Shown here in pieces: positions 1 through 64,000 of a DNA stretch of 64,000 nucleotides. Numbering within the stretch: position 1 is the stretch's first letter; every line of letters starts with the position of its first letter. The DNA lies in NCBI GenBank assembly GCA_009859145.1, contig VRVR01000022.1, positions 248,001-312,000 on the forward strand. Direction: 5' to 3'. Position numbers and translations under genes: made by a program. Below the pieces are notes generated by a model. It saw only the letters and a list, made by a program, of their open reading frames with translations. It was not told where the DNA came from and searched no databases. This DNA is from Andalucia godoyi And28. Taxonomy: Eukaryota; Protista; Jakobida.

Positions 1-520
1 TACTACTTCTTCGTTCTTTTTATTTTATTTTATGTTATTTATCACTTTGCAACTGTATATTTAGCTGGTCTGCGTTTCCCAGGCTTATTTATATATTTAT
101 CGCTGCGTTCGACAATCGCGTCACCTGTGTGCGACACTGTCATACATCAGTTCTTTCAGTTCCTTTGACTCACACACACAACACGTTGCAACAACAGCAA
201 CAAGAAAAATCAACGAGTGAAAAAAAAAATAATCAAGAAAAAAGCCTATTCTTCGCTGCGCCATTGACACTGACTTGACAGCCTTTGAATATCTTGTCTC
301 GTCGTATCCCTTCTGTTTCCATCCCCTTAGTTAGCTCCCGTTTAGAGGCGACATTTCCCCCTCGTTTTTGATTCTATTTAATTTCTATTTATTTTTTCAA
401 AAGAGACGTTTCTCTTCTCCCCTTGTATTGCGTAGCGTGGGTTTCCCTTCCACCCCTGCATATACACTCGCATTTTCCAGCATTCTGCCCGAGTAGAATC
501 TGCACTACACAAAAACTCTC

Positions 521-830
521 ATGAGCAACCAACTGCCTTTTGGAACAGGAAACCCCTTTGTTCCTAACTTTGCCCTTTTCCAGCAGCAGCAACCACAGCT
601 ACAATCACAGCAGCAAGTCACACCCTCAAATACACAAAATCAGTCGAATCCTGGGTTGGCGTTCCCTTCCTCTATGAGCGCTGGCCAGTTGGACTCGATG
701 CGTGCGATGGTCCAAGGTGCGTACGGCACTGGTGGATCCGGTGGCATGTCCTCCGACCAACAACAACAACAACAACAGCAGCAGCAGCAGCAACAACAAC
801 AACAACATCATCAACAACAACAACATCATC

Positions 831-862
<32 letters not shown>

Positions 863-2254
863 GATTTGTTAGCCCATGCGTTGTTGCAGCATGCAGCTGC
901 TGCAGCAGCTGCTGCGAGCGCACAAAGTGGAACAGCTGGAAACTCGAACCCAGCATTTCATCCCGCTTTAGGTCTTTTGAATCAGCCTCAGATGCAGCAA
1001 TTGGTTGCTGCAGCTGCAAAATCGCAACAAAATACTCAGCAACAGCAGCAGCAGCATCAACAGCAGCAACAACTTCAAGCGCAAGCACAGGGTCACAGTC
1101 AGCTTCATTCGCAGGCTCAGGCTCAGGCTCAGAATCCGCAAGGATCCATGGGCAATGCAATGGTCCCTGGTCTTGTGCCAGCAATGCCGACTGGTTCTGT
1201 GGGGAATCTCATGCAGCCGCTGCAAGCACAGCAGTTTTTGCAGAACCCTGCGTTAGCAGGTCTTCAGAATCTCAACATGAATCCTGCTTCGTTTCCTGAC
1301 ATGCAAGTACTTGCAGCTCTTCAGGCTGCACAGCCACATTTCAGCAAGAATCTGAATCAGAATGTTCAGCCTCCGGCGTCGATACAAGGAGGTTCTGCCA
1401 GTGCCCCGAATGTTTCGGCTCCCGTTCTGTCTTCTGCGCAGCTTGCCGCGCTATCTTCCATGAACGGCGGTCTCACGCCGCAGATTATCCAGCAGATTCA
1501 ACAGCAGCTGCAATCCCAAGCTTCAGCCGCTGTCGCGTCCGGTGCGCAGAATTCCTCTACTGCGGGCGGTAGTGGGTCAACTCCTAGTGGCAAAACTCCG
1601 ATGAACGCTGCGGTACTGGGGATGATGGGCATGAATCCTGTTGCGAATGCCGCTGCAGTCGCCGCAGCCGCAGCCGCCGCGGCGCTTCAGAATGGGAGTA
1701 CTCAGCGAGTCGCGCAAACCAATCCCACTGCTGTGTCAAGCGGCCTAGGAGCCGCAGGTCAGCCGAGCACTTCCGCACCGAACGCAGGAGTTAAACAGAA
1801 TGCAAATCGCAAAGTTTCCCCTGCTGAAATTCAGAAAGTGCAGCTGATGATCGAGCGTTGTTTACTTATGTATCTTACTCAGAATGAGACGACCGCGGCG
1901 TTGCAGTCTCAACACAGTGTTGATCCTGGTATTACCAACCTTGTGTGGTGCAAGTTGGAAGAGCAGAATCCAGAATTCTTTCGAGCATACCATCAACGAC
2001 TGAAGGTGAAGGAACAGATCAATCTGTTCAATTTCTTGATGAATCAGCAGGCCCAGATGATGCAGCAGAGAAAGGCTGGCTCTGTTGTCTTGGATTCTAT
2101 TGCTTTGGAACCCACAAGTGCGGCGACCAACCCAGCTTTGGTTTTGTCTTCTAGCTCCTCTCAGTTTCCGTCTCTTGCTGGGGCAGCGAGTTCCGGATCA
2201 TCCATGGGCCACGCTGCTCAAACAGCAAATCAAAGTGCGGGGGGACAACATGCT

Positions 2255-2285
<31 letters not shown>

Positions 2286-2543
2286 CAATGGGATCCATGT
2301 CTCCCCAGCAAGCTCAGAACCAGATGCTGATAGAGTTGCAGAAAAAGGTCTCGGCTGGGCAGGCCTCGGCGCTGCCCAGCTTGTGGCCATCTGGCACTCC
2401 GACTTCAAATCCGCAGCCCGCTCCTTTGCAGAAGTCGACGCCAGCAATATCTGGAAATGTGTCACAGAATGTCGCTTCATTCTTTCCGAGTTCTGCAAAT
2501 TTGACACCTGAACAACACCAGGCTTTGGTGCAGATGGTGCTAG

Positions 2544-2599
<56 letters not shown>

Positions 2600-2685
2600 C
2601 AACAACAACAACAGCAGCAGCAGCAGCAACAACAACAACAACAACAACAGCAGCAGCAACAACAACAACAACAACAACAACAACA

Positions 2686-2751
<66 letters not shown>

Positions 2752-3691
2752 GCAGCAACTACAACAACAGCAGATGGCTGCAAATGCACAGCAGCGATCC
2801 ATGCCAAACTTGGGGATGTCTGGCCAGTTAGTCAATAGCAGCAGTTCTTCCCAGCCGAATTTGATGAATTTCGGGCAGGGTGTTGATTTGACCAATCCCG
2901 CTTTCCGTCAAATGCTACAGGCATTTTCCGGACCAGGGGTTTCAAATTTTATGCCCACTGGCTCGACGCAGCAAGGGAGCGGGGTCCAGAATGGAATGGG
3001 CAATGCAGGAGGTGCCATGCAGTCTCATCATCAGGCACAGGCACAGGCACAGGCACAAGCACAAGCACAAGCACAAGCACAGGCACAGATGCAAATGCAA
3101 ATGCAGCAGCCGCAAAGTCAACCACATCATCACTCGCAGCCACAGTCGCAGCCACAATCCCAACAGTCTGGTTCTACGTCGAGCAGCTTTGGTAGGAATG
3201 ATCCTACGCTTACACCTTCTGGGAATAATAATGTCATGAGCGGGACGCCGTTGTCGGGGGTCAACGTTGGCAGTGACGTTTCGGCAGCCGGGATGAAAGG
3301 GAGAAAACGAGCTGCCGTTGCGGTGGTGAAGGGGGAGAAGTCTGCCAAGATTGGGAAAGATGAGAAGGGACAGAGGAGCGTTGAGCGTCGGGCGTCTATC
3401 CAGAGCACCACGTCGAACACTGGTCCTTCTGTCGGTTCTTCAAAGGGGAAGGGAGGACCAAAAGTCGCTGCCAAGAGTCAATCTGGAATTCCTCCAGTTA
3501 CTCCATCTTCCGAGTTACCGTCATTTATGGGCTCGGATGCGATGCCGTTTCATCATGACCCATCGTTTGGTAGTGCTTCCCAGCTGACAAATCGTCCCCA
3601 CAGTCCCCCGTCTTTTTCGTTGGTTCCCGATGGCAGCGCTTCCCAGGACGATTTTCCTTTGGAGCAGTTTTTCTCCTACGACAATAATTAA
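521..3691 (+). CDS. PolyQ/low-complexity protein with a TIGR01589 (A_thal_3526, 'plant-specific') domain
   Basis: 1056-aa ATG ORF. The central segment IQKVQLMIERCLLMYLTQNETTAALQSQHSVDPGITNLVWCKLEEQNPEFFRAYHQRLKVKEQINLFN matches the TIGR01589 consensus (VQ.LIE.CL..YM...E....L.....I.P..T..VW..LE.EN.EFF.AY..RL.LK.QI..FN). Flanks are Q/A/S/G-rich. Confidence 0.85.
2546..2758 (+). repeat. Mixed CAG/CAA trinucleotide repeat encoding 71 consecutive Gln
   Basis: Read directly: uninterrupted CAG/CAA codons between E (2543-2545) and L (2759-2761). Confidence 0.95.
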
Positions 3692-4151
3692 CAAGCAATG
3701 ATCCGTGTTCAACGTTGTTCTCCTCCACGCATCGTGTCTTTTTTTTTTCTTTGCACCAGGAGCTCCATCCATCTCGATTTGCCGCGTCAAACATCCGAAA
3801 GTCACTGGAATCCCCGTTCGCTGTTCTGCTGTCTCTTCCCGCCTCGTTTTGCCCAATCCTTAAGCGCGTTGTGTTTGTTCCATTTCTTTTTCTTCTTTTA
3901 TTGGTTTCTTTTGTATCTGTAACATTTGTAGGTTTTTGTTTTTGTATTTTTTGTATGCATGTTCCTTGCAGGAGGGGGTTTTTCCATGTCCACTCTGGGA
4001 TATCTTTGTGTATGCGCATGTGGGAGTTTTGCGTTTGGGGGATAGAAGAGGAGGATGTACCTTTTGTATTGTATGATTAAATTTCCCGCAGACGTTGAAT
4101 CCGGTGCTTGTTATGGAGATGTTCCAAGAAGCGTACAGAATGAACCCTTGA

Positions 4152-5243
4152 CTACACCAATTTGTATTTGTGGTGATCCGCCTCGTAAATGGCGCCTTCG
4201 GCCTCCAAATATGCCAAGGCCTGTTGAATCTTTGGAATGGGCAAGTGCGCGAGAAATGGAAACATGGTTCGCAGTCCCGGCAGGATGCTTATGCTGGAAA
4301 ACGCCTGCTCACCCGCTCGCTGCTGCATGTAGACACGCACGAAATTGCCCAGCAAAGGAATCCGCAGAACCTCGTATGTATTCGGATCGTGCATTCTAAG
4401 ATCACCGCGTCCATAGAGTGTTTCAACTGCCTTTTGCAGAACACTATGCGTCTGTGACTGCTTCACGCCAAGCTCCACTGCATGCTTGTTGAATCCTACA
4501 CACAGATCCGCAGGAAGCTCGTTGAGCAATAAAAACTCAACATCCCGATGCGCATCCAAGTACTGCGACAAGTACGCGGAATGCGGATCCGTCGCTGCTC
4601 CTGCTGCCACCATCGTCAATGGCGGTGCCGGTGTCAACGCCGGTGCTGCCGGTGCTGGAGCTGCAGATGACGATGACGATGCCGATGCTAAAGACGCTGT
4701 CGCCAGCGCGGTTGCATCGCACTTTGCTGGCCGCACGAATCCAGGTCTGCACAAGCTGGGAGCAATATCAGGTGGCGGACGAGAATATACCGTCCTGAAC
4801 AAATGTACGCATTCAAGTACGAACAATGAAACGTCGTTCAGGTCGTCGCTCTTGACGATTTGCTCCACCGACACCTGTTTCGAAGATCCATACACGGATA
4901 TTCTGCCAAAGACATGCACAAGTTCGCCGAGCGCAACAGGCGAGACGCGCGCGTCGCTCGATCCTTTGTTGCTCGACCACATTGTGCATCCAATCACTGC
5001 GGACCCGTCGTCAATGCTGAAAGAAAACCGAGCATCTTGCCAGTGTCCAGGAGTCGAAACGACGAATCCAAGCAAATGACACGACAGGATCGGTCGCCTG
5101 CATAAAGAAAAGTAGCCAGATGCAGAGCCTGGATGCGGAGCTAGTGCATGGACATCCCGGATCAGCAGCTTCACACCGGCTTGAAACAGCGGATCCAATC
5201 CAAAGTAGTATTCACTTTGATAATTCCCACATGTAGTTTCCAT
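4152..5243 (-). CDS. STN1: CST complex subunit STN1 (OB-fold plus C-terminal winged-helix region)
   Basis: N-terminal YYFGLDPLFQAGVKLLIRDVHAL resembles STN1 WGLDPVF.AF.KLYIRDI. OB-fold motifs IDDGSAVIGCTMW and GELVHVFGRISVYGSSKQV. Ends in EGAIYEADHHKYKLV. Confidence 0.8.
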   Translation of the reverse strand: METTCGNYQSEYYFGLDPLFQAGVKLLIRDVHALAPHPGSASGYFSLCRRPILSCHLLGFVVSTPGHWQDARFSFSIDDGSAVIGCTMWSSNKGSSDARVSPVALGELVHVFGRISVYGSSKQVSVEQIVKSDDLNDVSLFVLECVHLFRTVYSRPPPDIAPSLCRPGFVRPAKCDATALATASLASASSSSSAAPAPAAPALTPAPPLTMVAAGAATDPHSAYLSQYLDAHRDVEFLLLNELPADLCVGFNKHAVELGVKQSQTHSVLQKAVETLYGRGDLRMHDPNTYEVLRIPLLGNFVRVYMQQRAGEQAFSSISILPGLRTMFPFLAHLPIPKIQQALAYLEAEGAIYEADHHKYKLV

Positions 5244-5755
5244 TTCTTCTGCGTTCCGTTGGCAACAATTGAACTGTTTTCATCGTGTTCTATTTCGTTT
5301 TCATCATCATCTTCTGACAAAAAAACGCTTGAAACCCCAGCGTTGGGGGGGAATGGCTTTTTCCCAATCCGGTTAGAACTAAATAAAAAAGAAATCTCTC
5401 TCTCTTCCACGATTCCACGCTTTTGTTTTTCGTTCTTATTTCGTCTTGTGTGCCCGGGTCCTCGATCCTCCATCCTCGATTCCAAACCCTCAGTCCACTA
5501 CCCAAGCTCGGTAACAAATGTAGCGAGCAAGCGCTGGGTTAGAAAAATCGATTAGCGACACAGTGGTACTACTACTACTATTCATGCATCGTTTTCCCGT
5601 AATAAGTACTTTACGTTTGAATTCGTGGGACGGCAGCGTTACACACAATCTATTTGGAAAGCAGGAGAGGAGGAAGAAGAAAAATGACCATGTCCACCGC
5701 CAAACCGGACACACACACACACACACAGAGAAACACAAAACCGCCCAAATGGGGC

Positions 5756-6625
5756 TCATCGTTTGACCCACTGGAATCTCTTTCTTGCCTTTGCCTGACC
5801 GGGTTTCTTCCGTTCAACAACTCGGGGGTCTCTGCTGAGAAGTCCGTCCTGCTTGAGCAAAGCACGGTTGTCTTCCTTCAGACCCTGGAGTGCTCGTGCG
5901 ATTCCCAGTCGGAGTGCACCGGCCTGTCCGGAAAGGCCTCCGCCATGCACCGTAGCCCAAACGGCAACTTTCCCCAAGGAATCTGTGGCAAGAAGTGGTA
6001 GCAGCGCCTGGGACCGCTGTTCAAGCCCTGAGAAATAGTCCACCAATCGCTTGTTATTCACAAACAAGGCCACTCCAGAGGTTTCCATTGCAGCGCGCAT
6101 CTTTTGAAACGACGTACGGTTCTCCAAGACCTGCATGCGCGTGCTTGCCGTACCACTCTCATTGCTCGTCGAAGAAGATGCATAGAGATGGGCGGGAGAG
6201 ACCCACACGCGAGCAACAGCATCTTTGCGACGACCTGTGGCATACACTCTTCCAAACTCGTCCTTCTGGAAACAGACTGCCGCAGCAGCAGCATCGTCTC
6301 CTCGCTGACCCGCCCCTGCTGCAGACTCGGTCAATGACGAATCTTCAAGAAGAGCCTTGTCAAGAGCTGCACGGTCAAACACCCCTGCATCCGGATGCAG
6401 AAATGCATTCGCAGCAAGCGACTGCGCAACGTATGGAGACTCGGGAAACATCCGGCTCGTTATCGACCGTGCAGACTGGTACCATGGCTGTTTTGGAATG
6501 TCAGAAAGAGGAATCGACGGCGCAGCAGAAGCTGAAGCTGAAGCAGATGATGATGATGATGATGATGATGACGACGATGATAGCGTAGACGAGAACAATC
6601 GAGTGAATGCAAATCGACGAATCAT
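5756..6625 (-). CDS. MRPS9: Mitochondrial ribosomal protein uS9m
   Basis: Motifs ATGRRKDAVARVWV, VHGGGLSGQAGALRLGIARAL and C-terminal RDPRVVERKKPGQAKARKRFQWVKR. R/S-rich N-terminal presequence. Confidence 0.95.
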   Translation of the reverse strand: MIRRFAFTRLFSSTLSSSSSSSSSSSSASASASAAPSIPLSDIPKQPWYQSARSITSRMFPESPYVAQSLAANAFLHPDAGVFDRAALDKALLEDSSLTESAAGAGQRGDDAAAAAVCFQKDEFGRVYATGRRKDAVARVWVSPAHLYASSSTSNESGTASTRMQVLENRTSFQKMRAAMETSGVALFVNNKRLVDYFSGLEQRSQALLPLLATDSLGKVAVWATVHGGGLSGQAGALRLGIARALQGLKEDNRALLKQDGLLSRDPRVVERKKPGQAKARKRFQWVKR

Positions 6626-7035
6626 TCTTGTTTCTTATTGTAACAAACGTCTATCTCTTTCTTTCCCCCCCTTTTTTTGTTGCCTTTATATCAGTGTTGT
6701 TGAATAAGCCGGAAAAAGCACACAGTACACGACAGCACCGACAATGGTGAGGATAATGGCGATGCAGCTGTCAACGATATGCAGTTGAAAAAAAAAAACC
6801 GCCAAAAATGCCAAATATATATATATATATATATAATATAAAATTAAATTAAAAAACAATAGTAAACCAATCCATAAACTCGCAATGAAATGAGCAAAAG
6901 ACGAGAGGCGCACAAAGACCTAACCCTTTCCAACCCTCAATTGTTGCTGTCCTCTTGTCGTCGTGATACTTATGAAAACAATGAGAAACTCCGAAAAGTG
7001 CCGAATCCGAGTTGACTTTTCCAAAGCCTTTTTCA

Positions 7036-7075
7036 CGTTTCGTTTCGTTTCGTTTCGTTTCGTTTCGTTTCGTTT
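7036..7075 (+). repeat. (CGTTT)x8 pentanucleotide microsatellite
   Basis: Read directly upstream of the ABC ATPase gene. Confidence 0.9.
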
Positions 7076-7154
7076 TTTTTTTTTTTTGGATTTTGTTCTG
7101 CAGAGGAGGACTTAAGAACAGGTTCGGGGGTGTGGCGACAGAAAAGCAAATACG

Positions 7155-8321
7155 ATGTACACGAGTGCGTCACCTTCGACGGACACCGATTCCGAGAGAT
7201 CCACAAGACCGCTTCATGTGGAAGAAGATGGAGTTGAGCTCCAAGTGCGATCATCCTCTTCCACGAACCGCAACTCGTCGTCCTCGTCCTCGTCCTCATC
7301 ATCGTCGTCGTCTGGCCTGGTTTCGAATGGCCGTAACCGGTACGTAACGACTGATTTTTCCATTGGGTCGTCCTCGAAGCAGAATGGGAGAGCGAATGGA
7401 AAAGGACCAAGGTCACGGAAAAACGACGAAGAATCGCATGCGCCACCCGTGTCATTTGCCGTGGAGCCTCCGATTGCAAAAATACTCGGGGAGGCTGTGG
7501 TTACTGTGCTCAAGGTATGCAAAACGTACCAGCTTCCGTCTGCGAAGAAGGATGCGAAACAGAAGAAAAAGGATAAGGAAGATGGAGCGGAGTCCGCGAG
7601 TGCAAGGGGGGTTGTTGCACTTCATGACATTACACTGTCTCCGAAATCGGAGTTTTACTCGATTCGAAGAGGCGAGTTCATTATGATTCGAGGCCCGTCA
7701 GGCGGCGGAAAAACGACGTTGCTGAATATACTTGGAACGATTGACAGGCCTTCTTCGGGAGAGCTTTACTTGCTTGGCGACCACGTGACGTCTGCATCGA
7801 CAGATTCGTTTCTTGCAGATCTGCGGCTGCGCAGGATAGGATTTGTGTTCCAGACGTTCAATCTAATTGCGACGATGAGCGCGTTTGAGAACGTGTGCCT
7901 GCCGATGACGCTTGCCGGGAAGTTGAAGGAAAAGGAATACAAGCTAAGGGCAAAGGAGCTGCTGCGGCTCGTGGGGCTTGGAGACCGAATGAACCATTTG
8001 CCAAGCGAGCTGTCGGGTGGCGAGCAGCAACGGACGACGATTGCCAGAGCGTTGGCAAATGAACCAGAGATTCTGCTTCTCGACGAGCCGACAGGAGACT
8101 TGGACACCCGAAACACTGTCGATGTCATGAACTTGCTCCTCGACATCAACCTCACCAATGGCACAACAATGGTCATGGTGACCCACAACCCAGACTTGGA
8201 ATGCTACGCGGACCGCATTCTGTATGTCAAGGACGGTACATTTGAAAAACAGGCCATCAATCTCGTCCAATCCCGCCTTGATTTTGACCAGTACGTATCC
8301 TTGTTGCACACTGAGAAATAG
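7155..8321 (+). CDS. Stand-alone ABC ATP-binding protein, LolD/MacB/FtsE-like (no transmembrane domain)
   Basis: Walker A GPSGGGKTT, Q-loop GFVFQTFNL, signature LSGGEQQR, Walker B LLLDEPTGDLD, H-switch VTHN. S-rich N-terminal extension. Confidence 0.9.
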   Translation: MYTSASPSTDTDSERSTRPLHVEEDGVELQVRSSSSTNRNSSSSSSSSSSSSSGLVSNGRNRYVTTDFSIGSSSKQNGRANGKGPRSRKNDEESHAPPVSFAVEPPIAKILGEAVVTVLKVCKTYQLPSAKKDAKQKKKDKEDGAESASARGVVALHDITLSPKSEFYSIRRGEFIMIRGPSGGGKTTLLNILGTIDRPSSGELYLLGDHVTSASTDSFLADLRLRRIGFVFQTFNLIATMSAFENVCLPMTLAGKLKEKEYKLRAKELLRLVGLGDRMNHLPSELSGGEQQRTTIARALANEPEILLLDEPTGDLDTRNTVDVMNLLLDINLTNGTTMVMVTHNPDLECYADRILYVKDGTFEKQAINLVQSRLDFDQYVSLLHTEK

Positions 8322-8446
8322 TATGCACGTGAACCTCTCCCGTCTCTTCCTCTGCCTAGTCCTAAAACCCACAAAATGAAATTTAAATCAATAATTCAAA
8401 AACCTGGTTTTAAATAATAATCATAATACTTTTTAAAAAAAAGAAA

Positions 8447-8519
8447 CACCCATGGAGGGGATCGAACCCTCGACCCCAGGATTAGAAGTCCTGCGCTCCT
8501 TCCACTGAGCTACACGGGC
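8447..8519 (-). tRNA. tRNA-Arg (anticodon TCT), intronless
   Basis: Reverse complement GCCCGTGTAGCTCAGTGGAAGGAGCGCAGGACTTCTAATCCTGGGGTCGAGGGTTCGATCCCCTCCATGGGTG folds as a 73-nt cloverleaf. Anticodon arm CAGGA-CTTCTAA-TCCTG, T-loop GTTCGATC, followed by an oligo-T Pol III terminator. Confidence 0.95.
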
Positions 8520-8973
8520 AACCGTTGGTAAAATGCGCCGATATTAGATAATGTAAACACACAAACACCCATCGTCCCGCAATACCAATTCGAGTGCTTT
8601 TGGAAACATGTTTTTGCTTTCAATGCTGTCTTGTATTTCTCTTCTTTCCCACAGTCTTCTTTCAGTCATTATTGTTCCGGGATTGATACGCCTACTCTTG
8701 CTCGGCCCTCCTATTTATCATCGCTGTTAGCACTGTAAGCGTTTGGATCCTCCACTTTTTTGTTTGTGTTTTGTACTGAATTTCGCTCCTGGTCTTGTGT
8801 TTGGACCCGGTGATATACGTTTTGCCTACATTCGGGTTGTTTATTACTATTATTATTATAATAATAATTATTATTATTCAGTTCCACTGCTAGGGGTTTT
8901 CATCGACCACTCTTCATCCAGATAAGGAGTTTGATTATAGCAGGGCTTTGTGAAGGCGAGGGAAGAAGAAAGA

Positions 8974-9462
8974 ATGACGAAACGCAGTGATTCCTACGAT
9001 TATGTAGACGAAGAGCTTGATTTGAACCCGAATTGCGCATGGATCCACTCCAAGGTGTTTTGGACAATGTACGTGTTTCTCATTTTTGCGTCTCGTGCGA
9101 TGCTTGCGAGTGTGAATGCGCCTCCGGGACACGCCTGGACCATTGTTGTGTTTTCGCATGCGGCGGTTACCTTTGTGCTGTTCCACTGGCTCAAGGGGAA
9201 TCCATTGGACGACTGGACGGGCGCACAGGGAAAGTTCCACAAGCTTACCTGGTGGGAGCAGCTCCAGTACGGACGTGTCTACACTCCCACTAAAAAGTTC
9301 CTGACGCTCATTCCAGTCGCCCTTTTCTTCTGCGCCGCCTATCACTTGCACGAAAATGACGTCTTTTTGCTCGTCCTGAACGCTATCGTAAGCTTCATAC
9401 TCGTCCTTGCAAAGCTTCCTGCCATGCACAAGGTCAGAATCATGGACATCAACAAGGGATAA
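8974..9462 (+). CDS. ORMDL: ORMDL/Orm sphingolipid biosynthesis regulator
   Basis: Motifs LNPNCAWI, VTFVLFHWLKGNP, LTWWEQL, YTPTKKFLTLIPV and LAKLPAMHKVRI are hallmarks of the ORMDL family. Confidence 0.92.
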   Translation: MTKRSDSYDYVDEELDLNPNCAWIHSKVFWTMYVFLIFASRAMLASVNAPPGHAWTIVVFSHAAVTFVLFHWLKGNPLDDWTGAQGKFHKLTWWEQLQYGRVYTPTKKFLTLIPVALFFCAAYHLHENDVFLLVLNAIVSFILVLAKLPAMHKVRIMDINKG

Positions 9463-9746
9463 ACTGTCCACAGTCTCCACAGTCTCCGCAGTCTCCACGT
9501 CGGCGCCGTTCGTCAAGAAAGAAGAAGAAAGGGGAAAAAAAGAAAACACAAAACCAACAAATCATCTTCGGATTTATCGACTGTAAAAACCACCATGCAC
9601 TACAACTGGCGATATTGTTTCGTCAACTTGAGTCTGCCCTCTCCAGCTCGCGGGAGAAAAAAGCTTTCTTAGAATTTTTCTAAAAGTACATATTTTCATA
9701 CGACTTTGAAGAATTGAAAGATAGAAATTTACAGGTTTTCATTTCG

Positions 9747-11228
9747 ATGGAACCGTTTCATGTGAATCCGCGGCATGTGGGATGTGTGCCCGAGTACAAG
9801 GCTCAGTTCGAGAGCGCATGCCCGTTTCCGCATCTTGTGATTCCGGATATTTTCGAGTCTGAGAATGGATTGGGGTTTCTGGACGAGCTTGAAGCGTCCG
9901 TTCGAGCTCTGGACTTCAATGAGAAGAATAACGACTTGTACTCGTTTCACCAATCGAATGATCTTCGGACGAGCCAAGACCCGATGATCTCGCATCTGCG
10001 GTCCTACATGTACTCAGAGTCGTTCCGGTCGTTCTTGTCCGATGTAACCGCACTGCAGTTTTCGTCGCAGGTGGACATGTCTGCTGCGATCTATCGTGAT
10101 ACAGACACGCTGCTTTGTCACGACGATCGGCTGGAAGGTCGTGTTATTGCGTACATTTTCTATCTGGTTCCGTCAGACTGGACTGGTGCAGACGGGGGGC
10201 ACTTGGACCTGTATGCACCGTGTGACAACGAGCAAGTGCTATCGATCGCAAAGTCGTACGTCCCGAAGCGAAACAGTCTGGCATTTTTCCAAGTCTCTGA
10301 AATGTCGTTCCACCAGGTCCGGGAGGTTCTTTCGGCTTCCAAAGACCGCATTTCTATCTCGGGTTGGTTCTACGCTCCAGAATCCAAGGACCTCGGATCG
10401 CAGGAGGCGTACCAAAATAGTAGAGCAAAGACACGAAAACAGTCGAAAGTGAGCAAGGATGAGACAGTGAATCGCAAGTTGATGAGACTCAATCCGATTC
10501 CGTGGGCGGACTGTTCCTTGAAAGCAGGCAGGGAAGGATTGCTGCTCGAATCCTGGATTTCAGATGTGTATTTGAAAGCGGAATCGCAAACACGGATTCA
10601 GGAAATGGTGTGCGAAAACTCGTACGCTGTCTTGGGTGACTTCCTCAACAGCCAGAAATTCAAGCAGCTGCGCGCCGCGTGGAGCTCTGCCAAACTGCAG
10701 TTCACATGCCTGGGCCCGCCACACATTCAGAATTACGAGTACCTTCGGGGAATCGGAAGCAGTGCCACGACTACCGCCACCATGGATGATGACTCGCTGA
10801 GTGTCCTGCATGACTGGTTTACCGTCATGCAAAGCGAGGAGTTCAAGCGGTTGCTTTGCTCCTTATCGGGATTCGACGACATGCCATCCTTGCTGTCCGC
10901 CTCTGTGAACCGGTACAAGTGGGGATCGTACACGATGGTGTATGATGATGCTGCCGTTCAGTCGAAGCGCGGAGAACTGCACTATTGGCATACCAGCATG
11001 ATTCCTGAGGATCCCGGGTTTGCGGGAATACCAGCAGATCCTGCAGAAGCTGGCGAAATGACAATCTACATGGATGAAGACGAGGTCCTCTTGAGCATAC
11101 CTCCTGCGGACAATGTACTGTGTTTGGTGTTTGCTGATCGCGGTTGCATGCGGTTCGTCAAGTACCTGAACCACAAGTCGTCGCCGTGGCAACGCTGCGA
11201 CTTGTCGTTTGTATCCACGTGCAAATAA
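9747..11228 (+). CDS. OGFOD1: Prolyl 3-hydroxylase OGFOD1/Tpa1 (2OG-Fe(II) oxygenase)
   Basis: Motifs PFPHLVI, NNDLYSFHQSNDL, LLCHDD..EGRVIAYIFYL, GGHLDLY, SFHQVREV and RISISGWF. A second degenerate oxygenase domain follows. First ATG at 9747. Confidence 0.9.
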   Translation: MEPFHVNPRHVGCVPEYKAQFESACPFPHLVIPDIFESENGLGFLDELEASVRALDFNEKNNDLYSFHQSNDLRTSQDPMISHLRSYMYSESFRSFLSDVTALQFSSQVDMSAAIYRDTDTLLCHDDRLEGRVIAYIFYLVPSDWTGADGGHLDLYAPCDNEQVLSIAKSYVPKRNSLAFFQVSEMSFHQVREVLSASKDRISISGWFYAPESKDLGSQEAYQNSRAKTRKQSKVSKDETVNRKLMRLNPIPWADCSLKAGREGLLLESWISDVYLKAESQTRIQEMVCENSYAVLGDFLNSQKFKQLRAAWSSAKLQFTCLGPPHIQNYEYLRGIGSSATTTATMDDDSLSVLHDWFTVMQSEEFKRLLCSLSGFDDMPSLLSASVNRYKWGSYTMVYDDAAVQSKRGELHYWHTSMIPEDPGFAGIPADPAEAGEMTIYMDEDEVLLSIPPADNVLCLVFADRGCMRFVKYLNHKSSPWQRCDLSFVSTCK

Positions 11229-11380
11229 AGCAACTACCGCCCCTGTTATCAAGTGTTGGAAGCATGAGGTTGGAGTTTGAGCTCCGTAATAATACCACGC
11301 TGCTCCGTGAACAACACTCAATGCATGAAACTGTCTGGAGATGTAGTTAGTCGAGTCGTCGTCGCCACAATTTGAAGGGG

Positions 11381-11427
<47 letters not shown>

Positions 11428-11534
11428 AAGGGGGAACAGAATGTACAGTTAAGCAAGCAGATATAAACAGAACATGCACAAACGAACAGATTTCTAGCAG
11501 ACAAGGCAGGTAGGAGTTGAAAGGGAAAAAAAGG

Positions 11535-11639
<105 letters not shown>

Positions 11640-11644
11640 AAGGC

Positions 11645-13243
11645 TTAGCCAGAACGAAATGATCTTCGAGCTCTTTTGGGATCCGAAACCCTTTGTTCTG
11701 AAGTTTGCTGCTGCTCGTCAATGTCCATAGGCGTCGCAACTGCACTAGATGGAAGAGGAGCACTGTGGACAGAGGCCGCGGAGCTGAACGCAGAGCTACC
11801 GGGAAACAGTGCAGAACCTTCCGCTGATCCTTGCCCCTCATCTTGCATGGATTGCACATCTTGCATGCCGGATTCCGTGTTTGAAAGCACAATTTGCGAG
11901 CCGTCGTTTGACGAATGCACAAACTGCTTGCGGAAGCGTTTCCCGGAAATCAGCGGACTTTCTAGGCTCCGAGTCGCACCATTCGACGACACAGAAGGCC
12001 TCAGCAAGTTTTGGTAAACCTGCAGAACAACTGCTGGCGTATCGGCTGGCAACGAAACCGCAGATTGCGCAGGAAGCGACACTCCAGCATGTTTGGGCGA
12101 CGGCGGAATTGGCTGTTGCGGCGGCAGCTGCATCCGGCGTTGCGACTGTTCGGCAGGCGCCGGTTTGGAGCTGGAAGCCTTCGCACCAGGGAGATGCGGT
12201 TCGAGTAAGGAGGCATCTGGCTTCGACGAGAGAAGCAAACATGGGGACAGAGATGACATGAGGATAGCCTTGAGAATGACTGTTCCATCGAACAGCTGGA
12301 ACTGCGCGCGCAGCAGCTGGCTTCTTTTCGCCTCGTACACGCTCCGAGATGGATCCGTCTCGCTATCCTCCAAGTCCTTTTCTAGCGGATCAATCACGAA
12401 CGCGGTACCAAAGTCCCCGATGAATTTCTTATCAATCAAGCGCTCGGATGCATCGTGCGCCGTGCCGTCGGCTCTCGAGATGAAATCCCGGTACTTTTCG
12501 GCCTGCTTTGGGTTCAAAAACACGAATCGCTTCTGTCGGAAGAGAGAGCTCCGCATCGGGTTCGGTAGGAGAGAAACGGACGATGCATATGGCTCAAGAA
12601 ACGCCCGAGCAGCATCGCCCCACTCTGGGATAAACATGGCAGGATCCGGCATCACGACATCCGGTCTTTCAAGGAGTCTTACTGCTTCGACCCACGAAGG
12701 CTTCACAACCGGGCATCCGCTCAGCAAGGCCACGATAAGCTTTGGTGTGATCTCCACGGACTCCATTACCAAATGGGTGCACTCTGCGACCCAGTTTGAG
12801 CCATAATGGACATGTGCACCAATGACGGAAGCATTTTCGGCCAGAGCACCGAGAGTTTTTCGATTTGAAATCAGGGACGGACACAGTACGTACGGAATGT
12901 ATCTGACTTTCATGGTAGTGGAAAGCAGCCCGAACCGAATTGTTGAGTCATGTACAAGCTCCATTTCTTCATTTGTGACTAGTTTCTGTTCATTCGGGCC
13001 CGTCACAATAAACGACCCATACTTTGACGTGTCCCGGAGTGATATTTGTGGCCGAAATGAAAAATCCGATATGTGGTCAGGAGGAATAAGCCCAACAACA
13101 AGCTGTGCATGCTTGCGAGAAATGGACTTGTCTTGAGACAGCAAAATGTCACAGCCTCGACGACCAATAAGATACGTCCCACCACCAATCAAGTGCAAGT
13201 CATGTGCCACCGCGTCCTTCTGCGTCGAACTCAAAATCCACAT
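11645..13243 (-). CDS. NBS1: Nibrin/NBS1 (FHA + BRCT domains, Mre11-binding motif)
   Basis: Starts MWILSS (NBS1 starts MWKL). FHA motif YLIGRRGCDILLSQDKSISRKHA, BRCT motif CTHLVMESVEITPKLIVALLSGCPVVKPSW, and C-terminal GKRFRKQ resembling the Mre11-binding FKKFKK. Confidence 0.85.
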   Translation of the reverse strand: MWILSSTQKDAVAHDLHLIGGGTYLIGRRGCDILLSQDKSISRKHAQLVVGLIPPDHISDFSFRPQISLRDTSKYGSFIVTGPNEQKLVTNEEMELVHDSTIRFGLLSTTMKVRYIPYVLCPSLISNRKTLGALAENASVIGAHVHYGSNWVAECTHLVMESVEITPKLIVALLSGCPVVKPSWVEAVRLLERPDVVMPDPAMFIPEWGDAARAFLEPYASSVSLLPNPMRSSLFRQKRFVFLNPKQAEKYRDFISRADGTAHDASERLIDKKFIGDFGTAFVIDPLEKDLEDSETDPSRSVYEAKRSQLLRAQFQLFDGTVILKAILMSSLSPCLLLSSKPDASLLEPHLPGAKASSSKPAPAEQSQRRMQLPPQQPIPPSPKHAGVSLPAQSAVSLPADTPAVVLQVYQNLLRPSVSSNGATRSLESPLISGKRFRKQFVHSSNDGSQIVLSNTESGMQDVQSMQDEGQGSAEGSALFPGSSAFSSAASVHSAPLPSSAVATPMDIDEQQQTSEQRVSDPKRARRSFRSG

Positions 13244-13748
13244 CTTTTCTTTTTTTCTTTTTGAACCCACCAGCCCCCCTCCTGCCTCGTGTTTCTCAAC
13301 TCTGCTCAACTCAGCTTGAATTTAACAAAAACAAACTACCTTTTGAAAAAACATTAAATAACCAAAACATTAAATAACCAAAACAAAACAAAAAAAAAAG
13401 ATTAATAAATAGTAATAATTAAAACAAAAACCTGTGTTACTGTTCTGATATGTTCTTCTTCCATGCATACACACATCAATGAAACTCTGAAGGAAACGAA
13501 GCCAAAGGGAAGTGGGAAAACACGCTTGAAGTGAATTTCGCATTGCAGGTTGAATCACTTGATGCTGAATGCGGGGGGCGTCTATTTTTATCACTTCTCT
13601 GCCATCATGAAACGAGAATGGAGCTGTTTTTGTGCGATGCTTTCCGTTGCTTTTCCTTTGGAATGTTTATTCATGTTTTTCAAAAAGGAAAAAGAAGAAA
13701 AAGAAGAAGAAAAAGAAGAGAGTAGCGCTGTGTTTTCCGTCCTGAATA

Positions 13749-14183
13749 ATGAAGATAATAATAGCAGTGGATGGCAGCAAGTCTGCGGATGCATGCTTTG
13801 ATTTCATTCGAGCAAACTTCAATCTTTCTGTTGTTTCCGACCTGATTTTGCTGACTGCTGTGGAAGGCCCGTCGTCGGATGCTGTGTATATATCCACGGA
13901 ACTTACGCGAGACATTGCGGCACAGTGTGACACGTTGGCTGCGGCGACACTGGATCGAATTGCGCATCTTGCAAAGGATGCAAAGTTTGCGAAAATCACC
14001 CGGTATGTCGCACATGGAAGACCGCAGCAAGTCATATTGGATGCTGTCGAGTCCTTCAAGGCAGATCTGCTGGTCGTTGGAAGGCAGGGACGAACAGCCG
14101 CTGCACAAAGAGTCCTGATGGGTTCCGTGTCGGAATTCTTAGTCAGAAACTCCCCGTGCACTGTCGCCGTTGTCAAGATGTAG
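13749..14183 (+). CDS. Universal stress protein (UspA domain)
   Basis: Motifs MKIIIAVDGSKSA, GRPQQVIL, ADLLVVGRQG and MGSVSEFLVRNSPCTVAVVK. Confidence 0.93.
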   Translation: MKIIIAVDGSKSADACFDFIRANFNLSVVSDLILLTAVEGPSSDAVYISTELTRDIAAQCDTLAAATLDRIAHLAKDAKFAKITRYVAHGRPQQVILDAVESFKADLLVVGRQGRTAAAQRVLMGSVSEFLVRNSPCTVAVVKM

Positions 14184-14623
14184 GACGAATCCCCCCTTTC
14201 CTCCTTCCCTTCCTGTTTCTCGTTCTCATTCTCGGTCTCCCAATATTTGGCGTCGTTTAACAAACAAACAATCAGTCAACAATGTATGCGATGTAATGCT
14301 GTGCAGCCCGTTTTGTAAAGGTTGCTTCCTTTTCTTTTTTTTGCGTTTAATAAAACAAAAAAAAAACCTTGTCTTTTTTTTTTTTGGTATTTGGCCTCCA
14401 AAGGCGCTGCCTCACCCAAGACGGCTTTGGATGGGAGGTGACGTTCAACGTTTTTTGCTCGCACTGCCTGTCGGAACCGGCATCAAAGCTGCCGGCATGC
14501 GGTTGCAAAAGGAACCTTCTTGTCGATCTGGGAACGAGAAAAACGCCCATTCCCATAATTTTTTCATCTATTTTTCTCTTTCAGCAATCGCATTCCCTCT
14601 GCTCGCTCGCTGTACAGATAACA

Positions 14624-17600
14624 ATGTCGGGTCCACTTACATTGGGCGTTCCTCAGTCATATACACATACGAGCCACCACGCATCGTCCGCGTCGAAGCG
14701 CAGTTCCAGTCCAGCAGCAGCCAGATCGACATCGCCCTCATCATCACCCTCACCTTTGCCGTCCTCACAGCCGTCTGCAAATCGCGGTTCTTCCAAAGCA
14801 CAATACTCATCATCATCGGCAGCACCATCGTCAGCAGCAGGAGCAGGAGCACCGGGTGCAGGAGCGGGAGCCGGGGCTGTGGTGGGGTCTTTATCGCTGA
14901 ATGCAAGTCGGACTTCGGCAACGGCATCGTCTCTGGCGACAGCAGTGAAGGTTCCGGCAGTCGCAGACTTCAGACCGAAATGGTACAGAATGGATGACGA
15001 CGAGTTCGACGACGAGTTTGTCGGCGGGAATAGAAAGCTTCTGACTCCGAGAATGGAGGAGCTGGCAAACACCCGGTCGCGGCTGGAAATCATGTTTGTG
15101 GACCAGCAGCAGAGTTCGCTTGAACACACGCGACTGCTCATGTCCATCCAAGAGTCCCTCTCGGCTGCACAGCTCGACGACCAGCAAAAGAGAGATCTTT
15201 CGCTCTCGGCATTGACTGACAAGTCAGGAACGTCTGGGTCGCGTCTTGAGGAGGGAGAAGACATATCCATGCTGCTGGATACGCCTCGAGAGGTATTTGA
15301 CAATGTGAAACTCGTGATCAATCGCGCGATAGGGAGAGTCGAGGACCAACTGATTCACATATGCCGCGTATTCTTGACGTTCTTTGAAAGTCTGCACGGA
15401 AAGAACAGTGGCGCAGCCGTGCTACCGGCAGTACTGGCTTCGGATAGTGTGGCAGAAGCGATGGCCAAGATTTCAGAAATCATGAAGCAAGGAAAGATGC
15501 AGTCGAATCAGGAGGTGCAAACCGAGTTGGTTGCGCGCAACGTGCGGGACCTTCGGAAGTCTGAGCGCTCCTTCACCGTTTCGACGCAGACAGAAGAGAT
15601 GACAGAGGCGAACGTTCTTCGTTTTCAGGAATTTTCGACCAACAAGTTAAAGAGAGAAATTGAGTCTTCCAAGAAAGCGTATGCTGAATTGCACCGTCTC
15701 TACCGGGCACAGCTGAAGGAAATCGAGTACCTTGAACAGGAAATGGGTGGAATGCAACAGTACCTGCAAACCGTGGACGAGTGTTACAATCGAACCGTGG
15801 ACGAAATGATGGAGTTTGAGCGATTGCGAAATCGGGCGGACGAGACGATCACGGCAGCGCAGGATCCGCGGGTCAGTATCCGGCAGTTTTTCTCAGATCG
15901 GTTTATGAGCTCGCTGAGCGGAAGCATCTCGGAGCGCGACCAAGGGAGGCCAACTTACACCGCCAGAGATATTGACGTTCTTACGCGAGTTCAGCGGAAG
16001 TTCCGCGTCGTGTTGGATCGCGTTCGGTGCGAGAATGAAGCATTTGCGGCGTATCGCCGTTTGCTGAATGGCAGGCTAGGGCGGCAGTATGCGCTCTCGA
16101 ACAGAGGACACTCAGGATTGGGCGGGCTTGCAGTCGACTTGAAGCAAGGCGTGCGAAAAGTGTATCGTCAGATAGCAGCAATTCACAAAGCACAAGCAAA
16201 GAAGGAACACGACGAGCCTGATTCTCTCTCCGAAAGTGGCTCGCAGAGCAGCGAGAGTTCGAAGAAACCCATTGGGGGAAGCGCTCTTCAACGGCAGCTT
16301 ACCGTGCAGCAACAGAAAGTCAAGACGCTCGTGTCGCGGAACGATTCCGGAACGAATGTCTTGGCAAGCGTGTCTTCTGTGAGCATGGAAGAGGATCTCA
16401 GCGCGCAGCTGGAGGAGTTCCGAAACATTTGGAGGTCCGTTGGTACTCGCATTCAGGAATCCTCTCATGTGGTTCGAGGCGCTCTGCGAAAAGGGTTCTT
16501 TTGGGTGTCTGACACTATTCGCAGGCTCGAAACATTGGTACTTCAAAAGTCGGCTAGGGTGGAAGAACTTCAAGCACACAATCGGAAGTTGGAGAAGGCA
16601 GTTGCTGACATGACCGTCAAGGTTGCTATGAAGGAAACGCATATCCATGAGGGAACCCAAACATCCGAGACAGTCTTCATCATCATGCAGTCGAAGCAGA
16701 AACGGTCACTTGCCTCCCAAACTCTTGAATCGTTCCACAATCGTCCGAACCGCTCAAATGTGGATGAGAGAGCCTATGTGCTCGTTGGAGGCATTGCAAC
16801 CCTCAATCCGTCGTCCTCGGATGCGGGGGTCACGGAAGTGGATGCAACGCCGTTTCCCCAGGCTTCTTCGAAAAAGCCTTCTGGAAAGACAGTGCATTCT
16901 TTGCATTCCAATGCGGACACACCGGTTTCGCTGCCGGCGCTGGCGAATCCTGGAAGCCTGAGCTCGCGTAGCGCAGGAGGCGGTAGCTCGAGTCCCAGTG
17001 ATCCGACAAGCGTACGCAGCTTGCCTGGTCTTCGTCGTCAGGGCACGATTCCTCAGAAGACTTTTGAGGAAGCCCTTTCTCCTCCTCGCAAGAGCAAGGC
17101 GATTTCTCGTGTTTCGTCGCCTGGAGATTCACGACCGTCGCGCGAACGGCCGTCGGTATCCCCACCGTCTTCGGCTTCTCCAGTTTTGCCTCCAATTCCC
17201 GTGTCCCTTGGCTACCAGTCTCCGCGTTATCTGGACGACGGGTCGTCTGTTGGTCATTCTCCTGGTCGTTCTTCTCCTGGCCGTACGTCTCCAAACCTCT
17301 CGAGTCCTGGAAGGTCTACTCCGGGAAGAGCGTCTCCTGGGATTTCCTCAACTGGAAAGTCGTCTCCTGTGCCAGCATCGCCGGGGCGCTCGTCGGCTGC
17401 GAGTCCTGTGCTGCAAAGAGTGAACATGAGCGGAGTTAAGGCCCACGGAACCGAACCAAGCGATGGCCCTCGCACTCGCAGAACCGAAGGAAGTGATGGA
17501 ACTCCGCGTATCAACATTAGTGGACCTGTCCATCAGCATCCAGATCCCCCGCGACAAGAAACGATGGCCCCACTCGGTGCTGAAGGGGGCGGAGGCAGGG

Positions 17601-17731
17601 GACTAGAACATGAAGAAGAAGTAGAAGTAGAAGATGACCGAGATGGCGGGGAGGCAAATGCAGATGTGTCGTCGATTGAAGACTCCGATTCTGACGACGG
17701 TTCCAACATTCTTCCTGTTTCTAGGTCCTGA
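14624..17731 (+). CDS. Uncharacterised coiled-coil protein with an IQ-like motif and an SP-rich tail
   Basis: Long ORF with first ATG at 14624. Heptad-rich segments, IQ-like VQRKFRVVLDR, S/P-rich N- and C-terminal regions. No family recognised. Confidence 0.7.
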   Translation: MSGPLTLGVPQSYTHTSHHASSASKRSSSPAAARSTSPSSSPSPLPSSQPSANRGSSKAQYSSSSAAPSSAAGAGAPGAGAGAGAVVGSLSLNASRTSATASSLATAVKVPAVADFRPKWYRMDDDEFDDEFVGGNRKLLTPRMEELANTRSRLEIMFVDQQQSSLEHTRLLMSIQESLSAAQLDDQQKRDLSLSALTDKSGTSGSRLEEGEDISMLLDTPREVFDNVKLVINRAIGRVEDQLIHICRVFLTFFESLHGKNSGAAVLPAVLASDSVAEAMAKISEIMKQGKMQSNQEVQTELVARNVRDLRKSERSFTVSTQTEEMTEANVLRFQEFSTNKLKREIESSKKAYAELHRLYRAQLKEIEYLEQEMGGMQQYLQTVDECYNRTVDEMMEFERLRNRADETITAAQDPRVSIRQFFSDRFMSSLSGSISERDQGRPTYTARDIDVLTRVQRKFRVVLDRVRCENEAFAAYRRLLNGRLGRQYALSNRGHSGLGGLAVDLKQGVRKVYRQIAAIHKAQAKKEHDEPDSLSESGSQSSESSKKPIGGSALQRQLTVQQQKVKTLVSRNDSGTNVLASVSSVSMEEDLSAQLEEFRNIWRSVGTRIQESSHVVRGALRKGFFWVSDTIRRLETLVLQKSARVEELQAHNRKLEKAVADMTVKVAMKETHIHEGTQTSETVFIIMQSKQKRSLASQTLESFHNRPNRSNVDERAYVLVGGIATLNPSSSDAGVTEVDATPFPQASSKKPSGKTVHSLHSNADTPVSLPALANPGSLSSRSAGGGSSSPSDPTSVRSLPGLRRQGTIPQKTFEEALSPPRKSKAISRVSSPGDSRPSRERPSVSPPSSASPVLPPIPVSLGYQSPRYLDDGSSVGHSPGRSSPGRTSPNLSSPGRSTPGRASPGISSTGKSSPVPASPGRSSAASPVLQRVNMSGVKAHGTEPSDGPRTRRTEGSDGTPRINISGPVHQHPDPPRQETMAPLGAEGGGGRGLEHEEEVEVEDDRDGGEANADVSSIEDSDSDDGSNILPVSRS

Positions 17732-17881
17732 TTGCCCCGACAAGTTTCACTGCAGGCAGCAGACAGCAGGTAGCAGGCCTGTTGTCGATGATGTTCTTGT
17801 TGCCACGCCATTTATTTGTTTTTTTAAATTTAAAAATAATAATAATAAGAAAAACGGAAAAAAAGAAAACTGCATTACGCT

Positions 17882-18919
17882 TTACGACTTTGTTTTGGGT
17901 TTCACATCCGCGTCATATACATCGCGAATAAAGATTGCGTCCTTGGGGTGTTCCTTGTCTCCTTCTTCATATGTGTAAGACACGGCAACTGCGAGCCGTT
18001 TCCCTGATTTGTCAAACGACAGGGAAGAAATGGACGATGCATACGATGAAAGCTGTGATATCCTTCTTCGTCCGCCGAGATCCCAAGTTTGGACGGTCCC
18101 ATCGCAACCGCCCGTCGCGATGCTTCCAAATATCGGATGGAACGACACAGCATTCACCGGATAAACGATATCTTCTGCGCCGTTCTCAGTCTTTTTTCTG
18201 TGGCATTTGAACGCAAATCGCTTGTCATCGTCCTCCACACGGTAGTACTCCACTGCAACGCGCCCCTCCACTGATCCAATGACGTAACCTTGGCCATTCG
18301 GCATGCACTCGACGCAGCGTGTCGGATACTTCAGCGCACTCGGTCTCTCGTCCTCTGGAACATCCAGCCGTCTGGAGTCAAACACGTAAATCTTCTTGTC
18401 CGACGTCGCAATCACGATTTTCCCAGATGCTTGTGCAATCGACATGCTGTACACTTTCCCATTCAGAATTGACTTTGCAACGCTATTGGACGTCGACAAC
18501 ACCGGTGACCGGGGGTCCCAGTACATCACCATGGAGTCCCATCCTCCGGACACCACAACCCGCTTCGAAGCTAGGTATCCTACGCACTTGACACAATCAT
18601 CATGGAATCCAAGTTTTGAACTTTTCGACGACGCAGTTCGATTCAGATCAAACATGCGCACCGTCTTGTCGAGCCCACCCGCAATCAGCTTGTGCTCGTC
18701 ATCCATAAACGACACATCCATCATGGGTCCACGGCACTGGAACGCATGCTCTAGAGTGCGACTGCCGCAATTATACAGCCTAACCTGCGAATCCCATGAC
18801 GAAACAGCAAGGATCGAAGAATCCACAAATTCTGGAAACGACAACGCCGTGATTCCATCCGTCGGAGCACTCGGGAGCTCAAACTGACTGGCGGGTGTCG
18901 TTCCGGCAGCGGATGACAT
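17882..18919 (-). CDS. BUB3: Mitotic checkpoint WD40 protein BUB3
   Basis: Motifs APTDGITALSF, LAVSSWDSQVRLY, SALKYPTRCV, GSVEGRVAVEY, FAFKCHR, YPVNAVSFHPIFGSIATGGCDG and AVAVSYTYEEG. Confidence 0.93.
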   Translation of the reverse strand: MSSAAGTTPASQFELPSAPTDGITALSFPEFVDSSILAVSSWDSQVRLYNCGSRTLEHAFQCRGPMMDVSFMDDEHKLIAGGLDKTVRMFDLNRTASSKSSKLGFHDDCVKCVGYLASKRVVVSGGWDSMVMYWDPRSPVLSTSNSVAKSILNGKVYSMSIAQASGKIVIATSDKKIYVFDSRRLDVPEDERPSALKYPTRCVECMPNGQGYVIGSVEGRVAVEYYRVEDDDKRFAFKCHRKKTENGAEDIVYPVNAVSFHPIFGSIATGGCDGTVQTWDLGGRRRISQLSSYASSISSLSFDKSGKRLAVAVSYTYEEGDKEHPKDAIFIRDVYDADVKPKTKS

Positions 18920-19260
18920 TCCTTACAAAAACGATCCCCCTGATAAAATGTACTTCAACAAAGTGAAGAAGGAAACAACACAAGAAAGCAAGCGATAAAT
19001 CGAGAGAGAAAATCAGAGAGAAAATCCGAGAAAAAAAGTCGAATGCATGCTGGGAAAACTGGCGGGAATCCTTTTTTTTTTTTGAAGTGCTTTTGAGAAT
19101 AACTGTCGTTCCGATGCGCCTCAAGTCCTCAAACTCAAATACGTGTCCTCTTCTCAATCTAGTTTCTGATTTCGTTTTTTAAAAAATAATATATTATCGG
19201 TTGGGTTTGTGTCAGAGGAAAAAAGAAAGAGGAATAGAAAACCGTGTCGTTGGCGACGAA

Positions 19261-20247
19261 ATGGAGAGACGGACGCATGTTTCTCGGTATGTGGTGCTGT
19301 CCAAGATTGGAGAAGGGTCATTTGGGGAGGTTCTGAAGGCTCGAGACTCGGAAACCGGCGAGATTGTGGCAATGAAGCGTGTTTTTCTGCGGTCAAAAGA
19401 TGAGAAGTCACGGCATCGAGCATCAGGAGAGCTAAATGCGCTGTACAAGCTGACACGATTGTGCTGTCGAAATATCGCAGTGCTGCGAGACGCGTCTTTC
19501 CACGCTCGAAATCTGGTTCTCGTAATGGAGTTTTATCCGTTGACGACAGCGGACGTCATTCGAAACCTGGATGTCCGGTTGTCGGAAGCAAATGTCAAGT
19601 ATTTGGTCCGCGAGCTTCTTGTTGCGCTTGATGGATGCCATGGAAATGGAGTCATGCATCGGGACGTCAAGCCTGCGAATGTGCTGCTTTCGGAAACGTC
19701 TGCGGTGCGATTGGGTGATTTTGGACTTGCGACGACTGCCTTGCCAGAAAAAAGGGCCCATACTCCGCAGGTTGCCTCGCGGTGGTACCGTGCCCCAGAG
19801 TTGCTGTTTGGAGCCACGGAATACTCGTTCGAGGTTGACATTTGGGGCGCTGGATGCATTTTTGCAGAGTTGTTGAGGCGCTGTCCGTTGTTCCGTGGAG
19901 ACTCCGACATTGATCAGCTGCGGTGCATTTTGAGCACTTTGGGCACTCCATCTGATGTTCGGTGGCCCTCGGCAGTCAATCTGCCTGATTTCAACAAGAT
20001 CATCTTTGAGCCCATGGAGCCCGTACCGATGTCACAAATCCTTCCCGCGGGAACGTCGGCGGATGCTGTGGACTTGCTTCAACGAATGGTCGCACTCGAT
20101 CCGGGAGCGCGGTGTTCGGCTTTCGATGCGCTGCGCCATCCGTTCTTTTGGTCGGAGCCGTATCCACAAGCACTGTCGTCTGCTCAGCTGGAATTGCTCA
20201 GCCTGACCGCAGAAGAGCGCGCTGATCGCGTGTTTCATGGGAGGTGA
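19261..20247 (+). CDS. Cyclin-dependent kinase-like protein, CDK20/CCRK-like
   Basis: Motifs IGEGSFGEV, VAMK, MHRDVKPAN, LGDFGLA, TPQVASRWYRAPELLFGA and GDSDIDQL. The T-loop most resembles CDK20 (THQVATRWYRAPELLYGA). Confidence 0.85.
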   Translation: MERRTHVSRYVVLSKIGEGSFGEVLKARDSETGEIVAMKRVFLRSKDEKSRHRASGELNALYKLTRLCCRNIAVLRDASFHARNLVLVMEFYPLTTADVIRNLDVRLSEANVKYLVRELLVALDGCHGNGVMHRDVKPANVLLSETSAVRLGDFGLATTALPEKRAHTPQVASRWYRAPELLFGATEYSFEVDIWGAGCIFAELLRRCPLFRGDSDIDQLRCILSTLGTPSDVRWPSAVNLPDFNKIIFEPMEPVPMSQILPAGTSADAVDLLQRMVALDPGARCSAFDALRHPFFWSEPYPQALSSAQLELLSLTAEERADRVFHGR

Positions 20248-20252
20248 CAAAT

Positions 20253-20287
<35 letters not shown>

Positions 20288-20367
20288 CTCATTCGGAAAC
20301 ACAGAGCCAAGGCGAACGAGGTGGCGCAAATCGCTTCCCTTCATTTTTACAATTTGACGTTCATGCA

Positions 20368-23300
20368 TCAGGCTTCATTAAGCGCATCCTGGAAGGAAGG
20401 GTTTACAAAACCCATTTCGACCTCGCGAGCTTCAAATGGCTCATCATCCTCATTTGCCATTGCTTGTTCTTCGTTTGTAGACACTGCAAATGCAGACGAA
20501 GCATCACGTCCCATTTTCGTGAATTGAGAAGTGCCTTTGGTATTCGACCCATTGGAAATCGCAACGGATATAGGAAACTCCAACAACGGTGGCAAAGACA
20601 GCGCCTCTCCAACCACCACTCTCCAGTCGGAAATCTGGCCAGGTTCTCTGGCGAAAAGACTTCCATAATATTTTTCCTCTGGAAGATCCATGACACGCAC
20701 GAACAGCTCTTCTAACAGATCCTTCCTGGTCGGGAACGGGCGCTTATATCCGGATTGCATGAATCGCACTAACCGAGTAGCATGAACTGCAGTCTGCCGC
20801 ACTAACTCGCCCAGCACCGCTTTGGAACAGACCATGTTGTTCAGAAGAGGTCCAATGTGCTGCAATCCGATTCCTTCTTTGGTGTACACTCGAATGCGAT
20901 ACAATCCACTCGGCAACGGGTACACCACGATGTGTACAAAGTTGAACTGACTGCGAATTGTCTTCACACGATAGTCATGGTAATGATCCGAGTAAATGAT
21001 ATGCACATGATCGTTTCCCACATGTCGCTTTTTCGCGATTTGCTGCTTGTCTCCTTCCTTGGTGGGCATCATTGTAGGAGCGTGGAACGCCACCTCGCAT
21101 TTGTGATCTGCGTAGTACGGGGAAAACTGGCCCGTGGACATGTCAAGGCCACCAAGAAATCCGTCATGTCTCGAAACATCCACCAACCACCCCAGCGAAC
21201 GGAGAAAATCATTGTATGCGTCGGAGCCGGAATCGTTCTCCAGAATCTCGTGCTGTGCTTCTTGTCCGTGCCCGACGTAAATGATTCCAATCTTGTGGCA
21301 TTCTCGCTCCGCCGTGCGATCCAACATTCGCAGACTTCGAAAAGTGTTCTTCTGGCTGGTGTCCAGTCGAAGAAAATCCGACCGGAATGAACGGTCTGTC
21401 AACCCTAAATGGCAAAGTGCCAGACGAGAATAATTAATCCTCGATGCATAGTTCGACGGTGCGAGTTCTTCAAACGGAAGCGCAACGCAAGACGACGACG
21501 ACCAGGGATCCATAGGTCCTCGCGGGTTCGCAAGATCATCCGCAACAGCAGCAGAAAATTCCTTGCGCAAGACTGTGGACAAAGGGGGCTCGTCCCGACT
21601 AACTGTCGACACCTTTCGTTGTCTGACATCGCTACGCGACATTCTTCGAGACAGCTCCGTAACTGTGTGATCCAGCAAATCCCACTTGGATGGATCAAGC
21701 GGCCCAGTAGAGTATGATCGAACCACCTGATTCGACGCATCATCCTCCGCCAAGGATGCCAAATCCGCTCGCAAACGGTCCATATAAACGGGCGATGCCG
21801 ACGACTTCATGCTCAAAACAGCAGCAGACGCGCGCGCTTGCTGCGCTTCCAGTTCAAGCTGCAGATCCGCTTGCAAATCCGACAGAATGGCCTTGTCCTG
21901 GGAAGCGATGAAAATCTCTTCAGTGGAACCGGTAAGTTGCTGCTTCTCTCCACGGACGATGGAAAAGTTCCACGAATACCGGCCAGTCATATTGCGCACC
22001 ATGATTGTGGACTGAACAGAAGAATCCTGAACGCATGCCTCAGGGTCCACCACCGACGGATTTCGCTCCACAACAGAAACCACGGAGTTGTTGTTCATCA
22101 AGAAGAATTCCGTGTTCGGCTTGCCTTTCGAAACACCAATAGCCGCAGCATCGTCTTCTGGAGACATGTCGTCATCGACGAGTGACGACATGCGAGAAGC
22201 ACCAGCTGTTGTGGGAAAATGGGCCACCGTGTTCAAAATCGAAAAGTAGAGGAACAAAGCGGCTTCTTGTATGCGACGAGGGAACTGTGCAATGGGACAG
22301 GCACTAGGTGGTTTCGGAGCAGCCTTCGACGACTTTCGACTATCCGTCTGGTTTGGGGAGAGCGTTTTTCTATCCCTTTCCTTATCCTTTTCTGTTGTTG
22401 CCGGAGGCGTGGACACCTCACTAAGATTGCTTTCTGTTTTCTGTCCGTACTGAAATCCCATCAAGGCGACGTCAATGCATCTAAACATCTGCGATGCAAC
22501 ATCGGAGCCGGTCGTCAGCCTCTGAGGGTACGCAACAGTCCAATCGACTATAGCATAAAAGGACTCCTCAATGACAGTCTGCTCCGCATCCGATGCCACG
22601 CGATTTGCGGCCACAATACTGGATAAGAAATGGTCTGTGAGTGTGCAAAGCGAAGAAATGGCAAGAGTTGGAAACTTGAGAGACGGCAGAACTCGCGGAT
22701 CACTTGGAATAAACGATAGGGACGACAGTGCCTTGAACGCAGTAACGCACACGTCATATGGCCAGCGTCCAGGAGAGCACAACGGTTCTGTAATGCTCCC
22801 TACTATTGTGTCCACCATTGCAGAGAATCCGCGCGACGACTCATCATACGCGAACAATACCAAGCACCAAAGCAGCATTTGCAAGCACAGCGGATCCGAC
22901 TCCGATCGAATACAATCGAGAAGGAGATCTCGGAGACGGGGCTTCACAGTCATGTACAAACTGCCCACTGCAATCGCATCTTCATTTCGACGGATCATAC
23001 CCTCCTCAGAAACAAGGAAGTGATTGGGGACAGAAATGAACGACCCCAAAATCGTGATAGCTGCTTTCCTGTGCTCCGCTCGAAACGTCGCCGGAGTTTT
23101 CAAAACGACTTCCAAGAAGCCCAAATAGAAAGGAACCAGCATTCGGCTTCCTGGAAATTCCATCGCAAACAGCGATTGCCCATGAAAAAGGATGGCTTCC
23201 TGCGAGAGAACATCGTGCTTTGTAATTCCAATGCGCAGCACAGCATAAAATCTCGCAAGATACTGAGGATCAACGGATCCTCCCGTATTTCGACAAAAGA

Positions 23301-24399
23301 GTCGGCACAAACAGCCCATTGCTACTGCTCGACCCTGTCGATGCTCTTCCTTTGACAACAATGCAGCTTCAAATAGCCACGATCCAAAAATCTGCAAGAC
23401 CGTGTTTGTGTGCGGAGGATGCGGCAGCACAGGCGACGACTCTCCCTTTGCAACTTCGGGCTCAAACGTTCCGATATTGCAGAATACATCGCACATGGAC
23501 GCAATTCCCGAGATGGCTTGCAAGAACACGTCGGCATTTCGAATTTTCGACGGGTTTCCCAAAATCTGCAGTAATCGATTCCAGAGGAAAATGATAGTAT
23601 CATCGTCATACATGTCGACATCCATCGAAGAATTGCCTGCAGGAAACAATCGCTCGTCGAACGCATATGGTCCATACAAAACCCTGATTACCCTTCTATT
23701 CAGATGATTGCAAACCGCAACCCACTGTGCCACTGGCACTGTGTGGTCGCAGTACTGCGTGTAGAAGGATCTTAATTTCTCCCAGATGCCAATCGTTTGC
23801 AAACCAGACCGCATCCACAGTTCCAGCAAGACCCGAAAGAGCTGTGGAATCAGCTCATGCACCCCCTTGTGGGCACGCAGCGTTGCATCCGTGACACCGA
23901 GCACCACATGCAACAGCACCTGCCAGGAGTCTGCAGTCAACATTCTCGGCCTTTCCCTTCCGATCCAGATGAAAAGATCCAGAATCTGCGTGCAGAGCTG
24001 AACGTGCCGCTCCAGCACCGGCCCAGAGCACCCGCGCGTCTCAAACATTAGCGAAAAATGCTTGAACATATCTTGAAAGAATATTTGGGCGTGGGAAGAC
24101 TCGAGAAACGCAGGAGGACGCATCGCTGCATTCTGAATCCACGAACGATAAATGTCCACAGCGTTCTGAATAACATCAGAGTCGTCAATTGGCAAAGCAA
24201 ACGCCTGGCCAAGACACTCAAAGCTCCAGTCCATCTGCGCCTTTGTGGTAAAAACTGCCGAAGACCGCACATCGTTCCGTACAAAGGACACAATCTGGGA
24301 AACAAGTGTGCGGCGAACCGGAAGCGGATAGATCATCAGCATTCCTTTCGTCTTGTCCTCTTCCAGCAACTTTACGTTGTGGATCCAGCTAAGAAACAT
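20368..24399 (-). CDS. RalGAP-like protein (RapGAP/TSC2 family GAP domain)
   Basis: N-terminal MFLSW, WSFECLGQAFALP, VDIYRSW, NTVLQIFGSWLFEAA and GRAVAMGCLCRLFC resemble RALGAPB. The C-terminal GAP domain has ECHKIGIIYV and KRHVGNDHVHIIY. Confidence 0.85.
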   Translation of the reverse strand: MFLSWIHNVKLLEEDKTKGMLMIYPLPVRRTLVSQIVSFVRNDVRSSAVFTTKAQMDWSFECLGQAFALPIDDSDVIQNAVDIYRSWIQNAAMRPPAFLESSHAQIFFQDMFKHFSLMFETRGCSGPVLERHVQLCTQILDLFIWIGRERPRMLTADSWQVLLHVVLGVTDATLRAHKGVHELIPQLFRVLLELWMRSGLQTIGIWEKLRSFYTQYCDHTVPVAQWVAVCNHLNRRVIRVLYGPYAFDERLFPAGNSSMDVDMYDDDTIIFLWNRLLQILGNPSKIRNADVFLQAISGIASMCDVFCNIGTFEPEVAKGESSPVLPHPPHTNTVLQIFGSWLFEAALLSKEEHRQGRAVAMGCLCRLFCRNTGGSVDPQYLARFYAVLRIGITKHDVLSQEAILFHGQSLFAMEFPGSRMLVPFYLGFLEVVLKTPATFRAEHRKAAITILGSFISVPNHFLVSEEGMIRRNEDAIAVGSLYMTVKPRLRDLLLDCIRSESDPLCLQMLLWCLVLFAYDESSRGFSAMVDTIVGSITEPLCSPGRWPYDVCVTAFKALSSLSFIPSDPRVLPSLKFPTLAISSLCTLTDHFLSSIVAANRVASDAEQTVIEESFYAIVDWTVAYPQRLTTGSDVASQMFRCIDVALMGFQYGQKTESNLSEVSTPPATTEKDKERDRKTLSPNQTDSRKSSKAAPKPPSACPIAQFPRRIQEAALFLYFSILNTVAHFPTTAGASRMSSLVDDDMSPEDDAAAIGVSKGKPNTEFFLMNNNSVVSVVERNPSVVDPEACVQDSSVQSTIMVRNMTGRYSWNFSIVRGEKQQLTGSTEEIFIASQDKAILSDLQADLQLELEAQQARASAAVLSMKSSASPVYMDRLRADLASLAEDDASNQVVRSYSTGPLDPSKWDLLDHTVTELSRRMSRSDVRQRKVSTVSRDEPPLSTVLRKEFSAAVADDLANPRGPMDPWSSSSCVALPFEELAPSNYASRINYSRLALCHLGLTDRSFRSDFLRLDTSQKNTFRSLRMLDRTAERECHKIGIIYVGHGQEAQHEILENDSGSDAYNDFLRSLGWLVDVSRHDGFLGGLDMSTGQFSPYYADHKCEVAFHAPTMMPTKEGDKQQIAKKRHVGNDHVHIIYSDHYHDYRVKTIRSQFNFVHIVVYPLPSGLYRIRVYTKEGIGLQHIGPLLNNMVCSKAVLGELVRQTAVHATRLVRFMQSGYKRPFPTRKDLLEELFVRVMDLPEEKYYGSLFAREPGQISDWRVVVGEALSLPPLLEFPISVAISNGSNTKGTSQFTKMGRDASSAFAVSTNEEQAMANEDDEPFEAREVEMGFVNPSFQDALNEA

Positions 24400-24721
24400 G
24401 ACTTGCTTATTTACACCAAACACAAGACAGATAAGCCGAGGAAAAAAGAAGCTACAATTACAATGTAACAAACAAACAGTACAGAACTCAATGGACAAAT
24501 AATAATAAAAATAAAAACAAGAGAAATATATATGAATGATGGATTGATATATGGTTTGCCCTTAGGATGGATTATTGGAGTTCGGAGTTCGTGAACGAAA
24601 GAAGAGAAAAGGCACCAAATGCCCGGGTGCGCAGCGATGGCAACAAAAATGTTACAGCTGTTGGGGGACGGGGAAAGAGAGAAAGGGGAGACAAAGCCCC
24701 GAATATTGTACATGTTGACAT

Positions 24722-27427
24722 TTAGGCTTTTGGTTCGGTGGGCGGGTTCTTGTTGCCGTACAGCATGTCGATGAAGCGGACAATCAGTGCGGTCCAGCCG
24801 GTTTGATGGCTGGCGCCTAATCCGCGACCAGTGTCTCCGTGGAAATACTCGTAAAACAAGTTTAGCTTTGAATCCGCTGGCGACTGCTCATAGAGGAAAC
24901 ATTCGTGCGGATTGACCCACGCGCGGTCTTCAAACAGCTTCACATGTCTGCGGGCAAGTTCGTGGGCCGCCTGTGAAAGACTGAGAGACGTTTGGGTTCC
25001 ATCTAGTTTCGTCAGCATTACTACAAACCCGTCCTTGAAAAACTCGTGATACTTCAGAAGAGATTCTGTGAACATGTACATAGGAGCAGTCCAAATTGGA
25101 CCTCTCCAATTGGAATTGCCACCAAACATTCGGCTCTCCGAATCTCCTGGAGAGTACCCGACCACATGTTCCACATTATGAATCGTGCATCGATAAGGGT
25201 TCTTTTCGTGAAACTTCGACAGCGATCGAACGCCATACGGAGCCAAAAACTCATTTTCGTTGAACAAGTAGCCTAGCAAAGATATGAGCTTCTCTTTGTT
25301 TGCCAGCGACAGCAAGACTTTGCCGTGCTCGTGATCAAACGTCAGGTGCTGACTAAGCAGAGGTTTGTTGTGCACAAACCATTCGAATCGCTTGGAGAAC
25401 CCAGGGAGGTGCTTCATTCGGCTGAGATCAAGGATCTCCACTGCCCAGACAGGAATAAGACCGACGAGAGATCGGATTCCGACAGGTGTGAATTGATGGG
25501 ATCCAGGGAAAACCATCTGATCATAGTAGAATCCGTCTTCGGAATTCCAAAGGCCCGAGCCACCGAGAGTATTCATGGACTTGCAAATGCTGACAAAATA
25601 CTCGAAGAATCTGCTTGCCATGTCTTCATACGCGACATTGACATGATGCTGCACAGGATCCCAAGCAAGTTCCATGGCAATCGCAAGCATGTTCAGACAA
25701 AATACCCCCATCCACGAAGTTCCATCTGCTTGAATCAGATGAATGCCCGTCGGCAGCGACGACCGGTCAAAGATGGATATGTTATCCAGTCCGAGAAAAG
25801 ACGCACCGGAGAATACACTTTTCCCCATTGTGTCCTTGATGTTGGTCCAGTGCGTAAAGTTGACAAGCAGCTTTTGGAAGCAAGACTCTAAAAACGCACG
25901 ATCTTGGCTGCCAGTCATTCTATAGACCTCCAAGCACGCCCACGCATGATTGGGAGGGTTCACATCTGAAAACGCCCACTCGTAAGCCGGAAGCGCCCCA
26001 GACGGATGCATGTACCACTCCCTCAGGAACAATGTAAGTTGCTGCTTTGCAAAATGCGGATCGATTTCTGCATATCCAATGCAGTGGAAGCAAAGATCCC
26101 ACATGCAGGGATAAGGATACTCTGTGTTGTCCGGAACCGAGACAACGTCCCTCGCAAAGTAATGCAGCCAGTCCTTGTTTCGTCCATTGCGCCTTTCTGC
26201 CGGAGGATCTGGAAAGGCGTTATCGCCTTCCAGCCAACTTTCCACAACGTAATGGTAAAAGATCTTGCTCCACAAAAGGCCAGCATAAGCTTGACGCAGC
26301 ACATTGGACAGCGAGCAGTGGGCCACTCCAGAGGTGCAAAGCTTGATTGTCTTGTAGTAGTCATCCGCTTCTGCAATTCGATCCCGAAATACCGCATCAA
26401 ATCGACTCCCCCACGGAACCGGAGCACACTGGGCACAATCAAACAGCTGACAGCAGATTGTAGACGACTCCTCCGGACCCACGGTAACAGCATAATGAAC
26501 GGCTGATTTGGATCCAATCTTGTGCGGATTCACGGTGCTTGAATCTCCACGAATGATGAATTCGTGAAAGGCGTCCTTCACAAAGTCGCTCTTGTTGTCG
26601 ACTCCGAACAGCTTCTGGAAATTCGTCTCGTTCTCCGTGAACAGCGTTTCTCGAAACCCGGGATGGGAAGCATCATACGCAAAATGGAACGAGCCAAGCG
26701 TCTCATGAGCCAGGCTGAACGTGTTTGGAGTATCCTTCATCTGGCGGATTCTTGATGGTGCCTTCCAACAGCCCTCATGATCGCATTCCCAGGCCCAGGT
26801 GTTCCGGAACCACAGCTGCGGTATCACGTGTATTGTCGAAACACTGACTGGATTCCTGTTTGTGACCTTTATGCGCATGAGCACATGATTATGGTCTGCC
26901 TTTGCGTACTCGACTTGCACGTCCCAGTAGGCCCGTTGATCCATGATTTTCGTGTCGACAAGCTCGAATTCGCAGTCCTGGAGTCCGCGAGTGAGATTCT
27001 CTTGCACCAGCTGGGTGTATGGAAACTCGCTTTGCGGATACTTGTACAGCGCCTTCGCATACGAATACGTTGGCGTCGCATCCAAATAGTAGTACAGCTC
27101 CTTCACATCTTCTCCATGAACCCCTTCTGGACCCGATACCATGAAAAACCGCTCCTTCAAGATCGGATCGACACCGTTCCACAACACAGGAGCCAGGCAA
27201 ATCCGACACTCGCGATCCGTGAATCCAAAGATTCCGTCCTCTCCCCATCGATATGCCCTTGACCGAGCATGGTCATGCGGGAAGTAATTCCAAGAATCTC
27301 CGTTTGCAGAGTAGTCCTCACGAACCGTGCCCCATTGCCGCCCGCTAATATACGGACCAAACCGCTTCCAGTTGCAACGCCTCAGACCGTCCTCCTCCAG
27401 CCTCTGAATCTCTGCATGGTGCTTCAT
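24722..27427 (-). CDS. GH63/MGH1-like glycoside hydrolase (YMR196W-like family)
   Basis: Motifs WKRFGPY...RQWGTVREDYS, ARSRAYRWGEDG, HGEDVKELYYYLDATP, EYPYPCMWDLCFH, PAYEWAFSDVNPP, GGNSNWRGPIW and FYEYFHGDTGRGLGASHQTGWT. Likely ATG at 27427. Confidence 0.88.
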   Translation of the reverse strand: MKHHAEIQRLEEDGLRRCNWKRFGPYISGRQWGTVREDYSANGDSWNYFPHDHARSRAYRWGEDGIFGFTDRECRICLAPVLWNGVDPILKERFFMVSGPEGVHGEDVKELYYYLDATPTYSYAKALYKYPQSEFPYTQLVQENLTRGLQDCEFELVDTKIMDQRAYWDVQVEYAKADHNHVLMRIKVTNRNPVSVSTIHVIPQLWFRNTWAWECDHEGCWKAPSRIRQMKDTPNTFSLAHETLGSFHFAYDASHPGFRETLFTENETNFQKLFGVDNKSDFVKDAFHEFIIRGDSSTVNPHKIGSKSAVHYAVTVGPEESSTICCQLFDCAQCAPVPWGSRFDAVFRDRIAEADDYYKTIKLCTSGVAHCSLSNVLRQAYAGLLWSKIFYHYVVESWLEGDNAFPDPPAERRNGRNKDWLHYFARDVVSVPDNTEYPYPCMWDLCFHCIGYAEIDPHFAKQQLTLFLREWYMHPSGALPAYEWAFSDVNPPNHAWACLEVYRMTGSQDRAFLESCFQKLLVNFTHWTNIKDTMGKSVFSGASFLGLDNISIFDRSSLPTGIHLIQADGTSWMGVFCLNMLAIAMELAWDPVQHHVNVAYEDMASRFFEYFVSICKSMNTLGGSGLWNSEDGFYYDQMVFPGSHQFTPVGIRSLVGLIPVWAVEILDLSRMKHLPGFSKRFEWFVHNKPLLSQHLTFDHEHGKVLLSLANKEKLISLLGYLFNENEFLAPYGVRSLSKFHEKNPYRCTIHNVEHVVGYSPGDSESRMFGGNSNWRGPIWTAPMYMFTESLLKYHEFFKDGFVVMLTKLDGTQTSLSLSQAAHELARRHVKLFEDRAWVNPHECFLYEQSPADSKLNLFYEYFHGDTGRGLGASHQTGWTALIVRFIDMLYGNKNPPTEPKA

Positions 27428-27856
27428 GTCTTTATTTTCCTCCCCCTCCTGCTTCTTATTCCTTTTTTTAATAAAATGTTTCTTTCTCTTCTTCTCTGCC
27501 AGCCTCGATTCTTGGTAAATGCAAAAGGGGGTTTCATACCAGAGTGCGGAACTGTTCAAGCTGAGATTCAAAAATAGGAAAGGACCAAATTAAAATGAAA
27601 AAAAACACGACGGGCAATACGCTCCGACAACTTCCACTTTCGAGAAGCTCTGTTCGGGAGCTTTTTTCGCCGGATGTCGGTCTTTTTTTTTGTCGGACAT
27701 TTCACAAGCACTCAACTAGCCTCGAATGGGCAACCCCCCGACTCGGCCGCTCTCCCCTTTCTCCGATGCTCCGCTGGTTTCCTTTCTCCACTGTTGCTCT
27801 TCGCGTTGGCTGCGCTTCCTGGGGTGAGGGGAACGCACACGGCTGGTGGAAAAAAA

Positions 27857-29632
27857 ATGTTTGATTTGCGACGTGTTGACGCATACATCACGTTGCAAGG
27901 AGCGGATTCTGCAACTTTGTGGTCTTTCAGCGCGGATCACCAAGACTGGACATTCAATTCGTTGACGCTGCCTGATTCGGCAATTGCATTCCGCTACGCA
28001 ACGTGCGTGTATGTATGCGAAATCGATGCATTTGTCGCTCTGTGTCTCCTGGAGGTTGTGCATGGCAGACTTTGCGTATATGGACTGGATTGCTCGCGTC
28101 GATGCTTCTCAGATCCTCTATGCAGCTCGTTTGCCCTGTCATCATCAAGTCCGCGGTTCCAGTGCGTTCCTTGTGCATCAGGGTTTTTGATACTGGATGA
28201 TTTTTGCAGTGTCCATTTTGTAGATTCCCGCGGCCATCTTCATGCGCTCTCATTGTTTCCCGAGTTCTCGCACGTACACGGAATGTTGGCTGTCTCTGGA
28301 GAGCAGTGGGCGTACGTGAGCGGCTTCTCAAATAACGAACCCAAGTTGCTACGAATCGAGGTGTCCCCATGTGTTGGGCTCTTGGCTAAAGTACCGTGCA
28401 TGGAGATCAATGTCAGAAACCAGGAACGGAGTGATCCAGCATCGCCGAGACATATCCGTCTGCCAGTGGGACTGCATGCGCCAAATTTGCTGATGTTGGA
28501 CGATTCTCCGGCGCTGTCCTACGTTGACGCTGCGACTGGCAAGACAGTCGGAAACTCCGTGGATCTCACGTCTTTTGGATTCTCGGACATGTCCATGCTT
28601 ACGATAATACAGCTTGTTCAGAATTCCGTGTGGTGTTTTGGCCTGGTTTGCAGGGCCAGCAGAAAGGCTCTTGTCATCGAAGTGCAGACGCTGTCTGTTT
28701 TGTCAACCTTGGAAAATGTGCAGGCGTTGTTGTTGAATTCGCGACAGGACCTGTTTGCGATTGAAGCAGGCCAAGTCGTTGGCAGGATCCAAATCCCACT
28801 GGTTTACTTTCCAAAGTCTGTCAATCCTTCCGTACGTTCTCTCTCGATCTTCAGTTCACAACTACGGCAACAAAGACTGGCGGAAGACGCGACGGTGTCG
28901 CTCAAACGGGCGATCATGAATAGATGGGTGCAATGCATTGACGAATGCAAATCCACGTCGAAAAGGAACAGCTTTGTTTTTGAGGACCTCTTGCCCGTCG
29001 TGGTTGAGCATGAACATGCCCCGCTGCAGCAAGCGGCTCAACCAGGTGTCCGTGCCGACCATGTCTTGAAGATTGAGAGTTGTCGCGGATGGGTCCGCAG
29101 CTCCAATCCCGGAAAAACAATAATTGTTTCGTTTTCATTGGGTTCACAGATTCCTCCGGAAATTTTAAAATCGGTGGATGTCACAATCCACACCTTGTTT
29201 CCTTGCGGGCGTCAAGAAACGTGCATTCACCCGACAGGCCATGTAGTTTGCTGCTGGACAGATGGCAGTGCTGTCGAGGACGTCCAAGTGCAGCTGCTTG
29301 TATCTTCGCATACCAATTCGTTTCGTGCAGTCCGCGAAGTCATCGCTCTGGAAACAACTGTGGCGCTTCCCAGCCTGCTACCGTGGTTCTGTCCGGTGAG
29401 CCTGCGTCTCAATAGTGTTGATGCTGTTGAGTTATTGATGAAGACACTCAAGTCCGCTGACAGTCGCTTCAGCATCCGGTCTGTCAACAGATCTAGCAAA
29501 CAAGTGGAAGCAGTCGTCGAAGCCACATCCTTTCCAATGCTATGCCAGGCCTTAGGGGCACTGGCGGCCGCAACATCTGGAGGAAGACTTGGAACAATGA
29601 TTGTATCCGACCAAACGCTTCAGCGGAACTGA
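27857..29632 (+). CDS. Uncharacterised protein, possibly FANCB/FAAP100-like (propeller, coiled coil, beta-sandwich)
   Basis: Long ORF with ATG at 27857. Beta-rich N-terminal half, then a helical segment QLRQQRLAEDATVSLKRAIMNRWVQCI, then a beta-rich domain. Family assignment rests on weak architectural resemblance only. Confidence 0.6.
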   Translation: MFDLRRVDAYITLQGADSATLWSFSADHQDWTFNSLTLPDSAIAFRYATCVYVCEIDAFVALCLLEVVHGRLCVYGLDCSRRCFSDPLCSSFALSSSSPRFQCVPCASGFLILDDFCSVHFVDSRGHLHALSLFPEFSHVHGMLAVSGEQWAYVSGFSNNEPKLLRIEVSPCVGLLAKVPCMEINVRNQERSDPASPRHIRLPVGLHAPNLLMLDDSPALSYVDAATGKTVGNSVDLTSFGFSDMSMLTIIQLVQNSVWCFGLVCRASRKALVIEVQTLSVLSTLENVQALLLNSRQDLFAIEAGQVVGRIQIPLVYFPKSVNPSVRSLSIFSSQLRQQRLAEDATVSLKRAIMNRWVQCIDECKSTSKRNSFVFEDLLPVVVEHEHAPLQQAAQPGVRADHVLKIESCRGWVRSSNPGKTIIVSFSLGSQIPPEILKSVDVTIHTLFPCGRQETCIHPTGHVVCCWTDGSAVEDVQVQLLVSSHTNSFRAVREVIALETTVALPSLLPWFCPVSLRLNSVDAVELLMKTLKSADSRFSIRSVNRSSKQVEAVVEATSFPMLCQALGALAAATSGGRLGTMIVSDQTLQRN

Positions 29633-29701
29633 GAAATAACACACAAAATAGATATACTTTCGCGAGGTCATCTTGCGGGTGGAAGCTTCTGAAGCGAAAT
29701 C

Positions 29702-32700
29702 TCAGTCGTTGGTCCATTGGTTCGTACGAATTGGCGAGGCAATTCCACGGAGATCAACGGATGAAGGGTCTTTGCCCTCTTCTCGGAGGAGTTCTTGGTA
29801 TAACCTTACACTCTGCTCCAGCGCAGACAGCATTGCGAAGTTCGATTTGCCAAAAAGCACAGCTCTCTGAAGAACTTCCATGACTTTGAAATAGACATTG
29901 CCCAAGCGGACGACCGTTCCGGATGCCGTTTGTGCAGGATCAAACGGACCCACGGTCAAGGTTGTGCTTTTGATGAAGATTCTTTCCGAGATGCAAAGAG
30001 TGTCGAAGCGTGGAAGATGGCGGGATTCTTGTTCGTGCATCACGGCAAGAGCGCTCTCAATGTTTGGAACGAACACAACATGTCGGAGCAGTCGCTCCAC
30101 GACTGCCATGTCTCGTCGGCTGTGCAAGGGTTCAAGAATATGGGTAGCCCTTCGACATCCATGCCGGCGCACGTACTCAGGCAGCGGGAATTCCTTGTCC
30201 GGATGCCCAGACCCAGAAATATGAACAACTGGTAAACGACAAGACAAGCACCTCTTATATTCGTCATCCGTTCGAGCTAAATAGCGTCCCAGCACATCCG
30301 AGAACTGCCAGCAAAGTAGGGACCCGAGTTCCGCAATCGACTCGATTGTTTCATCAAGCTCGCTTTTTGGGGCACGAAGAACGACAATATCCACCAGTTG
30401 ATCTATTCCAATGCAGTTCTTATGTTTTGGCCCAAGCCGAGTAAATGGTTGCATCTTCGAGCGTAAACTTGCTCGTAACCGTTGCAGCTTGTCCATCGCA
30501 GAACCCAGGTCGGCGCTGGACGAAATGGAGAATTGCTCAGCCGTAATCGATCCCGTAATATCATTCAGAACGCGCTGGAGGACGGCGAAGCGGTACCGAA
30601 GATTGTAATCCGATCTCCGGAATAACTCACATGCATCAACCGATGTGCTCTCCAATGACGTGCGCACGTAATCTGCGAACACCTGTACCAAGTCCACTTC
30701 CACAGTCCACATGTGTGGAGCAAAAAACCGCCGACGCTGCTCCATATATGAGACCTTGAAAACGCGGGGCATGTCGCACAGCAAACTGTCAGAGTGGAAA
30801 ATGAAGACTGGACGGTCATCCTTGACTTCTTGCAAGCGATAGGCGATAACATCACAAATCACGTCCACAGATTGCTGAACAATATGCCGATCTGCGAAAT
30901 CGAGATACCCTCCTTCAATGATGAGAGAAACCTCCAGAGTCGGCGCACAGCTTCCTTGGTCAGCACCAACTAGAAAACGTGCCTCAAGACGTCGAACAAA
31001 GCCCACACCATCTGCCATGCATCTCTCCAACAGTAGTTCCGTTGGTGCACCACCACCCAAACTTCGAAGTTTTCTTCCAGTGCGGCTTTCCGCACCTCTG
31101 CCGTTCTCCAGCACGCAGAGAGAGAACTGAAGGGCAGCTTCCTGTTGATCGGGATCAAAAACAATGGTAACATCATCGACAGCGCATTCCCCATCAACAA
31201 ATTTCGACGAAACCGTAATCCTGTCAAAGGGAAATATCTTGCAATGGACACCTAGTACAGCAACTCTCATATCATTCGCTACACCAGACGTGACAGAATT
31301 CCCACCGACATCGAATAGCCGGAGCTTCAAACAACGAAACGCAAACATCGCTTGCACAGGGAGTCGGCGCATTTGGGGATGATCTTCCAGTTTCCAACCG
31401 TCGATTTCGTAGAGGCGAACCGTACTAGGAGATCCAGGTACTACATTCACATACAACGCATCCGTTGTCAACGAAAATTCATCGAAACTCAACCGGAACA
31501 CAATTCCCACGCAACCAACATGGGCCACAAACGAAGGACATGAAAGCACTATGCAGTAGCCACCAATCTGAAGGATTGGATTTTCTGGTAAAAAATAGTG
31601 GTCGCTCTGGATGTGGCCCGCTGATTGCACTGCAAAATGGGAAAACTGAGAACGCACGTCCGTGAACGGTGTTCCCACATCACTGTCCACCATCTGTATT
31701 TTGGAGGGTGCATCCGGTGAGAACGGTAATGCATTTCCAAAGCGGTCCGTCATTCGAACGTACATTTCTGGGAGCCCTGTCCCACTGGCCACTTCGGGAA
31801 TCTGAGCGCTGGCAGCGTCGACGTCTTTCCAGGAAACAAGCAACCGTGACGGCAGCTCGGCTCTGAGATGAAAACTCAGATCAATCCCAAATACGGGTAT
31901 CAATGCATTTTTGAACCGGAGCGAAATGACGTACGACCCGTAGTTTGTGAGCGTAGGGAAAACGGAATCCACAAGATACGACGACAATGAATAATAATCG
32001 ACTAGTAGCTCACCACCGTTGATTGCGTGCTCACAAACTACGATTCCATTGCACAGTGCTTCCACACGCGGACTATCAGAATCGTGAAACATAGCGAAAT
32101 CCCCATCGGCAGCGAGCAAACGAAACCGTATGTCCGGTATCCTGGACCCAACAGGCACAATCCCAGTGAACTGCATGCTAGGAAAGGAATCCGATGTGAC
32201 ATCCGAATCTGCCTTCAGAATATGGAACGGGTCCTCGATGGCGGCAGTGCAGGGGTATCGCGAAGCTTCCACTAGGACAGTAAGAGAACACGCTGCTACT
32301 TCTGCTGTTGCTGCTGTTGCTTCTCTGTCATTTTGTCGGCATTCAATCTCAAGCAGAAATTCGCCGTTAACGGGAGGCACAAGAGTGCGATATTCTGGCA
32401 AACAGATATGCACGACTGAGGAAACGGGAAAGGGAACTGCGGCTTTGATCGTAGGGAAGCAGAGAACAGCGCTACAGGGAAATGGTACTGGGCTTCCGAA
32501 TCGATCGAATGCTGCCACCGTAAATGGAGGAACAGACGTTCCGGACCGAATTCGAGGCATTTGGTTTGCCGATGTTCCTGAGAATTGCGCCCGAATCGAG
32601 CAAAAAGTACCTGCACAGACGCTGCACGACAACTCCGTCGAGCCCAGGAGTTCGAGGCTTTCATTAAAGCCCGCAAGCAAACCACTGTCCTTTTCCGCGG

Positions 32701-35700
32701 GTCCGAAGAGGTCAATCTCGAGAAAACAGGATTCCGATTCCCCAAAAAAGGAAAAGTGATCACGTTCGTCTCGGAAGAGAATGCACAAGCCGTGCATCAC
32801 ATACTGAGATTCATGCGATTCATAAACAAAGGATACTGGAGGCATTGTCAAATAAAACCGGGGTGATTTGATGCGAAGTCGAACAGCCTCGTCGGTGAGA
32901 ACCGGATCTAGTGAGATGGCATTATTCATATCATCGTAGATCTTAAGGCAGAGTGTAAATGGAACATCTACAGACAACTGAGGTTGCGGAACACTGGCCA
33001 TTATCCGACGAACAACGCTGTTGGTGACATGGACGGCCAACTCAAGATCCCCACAGATGCTTTCCTCCAGATCAGAAAGCAGGAATGACGATTGTTCGAG
33101 AACGTTACGCTGCAATCTGCTCTTAAACACAAGAACATAATCGGCGCAGCCGTTAAATTCCAAGACATGGGATGCATCTGCTACACACTGAAAAGGATAC
33201 TCTTTGATGATATGTCCTCGAACAAACTTGCCGACCTCGGAGTTCCATGAAGATTCGTACACTTGTAATGCTACCATGAAGGGAGGGTCGTCCAGAGGCG
33301 AGCAAAAGTCGGGCAACCGCAATAGCGATCTCGGAGACGAGCATATCCTCTCTCCAAACTCCCGCGAGCAGCAAAATCGCGTGGTAAAATGGTACGTGCC
33401 TTCCGACAGAGTGCACGCGCCCGACGTGCAAGAGTTCGATGAGACACGACGAGTTTCCTTGGTCATGATTCCGGCCTGAAGAACGCTGGAGAGGACCAAT
33501 CGGTGATCTGGAATGTGCATTCGAAAAAACGAAAACCGAGCCTCTGCCTTCGCTCTGTCAAAACGCCTTCCGTTCAGCAATAACTGAGAAACAGCAACGC
33601 GGTAGATGCCAGCATCATGGAACAAGTCCGCAGGAAGCAAGCGGATATTTGCAATCGCATCAGCGGCCTCAATCGTTTCTGCTTGCGATGCCGACCAGTT
33701 GTCCACAGTGAAGGACACGCATTGAATGGGAAATACACCGTTCTCGTCCACATAGAAAATCTGATTTGAAGCTGATCCGGAAGGATCATCACCGACACAA
33801 TCCACCGATCGAAGAGGAGCTAAATTAAATGCACTTCCACGAAGCACGCAGCGACTCCATGACCCGCTGGGACTCAAAGGGCTACCACTATGAAACCTCG
33901 AAAGTTCAGCAAATCCATCTTCGCGAGCATGACATTCTCCCGCCCACTCGTAAACCGCCGGTTCCCATGGAGCTACTGCGATTCCCGCGATATCAAACAC
34001 TGTCAGCAGATTGTCAAATCTGGAGGAAAACTTGTCTATGCAGAGCGGGAACTCGCCATGGAAGAACAGCTGGCCACGGATACGCTTCAGTGCTGGAGCT
34101 GGAGCCAATGCACTGTCGCTTCTGAAGTGCGATGGCAACAGGTACTGATATGGGAGCAGTTTGCCGTTCCAATACACTTCGCACACATATCCACGATGTG
34201 GGCAGGAGTCCCAGTCAGCCAAACACGTTCTCTCGTCATTTACAGCGTCTTCCACGCAATCTAGATCCAGGCGCTCCGACGGATCCGGAGGCAGTGACTC
34301 CTCGTTGAAAAACACCGGAAAGTACTTGAGAATAATTTTTGCACAACGACAAAGGTCAAGTACGAGTGGTGCGCACGACGACGCAGACATGAGACCTCGA
34401 TCATATGCATTTGGATGGCTATTGCAGAGCTGGCGAATAATGGTGTTTCCTTGCACATCGGCACCTCGTACCGATATGTTGAGTGGAGGAATCGCTCTGC
34501 AAGGTCTTGGAACGGCCGGTTTCAAAGCGTTGGAGCGTGGAAAGCCACGATCATTCAAGTAATAATAGAAGGCGTGGGCCAGTGAGGTGGAATACGAGTC
34601 AACAAGTGAAATGATGCATTGGTTTAGGAGCTCAGCAGGGTCGAACAAGTGCGTGGAGTCCCTCTGAAGAACTCTGCTGAATGGCATCAGCATCTCCATG
34701 CGAAGTTTCGAAATAACAATGAGGGTGTACGAGGAGCATCTCCGATGCATGTCCAGCCACTGAGCCGATAGACCCGTAGAATGCTCTTCTTCTGAAAAAC
34801 AAGACGGATCTTCTGGAATGATCTCGTTCAGCGAATTCTCGAATGCTCGAAACGAGTCTGTCGGAAAGGCCATCAGCTTTTCTGCATCTATTTCCACCGA
34901 GTATGTAGGATACCCTTCCTTCCTTGTGATAACTCGAAGCAATCGCCCAAGGGAAAACGCAGCACGCTTCGCTCCCACTCCAAACACGCCCAGCCTTCCG
35001 TTTGCAAAAAACGGAAAGTCTTGTGGATCCCGAGTCTGTGCCTCTCCACGATGAGTCGGGATCAGTTCCTTTGGCACTGAAAATGCAAAGCACTCAATCA
35101 ACTCGCGGTCTGTCATTCCGCATCCGTCGTCAGAAATCATGATAAACCCAACATCCCGCTTCTCTTGAAATTTGAGAGGACCCGGGACCGGATGAAACGA
35201 AACTTCGATATTCTCAGCGTTTGCTTCGATCGCGTTGTCAATAAATGCGGACAAATAGGAATGGGTCGGGTGCTTCCACGCGTTCATCTTTGGGATTGGG
35301 CGTACGTCAAAAGGATGGACAAACAGGATGGGATTCAGTCTGTAGCTTGAAAACCCAAACGTAAACTCTCGACACTCTTGTCCGACGTGCCGTACAATGA
35401 TGACGACGTTCACATGATTGCGAAACCACAAGAAATTCGCATCTGTGACGGTCATGTATTCAAATACAGCATTTTGCACTGATTCTCCATCCTTTCTTTC
35501 GTCGTGACGGTCGCGATCCATACCTGGATCACTGCCTGTGCGTGCGTCTTCGTCCTCGTCGTCATCAACCGAGCAGCCAAATCGGCTTTTGTGAAGCCTT
35601 GCTACGCACTCTACATGATCAGCATTCGCTGGATTTCCTCCATCCTTTTCATATGCAGACAACGCACACTCCAGCAGATGTGTCAAACTGCGCATAAACA

Positions 35701-35758
35701 AAAGATTCCCAAACAACCGGTCCACAGGCGCCAGAATGCTCACAGCAATCGGTCGCAT
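29702..35758 (-). CDS. SMCHD1: SMCHD1/GMI1-like protein (GHKL ATPase, Ig-like repeats, SMC hinge)
   Basis: GHKL motifs AFIDNAI, ISDDGCGM and GVFGVGAK. Transducer segments LAHAFYYYL, EVYWNGKLLPY, RIRGQLF and YEWAGECH parallel SMCHD1 LAHIYHYY, ECFWNGRLIPY, RISGALF and WLKDCH. C-terminal hinge-like SLLCWQFSDVL and LLRHVVFVPNIESA. First ATG at 35758. Confidence 0.85.
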   Translation of the reverse strand: MRPIAVSILAPVDRLFGNLLFMRSLTHLLECALSAYEKDGGNPANADHVECVARLHKSRFGCSVDDDEDEDARTGSDPGMDRDRHDERKDGESVQNAVFEYMTVTDANFLWFRNHVNVVIIVRHVGQECREFTFGFSSYRLNPILFVHPFDVRPIPKMNAWKHPTHSYLSAFIDNAIEANAENIEVSFHPVPGPLKFQEKRDVGFIMISDDGCGMTDRELIECFAFSVPKELIPTHRGEAQTRDPQDFPFFANGRLGVFGVGAKRAAFSLGRLLRVITRKEGYPTYSVEIDAEKLMAFPTDSFRAFENSLNEIIPEDPSCFSEEEHSTGLSAQWLDMHRRCSSYTLIVISKLRMEMLMPFSRVLQRDSTHLFDPAELLNQCIISLVDSYSTSLAHAFYYYLNDRGFPRSNALKPAVPRPCRAIPPLNISVRGADVQGNTIIRQLCNSHPNAYDRGLMSASSCAPLVLDLCRCAKIILKYFPVFFNEESLPPDPSERLDLDCVEDAVNDERTCLADWDSCPHRGYVCEVYWNGKLLPYQYLLPSHFRSDSALAPAPALKRIRGQLFFHGEFPLCIDKFSSRFDNLLTVFDIAGIAVAPWEPAVYEWAGECHAREDGFAELSRFHSGSPLSPSGSWSRCVLRGSAFNLAPLRSVDCVGDDPSGSASNQIFYVDENGVFPIQCVSFTVDNWSASQAETIEAADAIANIRLLPADLFHDAGIYRVAVSQLLLNGRRFDRAKAEARFSFFRMHIPDHRLVLSSVLQAGIMTKETRRVSSNSCTSGACTLSEGTYHFTTRFCCSREFGERICSSPRSLLRLPDFCSPLDDPPFMVALQVYESSWNSEVGKFVRGHIIKEYPFQCVADASHVLEFNGCADYVLVFKSRLQRNVLEQSSFLLSDLEESICGDLELAVHVTNSVVRRIMASVPQPQLSVDVPFTLCLKIYDDMNNAISLDPVLTDEAVRLRIKSPRFYLTMPPVSFVYESHESQYVMHGLCILFRDERDHFSFFGESESCFLEIDLFGPAEKDSGLLAGFNESLELLGSTELSCSVCAGTFCSIRAQFSGTSANQMPRIRSGTSVPPFTVAAFDRFGSPVPFPCSAVLCFPTIKAAVPFPVSSVVHICLPEYRTLVPPVNGEFLLEIECRQNDREATAATAEVAACSLTVLVEASRYPCTAAIEDPFHILKADSDVTSDSFPSMQFTGIVPVGSRIPDIRFRLLAADGDFAMFHDSDSPRVEALCNGIVVCEHAINGGELLVDYYSLSSYLVDSVFPTLTNYGSYVISLRFKNALIPVFGIDLSFHLRAELPSRLLVSWKDVDAASAQIPEVASGTGLPEMYVRMTDRFGNALPFSPDAPSKIQMVDSDVGTPFTDVRSQFSHFAVQSAGHIQSDHYFLPENPILQIGGYCIVLSCPSFVAHVGCVGIVFRLSFDEFSLTTDALYVNVVPGSPSTVRLYEIDGWKLEDHPQMRRLPVQAMFAFRCLKLRLFDVGGNSVTSGVANDMRVAVLGVHCKIFPFDRITVSSKFVDGECAVDDVTIVFDPDQQEAALQFSLCVLENGRGAESRTGRKLRSLGGGAPTELLLERCMADGVGFVRRLEARFLVGADQGSCAPTLEVSLIIEGGYLDFADRHIVQQSVDVICDVIAYRLQEVKDDRPVFIFHSDSLLCDMPRVFKVSYMEQRRRFFAPHMWTVEVDLVQVFADYVRTSLESTSVDACELFRRSDYNLRYRFAVLQRVLNDITGSITAEQFSISSSADLGSAMDKLQRLRASLRSKMQPFTRLGPKHKNCIGIDQLVDIVVLRAPKSELDETIESIAELGSLLCWQFSDVLGRYLARTDDEYKRCLSCRLPVVHISGSGHPDKEFPLPEYVRRHGCRRATHILEPLHSRRDMAVVERLLRHVVFVPNIESALAVMHEQESRHLPRFDTLCISERIFIKSTTLTVGPFDPAQTASGTVVRLGNVYFKVMEVLQRAVLFGKSNFAMLSALEQSVRLYQELLREEGKDPSSVDLRGIASPIRTNQWTND

Positions 35759-36136
35759 GATGAACAATCGCACCAAGTCTCACCTCGTCGCCGCCGTCCC
35801 AACAACAACAGCATGAAAGTTCAGCGCATTCGGCGCAATACCCTGGAGCAACAACGGCCAAAAGAATGCGGGAGAAACAGGAAGTGAATAATTGCTATAG
35901 TCATGCATAATAATAATAAATAAATAAAATAAAGGAAACCCAAAAACAAAACAAAACAACAAAAAACGCGGCGAACCGTAGTCGGTTCCGTTGAACCTCA
36001 AACGTGTTTCTGGACTTTCGCTCAGAAGCCGCCGAAAGCTGTGCTGGTGTTCCTTCCGTCCTCTTTTTGTTCTACTTCTGCATATGCGACATTCGCTTTC
36101 GCTCACAGGGATAGGGACACGGATACTCGCACAATC

Positions 36137-36543
36137 ATGTCATTCTTTTCATCAAAGCCCGCTGCGGCGACTGGAAAATCAGAGGCCGATGAAATTGTTG
36201 GACGGATCCGCGAAGAAATGAACCAGCAAGCTGCGCAGGATCTCTTTCAGCGAGTCGCAGAAAAGTGCTTTGCAAAGTGCATTTCCAAGCCTGGATCAAA
36301 GCTCGATGCAAATGACCAAGCGTGCCTTGCAAGATGCGAAGACCGTTACATTGATGCAATGAATGTCATTTCACAGGCTCTCCAGGACCGATCAAATACC
36401 GTACGTGGCTGTTATTTCCCTCTTCCCTCCTTCTTTTATTATTATTATTCTTTATTATCATTAATATTAATAATTCTTTGCTGTTTTTTAATATTTAATT
36501 TATTATTTTAATATCCGGATGACAGATGGAACAAGATTCTTAA
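36137..36543 (+). CDS. TIM13: Mitochondrial small Tim chaperone Tim13 (two exons: 36137-36400 and 36526-36543)
   Basis: Twin CX3C motif EKCFAKCISKPG...ACLARCEDRYIDA. Predicted phase-0 GTACGT...GACAG AT-rich intron at 36401-36525 gives the C-terminus DRSNT-MEQDS*. Confidence 0.85.
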
Positions 36544-36828
36544 TCATGATGCATGACGATGACAACGTCCGCGAGACACCCCCCCGCACGCTGCGCCACG
36601 GACAAGAAGGACAAAAACAGCGAGTAAAGCCCAACACCATCGACAGTCTGTTATTGTCATTATCATTATTATCATTATTGTTATTTTTTTAAAAACTACT
36701 TATTCTTGTATCATTTTGCGGATTAGACAGTTTCCAACAAGTTCGTGACTCCAAAAACCTCTACGTCCATTGCCTGGTGCAACAACAGCAAGCGGAACTC
36801 ATCGCGGCACACGGTAGCACAGCGCGAC

Positions 36829-37578
36829 TTACGCAGTTTTTCTCATTGGTGGGGATGCAAAGCGTCTTCTGACGTCCCTGAGTTCCGCATCCGTGGCTGG
36901 ACCAAACGATCCAGAGGATTCCCGAACCCAAATAGCGCGGTCTGTCTGCGTGGCCGTTGGCGAAACATCGACGAATCGGTAGCGAACACGCGGAGTCATG
37001 TCATTCTTGCAGAGTGCCGTTGCAAACTGGTCCTCATACGGCACGAGCGGCTTCCCGCGGATCGCAGCCAGCTGATCCTCGACAGCAGTCGCAGCCGACT
37101 CGGGCGCCGCAAGATCCTCGTCGCCGACAATGTACATGCGACCCGGAGTCTTCAGTCCAGCAACCTCCTTCTCCATCCTCTCCTTGTCGTCCGAGACAGC
37201 ACCAGCACCACCCTTCTTGGCTGTGCGCTCCTGGTACTTTGCGACAAACCGGACATTCGTGATTGACTCTGCAACATCAAGCGGCGTCTCCACAGGAGAA
37301 AACGGCGATTTTGCAATTGCGAGAATTCCTTGGATACGGGCTACAGAGCATCCAAACTTTTGAGAAAGTGCAGTCAGTGAGTTCACGGCCGGGTTTGATG
37401 CGTGAAGCTGGACAATCTCAGCTCGAGCTGCCGGAGAAAGCATGACAATTGTCTCGGCATTATTCACAGACGATGCCGAGGCCGATGCCGACGATGATGA
37501 CGATGACTTGGACGACTTGTCTGCAGATGACGACGACGGGCGCGTCGCGGCAAAACGAACCAATAGCCGACGAAACAT
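36829..37578 (-). CDS. Mitochondrial ribosomal protein mS45 (yeast Mrps35/Bot1 family)
   Basis: Presequence MFRRLLVRF. Helix-turn-helix LSPAARAEIVQLH...LSQKFGCSVARIQGIL. C-terminal RYRFVDVS...IWVRESSG motif. Confidence 0.7.
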   Translation of the reverse strand: MFRRLLVRFAATRPSSSSADKSSKSSSSSSASASASSVNNAETIVMLSPAARAEIVQLHASNPAVNSLTALSQKFGCSVARIQGILAIAKSPFSPVETPLDVAESITNVRFVAKYQERTAKKGGAGAVSDDKERMEKEVAGLKTPGRMYIVGDEDLAAPESAATAVEDQLAAIRGKPLVPYEDQFATALCKNDMTPRVRYRFVDVSPTATQTDRAIWVRESSGSFGPATDAELRDVRRRFASPPMRKTA

Positions 37579-37819
37579 GGCTCCTCGGGGATGAAACTCA
37601 GCTTCTTCTTTTAATGTCTAATACTTTAATTAAAAAAAAAATGAATTTAAAAATGAATTTAAAAAGAAATTTCTAAAAATTAAAAATTAAAAAAAAGAAA
37701 AAGTAATAATGGCGTCTCCAATCCATCTTGGAAACAGAAAAAGGGCGATAAAGTACGTAAGGTGATCATGCGCATGTCAGCCTTTCTGTGGGATACGCAT
37801 TTTTACGTTACTTAATTGC

Positions 37820-40800
37820 TCATGGTACGCGACCGGACTCGATCATTTCTGCATATTCGCGAGATTGCAAAAAGAGAGGGAACATGGACTGCTCCATGTC
37901 GCGTCGGACCTCTTCCACAGCCGAATCAAAAAGATTACGAGGAGGATTGCTGGACGACGCTTGGTACAATGATAAGATGTGTCGCCGGGTGGCTTCGTTG
38001 ATGTTGATCGTATCGAACGAGTCGAGGGAGATGAATCTTTCAATGATCACACGAGACTTCAGCGCAGACCGGGGTACAGCGCTCTCTTGCTGGAACTCGC
38101 GGACAGAATTGTAAAAGTTCAAACCATCCGGATCAAAATTGTTCTCCACAAAAGACTGGAAATACTGACACATGTGGCGATCATTCAAAATCATTAGCAA
38201 CGCCGATGCAGAGGACTTCGCATTGGCGGACGATGACGAGCGAGCATTCGACGCCGATGACGAATGGTGATGATTAGCGTGCTGCAGCTGTTTCAACGGC
38301 ACTACCGCTTCCTCTTCGTCGTCATCCAGCACAATCTCAATCTCATTCTTGTTCGCTTCCTGCGACGACCGACTCTGCGACGTCGGGGCAGCACGCTGAG
38401 GCGCTGCGGCCTCAACAGAGGCTTCCTCTTCATCATCATCCGGATTGAATTTGTACGCCGGAGGAGCAACTACAGAAGAGGTCAAAGATGGGGTTGGCTG
38501 TTGTGGCGACGGCGGATGCTGAGTTGACACGGGCAGGTCGCGCTTCTCCAGGTTGAGACGTAGCAGCTTCTCTGAAATCTCCCTTTGGAAGGGAGAAGCC
38601 GAAGAGGAACTGTTGGATGCGCTAGGAGACCCAGGAGACAGTGGCTGGTTCGCGTGAGAGCGAGGACGGGGCATGCGCTCTTGAGATTTCGAGAACGATC
38701 GCTCGCGCTTCACGCGCGCAGATACTGCTGCCACGCGCGGTGCCAAAGCCTTTGGAGACTCTGCGGCGCCGTCGGACAACAAATTCGGGGATACAGGTCG
38801 GAGCGAGACTGCCTCCTTGGGAATTGCAGACGACAAATTCGGGTCGTCAAACTCACGAGACAGGAATAACACGGCAGCCTGCAGAGCATCCACCGTCGGT
38901 TCGAGCATTTCCGAAAACAAGACGGCTCCATCTTCCACAACCGCATCATCAGAATCGCGAGGAAGAGCAACCTGCAAAAGAAGCAAGGCGCTGGCGCGAA
39001 CGCGCTCCGCAGACGATGCGTATCGGCTGCACCAGCTCCAGAACTGCTGATCCAACCGGGAGAGCAAAGGCCGGAATGCAACAACAAGAGTTGGCCGGTA
39101 TGCTTCGCCCATCGATTCAAGCAGCGAGCGTGTCCATCTGAACAGCATCTCGAGCTGCAAGGAGCGCTGGTCAAAGATCGGAGAACGAGCACCGAGGGGC
39201 GGCAAAATGACTCCGAGAATTTGTCCGATGTACAGCCACATAGGAGACGAGGCGTCATCCCCCAGAAGACTCATAATAGCGGAAGCCAAGCGCTTCGAGA
39301 AAGTCTGCGATGACAAGCGACTGGCTGGATCCTGCGAAGCAAATGCCCGCAGAGCCTTGATTGCTGAGAACCAGCCATCAACGATGTCTGGCGACAGCCC
39401 ATCAATCGTCCCTTGATGCTGCTCCATGGCAAATGCAACATCCAGGCATACGCCCTCAACATCTTTTCTATTCCCAAGAGACAGTCGAAGAATTGATGGC
39501 GTCAGGGCAATCAACGTTGTAACATACTGGAAGACCGTGGGATGAATGGATGCACAGGAAGACGGGACCACCTGGACATACCGAGGAGAAAATGCTTGCG
39601 CAAAGGTTACGAGTAGCCGGAGTGCCAGAGGCTCGCATTCATTTCCGACATCCGCCAATGCCGGAAGAAGAAGCGGCTGGATTCCATCAAACAAGGACGT
39701 TGCTGCGCTTGACGATCCCAGAGAACATACGGGCACTTTCCAGTCCGCGACCAAGTCGATTCCATTCGGTCGATTCATGTTGAAGAATGTTTCGAAACAG
39801 ATAGAATCCTGTGCAATCGTGTCGAGCAGGGGAATTGCGCTGCGATACAAGAGCTGAGAAGCAGTGACCTGCGACGGCTGCTGGGAACGCTTGACGACGG
39901 AATGCACAAAAGAACGCATTAGAGCAATCGAGGAGGAGAGCATTGCAGGGCTTTCATGCAACACGTTACGCTTGGAAAGGTCCTGTGCTGCCGCGGTAAG
40001 AACGCGCGCACACTCAATGGCTCTTAGGAGGGAGGGAGCAAAGGCAGACTCACTCGTACCCAGCGCAAGAATCTTCCAGAGCAGCCTGCGCTTCGTGGTG
40101 GAGCGAGGTTTCGCACGCTCCGCTTTTCGCAAGGACCGCTCTGCCGCTTGAATCGCCCGAAGCAGGTGCGTCTGCACCAAGAACAGCACTCGGGAATTCA
40201 TCGGTCTCAAGACCGAACGAAAGACTGCCAGCGCCTTCAAACAGATGCGATGATGCGCATGCACGGCATGATCTGGAAGAACGACACGCGATGAGGATGG
40301 GAAAGCAAACTGCAGGGACTCATGCCCCAGCAGCTCCACAAAGTACGGAGACACTGACTGGGAACTTCCAGACATCGTCTGGACCAGCACTCTGACAAAC
40401 TCGTCTACAAACACCACGGGGCCCTTGGACGGATCCACTTCGCTACTCGACCATGCGAACCGGACGTTCGGCTGCTGCAGCAGGAAAGCATACGATCGTA
40501 AAGCCGTTGCACGACTTGCTTCTGACCCTTGAAATTCCGACGCTTGCGCCATCATTACATTGCTGAGGAACATCCGAACCTGGCTGGCATCAATATGTCG
40601 GTCGTCCGCGTGGATAAGCGCAAACAAGATGCACACATGAAGACGTTTCTGCAAGGCCGCAAAGTGATTCGTATCGCAAGCGAGATCCACAAGAGTCTGG
40701 AGGACAACCGCACAGCGACATCTCCAGTGCTGAAGAGCCTGATCAACAGAATCAATATGTCTGCGGCGTGCCGCTGCCACAAAGTTCTTCACGAACTCCG

Positions 40801-43800
40801 CACGATTCGGCTTTTCAGAGACAACAACGGCAGCCTGCGATGCAGATGATGATGAAGCTTCTGCTTCAGCACCAGCAGCACTGTTTGTCTCGGCTTTTTC
40901 ATCCTTGATGACTGCAGCCTGAGCAGCATTTTCAACATCCGCCACAGAGCTCAGAGACGCTGCCGCTGCTTCAGTCTGCGCCTCGGACTCTGCTGCATGA
41001 GCAACCAACTCTGGAGCACTGCAGACCTCGGACGGCTTTTCAGTTTCGAATTGCTCCTTGTACGCAGCAGCAGCCTGTTCACGAGCAATGACCTTGCTGA
41101 AGTCTCCAATGCATTCGCGGTAGCGCTCCGCGCTGAGTTCATAAACAAGTGGCAGCACAACTGCGTCCGCATGCTGGTGATACAAGAACGCAAGAATCTC
41201 CGCAGCAAGTGCTTTTCCACTCTTCTGCATTGCATCATTATCGTTCGCAAACTCCAAACCTGCGGAGACATCGACGAGAATGGACACAACACGAGGAAGA
41301 TTGACCTGCTCCTCATCCTCCGCCAGAGGGGCTTCAGCAAACGACTGCCACATCTTTCGCACTTCGCTGGCGGCTCCATTGACCGAAAAGAAAGTTGTGC
41401 TCACCGACAACAACGTAGTGACCATGTAGGTCGAGTCCTTCGCGTATGTCGACAATCCAATGTTCCCAAGCCACGGGGTGACGATAGGAATCATCCACGC
41501 ACAGGGTTTGCGGGATTCGATCATTCGCATAAAAGCGTCCTTCACAATGGTCAGCGACAACGGCTTCAGCTTCAAGTTCGATGCCAGCAATCGAGACACC
41601 AGAGAGGCGTGCTTTCGTACAGACTCGATATGTCCAGAGGAGAACACCAGACGGAAATACTGGAGATCGTCCAGCAGGGTAGCAGCACGGAAGATCTTCA
41701 CGACAATGCACAACGATTCGTAAGCAGCCAGGTGAATCTCTCGCGCCTCATGATTCAAGAACCACAAGAGCAAGACAATCACCGAAGACAACACATCATC
41801 GGATAAATGAATACGACTCTCAAGGGCACCAATGTCAATTTCTGGGAAAGCGACGTATGTGTTTTGTGTGAACGCAAGAATGAGGTCGTGCACTTGACGA
41901 TGCTCGTCTAGACCACTCAGCGGGGCCGGAGGTGCATTTCCAAGCGTGGACTCAAAGCCAGAGGCATCAAACTTTGCGGGAACAAATACTCGGGACAGAG
42001 CTCGAAGCAAGGCACACCGATGAGCTTCTTCCTCAGCAGTTGAATCCTTGTCCAAAGAGTCGTACATGACCTTGAGCAACTGGTGCAGCAAGATGGCAGA
42101 GTTGTTATTCAGAATCAAGGCGTCAATCACATGATACCTCAAATATTCCAAATCGATCCACTGATCCAGCTTTTCGTTGCTCTCCTCTAAAATACGACCA
42201 AAATGCGGGACAATAGAAAGAGCAATATGCGCCTCCTTCACAATAGCAGACGCCAGCACGTCCATAGTAGACAACGTCGATTGTTTGACAGCAGCGTCCT
42301 TTTCTTTGGACTGTACGAGCGTCGCCGCCTGCGAGCACCGCGGATCAAAAGGAGAAGCCTGTCGAATCCGGCCGATCGGCAACAGCATCTGCACAAGAAG
42401 ACGTCGAAGCTCCACAGTGGACTCGGGAAGCACAGACAAAACCTGCTCCAACGACACAATCAAATCAAAAGCTGACACCAATTCGACTACCGCAGTAGCA
42501 GCATACTTGGACACCGGGCCACGGTGAAACGACGAAATGCGACCGACGTCCTCAAAGGTGATTGCTGTTAATCTCTGCCAACTCTGAAGAATCATTCGCA
42601 GGGCGGCGTCGGCGTTGGACGGCAAAACGTTGAACGCCACATCGCGCATGACCGGGAGAGAGAGCAACACGAGGCGATCGCCGTTCTTCTTGCGCATCTT
42701 GGACAGCGATTGAACTGAAGACTGCGGTACAGACTTGATCACAGGAGTCGATGATCCTCCACGCTCCTCGCGAATACCAAACAGGCGCTGCAAAACAGAC
42801 AGCGACAGCGACGAATGAGTAGATGCCAATGCAAACGAAGCGGCGTAACGCACCCAAGTGACATCAGCAGTAAGCAGCGGTAGCACTGTTTCCACCAGGG
42901 AATCAAAGAACGCAGATTCCGGAACAGAATCTGCTCCAGCCCGTTCGGCTGTGGTCTTCGATCCAGGGGCTTCCTCGACTTGGTCTGAGAACGAGACATG
43001 CTTGCGTGAGTCTGACGAGGAAAGAGGGGTGCCCGGCGCTGCCGCTTCCGGTTCCGTCTTCTCTTGGACGGGAGTCGATCGCTGAACAGAGGTCGAAGAG
43101 AATAAAAAGCAAAGCCCCCAAAAGAACATCAAGGCGTAATGAGACCCAAAAATACCTTTTGCCTTATTCTGCTTTTCCGATTTCTGCAATTGCTCTTCGC
43201 TCAAAGGCACTTCTGGTAGCAACGCAAGGCGTTTCAAGACTCGATCACGAGCCAATCTGGCGATATCGACCTTGACATCACACAACAGTTCACGAAGAAC
43301 GTACCCATATAGCAAAGTGTTGTCAGTATCCAATGCAGCAAACAGCGGAGCTGGCTCTGATTCCATTTGGTCCTGCAGAACCTTGAAGTACGGGTCGGCG
43401 ACTGCATTCACACGATACGCATTTTGAAGCTCCGGCGTAGAATGCACGACAATCGGACGGTCAACGACGATTCTATTGTTTGCATCATCGATCAGACACT
43501 TGTTGAACGCACGAAGAACAAGTTCCTTCTGCCACTCCGATTCTAGTTTCACGGGCAGCCGCTGGCGGACCTGAGAACTGGCCATGGCTGCTACTTGCTC
43601 CAGAACACGAAGGGCGAGACGTCGTACGACACCAGAGTGATGTGCGAGGAACGGCAAGCAAGACCCGTAAATCTTGTCAACCAAAGCATCAGAAGGCCCA
43701 TTTGTTGATGAATAGTCCGATGAGCGATGCCAGAGGTTCAGAAAACACAGAACGTTGTCCAGCAAGGTAGAGACGCAGGATTCGGAAGCATATGCGTCGT

Positions 43801-46180
43801 TCTGAAGCAGAAGCACCGTTTGTTCCACAATAGTCGAACGCTGCTGTGACGAATTTTTCGCAACAAGAGATTGGAGAGCGTGGGACGTTGCAATCGCAAA
43901 AAGCGTCTCAAAATGAACCAAAAACCGTCCGAGAAATTCTCCCCTCTCGAACAGCATCGAGTCTGGAGTGTGGACAGCGGAAAGGCAGCGAACTGCTTCC
44001 ACATAAATTCGCAGATACCGCAGCTTGTCTTTGGTAATGCTGCCACGCAAAACATTGGCTTGTACTTGTTTTGCGCGGTCAGAACGAGAAAGGGTTTGTT
44101 CTGGCACGCGAGCGTCGTACTGATAGATATCTTTGACGAACTTCTGCTGTGCCTTGAAATACGAAGATCGGTCTTCGAGGCTGTCCGTCGTAGAAATCGG
44201 CATTCGTTTCTTCCCTTCCGAGCCGAATGCCACGTTCTCCCATACCGATACGACATTTTCCAAGGACGCATGGTCAGAAACTGCCCTGGAGTTCTTCACA
44301 TGAAACTCAATCTTCAAATCCTCATCTTCCTCCGCACTGGCTGCAGAAGACGGAATGCTTTCCGATGATTCTTCTTTTTCCGAGCGCTCGGCAAACATAC
44401 GAAGCGCCTCGGTTTCAAAGGAATCCGATTGATAGTAGGTTACGGGCACGTACTCGGGAACAACAGACACTCCCGAGTTCCATCCACCAATCTCACGATC
44501 GCACAGCGGCAACAAAAACACCACGGCCGTTGAAAGCAGCCCTTTCAAACTTTCAGTGGCCTCGACGCTGAAGCTCATCAAATGGTCCACAACACGGTTG
44601 TCTAGAACTGCTCGAAGAGCACGAATTCCAACTGCATATGCCTCGTGAGACTCCTTCGGCTTGTCCTTCGCAAGAAGCGTGTGAAACACTGTCTTGCCCA
44701 AGGGCAAGCTCTGCAGCGTGATCGTGACCAAAATGTCCACGTACAATCCGTGATGCAGAAGTGAATCAAACAATGATTTCTTGCCAACAAACAGAAGGTC
44801 AATAAACGTCGTCAATCGACTATCCAAGGAGTTCAAGTCATCATCATATCGACTGCGAAGACCAGCAAAAGAAGGAAAGCCCGAGTCGACTGCATCGTCA
44901 TCACCCTCAGTGGATTCTCCATCCGACTCGACGTCTTCTGCGCCCAACTGCACACTTCCCGCGGGAGCTGCACCGGAAGCTGCAGGCTTCTGGAACATAG
45001 AGTTACGTCGACCCTTGACGAACGAATTTCGAGGAGCAACAACGTTTGGTGAAGGCAACGAGGAGCCGTCGTCTGCAGAGGCGGCGGCTGAGGACGAATA
45101 CACGACACTCTCCAGCGAATTCTTATCAAGAGTCACAGACAATGCCAAATACGATGGCAATTTATCATTGGACACGTGCCTGCCCCGCAAAAACGTAAGA
45201 ATGCCTTCCAAGACAGCCGCCATTTGCTTCTTTGAACCATAGTACGAAGATACGGATTTTTTGAACAAAAGGAAGAGGCGCTCAAATTCTGTGCGCGGAG
45301 CATGCGCCAAGCAAACAGCCATGATTTGCAGACCCATTTCCAGAGTGTCGTCTGACTTGATCCATTTTGCGGCAAGAGTGGAGATCATGTTGAGGAGCAC
45401 GTCATCCAGAAACACGCCCGGCTGCAAGCCGTTCACTGCTGAGAACATTGCGAATGCAAAAGGATGTCTGGTTTTCTTCGAAACGTCGATGCAGACAAGG
45501 CAGTTCCGGATGAAGGATGTCAGAGAAGAAGAGTCCTGTGCAGACATTATACGCAAATCTACTCGGGAAATGATTTTGCAAGCCTTCAGCAGATCCACAT
45601 CTCCAATTTGTTTGATGCTTCCTGGCTGGAACATTGCAGCCCACTTATCCAGAACGGCTGCAGAGGACCATCTCGACAAACCTTCCAGAAGCAAAACAAG
45701 AGATTCAGAATGCGTCGAATACATGCTGAATCCGAGATCAAGAATGCTTCGAACGAGCGAGGCAGGAATGTCAGCTGCAGGCGCTGCATGAGCGATAACA
45801 GCCAGTGTGTCAACTGCAACCCGCGACAAATACGATTTCACAATCATGGCATCATGCTGACCTTTTGAATCATAGTGTGGACATGACAGCAATGCAGCAG
45901 ACACGAGAGGGCTTGAGACATCTGCAAACGTCAAATATGTTGCCGCAAATGTCGCCGGAGAGGCCTTTGCAGCGCTGGAGAGAGTTCGAAGATGCGTGAA
46001 GTAGCCTTTTGAAGACGGGAACGACTGCCAAAGCTGCGCATCAAAGACCTCTCTCGTGAGCTTCTTGTTCTTCTTATCTGGAACATATGGAACAGAGAGC
46101 AAGGTGTCCATTTCCCGGCTCAGAATAGAAAGCAGTGTCGCCGCCAACGACTGCGCGGTATGTGTAGCAAGCGTCGGCAT
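37820..46180 (-). CDS. Furry/Tao3/Mor2-like HEAT-repeat protein with a C-terminal RGS domain
   Basis: ORF of about 2790 aa. Furry-like motifs IPIVTPWLGNIGL, VRKMWQSFA, NLPRVVSIL and KALAVFRSVLRP. The last ~120 aa (ILNDRHMCQYFQSF...LNFYNSV...FISLDSFDTINI...LFDSAVEEVRRDMEQSMFPLFLQSREY) are a clear RGS fold. First in-frame ATG is at 46180; an upstream exon is possible. Confidence 0.8.
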   Translation of the reverse strand: MPTLATHTAQSLAATLLSILSREMDTLLSVPYVPDKKNKKLTREVFDAQLWQSFPSSKGYFTHLRTLSSAAKASPATFAATYLTFADVSSPLVSAALLSCPHYDSKGQHDAMIVKSYLSRVAVDTLAVIAHAAPAADIPASLVRSILDLGFSMYSTHSESLVLLLEGLSRWSSAAVLDKWAAMFQPGSIKQIGDVDLLKACKIISRVDLRIMSAQDSSSLTSFIRNCLVCIDVSKKTRHPFAFAMFSAVNGLQPGVFLDDVLLNMISTLAAKWIKSDDTLEMGLQIMAVCLAHAPRTEFERLFLLFKKSVSSYYGSKKQMAAVLEGILTFLRGRHVSNDKLPSYLALSVTLDKNSLESVVYSSSAAASADDGSSLPSPNVVAPRNSFVKGRRNSMFQKPAASGAAPAGSVQLGAEDVESDGESTEGDDDAVDSGFPSFAGLRSRYDDDLNSLDSRLTTFIDLLFVGKKSLFDSLLHHGLYVDILVTITLQSLPLGKTVFHTLLAKDKPKESHEAYAVGIRALRAVLDNRVVDHLMSFSVEATESLKGLLSTAVVFLLPLCDREIGGWNSGVSVVPEYVPVTYYQSDSFETEALRMFAERSEKEESSESIPSSAASAEEDEDLKIEFHVKNSRAVSDHASLENVVSVWENVAFGSEGKKRMPISTTDSLEDRSSYFKAQQKFVKDIYQYDARVPEQTLSRSDRAKQVQANVLRGSITKDKLRYLRIYVEAVRCLSAVHTPDSMLFERGEFLGRFLVHFETLFAIATSHALQSLVAKNSSQQRSTIVEQTVLLLQNDAYASESCVSTLLDNVLCFLNLWHRSSDYSSTNGPSDALVDKIYGSCLPFLAHHSGVVRRLALRVLEQVAAMASSQVRQRLPVKLESEWQKELVLRAFNKCLIDDANNRIVVDRPIVVHSTPELQNAYRVNAVADPYFKVLQDQMESEPAPLFAALDTDNTLLYGYVLRELLCDVKVDIARLARDRVLKRLALLPEVPLSEEQLQKSEKQNKAKGIFGSHYALMFFWGLCFLFSSTSVQRSTPVQEKTEPEAAAPGTPLSSSDSRKHVSFSDQVEEAPGSKTTAERAGADSVPESAFFDSLVETVLPLLTADVTWVRYAASFALASTHSSLSLSVLQRLFGIREERGGSSTPVIKSVPQSSVQSLSKMRKKNGDRLVLLSLPVMRDVAFNVLPSNADAALRMILQSWQRLTAITFEDVGRISSFHRGPVSKYAATAVVELVSAFDLIVSLEQVLSVLPESTVELRRLLVQMLLPIGRIRQASPFDPRCSQAATLVQSKEKDAAVKQSTLSTMDVLASAIVKEAHIALSIVPHFGRILEESNEKLDQWIDLEYLRYHVIDALILNNNSAILLHQLLKVMYDSLDKDSTAEEEAHRCALLRALSRVFVPAKFDASGFESTLGNAPPAPLSGLDEHRQVHDLILAFTQNTYVAFPEIDIGALESRIHLSDDVLSSVIVLLLWFLNHEAREIHLAAYESLCIVVKIFRAATLLDDLQYFRLVFSSGHIESVRKHASLVSRLLASNLKLKPLSLTIVKDAFMRMIESRKPCAWMIPIVTPWLGNIGLSTYAKDSTYMVTTLLSVSTTFFSVNGAASEVRKMWQSFAEAPLAEDEEQVNLPRVVSILVDVSAGLEFANDNDAMQKSGKALAAEILAFLYHQHADAVVLPLVYELSAERYRECIGDFSKVIAREQAAAAYKEQFETEKPSEVCSAPELVAHAAESEAQTEAAAASLSSVADVENAAQAAVIKDEKAETNSAAGAEAEASSSSASQAAVVVSEKPNRAEFVKNFVAAARRRHIDSVDQALQHWRCRCAVVLQTLVDLACDTNHFAALQKRLHVCILFALIHADDRHIDASQVRMFLSNVMMAQASEFQGSEASRATALRSYAFLLQQPNVRFAWSSSEVDPSKGPVVFVDEFVRVLVQTMSGSSQSVSPYFVELLGHESLQFAFPSSSRVVLPDHAVHAHHRICLKALAVFRSVLRPMNSRVLFLVQTHLLRAIQAAERSLRKAERAKPRSTTKRRLLWKILALGTSESAFAPSLLRAIECARVLTAAAQDLSKRNVLHESPAMLSSSIALMRSFVHSVVKRSQQPSQVTASQLLYRSAIPLLDTIAQDSICFETFFNMNRPNGIDLVADWKVPVCSLGSSSAATSLFDGIQPLLLPALADVGNECEPLALRLLVTFAQAFSPRYVQVVPSSCASIHPTVFQYVTTLIALTPSILRLSLGNRKDVEGVCLDVAFAMEQHQGTIDGLSPDIVDGWFSAIKALRAFASQDPASRLSSQTFSKRLASAIMSLLGDDASSPMWLYIGQILGVILPPLGARSPIFDQRSLQLEMLFRWTRSLLESMGEAYRPTLVVAFRPLLSRLDQQFWSWCSRYASSAERVRASALLLLQVALPRDSDDAVVEDGAVLFSEMLEPTVDALQAAVLFLSREFDDPNLSSAIPKEAVSLRPVSPNLLSDGAAESPKALAPRVAAVSARVKRERSFSKSQERMPRPRSHANQPLSPGSPSASNSSSSASPFQREISEKLLRLNLEKRDLPVSTQHPPSPQQPTPSLTSSVVAPPAYKFNPDDDEEEASVEAAAPQRAAPTSQSRSSQEANKNEIEIVLDDDEEEAVVPLKQLQHANHHHSSSASNARSSSSANAKSSASALLMILNDRHMCQYFQSFVENNFDPDGLNFYNSVREFQQESAVPRSALKSRVIIERFISLDSFDTININEATRRHILSLYQASSSNPPRNLFDSAVEEVRRDMEQSMFPLFLQSREYAEMIESGRVP

Positions 46181-46707
46181 TCTAGATCTTTTCTCTGTGT
46201 CGCGCTCTTGACGTCTGACCAAAGACTAACCAACAAAAAAAGACGACGAGAAACTAGCCCACAGAAAAGAAAGAAAAAAGAGACGAAAAAGAGAAAGGGA
46301 TGAAAATATTATTACGCAGAGGACGAAACTAACACTTTTAAAAAAAGAGACGAGAAGAAGTAGGAAGAAGAAGAAACAAATAGAAGATGAAAATGCAAAA
46401 CAAAATAAAATACGATGAAAAGGAATACACATAAAACGAGAAAACCTTTTTGCCAAGCGAGAGGAAGACGATGTGGGGCAGCGGGGCCTTTCGTGGGAGC
46501 ACGGTCGACCGTTGAATAATAGCAACACGTCATTGTCATGCAACACGTTTTGTTTCACAGGGAATTCGTGCTTACGCACGCTCGGCCAAAATTCAGCCGG
46601 TGACACAGGCTCTGCATTTTCGACACTCTTTAACGCAGCATCCGTGGCCATCTATTCTATCATTCGTTGGTTTCACTTTTTTGGTTTCACTTTTTTATTC
46701 AAATAGG

Positions 46708-47103
46708 GGCGTGGGTGCGCTGGGATGACGCATTCGCCTGCGCCTACGCCTACGCCGCTCGATACACGGCCTCCTAGGTCCCGCAGACCTCCTAAGAGAC
46801 CACGTGTCACTACGCCTACCGCCTCTTCCTCTCGTGTCTCCAGTTGCGTCAATCGCTGCAACTGAGGACACGAAAGCGCCTGCTGCTAGGGCCGCCAGAC
46901 TCAAAATGCACCCTTCTCAGGAACAACGTGTCACGCTGAGAAAGTGGCTCACAGATTGATCGAGATTGAGGACGGAGCGCGGAACATCTATCTGAAGAGC
47001 GCCGTGAGCTGTGTTGGGGCCTATCCCCTTCGCGGCAACGGGATGCAAGGTTGAATATGCATGTCTACTCGTAGATATGCATGTTGAGTGTATAATGTAG
47101 GCG
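46708..47103 (+). mobile_element. Non-autonomous, internally deleted Fanzor2/TnpB-like element (copy 1)
   Basis: 46888-46950 encodes RAARLKMHPSQEQRVTLRKWL, the N-terminal HTH_OrfB_IS605-type motif (R.YP..EQ...L..W). It is joined directly to IDRD (46955-46966) and, after a +1 shift, DGARNIYLK (46971-46997), the RuvC-III motif. A structured RNA follows. Boundaries are inferred. Confidence 0.8.
47000..47103 (+). ncRNA. Putative Fanzor omegaRNA scaffold, copy 1 (guide would be the flank from about 47104)
   Basis: GGGG-CCTAT-CCCC stem at 47016-47028 and a 14-15 bp hairpin at 47054-47085 containing two G.U pairs. Ends in ATGTAGGCG (47095-47103). Homologous to 52522-52650. Confidence 0.7.
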
Positions 47104-47968
47104 TTTTTGTGCATCAACATTGAACATCAAACAATGTCATATCTGCCCCTCTGTTCGGCCCCGATGTTCCTACCGTAGTCAAGTCTAGCATTTCTTGATT
47201 CTTCACTTTTTGCTGTTCTATTCTTGCTGAGCAAGCTGCGGATGATCATCAAATCACGACGATGTGATCGCTTTGCGTTCGGAATGCGCTTTCAAGTCAG
47301 AGAACAAGAAGGAACAAAGGCAAAAAGCGTCGTCAGGCGCGATGGGCAACACCGCCGACCACATTCTGTTTCCTCCAACGTTTCAATTTTTGAATGTTGA
47401 ATCGCTTGGGAAATATGCTGGCTGCAATGCCCGTCTGACGCAGAGCAATCTGCATTGAGGAGTTGGTGCTCGCCCCAAATATAAATAAATAAATAGATTT
47501 AAGAAACCCGTGTGGCTTGGATCTGCGTTTGGTGACAGCAAGCTAGCATCTTGGATCGACCTGTCAGTGACAATTGATTCTACATGTCAGCGTAATTAAA
47601 AAAATGTAACTTGAGTCGCCAAAAGGAAATAAGCGGGGCAATCGGGACTCCCTCAAACTAAAAACACAAAAAGAAAAAAGCAGAAAGGAAACCACAACAG
47701 GTTGATGCAAGGATCCCCTATGGCGGGAGGGAAGGAATCATTCACGGGGTTCTCTCGAGGCCCAGAAACCTCTCGTGCTTTCTTCTCTGCGGTATGCTTT
47801 CATTGACAATGATGATCTGGGTTGCCCGCTATCGTGTCTCATTTTGCCCTTGTCTTCTTTCTTCTTTCTTTCTTTTTTTTTCCGCTTCTTCTTCTTCTTC
47901 TTCTTCTTCTTCTTCTTCTTCTTCCTATTATTTGCCAGTGCGATTGAGAGTAACCATCAAACATTAGA

Positions 47969-50900
47969 ATGGGGAAAACCGACAATCTTGATTTCAACGA
48001 AGACGGAACCAATGCGGGAGTCGAAGATTCTCAAGCGAAGGAAGACGCCGAGCTGAAGGTCAAGCTCGCAAAGGCAGAGGAAAAGGACCGCGAAAAAATC
48101 TTGAAAGCGGAGGAGGCTCGAAAGGCCAAGGAAGCGGACAAGGCAGTTGAGGAGTCGAAGCGGAGTGAAGAACTGCGACGGAAAACGGATCGGAGAGTGT
48201 TTAAATGCGTCATTCGCACCGTGCAGCTGCGCAAGATTGCGGAAAAGTGCGATCCATACGTGAAGTTTAAACTTGGAGGCATCAGTACCAAAAAGGAGAC
48301 CAAGCATCTGGATAAAACCGAGGAGGAGAATCGCGAGGCCTTTTTGGCCGTCAAGAAACCAATGAAGAAGTTCAAGACGAAGAAGTTTAAGAATGCTCGG
48401 CGAGGGTCGTCTGTGACGTACAACCAGGTGTTTGTCAAGTACTGGTACGGCACGTATGATGATCTTGAAAAGGAGTTTTTGCGAGTGGAGCTGTGGGACT
48501 GGGACATGTTTACGCGGAATGACTACATGGGCGAAGGAAGGATCAAGCTTTCCGACTTGGCAAACGGAAACGTGCAGCAGCACATGAACATGCTTCCGAG
48601 TCTCCAGCGCTCGAAAGGTAAGCGGAGGGTTGTCGCTGGAGAGGTTGATTTCCAATGCTACTTTCAGGAAGTGTTTGACTTCAAACTGAACTTCTATGAC
48701 TGGGAAGGAAAGAATTTAATTGCTGCTGATTTCGGAGGGACATCGGATCCGTACATTGTGTTTTCGATTCCCCGGTCGTGGTCGAATCCGTTCACAAGAG
48801 GAGTTGCCTGGGGTCGGTCGTGCAAGTCTCCTGTTGTGTCGAATACCCTGTTTCCGAGGTGGGAGGACTGCGGGAATCTGCACTATCGCGGAACTCGCTC
48901 CGAACTGGAAGACGAGGATTTGACGCTCAAAGTCTATGACTGGGACCTGTCTTCAGCCGACGATTTTATCGGGGCTGCTGTGCTTCCTCTTCGCGGAATA
49001 CTTGAATACGGTTTCCTTCAGTGCGGCTTGCTTATCAAGGGAAAAGTGAAGGTTCCCAACCAGGGCAAGAAGAAGGAGTGGAATTTGCCGGCCGGATCCT
49101 TGTCTGGGTACGTTCGTGCGGAAGATCTTCCAATGCATCAACAGTTCGGTGAGCAGGTTACGCTCCGCGATCATCATCGCTATCTTGCTGTTCACATCTC
49201 TCAGTGCACGCAACTACGTGACATCCACATGGGGTATTCGGATCCGTTTGTTGCGGTGGAATGGGATGGCATGAAGCAGGAGACTCGAGTGATTGAGAAG
49301 GAATTGAATCCATACTTTGACGAAGTGTTGTATTTTCCGGTTCGCATGTCCAACGTCGGAGACGTGGAGGAGCTGCGGAAAAAACCACGAATTCGGTTGT
49401 CTGTCTACCATCATGGATCCGCTGGAAATGATTTTCTCGGTACCACGGAGCTGCCGTTGTATGCAATTTTGTTGTCAAAAGTGGAAAAAACGCGCGAGTT
49501 TGACGGCCAGAAGACACGAATGTTCCGCGGCACGATGAAGTTGGCAAACCTCGGATCCATGACGGATTCGACCATTTCTTTCAAAGCGTATTTTGTTCGT
49601 GACTTTCCTCCCGAAATGGTTCTGGAGGAGGACGAGTCGATGCAGTTTAAAGGTGAGGTAGTGGATCGCGATCTGCCCCTCATTTACAGGGAACGCGAGG
49701 AAAAGTGGCGAAACTCGATGTTCAGAGCCGGTATCCGGATCACGGACGGAGAGTTTCCATGCAAGGCCCTTGATGAGCAGCGGGTTTATCGCTTCCTTCC
49801 CACGTTTTTGACTCCCATGGTTCCGCCGCGAGACCTTCGGAACGTCTTGGCTCTTGCACGAATGGTGCAGTGCATCACATGGGCGGAAGACGATGACATT
49901 TACGCAGCGGCACTGGCAAGAACAACCGCTGGAATGCGTGCCGCAATGCAGCAGCAGCCTGTCGTTCCAGGTACAGTGAAGGCGTCGAAGAAGGCAGTGC
50001 AGCAAATTGCTCAGACTCCTGTCTCTGCATCCTCGCAGTCGGTTGATATTTGGACAACTCCCACGTTTTTCTTGTCCGTCCGCAAAGGCGATTCCGAGGA
50101 CCATGCGATTCTCATGGTGAATTTGCTCCTAGGAATGGGCAAGGACGCGTATTTGTGCTACGGGAAATCAAGATCTGGCGTCGATAAGTATGTGTGGGTT
50201 CTTGTTCGGGAAGGCGATGGGTCTGTTCACATGTGGGAAACGACCACGGCTCGAATGTACCGTCTTGGAGATCGCTGGATTGGCCAAGGTTTGACGCAAG
50301 AAGAGGCCGAGGCGTGCGAATTCGGATTGGAAGACGTGGTCCATTATGACAAGAAGACGAAAGACGCCATCCGAAAGTATCGTCGCCGTCTGAAGTCCGT
50401 GATCAAGAAGATGGAAACAGCGAAGAAGAAATCGCTGAAGAAAAACAATGGGGTGGAGGCCGATGTGAGCGCGGCGTCTGTGAAGGACGTGGCAGACGAG
50501 GCGGATGCGAAAGTCGAAGACGACAAGCGGCTCAAGGAACTTGAGGAGATTGCAGAGCGGGGAGATGCGGCAGTAGAGGAGTTTCCAGATGTGGATCGGG
50601 ATGCGCAGGCGGCGTCGAACATGGGCTTGGAAGCCGATGTGGATCAGCCCGAGTTTGAAATGGACGACGAGCCTCAAAACCCCGAAATTGCTGCGAAGGC
50701 TGCTGAAGAGGACGTCAAGGATGAGCAAAAGCGACAGATCGAAGCGAAATTGAAGCGACGCAAGTATGAAGAAGAAGAAGTCAAGAAGAAGGAGCGGAAG
50801 TTGCAGAAGGATCTGAAATCCATATCGAAGGAAGTGTGGACCAAGGACCTCGAAATTTTCGACGATGATGCGATGCTGGATGCAAAGGACATTTTTGCAG

Positions 50901-51958
50901 ACATTCGAGCTCCTGAGTACCAGACGCTATTCCAGACCGTAATGACTCTCGACGGACACATTCCGCTGCCGAATAGTGTGATGGCCGGCCATGATGAAAA
51001 CCGCGGCATTCTTACCCCCGCCTATGTGCCGTATGGATCGATTGAGGTAATCTGCAATCACGAGAATCTCTGGGCGAACATTTCCGGCGAGCTTGATCCA
51101 TCCAAAGTGCGATTTGATGTCGAAGACGAGTCTGTTTGGCTTCCATTTGTTTCTGAGGATTCGCGTATTCCGCCGCCGATTCCGTTTTATGACCCCAAGC
51201 CTCTCGGACCGAAGATGGCCAAAGCACGGGCCGCGGCACTGAGTACCCTGATCTACAACGAAGTCAAGTCTGGCTATATGGTCTGGCGTCACAGGGCGAA
51301 CATGGAAACGAAGTTTCTGAATGAATTTTCATCTCTCCTCGCCGACGGCCTGCGGGTGCTGGAGGCTACGCGCACCACACCACCATCTGTTGTCCAGCTT
51401 GTCCGTCGCAAGACCAAGGAGATTGGTGAACTGCTGATTAATACGGAGGATGAGGAGGCCCGCGATCTGATTGCCGTTCACCTCAAGGCGCTACGTTCTG
51501 AGGCAGACAAGTATGATTTCGAATATTGGAGAGGAAAATTGATGCAGAGACTGCCTGGCGGCTACGAGTTTGAAGGTGTTCCTATCTCATTTTCGTACAC
51601 GGACCACAAGCGTATTCGTCGCTATATCATGGAGCACTTCGACTACCACGAAGACTCGGACGAGAAAATCAACTTTCTGCTTGCAGTGCATGTGACACCG
51701 TATGCAAACTCGGTGAGTTCCGTGTGGGTTTTTATTGCCAAGATGTGGGAAACGGTGACGACGGCGGACAAGACGGAGGATGCGCAGAATGGCGCCGCTG
51801 CGAAGACTAGCAAGGCGGCGGACAACCGGGCGGCTTCAGCGGCCCCTGCAGGTGCTTCGTCTGTTCCGGCTGCAGCAGGCGCCACCGCCGGGCCAAAGAA
51901 GACTGGTTCGCAGAAGACCGTGAAGGAAGGCGCTGGCACTGGTCTCTCTGATTCTTGA
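47969..51958 (+). CDS. Multi-C2-domain CEP76/CC2D2A-family protein
   Basis: Three C2 domains (CDPYVKF...VELWDWD; SDPYIVF...KVYDWDLSSADDFIG; SDPFVAVEW...NDFLG). Transglutaminase-like WTTPTFFLSVRKGDSEDHAILMVNLLLG and C-terminal GVPISFSY...VHVTPYANSVSSVWVFIA. Confidence 0.8.
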   Translation: MGKTDNLDFNEDGTNAGVEDSQAKEDAELKVKLAKAEEKDREKILKAEEARKAKEADKAVEESKRSEELRRKTDRRVFKCVIRTVQLRKIAEKCDPYVKFKLGGISTKKETKHLDKTEEENREAFLAVKKPMKKFKTKKFKNARRGSSVTYNQVFVKYWYGTYDDLEKEFLRVELWDWDMFTRNDYMGEGRIKLSDLANGNVQQHMNMLPSLQRSKGKRRVVAGEVDFQCYFQEVFDFKLNFYDWEGKNLIAADFGGTSDPYIVFSIPRSWSNPFTRGVAWGRSCKSPVVSNTLFPRWEDCGNLHYRGTRSELEDEDLTLKVYDWDLSSADDFIGAAVLPLRGILEYGFLQCGLLIKGKVKVPNQGKKKEWNLPAGSLSGYVRAEDLPMHQQFGEQVTLRDHHRYLAVHISQCTQLRDIHMGYSDPFVAVEWDGMKQETRVIEKELNPYFDEVLYFPVRMSNVGDVEELRKKPRIRLSVYHHGSAGNDFLGTTELPLYAILLSKVEKTREFDGQKTRMFRGTMKLANLGSMTDSTISFKAYFVRDFPPEMVLEEDESMQFKGEVVDRDLPLIYREREEKWRNSMFRAGIRITDGEFPCKALDEQRVYRFLPTFLTPMVPPRDLRNVLALARMVQCITWAEDDDIYAAALARTTAGMRAAMQQQPVVPGTVKASKKAVQQIAQTPVSASSQSVDIWTTPTFFLSVRKGDSEDHAILMVNLLLGMGKDAYLCYGKSRSGVDKYVWVLVREGDGSVHMWETTTARMYRLGDRWIGQGLTQEEAEACEFGLEDVVHYDKKTKDAIRKYRRRLKSVIKKMETAKKKSLKKNNGVEADVSAASVKDVADEADAKVEDDKRLKELEEIAERGDAAVEEFPDVDRDAQAASNMGLEADVDQPEFEMDDEPQNPEIAAKAAEEDVKDEQKRQIEAKLKRRKYEEEEVKKKERKLQKDLKSISKEVWTKDLEIFDDDAMLDAKDIFADIRAPEYQTLFQTVMTLDGHIPLPNSVMAGHDENRGILTPAYVPYGSIEVICNHENLWANISGELDPSKVRFDVEDESVWLPFVSEDSRIPPPIPFYDPKPLGPKMAKARAAALSTLIYNEVKSGYMVWRHRANMETKFLNEFSSLLADGLRVLEATRTTPPSVVQLVRRKTKEIGELLINTEDEEARDLIAVHLKALRSEADKYDFEYWRGKLMQRLPGGYEFEGVPISFSYTDHKRIRRYIMEHFDYHEDSDEKINFLLAVHVTPYANSVSSVWVFIAKMWETVTTADKTEDAQNGAAAKTSKAADNRAASAAPAGASSVPAAAGATAGPKKTGSQKTVKEGAGTGLSDS

Positions 51959-52249
51959 GCACCCTCGGAATTCATAATTGAATTATTTTTTTTTACCAAT
52001 CAAAAAATTAAAGAAGAAACGTCCCATTCCTCTTCGCGTTCATATTCATGTTTATGTTTATGTTCTTGTTCATTATGCCGTTTCTCACAAAGGCGACAAG
52101 AACAAGCAAAAGAAGATGGGAATCCGGATTTGTTTGTTGAACAGCCCAAAATTCGAGGTCGGTGTAGGTGGAATGCCCCAAATTGTTCAGACGCTGATGT
52201 TCGGGACACTATTTAATTTGCATTTTCCTTTTCCACGCGATGCCAATGT

Positions 52250-52650
52250 ACGGGATCCCCTGCCACGCTACGCAAGACATGTGACATTTCCACCGCAACC
52301 TGACGACGGACATGCATCGCAAGCATGCAAAATGGCTGTGTGAGGGGAGTAGGCGGGTCGCGAAGTCCACATCGTCACTGAGGAACACAGATCAAGACGT
52401 GTGGTCAGTGCAGGGCAATCCATGCGAAGCTCGGAAGACACAAAGGCGTTCCGACGTCCAGGCTGTTGTGCGACGATCGATCGCGATTGGAATGGTGCGC
52501 GCAATAACAGTATCTTTAATACGCCGTGCAAGGTGTATTGAAGGGCCAACCCCGCCCCCCCTTTCGCCCCATGCGGACATGGCCCGGGTAGCAAGATTTG
52601 ATTACGCATGGATAGCGATGATCATGCGTACTAAACGTACGATGTAGGCG
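52250..52650 (+). pseudogene. Fragmented Fanzor2/TnpB-like pseudogene (copy 2)
   Basis: Frame 1, 52294-52344: RNLTTDMHRKHAKWLCE. Frame 3, 52362-52388: EVHIVTEEH (RuvC-II). Frame 2, 52394-52444: KTCGQCRAIHAKLGRHK. Frame 3, 52443-52505: KAFRRPGCCATIDRDWNGARN (zinc ribbon plus RuvC-III). Left boundary uncertain. Confidence 0.85.
52522..52650 (+). ncRNA. Putative Fanzor omegaRNA scaffold, copy 2 (guide would be the flank from about 52651)
   Basis: Motifs in order: CGCCGTG, GGGCCAACCCC, GGGTAGCAAGATTTGA, an 8-bp stem TACGCATG/CATGCGTA (52603-52630), and ATGTAGGCG (52642-52650). Same motif order as copy 1. Confidence 0.7.
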
Positions 52651-52857
52651 CATGACGATGTCGTGGCGTCACTTGGCACACGGCCCTCCATCCCAAATTT
52701 CTCACATTTGGTCAGTTTTGTGATGTTTACGGAACAACATGGCTGAGTTGGCAGTTGTGGGAGCGACAAAAAGTTGGCAAGGCTTGGGTTGGAGTAGTAG
52801 TATTTCTACTACTAATCATAGTTATTCTTGTTGGTTATTCATATACACTTAAAAATC

Positions 52858-52897
<40 letters not shown>

Positions 52898-52900
52898 CCG

Positions 52901-54241
52901 TTATTGATCCTCAGTCGACGACGGTGCTGCTGCTGTTGGAGGGCTCCGCGTCGCCATGAGCGTGACTTCGTGCTTGGCACTCCACAGGTGCCGCACATCA
53001 ACAGTCCATCCATGGTTAACCAAGTCACGGCGAATGTCGTTGATCGCAGCCGCTTGATCTTGCCGAATTAGAAATGGCGGATCTTCGACTCGTTTGCGGG
53101 GAGCAGAAGAATCACGAGCTCGCGGCTGCTTCGCCTCCCAGTACTCTTTTCTCCGCGACGTTCCAACATCCAAATCATTGCGCAACTTGAGATTTGCAAT
53201 GATGCACTCCAATCCAGACAATTCTGGATTCGAAGCCCACTTGTGCAGAACCTCGCCCGCCGCTCTTGGATCGCAAGCAACGTCCCAAACCAGCCACTGC
53301 GCTGCTGCATCGTGGAATCGGAATGCGTCCCCCTTTTCAAACTTCAAACTGCCATTGCGGTCTTCGCCTTCGTGCCCTGCAACGATGCTCGCCACAACAT
53401 CGGCGCTCACCTCGAGCGGCGCTCGATCCACGGCGGTGACATGACAGCCGTATTTGAGTGCAAGCAGCACAGACCATGCACCCGGCGATGCACCGAGATC
53501 GACCACTCGTTTTCCGGGGCTTGGCCGAGCTCCGAGACACCGTATTGCCTCTTCCAGTTTGCGGTAAGTTGATCCAGGAGCTTGTGGAAACTCGTCCATG
53601 AGGAGTGGCTTTCCGAGGGCAAACGTCGGATATCGTAGTGCCTGCGGAAGCGCGACGCTTGCATCCCACTCGCTGCGATTCACACACGAAACCCACACAT
53701 CTTCCGCATCGGTCATGAACACCGATAATGTGTACGTAGGAGTGACTTCATCGCGGCCGCGGGTCATCCGGCTGTCCGGTCTGCAGTATCTCCAATTCGT
53801 CCTTTCTCTCAGTTTTGCCCGGATTGCATTCGAAAGCAGCTCGCATCTGCGTCCAAGCACGCTTCTCTCGATAGTGGTTTGCCCAGGCTTCTGAAGATAC
53901 GAGGACGAAAAACAGTGAAGCTGGTAGAACGGCATCTCGCCATCGGATCCCTTCGCGCACCGCGCTCTGCTCTTGCTCAGCACGTCGGGCTGTCCAAACA
54001 AGATCTCGTCTGCCAACTGCGCGATGCTTGATCCTTGAACCTGCTGTGCATCCGGCATCACGCCGACCACAAACGGGCTGCAATACGCCGTCGACACAAT
54101 CTCAGATGCACAACCGCCAGGCTTTCCGGCACTCGCCAGCAACAACGCTCCAGGTGCGATGCTTTGGACGAGCGTCAACCCCGGAGGCAACGTCCGCTGC
54201 ATGCTTGTTACAAACAATGGCCGCGCAAACAAGATGCTCAT
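52901..54241 (-). CDS. RlmM-like FtsJ/RrmJ-fold rRNA 2'-O-methyltransferase, probably mitochondrial
   Basis: Motifs STYRKLEEA, VVDLGASPGAWS, VTAVD, GDAFRF, WLVWDVA and IANLKL parallel RlmM (STLKLEEA, AVDLGACPGGWT, EDGFKF, WMVCDM, IFNLKL). The N-terminus MSILFARPLF looks like a presequence. Confidence 0.75.
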   Translation of the reverse strand: MSILFARPLFVTSMQRTLPPGLTLVQSIAPGALLLASAGKPGGCASEIVSTAYCSPFVVGVMPDAQQVQGSSIAQLADEILFGQPDVLSKSRARCAKGSDGEMPFYQLHCFSSSYLQKPGQTTIERSVLGRRCELLSNAIRAKLRERTNWRYCRPDSRMTRGRDEVTPTYTLSVFMTDAEDVWVSCVNRSEWDASVALPQALRYPTFALGKPLLMDEFPQAPGSTYRKLEEAIRCLGARPSPGKRVVDLGASPGAWSVLLALKYGCHVTAVDRAPLEVSADVVASIVAGHEGEDRNGSLKFEKGDAFRFHDAAAQWLVWDVACDPRAAGEVLHKWASNPELSGLECIIANLKLRNDLDVGTSRRKEYWEAKQPRARDSSAPRKRVEDPPFLIRQDQAAAINDIRRDLVNHGWTVDVRHLWSAKHEVTLMATRSPPTAAAPSSTEDQ

Positions 54242-54518
54242 CAGCAATCACCTTTACTCTCTCGCATCCACCACCGCAACAGCAACAAAACTAATAATTA
54301 ATACTATTATGTATGTTAAACACCAAAAACATGTAATAAATTCTGCATTTTTTCCCAGCTAGGAACTACAACGGCCAACAGAAGCCACTGTACTCTGCAC
54401 CGTTGTCGACAAGCGTCGATTTGCGCTCGTAGCCATTCGTGCGAACACCGATCTTTGTCTTAACCACAGAGCGGCGGACGCACAGTTTGTGAGGAGAGAG
54501 GGAAAGAGAGAACAAGGA

Positions 54519-54556
<38 letters not shown>

Positions 54557-54589
54557 GAAAAGGAAGGGAAGAAGAAATAAGAAAGATTC

Positions 54590-55324
54590 ATGGCGCCGCA
54601 GCAACCAGTGAATCCGAAGCCGCTTCTCTTGTCTCTCGTCGGTCAGCCGATAATTGTACGGTTAAAGTGGGGAATCGAGTATCGCGGATTGCTGGTTTCG
54701 ACGGATGCTTATATGAACCTCCAGCTATCAGAATGCGAAGAATGGGTTCGTGGACACTATGCAGGTCTTCTCGGCCAGGTCCTTATTCGATGCAATAACG
54801 TACTGTACATTCGCCAAGGAACCCATCAGGACCTCCACCAATCGAAAAGCTCCCAATCTTCCAACCGCGCAGGAGAAGAACAAGAATCGGACGCACACTC
54901 GGCTCAATCCGGACTGCTTCCACCGCCACAGCAGTCGCCACAGCAGTTGCCGTCGTCGCCAGCAGAGCCGCAGCAATCTGTGTCGGTATTGGCATTGGAG
55001 CCTCTTCCGGTATCTGCATCGGAATCTGCACCGGCACCAGCACCAGCACCAGCACCAGAGGGAGAGGGCAAAGGCGCCTCAAAGATGGAACTGACACAGG
55101 ACGAAGCGATGGAGACGCACGAGCCGGTGAAGCCCGCGGTGGAGAAAAAGACTCGGAGAAAGAGGGGAAGTGAGCCTGCACCCGCAGTCGCAGTCGCACC
55201 CGCAACGCCCGTGGAGCCAGAGACGCCGCAGCAGCCAGAAGCCGAGCAAAGTGCACGAGCAGAGGCAGCAGAAGAGGTTGTGGAAGAACCAAAACCAAAG
55301 CGACGACGGGGTGGCAGGAAGTAA
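54590..55324 (+). CDS. SNRPF: snRNP core protein SmF with a long C-terminal extension
   Basis: Motif PVNPKPLL...[24 protein letters not shown]...[14 protein letters not shown], followed by about 165 aa of P/A/E/Q-rich sequence. Confidence 0.9.
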
Positions 55325-55561
55325 AACGTAAAGACCAAACATTTATTATTATTATTATTATTTGATCGCCCTCGTTTTTGGCTTTCATTTGTCTGTTTTC
55401 CCTCTTCTTCTCTGCTCAAGATTCGACGCATGCATTCCTTCTGGAGCAAACAGACATATCAGGCAAGTGCATTTATTTACAACAACAATAACAACAACAA
55501 CGACAAAAAAAAAAGAGGGAGAGAGCACGACGGAAAGGTCTGTTGCCCCCGATTCGCTGAG

Positions 55562-57025
55562 CTATTCCGACGACGGCATGCGTCGACCGGCGAGCATCTC
55601 CATTGGTTTTGCAAACTGCGGCTCGACAGGTCGGTCTGCAAAGACGCTGTCAACAAAGGCCTGGAAGACTTTCTCTTCGTTTCCGAGCTGCTCCCACGCC
55701 TTCTGCGCCTCGAGCTTCCCTCGAATCGCCTCCTGTTCCTTCCCAAGTCTCTTTTCAGCGTTCTGCTTTCTCTGGAACTGCATCGTCTGAATCGCCTTCT
55801 TTTTTCTCGCCTCTGCATCTCGCCGATCCTCCTCTGCAAGAACATCCGCAAGCTGCCGAAGCTGCATCTGGACCGCTCCCCTTGCCTCCCTGTCTCGCTC
55901 TGCGCGTCGCTTCTTCTCCGCGATCTGTGCATCACGCGACATCTTTGTCGCTGCAAGATACTCGCTCTTCCTCCGAGCATCCTCCCGCTCTCTTTCAGCC
56001 CGGGCTTCCTCAGCGGCCCGAACCTGGCCATCTACCCGCGCTTCTTCCGTCGAGCGCATTGCCGCAAGCATTGCCGCCTGCTCATCAATCAGCTTCTGTC
56101 TCCTTGCCAACTGCGCCCCAAACCGCTCGTCTTCTCGAGCTTTCCTCGTTGCTTCCTTCGCTGCCTTTTCTGCTGCATACTGAGCAATCTTGTCTTCCTC
56201 CGCCTTTTCCTGCGCGCGCTCTCTCTCTCTCGACCTTCCAAGCTCCATATTTGCATCCCGCAGCTCTCTCAGCCTGGCCTTTCCAGCTTCTCGCTCCCGC
56301 TCACTCTTTTCCTTTTCCTCTCTCGCCCGTTCCTTTTCTCGCTCGCGCTCCCTTGCTTTCTCAGCCTCCATAGCTTCCGCTTCTGCCGCCTCCCGTCGCT
56401 GCTTCTCGCCAATCTGCGCGGCACGCTCATTCGCAAGCTTCAGCGCTGCGTCTCTCTTTGCAATTGCATTACTCACCTGCTTATCATCAAACGCAGCCCA
56501 TGTCGACTCGAGGTTCGCATGATGTTCGCGAGCCTTCCGCGCCTCATATTCCTCCTTCTTGTGGTGTGCATCGATCTGTGATGCGCGGCCCTGCAGACAC
56601 TCGGAAAGCAACAGCCGAGCCTCGAACGAACGGACCTTGTCGGACGATGTGCGCAGCGAGGCAGCATCGGCCTTTGCAAGAATCGCCGCGCGCTCCGCAG
56701 CTCGGCGGGACTCCTCCTGAGCATCCAGTGCTCGCAGCCGTGCTTCATCGGCTGCAAGGCGCGTCTGGGCGGCCTGAAGCTGTGCTGTGCGAGCTCCATC
56801 GAGTGTGTTGGACCACGTGGACACTCGCGCATCGGACAGCGCCTTCAGCCGAATGCGGTCTTCTTCAAGCGCTGCAGTTGGCGAGTATGATGTCGATGCA
56901 TACGACGGAAGTCCCGGCGAACCCGATGCCGAAGAAACCGTCATCGACTTTAACCGCTGCAGCTCATGCGTCGACACGAAGGACTGGCCAGAACCAGGGT
57001 GTGTCGCAACATCATATCGAGTCAT
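55562..57025 (-). CDS. Cilia/flagella coiled-coil protein CFAP210/CCDC173-like (TPH domain)
   Basis: Segment LSDARVSTWSNTLDGAR...LRALDAQEE...DKVRSFEARLLLSECLQGRASQI resembles CCDC173 (WTNT...KL...LDLEE...RVKNFHSGLLLSRV..ERDAQI). Confidence 0.75.
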   Translation of the reverse strand: MTRYDVATHPGSGQSFVSTHELQRLKSMTVSSASGSPGLPSYASTSYSPTAALEEDRIRLKALSDARVSTWSNTLDGARTAQLQAAQTRLAADEARLRALDAQEESRRAAERAAILAKADAASLRTSSDKVRSFEARLLLSECLQGRASQIDAHHKKEEYEARKAREHHANLESTWAAFDDKQVSNAIAKRDAALKLANERAAQIGEKQRREAAEAEAMEAEKAREREREKERAREEKEKSEREREAGKARLRELRDANMELGRSRERERAQEKAEEDKIAQYAAEKAAKEATRKAREDERFGAQLARRQKLIDEQAAMLAAMRSTEEARVDGQVRAAEEARAEREREDARRKSEYLAATKMSRDAQIAEKKRRAERDREARGAVQMQLRQLADVLAEEDRRDAEARKKKAIQTMQFQRKQNAEKRLGKEQEAIRGKLEAQKAWEQLGNEEKVFQAFVDSVFADRPVEPQFAKPMEMLAGRRMPSSE

Positions 57026-57350
57026 CTTTCCTTTTTCTATTTTCGGTTGAAGAAAGGAAAACGTACACTTGTTGGGTGACGAAACGAGAAGAGAAAAACG
57101 TAAAACAGAGAATCAGAGAATCAGAGGAATTGAAGAAATTGGTTTGTCGGAAAGTGGATGTGCTCAGTGTTTAGTTGTGTGACGGTTGGACAGGCATTCC
57201 AAGATGGAGGAGGGTGAGACTAGGGCTTTGATGCAGTGATGCAGAAAAGTGTGAACTTCAGAAAAATCGACAATTGACGACTTCCTTTTACCTTTTTTTA
57301 ATTAATTACAGCAAGTTTCTTTTCTTTTTCCTTGTTATTGTTTAAACTTA

Positions 57351-58229
57351 TTAATCTTGCATGGGCTGCGGGGGCACACCAGGGCCCGGGGGCGTCGCTG
57401 TGGTTGACGACGACGACGACGATGGAGTGGGTTGTTGTGAGGGTTGTGAGGAGGATTGTGTGGACTGTGTGGACGGTTGTGAAGACGGCGGCTGCTGCTG
57501 TTGCTGCTGTGCTTGCTTTTCGGCCTGAATTTCCGCAATGACGGCATCGACTTCCTCATCTGCAAGCGTTCGAACACCCTGCTCAGAGCGTTTCATGACG
57601 GCAACCTCAATGTTCTTTGAGCCTGTTTCGACGACCTCCAGGAGTGCTCGGACCGCGAGCTTGACCGCATCGTCGTACTTGAGTTCCGGCTCCCAGTTCT
57701 TCTCGAGAAACTCGCGAACGGTTGCCGACGACCGTCCAATGGCATTCGATCGCCACTCGGTCATCACACCTGACGGCTCCGTCATGAACAGTCGCGGAAC
57801 ATTCGTGTGATGCTCAAACCCTGCAATGAGCGTTGATATTCCAAATGGCCGAACTCCGCCGGACTGTGTGTAGGACTGCTGGACGCGTGCCACAAAGCGC
57901 CCTGCAACCTCGACTCCAATGACATCTTCGTAAGTAAGACCATACGACTGCGCTTCAATGCGTGCCTTGTTGATCAGCACTCGCGCATCGGCAGTCAGTC
58001 CAGCGAAAACGATCGCAATGTGATCGTCAATCAGCGCAATCTTGCGCACAGTACGAGTGTCCTGGAGCTTTGCAGCCGACTTGCGCTCCACGGCAAGAAT
58101 CACAGAGTCCGTACCACGAACCCCAACTGCAGTCGAGCCCTTCTTCACTGCCTCCTGCGCATACTGGACTTGGAAAAGCTGGCCGTCCGGAGAAAAGACT
58201 GTGATTGCGCTGTCGTATCGAGAACTCAT
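57351..58229 (-). CDS. PSMA7: 20S proteasome subunit alpha4
   Basis: Motifs [54 protein letters not shown] and [15 protein letters not shown]. True ATG at 58229. Confidence 0.95.
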
Positions 58230-58586
58230 GGGCGGAAGTGGGTGGAAGTAGGAGGGGAATGAGAAAGAGCAAGGGCTGGGAAACTTTCCAGTATTATTAA
58301 AATATAAATATGCAAATAATAATAATAATGATAATAGAAAAACAGAAAGTGGTGAGTAGAGTGCCAAAAAGAACCCAGGAGGGGAAAGTATAAAGAAAAG
58401 AAAACGACGAGAGAGACTTGAATCTGGTCCGAGGCTTTTGACATTTTGACGCAGCTAGCAGTCCACACCTTCAAGAACACGATCAAGTTGTGGACATTCC
58501 ATTCGCTTACAACAGGTAGGCATTTTATATACAGTATTATACCGGTATAATACCCAAAAACATTTTTTTTTAATTGCTCCCCTTGC

Positions 58587-59906
58587 TCAATTATCATCAT
58601 CGTCGTCATCGTCATCTTCTTCATCAAGATCGTCGTCGAGATCAATGTGATCGTCGTCAACAGGCTCGAACTCGTCTTCCTCGTCTTCCTCGTCTTCCTC
58701 TCCCTCTTCATCCCCACCACCACCATCAGCATCATCATCATTGTCGTCGTCGTCGTCGTCGTTGTTCTCCTGTTCCTTGGCCTTCTTCTTGAGCTCAAAC
58801 TTGACCTTCTTCTTCTCCTTCTTTTCGTCTTCGATGCGCTTCTTTTCTGCAACCCGTCGCTCCTGCTCTTCCCTTCGGGCCTTCTTCTCGGACCTTCGCT
58901 GGTCCATCTCCGCGATTTCTGACGCAGTCTTTTGCACAAATCGATGATACAGCACCTGTCCAGAGCAGATCCCATCCTCAATCTTCACCGGCTTCAGACG
59001 AATTCTCGGCCCGACTTCAATCACCTTGAGCGCCACCTTTTTGTTTCTGGAGTCCTCTCCATCCTCCGCCAAATCACCGTCGTCCTGCGACCGTGGTTGT
59101 TGCTGCTGGCCGTTCTTGCTTCCTCTCACAGACGAGGCAAGCAAGGATGACGGATCGTCGACCTTTTCACCTTCTGACTCGGTATCGGATCCTTGTCCAA
59201 AGAGCCCTTCCGCGCCTCCCGCAATCACTTTTCGGAGTCTGTCGATTGAAATTGCCTTTCCAAGACTGCGCTGTCGAATGACATAGTGCCTGACCTCGAT
59301 CCAGTCGTTAGCAGGGTGTTTGTGGAAGAGCACCAGCCGCCGCACGTCCGAATCGAGCTTGACTGTCGAGAGCTTGAGAGCAGGGAACATCGACTGGATC
59401 GACGACGTGATCACCTTCCACTCTCCAGCCGAGCACAGTCGCTCGTTTTTCCCGTCCACAGCCGCAGAACTCGGGGTAATCGACGAAAACCCATTCATGA
59501 CACACAACGCAGGAACCTTGTAGTCGATCGATGCGGTTCCAATGGGCCGCTTCTGCACAGCCTGGACATCCCGGATGAGCGAGTACCCAAGCACCTTGAA
59601 TGTGACCGTCGGCCCATTCGGCACACGGCACACTTTCCAATACGGCCCATTCTCGCCAACCGTAATCATCTGAAAGTGCGAAACCGACATGGACGACGCA
59701 ACCCGCACATAGTCCCGAAGACGCGTCGACTGAGTAGACTGCAGCTTACGTGCTGTCAGCGGCTCCATCATTTGCCGCAGATCACGCACAAGTTGTTTAT
59801 GCTGCTTCAGCACCGATCCACGATGAAAAATCATCGTTCGCGAAACTGCCGCTTCTACATCAGGATTCACTGCCCGGTGCGTACGAGTTTTGCGACGTCG
59901 GCCCAT
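58587..59906 (-). CDS. PPAN: Ribosome biogenesis Brix-domain protein Peter Pan/Ssf1
   Basis: Motifs MGRRRKTRTH, LVRDLRQMMEPLTA, PNGPTVTFKV..YSL..DV, IQSMFP, RRLVLF, IEVRHY and LKVIEVGPRIRL..VKIEDG. Acidic tail. Confidence 0.93.
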   Translation of the reverse strand: MGRRRKTRTHRAVNPDVEAAVSRTMIFHRGSVLKQHKQLVRDLRQMMEPLTARKLQSTQSTRLRDYVRVASSMSVSHFQMITVGENGPYWKVCRVPNGPTVTFKVLGYSLIRDVQAVQKRPIGTASIDYKVPALCVMNGFSSITPSSAAVDGKNERLCSAGEWKVITSSIQSMFPALKLSTVKLDSDVRRLVLFHKHPANDWIEVRHYVIRQRSLGKAISIDRLRKVIAGGAEGLFGQGSDTESEGEKVDDPSSLLASSVRGSKNGQQQQPRSQDDGDLAEDGEDSRNKKVALKVIEVGPRIRLKPVKIEDGICSGQVLYHRFVQKTASEIAEMDQRRSEKKARREEQERRVAEKKRIEDEKKEKKKVKFELKKKAKEQENNDDDDDDNDDDADGGGGDEEGEEDEEDEEDEFEPVDDDHIDLDDDLDEEDDDDDDDDN

Positions 59907-60267
59907 TGCTTCTCTATTTATGCGTGTGGATGTGTGGATGTGTGGATGTGTGAATGTGGGTGTGCTTTTCTTGTAAATGAAAATAGAAAAAACAACGTGA
60001 CGGAAACGAGGCGAGAGAGCCTACGTGCTCAAGATAAAAGGGGATGGGGGGAAGAGCGAAAGACGGATCTACAGTGGCTGCGACATGAGGACGTGATGGA
60101 CACGGCAGCTGGTGGGCTGGGAGCTTTTTTCTTCCAGCTTGTTTGAAACGTTGTTCGGGGAAGCGGAACAAGGGTTATGTGTGCTTGAGCCTATTGTCCA
60201 AGTCGAAGACACTGCATCGTAACAGCAAGAGGTGGCAGGGGTGGTGGTAAATGACCTTGCGTCCACG

Positions 60268-61000
60268 ATGAGTCGATGTGCAGATTCGTGTGCTTTGAAC
60301 AATCGAGACGACAACGACGACGACGACGACGATAAGGATGACAAGAATGGGGAGAGTCGCTTTCGGGAGTTCAAGCAGTCCGTGCTGAGAAACGGGATTC
60401 CAGTCGAACCGTCGTTTGCATTTGTTGTGAAGGTTCACCAGTACAAATCATTGGATCCTTTGTTCCAGGTCATAGCGGATGAGCTTCCGCTCTCTGCCTT
60501 TATTCCTGATTCCTTGATAAGACCGCGAAGGCATGCTGAAAATACGTCTTTTTTCTTGAACTGCGAAAACAACAATGACAACGCCAACGACGATGGTGAT
60601 AGTGGTGGTGACGCGTCCAGCGAGGAAGAGTTGACGATGAACGGGCGGCGTCTCCTTGAGAGAGACGGCATTCTTGAACGAATGCCGCATATCTTGCGTG
60701 ATAACGATCCGGCCAAGAAATTAATTGAGGATTCCAGTGCCCGGCTCGCTTCTGCACTGTCGACCATTGTGTCCAGCATAAACTTTTGGGAGTCGTTTGG
60801 CGAGCCGCAGTCTAACAACGAAGATGATGAGAATGCGAGCTGGGTAGACTCGTTTTCACTGCACCAGAAACCACAATTGTCGTACGAAAAGTGGAGACTG
60901 CTTTCACGGATGGTGCATCGAGCAACTGCAGAGTGGGATGGGAAATTGGAATCCATGCGCAGTACCGTGCAGCATGCGGACGACGACGGCGGCGGCGACT

Positions 61001-61050
<50 letters not shown>

Positions 61051-62343
61051 GCGCGCTCCACGGCAATCAATGATCTGAAGCAAGTATTGCACACGGAGGT
61101 TTCCGCCATCCAAGATTCGATCGAGTGGAGGCAACACTGGAAAGCGCTGGATTTTGGCTCTTCTAACTCCACGGACGACGGCGGCACTTGTGAAATACCA
61201 TACTTGGCAGATCCTGCATTCTGCTCTCATGTTGTGATTCATGCACCGAGCAATACACGAGTGGCTGTGCATGTTGACTGGATGCGCCGCAAAGATGCTG
61301 TACAGAAAAAGCTGCAACTGGAATCTGTTGTTTTTGACGTGCAGTCTGGCCAGGACGGGGTGAACGGAAAGTCAAAATTCAAGAGTCTCGTCTTGTCTGC
61401 GATGGCTTCTCAGTTAAAACACGACATACAAAGCTGCATGGTTCAGGACGACGTCACGAAGAACATGGAGCAATTGCAGCACGCGCTTCGACATGTGACA
61501 GCTGGGACAGTCGACGGTGTTCGTGATGCTGTTTCGTACAAGGAGCAAGTGCGAAGTGCAAGCTCCACCACGGTATCAGCGTTGCAAGGATTTGCCGGTC
61601 TCGGGTTTTTGGAACCGCTTTTCCAAAGCCCGCGTGCAGCAGTCTATCCGCGCATCTTGGAGTCGTTTCGAGCCATTTCACTCTATACGTATGATTTTGA
61701 AAATGCGTCGTGCGAGAGATGTTCGCACTTGTTTTTCCACTTTCTCAAAGCACTTTTGCGAGTTTTGCTTCCTCGAGCATCTTTGGCAAGTTTGTGGCAG
61801 TGCACGTCTCGTAACGGAGAGGATTTTGCGCAATTCGAAATGTCAGTTACAAGACATCATCCTTTGAGTATTTTATTCCATGGAGAGAACGAACAATCAG
61901 AATCAATCACGGGCCCGTCGTTGCTCCTCTTTAACTGCATCCATCCACCAACGGCAGCAAAGGTGTTGATGGAGAGTGTGACGGACGTTTCAAACGTCCT
62001 TCCCGTCGCCAAATCCTTGCTCTCTGTTCCCTGGGACCACATAGCAAATACACTGAGTTTTCCAGAGCTGTGTCTGTGGGCTCCAGATTTCGGCATTCGA
62101 AGGACTGCCCATGCATCATCGCAAGGCTCCGTGCCTGCTCCACGAAATGTGGAAGAACTCACAAAGACACTGGAGAATTGCTCCGTTTTGTGGTCAAAAT
62201 CCACCGCGATATTCCGGTCGAAGAATCTCTTCCTGTCGTCTGCCCGGTCGGAGCTGTTTGCACACTTCATGAAGCGATATGAGGACTGGATTGGACATGC
62301 CGCAGTGTCCCTTTCCAGGATGGGTCCTCCATCATCATTCTGA
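60268..62343 (+). CDS. Uncharacterised protein with acidic tracts, possibly Mediator MED17-like
   Basis: Long ORF with first ATG at 60268 and a poly-Asp tract at about 61001-61048. IEWRQHWK recalls MED17 LRLRQHWK; otherwise unrecognised. Confidence 0.6.
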
Positions 62344-62457
62344 TCATCACCAAACTGAGCTTAGCTGGAAATGCTAGAGGACAGAAGGGGGAGAAAGGAG
62401 GACAGAAAGAAATGAAAAAAGAAAGAAAGAAAGAAAGAAAGATATTCACCATGCGGC

Positions 62458-64000
62458 TTACTTTCCAGCGGTTGCGGGTACAGCGGGACGAAGAACCAGT
62501 CGAAGAACGACCGTCGCAGGGTCCATCGAACGTTGTAGTGCAACCGCACGGAGCTTTGGCAACAGAATCCAACCACAATCCTTGTTATCCCAGACGAATA
62601 AGCTTTCGATGCGTTCAGGTAAAATACCACCTCTTCTCAAGATGCCAAAGATCATCGGACGCGAGAGTGTCTCGGCAACGACGCCCTCTTGTCGAACCGT
62701 TCGCCAGATCCCAGGTGCGCCGGATACTTGGTACTTCAATAAAATCGGTCTTCCCAGTTCGGGAAAAGCAATTGCAACTTCTTCCGGAGTGTACGCGAAC
62801 TTGTGGAAGGGACGGAAATCAGAGCCCTCAAGACGCGTCGCAGCGGTCAGTGATTTGTAATACCGCGCGTCCGCCACACAAAGCTCCTCCTCGATGCGGA
62901 GCACCTCCAGGTCTTCCACAGAAAGCAGCCTGTTCTTGGAAAACACTCTTTCCAAGAACCCGCGATCATATCGAAGGATAGGTCTCCTGATGAGGACATC
63001 CTCATCGTCCTCGTAATTGTCATCCCGGAGACCAAGTTCATCTGAGCACGCCGTTCGCACACGCTTGGCAGTCCACCGACGAATTTGCTTCTCCAGGGTC
63101 TCCAACTCGTCTCGATCATCATCGCGGCCACCGCTTCCCGTCGACACAGCCCCAGTCCCAGTCCCAGAAGCTTGCACAGGATTTAGACATCCCCTATCTC
63201 GAAGCGGATCGACACGAGCATTCACGTCATCGCCGAAATCCATCAGGTCCATGTCTCGAAGATCATCATCGTTTGCAGCAACATCCGGAAGCTTAGATGC
63301 AATCTGTAGCTTCATCCAGACAAGGGCTTGTGCAGAGTCGGCTGCAACGGTCCCCAGAGAAACAGGGACATTCCCATCCGCGGAGCTCAGCGGATTCGTG
63401 TTTCCGCAGTAGACGCCGCCCGAAGCGACGTTTCCATTGCCGTTCGTGCGATCGACAGGAGCGCCGGTCATCGTGGACAGCTCGTCTCTTCCGGGCATGA
63501 TGCTACCTGGGCCAGCGGTAGGAGTATCCTCTCCAACCAAACTTGACAAATAGCCAAGACCATTGATGACAACGGACGGTCCAGAGAGCGACAAGAGCGA
63601 GCTGGACAATTTCCAATACTCCCGATCCGCCAGCAGCTTGTCTACTTCCGTTCTCCGCCGATCAATCTCTGCAGCGGTACTGCTTCGACTGCCCCGCTGC
63701 CTCTTCTTTCCGTCTATCACATCTACGATGGCGTTCTTGTCGTTCTTTTCCTTGTTCTTTCGCTCCTCTTCAAGGCGCATCTGCTCCATAAACTCCTCTG
63801 GAGCACGCCCGGACTTCCGACAGTCCATGCAAAACCATAGTCCTTTCGGAATCTCGTCCAGCGGCGGATTGCAGCAATACAAGTGGTATGCAGCAGGGCA
63901 GCCATCGCAACAAATCAAAAACCCGCCTTGGAAGCACTGATAGCAGACATCTTCATTGTGCACAGTTTCTTCCAAGTCGCTCGCAGAAGGATGAAGAAGG
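62458..64000 (-). CDS. PHD-finger chromatin protein (5' end truncated by the window edge)
   Basis: [42 protein letters not shown] is a canonical C4HC3 PHD finger. The frame stays open to position 64000. Confidence 0.85.

Follow-up and report, generated by a model that had tools for sequence, protein, structure and literature searches.

A SMCHD1-like protein encoded in the 64,000-nucleotide stretch of Andalucia godoyi DNA analysed here (the window) has alanine, Ala171, in place of the water-activating glutamate of the GHKL ATPase site (Glu147 of human SMCHD1). As judged from the alignments, the remaining residues with a known part in holding Mg-ATP or sensing the γ-phosphate are all kept, namely Asn175, the DxGxG box, the FGVGxK motif, Thr345 and Lys576. 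The reading that best fits these data, to which a probability of about 0.6 is assigned, is that this duplicated protein would bind ATP and hydrolyse it poorly or not at all, serving as a nucleotide-latched clamp or regulatory partner.

The gene and its N-terminal and middle regions map as follows.

29702..35758, minus strand: SMCHD1-like coding sequence, a single ORF, apparently free of introns, that encodes 2,018 aa and ends in a stop.
34025..35272, minus strand: GHKL ATPase and S5 transducer module, aa 163-578 (phmmer against PDB 6mw7, E 2.5e-11).
30659..33841, minus strand: long middle region, aa ~640-1700, collinear with the orthologue P0001 only; putative Ig-like array.

The open frame runs over 29702..35776 on the minus strand (2,024 open codons) and its first ATG is at 35758. 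Pfam searches identified HATPase_c_3 (PF13589) at aa 171-293 (E 1.2e-13; 51.7 bits, cut-off 25) and SMCHD1_S5 (PF22899) at aa 475-577 (33.2 bits, cut-off 27). With phmmer the sole PDB sequence match was the ATPase module of human SMCHD1 (6mw7), which was also the best Foldseek match (E 4e-11) to a low-confidence model of the N-terminal region, followed by Hsp90, GRP94 and MORC. The Pfam GHKL and SMCHD1_S5 matches and the match to 6mw7 uphold the initial annotation in placing a SMCHD1-family protein in a protist. Among the family matches are Volvox and Heterostelium, as well as a foraminiferan and a jakobid, and the SMCHD1/GMI1 family reaches beyond vertebrates and plants.

Residues 95-160 (the pre-N ubiquitin-like/strap zone) align loosely across the family and are modelled with pLDDT <50, and Pfam returned no match to a ubiquitin-like (UBL) domain in the protein. 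The middle pieces likewise gave no Pfam domain match; scattered D-x-x-G-N/S motifs in this region fit the family consensus, and it is probably the Ig-like array of the SMCHD1 family. Most full-length family matches are 1,900-2,300 aa long, a range that includes the A. godoyi protein. On this sequence evidence the gene is a real, full-length and fast-evolving member of the SMCHD1/GMI1 family, one of two A. godoyi paralogues. A pseudogene reading was rejected as unlikely, because the 6-kb ORF is intact, with no stop, and the motifs are conserved.

The substitution lies in motif I.

35246..35248, minus strand: GCA codon for Ala171, which takes the place of the water-activating Glu (Glu147 in human SMCHD1); GAA in the orthologue.
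35222..35248, minus strand: motif I helix AFIDNAIEA, with the Mg-coordinating Asn175 at 35234-35236; this Asn does not vary across the family alignments.

Here the minus-strand sequence is cat tcc tat ttg tcc GCA ttt att gac aac gcg atc gaa gca, translated as HSYLSAFIDNAIEA, and the counterpart of Asn175 is human Asn151 (PMC6620310). Three independent alignments pair Ala171 with human Glu147. The first is the phmmer alignment to 6mw7, whose offset of 18 also sets Lys576 on Lys525 (the chain in 6mw7 already carries E147A). The second is a MAFFT alignment with 12-18 family members, and the third is an ungapped BLASTP alignment to the paralogue ANDGO_04363, in which SAFIDNAIEA lies against AEFIDNSIEA. 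The initial annotation had reported Ala (GCA) where SMCHD1 has Glu147 and had proposed an alignment to SMCHD1-family relatives; the string, the codon position and all three alignments agree with it, and Ala171 falls on the Glu147 column.

An exhaustive representative search returned 32 relatives, 31 of which cover motif I. The residue is Glu in 30 of the 31 and Asp in one (P0025, 444 aa); Ala occurs in none (0/31). A metagenome scan, whose pattern required Glu and was hence blind to Ala-bearing relatives, returned distant GHKL loci only, at ≤31% identity over most of the match, and these were left out of the comparison. When near-invariant columns were taken as those in which 11 or more of 12 relatives agree, 39 were obtained, and the A. 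godoyi protein departs at six of them: N211D and S257G also occur in ANDGO_04363, F344Y, R533K and V572L are conservative, and E171A is the sole radical change. One A-to-C substitution in the second base of the codon would turn GAA into GCA and account for the loss of the motif I Glu.

The remaining ATPase motifs are located as follows.

35114..35131, minus strand: motif II, DDGCGM (the DxGxG box), aa 210-215; D210, G214 and M215 are invariant columns.
34967..34984, minus strand: motif III, FGVGAK, at the ATP-lid end and with the phosphate-binding glycines, aa 259-264; G260, G262 and K264 are invariant.
34724..34726, minus strand: motif IV, Thr345 (human Thr320); an invariant column, with its role as given in PMC6620310.
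34031..34033, minus strand: motif V, the switch Lys576 of the transducer (human Lys525); an invariant column, in the register of the 6mw7 alignment and PMC6620310.

N175, D210/G212/G214, G260/G262/K264 and T345 are all conserved in the family alignments, and the DDGCGM (DxGxGM) and FGVG strings, earlier described as intact, are both present in the translation.

The nearest relative is P0001, a protein of an uncultured organism from JGI metagenome 3300042934 (SRA run SRR35185192). At its locus the order and orientation of the genes match those in A. godoyi (RGS, MRP-L20, Tim, SMCHD1-like, unknown, RapGAP, kinase), and P0001 is therefore the positional orthologue. Genes neighbouring the A. godoyi locus include those for the mitochondrial proteins uS9m, Tim13 and MRP-L20. 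A Giardia, kinetoplastid or oomycete origin of the window was rejected in view of these mitochondrial genes and of the exact matches to published A. godoyi uS9m and Tim13 sequences, which establish the species. The two SMCHD1-like proteins group at 98% bootstrap and are collinear across aa 103-1940 (BLASTP; ~1,840 aa), and this gene is the fastest-evolving of the syntenic block, with 21% identity to P0001 against 39-60% for most neighbours. P0001 differs in having Glu in motif I (codon GAA), and the loss of this Glu is, on this comparison, recent and lineage-specific, since the syntenic orthologue retains it. P0001 also differs in motif II, which reads DNATGM, the first Gly of DxGxG being replaced by Ala. 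Because of this unusual DNATGM motif, the nucleotide site may be relaxed or altered across the whole orthogroup, and not simply 'binding-only'.

The initial annotation also proposed a check for a second, catalytically intact paralogue, and such a candidate was found in ANDGO_04363 (P0024), a second A. godoyi SMCHD1-like protein of 2,010 aa. It resembles the Ala171 protein in species, in length and in the derived DDG (N211D), Gly257 and NxIEA, and it groups with the Ala171 protein and P0001 at 75% bootstrap. It differs in keeping the catalytic Glu together with DDGKGM, FGLGLK, Thr and Lys, so that all five ATPase motifs are intact, and in lacking S5 and hinge domains by Pfam. The GHKL core alone gives a significant match between the two A. 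godoyi proteins (33% over 116 aa). ANDGO_04363 is very divergent, and is presumed to be an active ATPase.

At the C-terminus, a hinge-like region and flanking helices were delineated.

30455..30598, minus strand: long helix predicted N-terminal to the hinge-like region, aa 1721-1768, perhaps a coiled-coil arm (AF2 residues 2-49, pLDDT 62-80, low overall confidence).
29816..30160, minus strand: divergent hinge-like region, aa 1867-1981 (hhalign).
29948..29989, minus strand: degenerate glycine motif SERIFIKSTTLTVG, aa 1924-1937, at the position of SMCHD1 GX6GX2GG.
29780..29878, minus strand: long helix predicted C-terminal to the hinge-like region, aa 1961-1993 (AF2 residues 242-274, low overall confidence).

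When the A. godoyi protein and P0001 were aligned as a pair to the family hinge profile with hhalign, the score was 34.3 (P 5.4e-4), which is above all of 60 column-shuffled controls (mean 14.4, maximum 26.8). With a family hinge HMM the two proteins were not separable from shuffled sequence. The Pfam hinge (PF06470), detected in 11 of 19 aligned family members, was absent from the C-terminal 400 aa of the A. godoyi protein at E≤10; a phmmer search of this region against PDB gave a chance match only, and Foldseek with the C-terminal model (mean pLDDT 51.0) returned nothing significant, SMC hinge entries appearing at E>1 only. Hinge homology of the C-terminal region is, by these comparisons, weakly supported.

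The initial annotation took the SMCHD1 hinge motif to be GX6GX3GG; this is the canonical form, whereas SMCHD1 itself has GX6GX2GG, one residue shorter (PMC7458401). Its description of the glycine motif as degenerate is correct, as in the alignments SERIFIKSTTLTVG retains the last Gly alone of GX6GX2GG. The corresponding P0001 sequence, KERQFISSTTRTGG, shares a divergent [KS]ERxFIxSTTxT motif and differs in having the terminal GG. GX6GX2GG is incomplete too in the Glu-bearing P0001, in the amoebozoan Heterostelium and in green-algal members. Since degeneracy of the hinge glycines is common to a Glu-bearing orthologue and to protist and algal members, it is unconnected with the E-to-A substitution and carries no information particular to the Ala171 protein.

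Compared with human and mouse SMCHD1 (6MW7), the A. godoyi protein has the same N-terminal GHKL and S5 transducer arrangement, a similar length (~2,000 aa) and a putative C-terminal hinge-like region, together with the Asn of motif I, motifs II, III and IV and the switch Lys, and residue 171 corresponds to the laboratory E147A change. The Ala is natural in A. godoyi, whereas it is engineered in SMCHD1 E147A. In contrast to human SMCHD1, with which identity is ~20% and confined to the first ~600 aa of the A. godoyi protein, no UBL domain, Pfam hinge, GX6GX2GG glycines or basic C-terminal tail are detectable.

In E147A SMCHD1 hydrolysis is abolished, ATP is still bound and the protein dimerises (PMC6620310, PMC7458401, PMC13434421); the earlier description of E147A as the ATPase-dead mutant of SMCHD1 is in line with this literature. 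By analogy with this engineered variant of the human and mouse proteins, the A. godoyi protein would still bind ATP, and its N-terminal GHKL gate would most likely close. Hydrolysis would then be very slow or absent, so that a clamp latched by nucleotide, or a regulatory partner, would result in place of a cycling ATPase, and catalysis would fall to ANDGO_04363. A conserved fold, the loss of an essential catalytic residue and a paralogue with apparently intact motifs are features of a pseudoenzyme.

It is unlikely that the Ala171 protein still hydrolyses ATP, with another residue or a partner serving as general base or with the Glu not strictly needed. The remaining catalytic elements, the switch Lys included, do appear to be under constraint, and SMCHD1 is in any case very slow (kcat 0.6 per min; bioRxiv 10.1101/2025.07.08.663435). 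The N-terminal AF2 model (mean pLDDT 47.6) is too poor for the active-site geometry to be inspected for a substitute base. An acidic residue, Glu178, lies at Asn+3 on the same helix; however, it is not new, being shared by the Glu-bearing orthologue and paralogue (NxIEA), and it was rejected as a compensating base. Moreover, E-to-A at the same position abolishes the activity of SMCHD1, as it does in MutL, GyrB and Hsp90.

Also improbable is a nucleotide site that is dead altogether: ATP would be neither bound nor used, the protein would serve as a scaffold-type pseudoenzyme, and its conserved motifs would be a remnant. The rapid evolution of the gene relative to its syntenic neighbours and the damaged DxGxG box of P0001 would be consistent with this, and TOPOVIBL GHKL domains are described in a preprint (bioRxiv 10.1101/2022.05.08.491100) as extensively degenerate. 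However, 33 of the 39 near-invariant positions are kept at ~80% overall divergence, among them all of the ATP-lid glycines, the Asn and the switch Lys, and such retention is hard to explain without continued selection for nucleotide binding.

GHKL pairs in which one ATPase is weakened or missing are known, and include MutL-alpha-type heterodimers, TOPOVIBL, and the hinge-only Arabidopsis protein DMS3 with MORC6. In these, as seems to be the case in A. godoyi, one partner loses catalytic competence after duplication and a paralogue or partner keeps it. They differ in that several motifs or a whole domain are usually degenerate, whereas in A. godoyi the general base alone is affected; moreover, a partnership of the two A. 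godoyi proteins is hypothetical. A more specific proposal, that an old jakobid duplication left one copy as a hydrolysis-dead, ATP-latched clamp that is the obligate asymmetric partner of ANDGO_04363 in a MutL-alpha-like manner, is unlikely. If true, it would be a division of labour new for the SMCHD1 family and a natural split of the ATP-binding and ATP-hydrolysis steps.

Finally, GCA is one base from the GAA of the orthologue, and an error of sequencing or assembly, or a polymorphism of the strain, might hide a true Glu. This is very improbable, as genome and RNA-seq are reported to agree excellently with very few, mostly silent SNPs (PMC7050145), published A. godoyi gene sequences are identical to the window (uS9m at 289/289; the Tim13 CDS, its 125-nt intron included), and an error on that one base is far less likely than a true substitution in a fast-evolving duplicate.

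SMCHD1 is studied for its part in X-inactivation and in the diseases FSHD2 and BAMS, and the respective roles of ATP binding and hydrolysis in its loading onto chromatin are an active question, for which engineered E147A is the main tool. Pseudoenzyme paralogues are common and A. godoyi is without genetics, so the practical weight of the finding is limited; the Ala171 protein is probably a natural ATP-binding, non-hydrolysing duplicate, a modest curiosity and not a new kind of system. Nevertheless, a protein with a natural Ala171 and its other motifs kept, alongside a paralogue whose motifs are intact, constitutes a natural experiment, one which suggests that being ATP-bound without hydrolysis may be a useful state in its own right. 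It also shows, as far as these gene sequences can be read, that the SMCHD1 family has duplicated and specialised in a free-living jakobid.

The open reading frame of the SMCHD1-like protein is long and uninterrupted:

29702..35776, minus strand: SMCHD1-like ORF, open over 2,024 codons

Read from the first ATG (35758), its product has 2,018 residues. Motif I is encoded by HSYLSAFIDNAIEA (minus strand, 35262-35221), and the GCA alanine codon reported in the initial annotation lies exactly where it was placed, at 35248..35246. The two ATP-binding motifs described there were also found, as DDGCGM (aa 210-215) and FGVGAK (aa 259-264).

In human SMCHD1, Glu147 activates water, Asn151 holds the Mg ion, the switch lysine Lys525 is the third catalytic residue and Thr320 belongs to motif IV (Pedersen et al., PMC6620310). 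The sole solved structure matched by sequence was the human ATPase module 6mw7 (phmmer against the PDB, E 2.5e-11, query residues 163-578), the chain of which is the E147A mutant itself; in this alignment Ala171 falls on the mutant Ala and Lys576 on Lys525. When 18 or 12 relatives are aligned with MAFFT, every sequence but the query has Glu in the Ala171 column, and ungapped BLASTP sets SAFIDNAIEA opposite AEFIDNSIEA of ANDGO_04363, a second SMCHD1-like protein of A. godoyi. All three methods agree that the alanine occupies the E147-equivalent position. Among the 31 retrieved relatives covering motif I, 30 have Glu and one, a 444-aa protein, has Asp; none has Ala. The query keeps 33 of 39 near-invariant columns (each shared by 11 or more of the 12 relatives compared). 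E171A is the only radical change among the six that differ; N211D and S257G are common to the query and ANDGO_04363, and F344Y, R533K and V572L are all conservative. The general base has been lost selectively from an otherwise conserved ATP site, which is not in general decay.

Family membership was examined at the level of domains, predicted structure and homologues. Pfam recognised both GHKL (HATPase_c_3, aa 171-293, E 1.2e-13) and the SMCHD1-specific S5 transducer (PF22899, aa 475-577; 33.2 bits, above the cut-off of 27). Confidence was low in the AlphaFold2 prediction for aa 95-640 (mean pLDDT 47.6; 70-86 in the GHKL core), yet Foldseek still ranked the four chains of 6mw7 highest (E ~4e-11), ahead of GRP94, Hsp90, TRAP1 and MORC. 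When the first 1,194 residues were searched exhaustively with HMMER against 1.84 billion representative proteins, 32 matches were returned, about two thirds of them (20/32) 1,900-2,800 aa long and the top one, P0001, at E 1.2e-23 and 27% identity. A separate homologue search, which worked for the Brix neighbour, gave no matches with either the whole protein or a 13-sequence alignment. The named HMMER matches include annotated SMCHD1 proteins (sea urchin and others), Volvox, Heterostelium, the foraminiferan Nonionella and the jakobid A. godoyi, and because they span these groups the family is widespread across eukaryotes. An SMCHD1-family protein in a protist is nothing new by itself.

P0001 was found on two environmental contigs, from JGI metagenome 3300042934 and SRA run SRR35185192, where it is surrounded, in order, by genes for an RGS protein, MRP-L20, a small Tim and a nucleoside hydrolase and, beyond the SMCHD1-like gene (L065 6008-12472), by an unknown gene, an unknown 144-aa gene, RapGAP and a kinase. 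The window from 46222 to 19201 matches these contigs in order and orientation, except for a GH63 gene in place of the hydrolase; the hydrolase and the 144-aa gene are without counterpart in the window. An 8-gene block is common to L065 1-19054, L064 1-21100 and window 19201-46222, with protein identities of 21% to 60% and a GC content of 0.495 in the relative. One gene on each side sets the two versions of the block apart:

24722-27571 of the window, minus strand: GH63/MGH1-like glycosidase of A. godoyi, between the unknown gene and RapGAP
4829-5806 of L065: inosine-uridine nucleoside hydrolase of the relative, between the small Tim and SMCHD1-like genes

Protein identity between A. godoyi and the relative
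Kinase: 60%
RapGAP: 49%
Tim13: 47%
MRP-L20: 39%
RGS protein: 27%
SMCHD1-like: 21%

Since gene order is shared and the pair is collinear across aa 103-1940 (BLASTP, E 6e-41), P0001 is the positional orthologue from a fairly distant uncultured relative, an unsampled organism that is probably a jakobid. Its catalytic codon is GAA (Glu), as against GCA in A. godoyi, so the loss of Glu in the A. godoyi query postdates its separation from the P0001 lineage. The nucleotide site of P0001 is itself unusual in another way, with motif II reading DNATGM in place of DxGxG and motif III YGRGAK in place of FGVGxK; DNATGM hints that constraint on this orthogroup's nucleotide site is altered.

When the ATPase module was placed in a neighbour-joining tree, P0001 grouped with the query at 98% bootstrap and ANDGO_04363 joined the two at 75%; the tree has long branches, so its groupings are to be read with caution. 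ANDGO_04363 (2,010 aa, assigned to A. godoyi by its EukProt label) retains the Glu, DDGKGM, FGLGLK, the motif IV Thr and the switch Lys, and so appears to be the second, catalytically intact paralogue whose existence the initial annotation had raised. A. godoyi thus carries two SMCHD1-like genes, one with the full catalytic set and one without the general base.

The C-terminus had been described as carrying a degenerate hinge motif. The altered string, SERIFIKSTTLTVG, is present at aa 1924-1937. Pfam detected SMC_hinge in 11 of the 19 family members that were aligned but not in the query; with a hinge HMM built from other members, the query and P0001 scored no better than shuffled sequence. 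A poor AlphaFold2 model of aa 1720-2018 (pLDDT 51), in which long helices flank a small alpha/beta core, gave no significant structural match. The C-termini of the query and P0001, aligned independently as a pair and compared with the family hinge profile, scored 34.3 (P 5.4e-4); because this exceeds all 60 column shuffles (mean 14.4, maximum 26.8), a diverged hinge is likely. In the profile register SERIFIKSTTLTVG again falls on the glycine motif, with its start offset by ~2 residues from the earlier register, and only the last Gly survives. The motif of SMCHD1 itself is GX6GX2GG (PMC7458401), not GX6GX3GG as first named. P0001 reads KERQFISSTTRTGG here, and hinge glycines are also partly missing in Heterostelium and green-algal members. 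As the Glu-bearing orthologue and these lineages are degenerate too, the degeneracy appears to be a clade trait unconnected with the E-to-A change.

The neighbouring genes are eukaryotic, compact, nearly intron-free and on alternating strands, as has been described for the nuclear genome of A. godoyi (PMC7050145). Exact agreement of two genes, uS9m and Tim13, with sequences from that paper establishes that the window belongs to this species, a jakobid within the Discoba. Features located in the window include:

5756..6625, minus strand: uS9m (_06340), 289/289 residues identical to PMC7050145 Table S1
8446-8520, minus strand: tRNA-Arg (TCT), ARAGORN and Rfam, 64.8 bits, the only RNA-family match within the window
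36137-36400, plus strand: Tim13 (_06366) exon 1, matching the CDS in PMC7050145 Table S1
36401-36525, plus strand: Tim13 intron, 125 nt, GT..AG, as listed in that table
36137-36543, plus strand: Tim13 as a whole, with a short second exon in which the CDS resumes

The SMCHD1-like and Tim13 genes are divergent, and the short spacer between them holds a T-rich tract, ttttttgttgttttgttttgtttttgggtttcctttattttatttatttattattatt (35900-35990, minus strand, upstream of the SMCHD1-like gene), which may be a shared promoter region. A 652-aa ORF (27674-29632, plus strand) converges on the SMCHD1-like gene with 70 bp between stop codons. It has no Pfam match and is probably a fast-evolving orphan gene, because the relative's gene at the same position (489 aa) has no detectable similarity to it. 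In a 2,800-aa protein (37820-46222, minus strand), an N-terminal part with a weak MOR2/Furry-type match is joined to a C-terminal RGS domain, an unusual arrangement; its RGS end also occurs on the relative's contig (27% identity). Long ORFs overlap on opposite strands at 55430-56581 (plus) and 55562-57025 (minus), and the former is probably spurious because a TPH domain (E 6e-17) sits in the minus-strand ORF only.

Engineered E147A SMCHD1 does not hydrolyse ATP but still binds it, and the crystallised form was a dimer with ATP bound (PMC6620310, PMC7458401); in cells the mutant is kept in a chromatin-engaging state and cannot consolidate at target sites (PMC13434421). The wild type is a slow conformational ATPase (kcat 0.6 per min; bioRxiv 10.1101/2025.07.08.663435). 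By analogy, the query would bind Mg-ATP and close its N-terminal gate, with very slow or no hydrolysis (probability roughly 0.6). It would then act as a latched clamp or regulatory partner, with cycling left to ANDGO_04363. Residual hydrolysis via another base is an unlikely alternative, and a wholly dead nucleotide site slightly more so. That the Ala codon is a sequencing error is very improbable, given the close genome/RNA-seq agreement reported (PMC7050145) and the identity of published genes to the window sequence.

Overall, the substitution first described stands and has gained an orthologue and a paralogue as context, and the hydrolysis-deficient reading is partly supported. These comparisons point to a natural loss of the general base in an SMCHD1-family paralogue, not to a new system. 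The query would be the natural counterpart of engineered E147A SMCHD1, a widely used laboratory mutant; this is a neat correspondence, yet pseudoenzyme paralogues are common.
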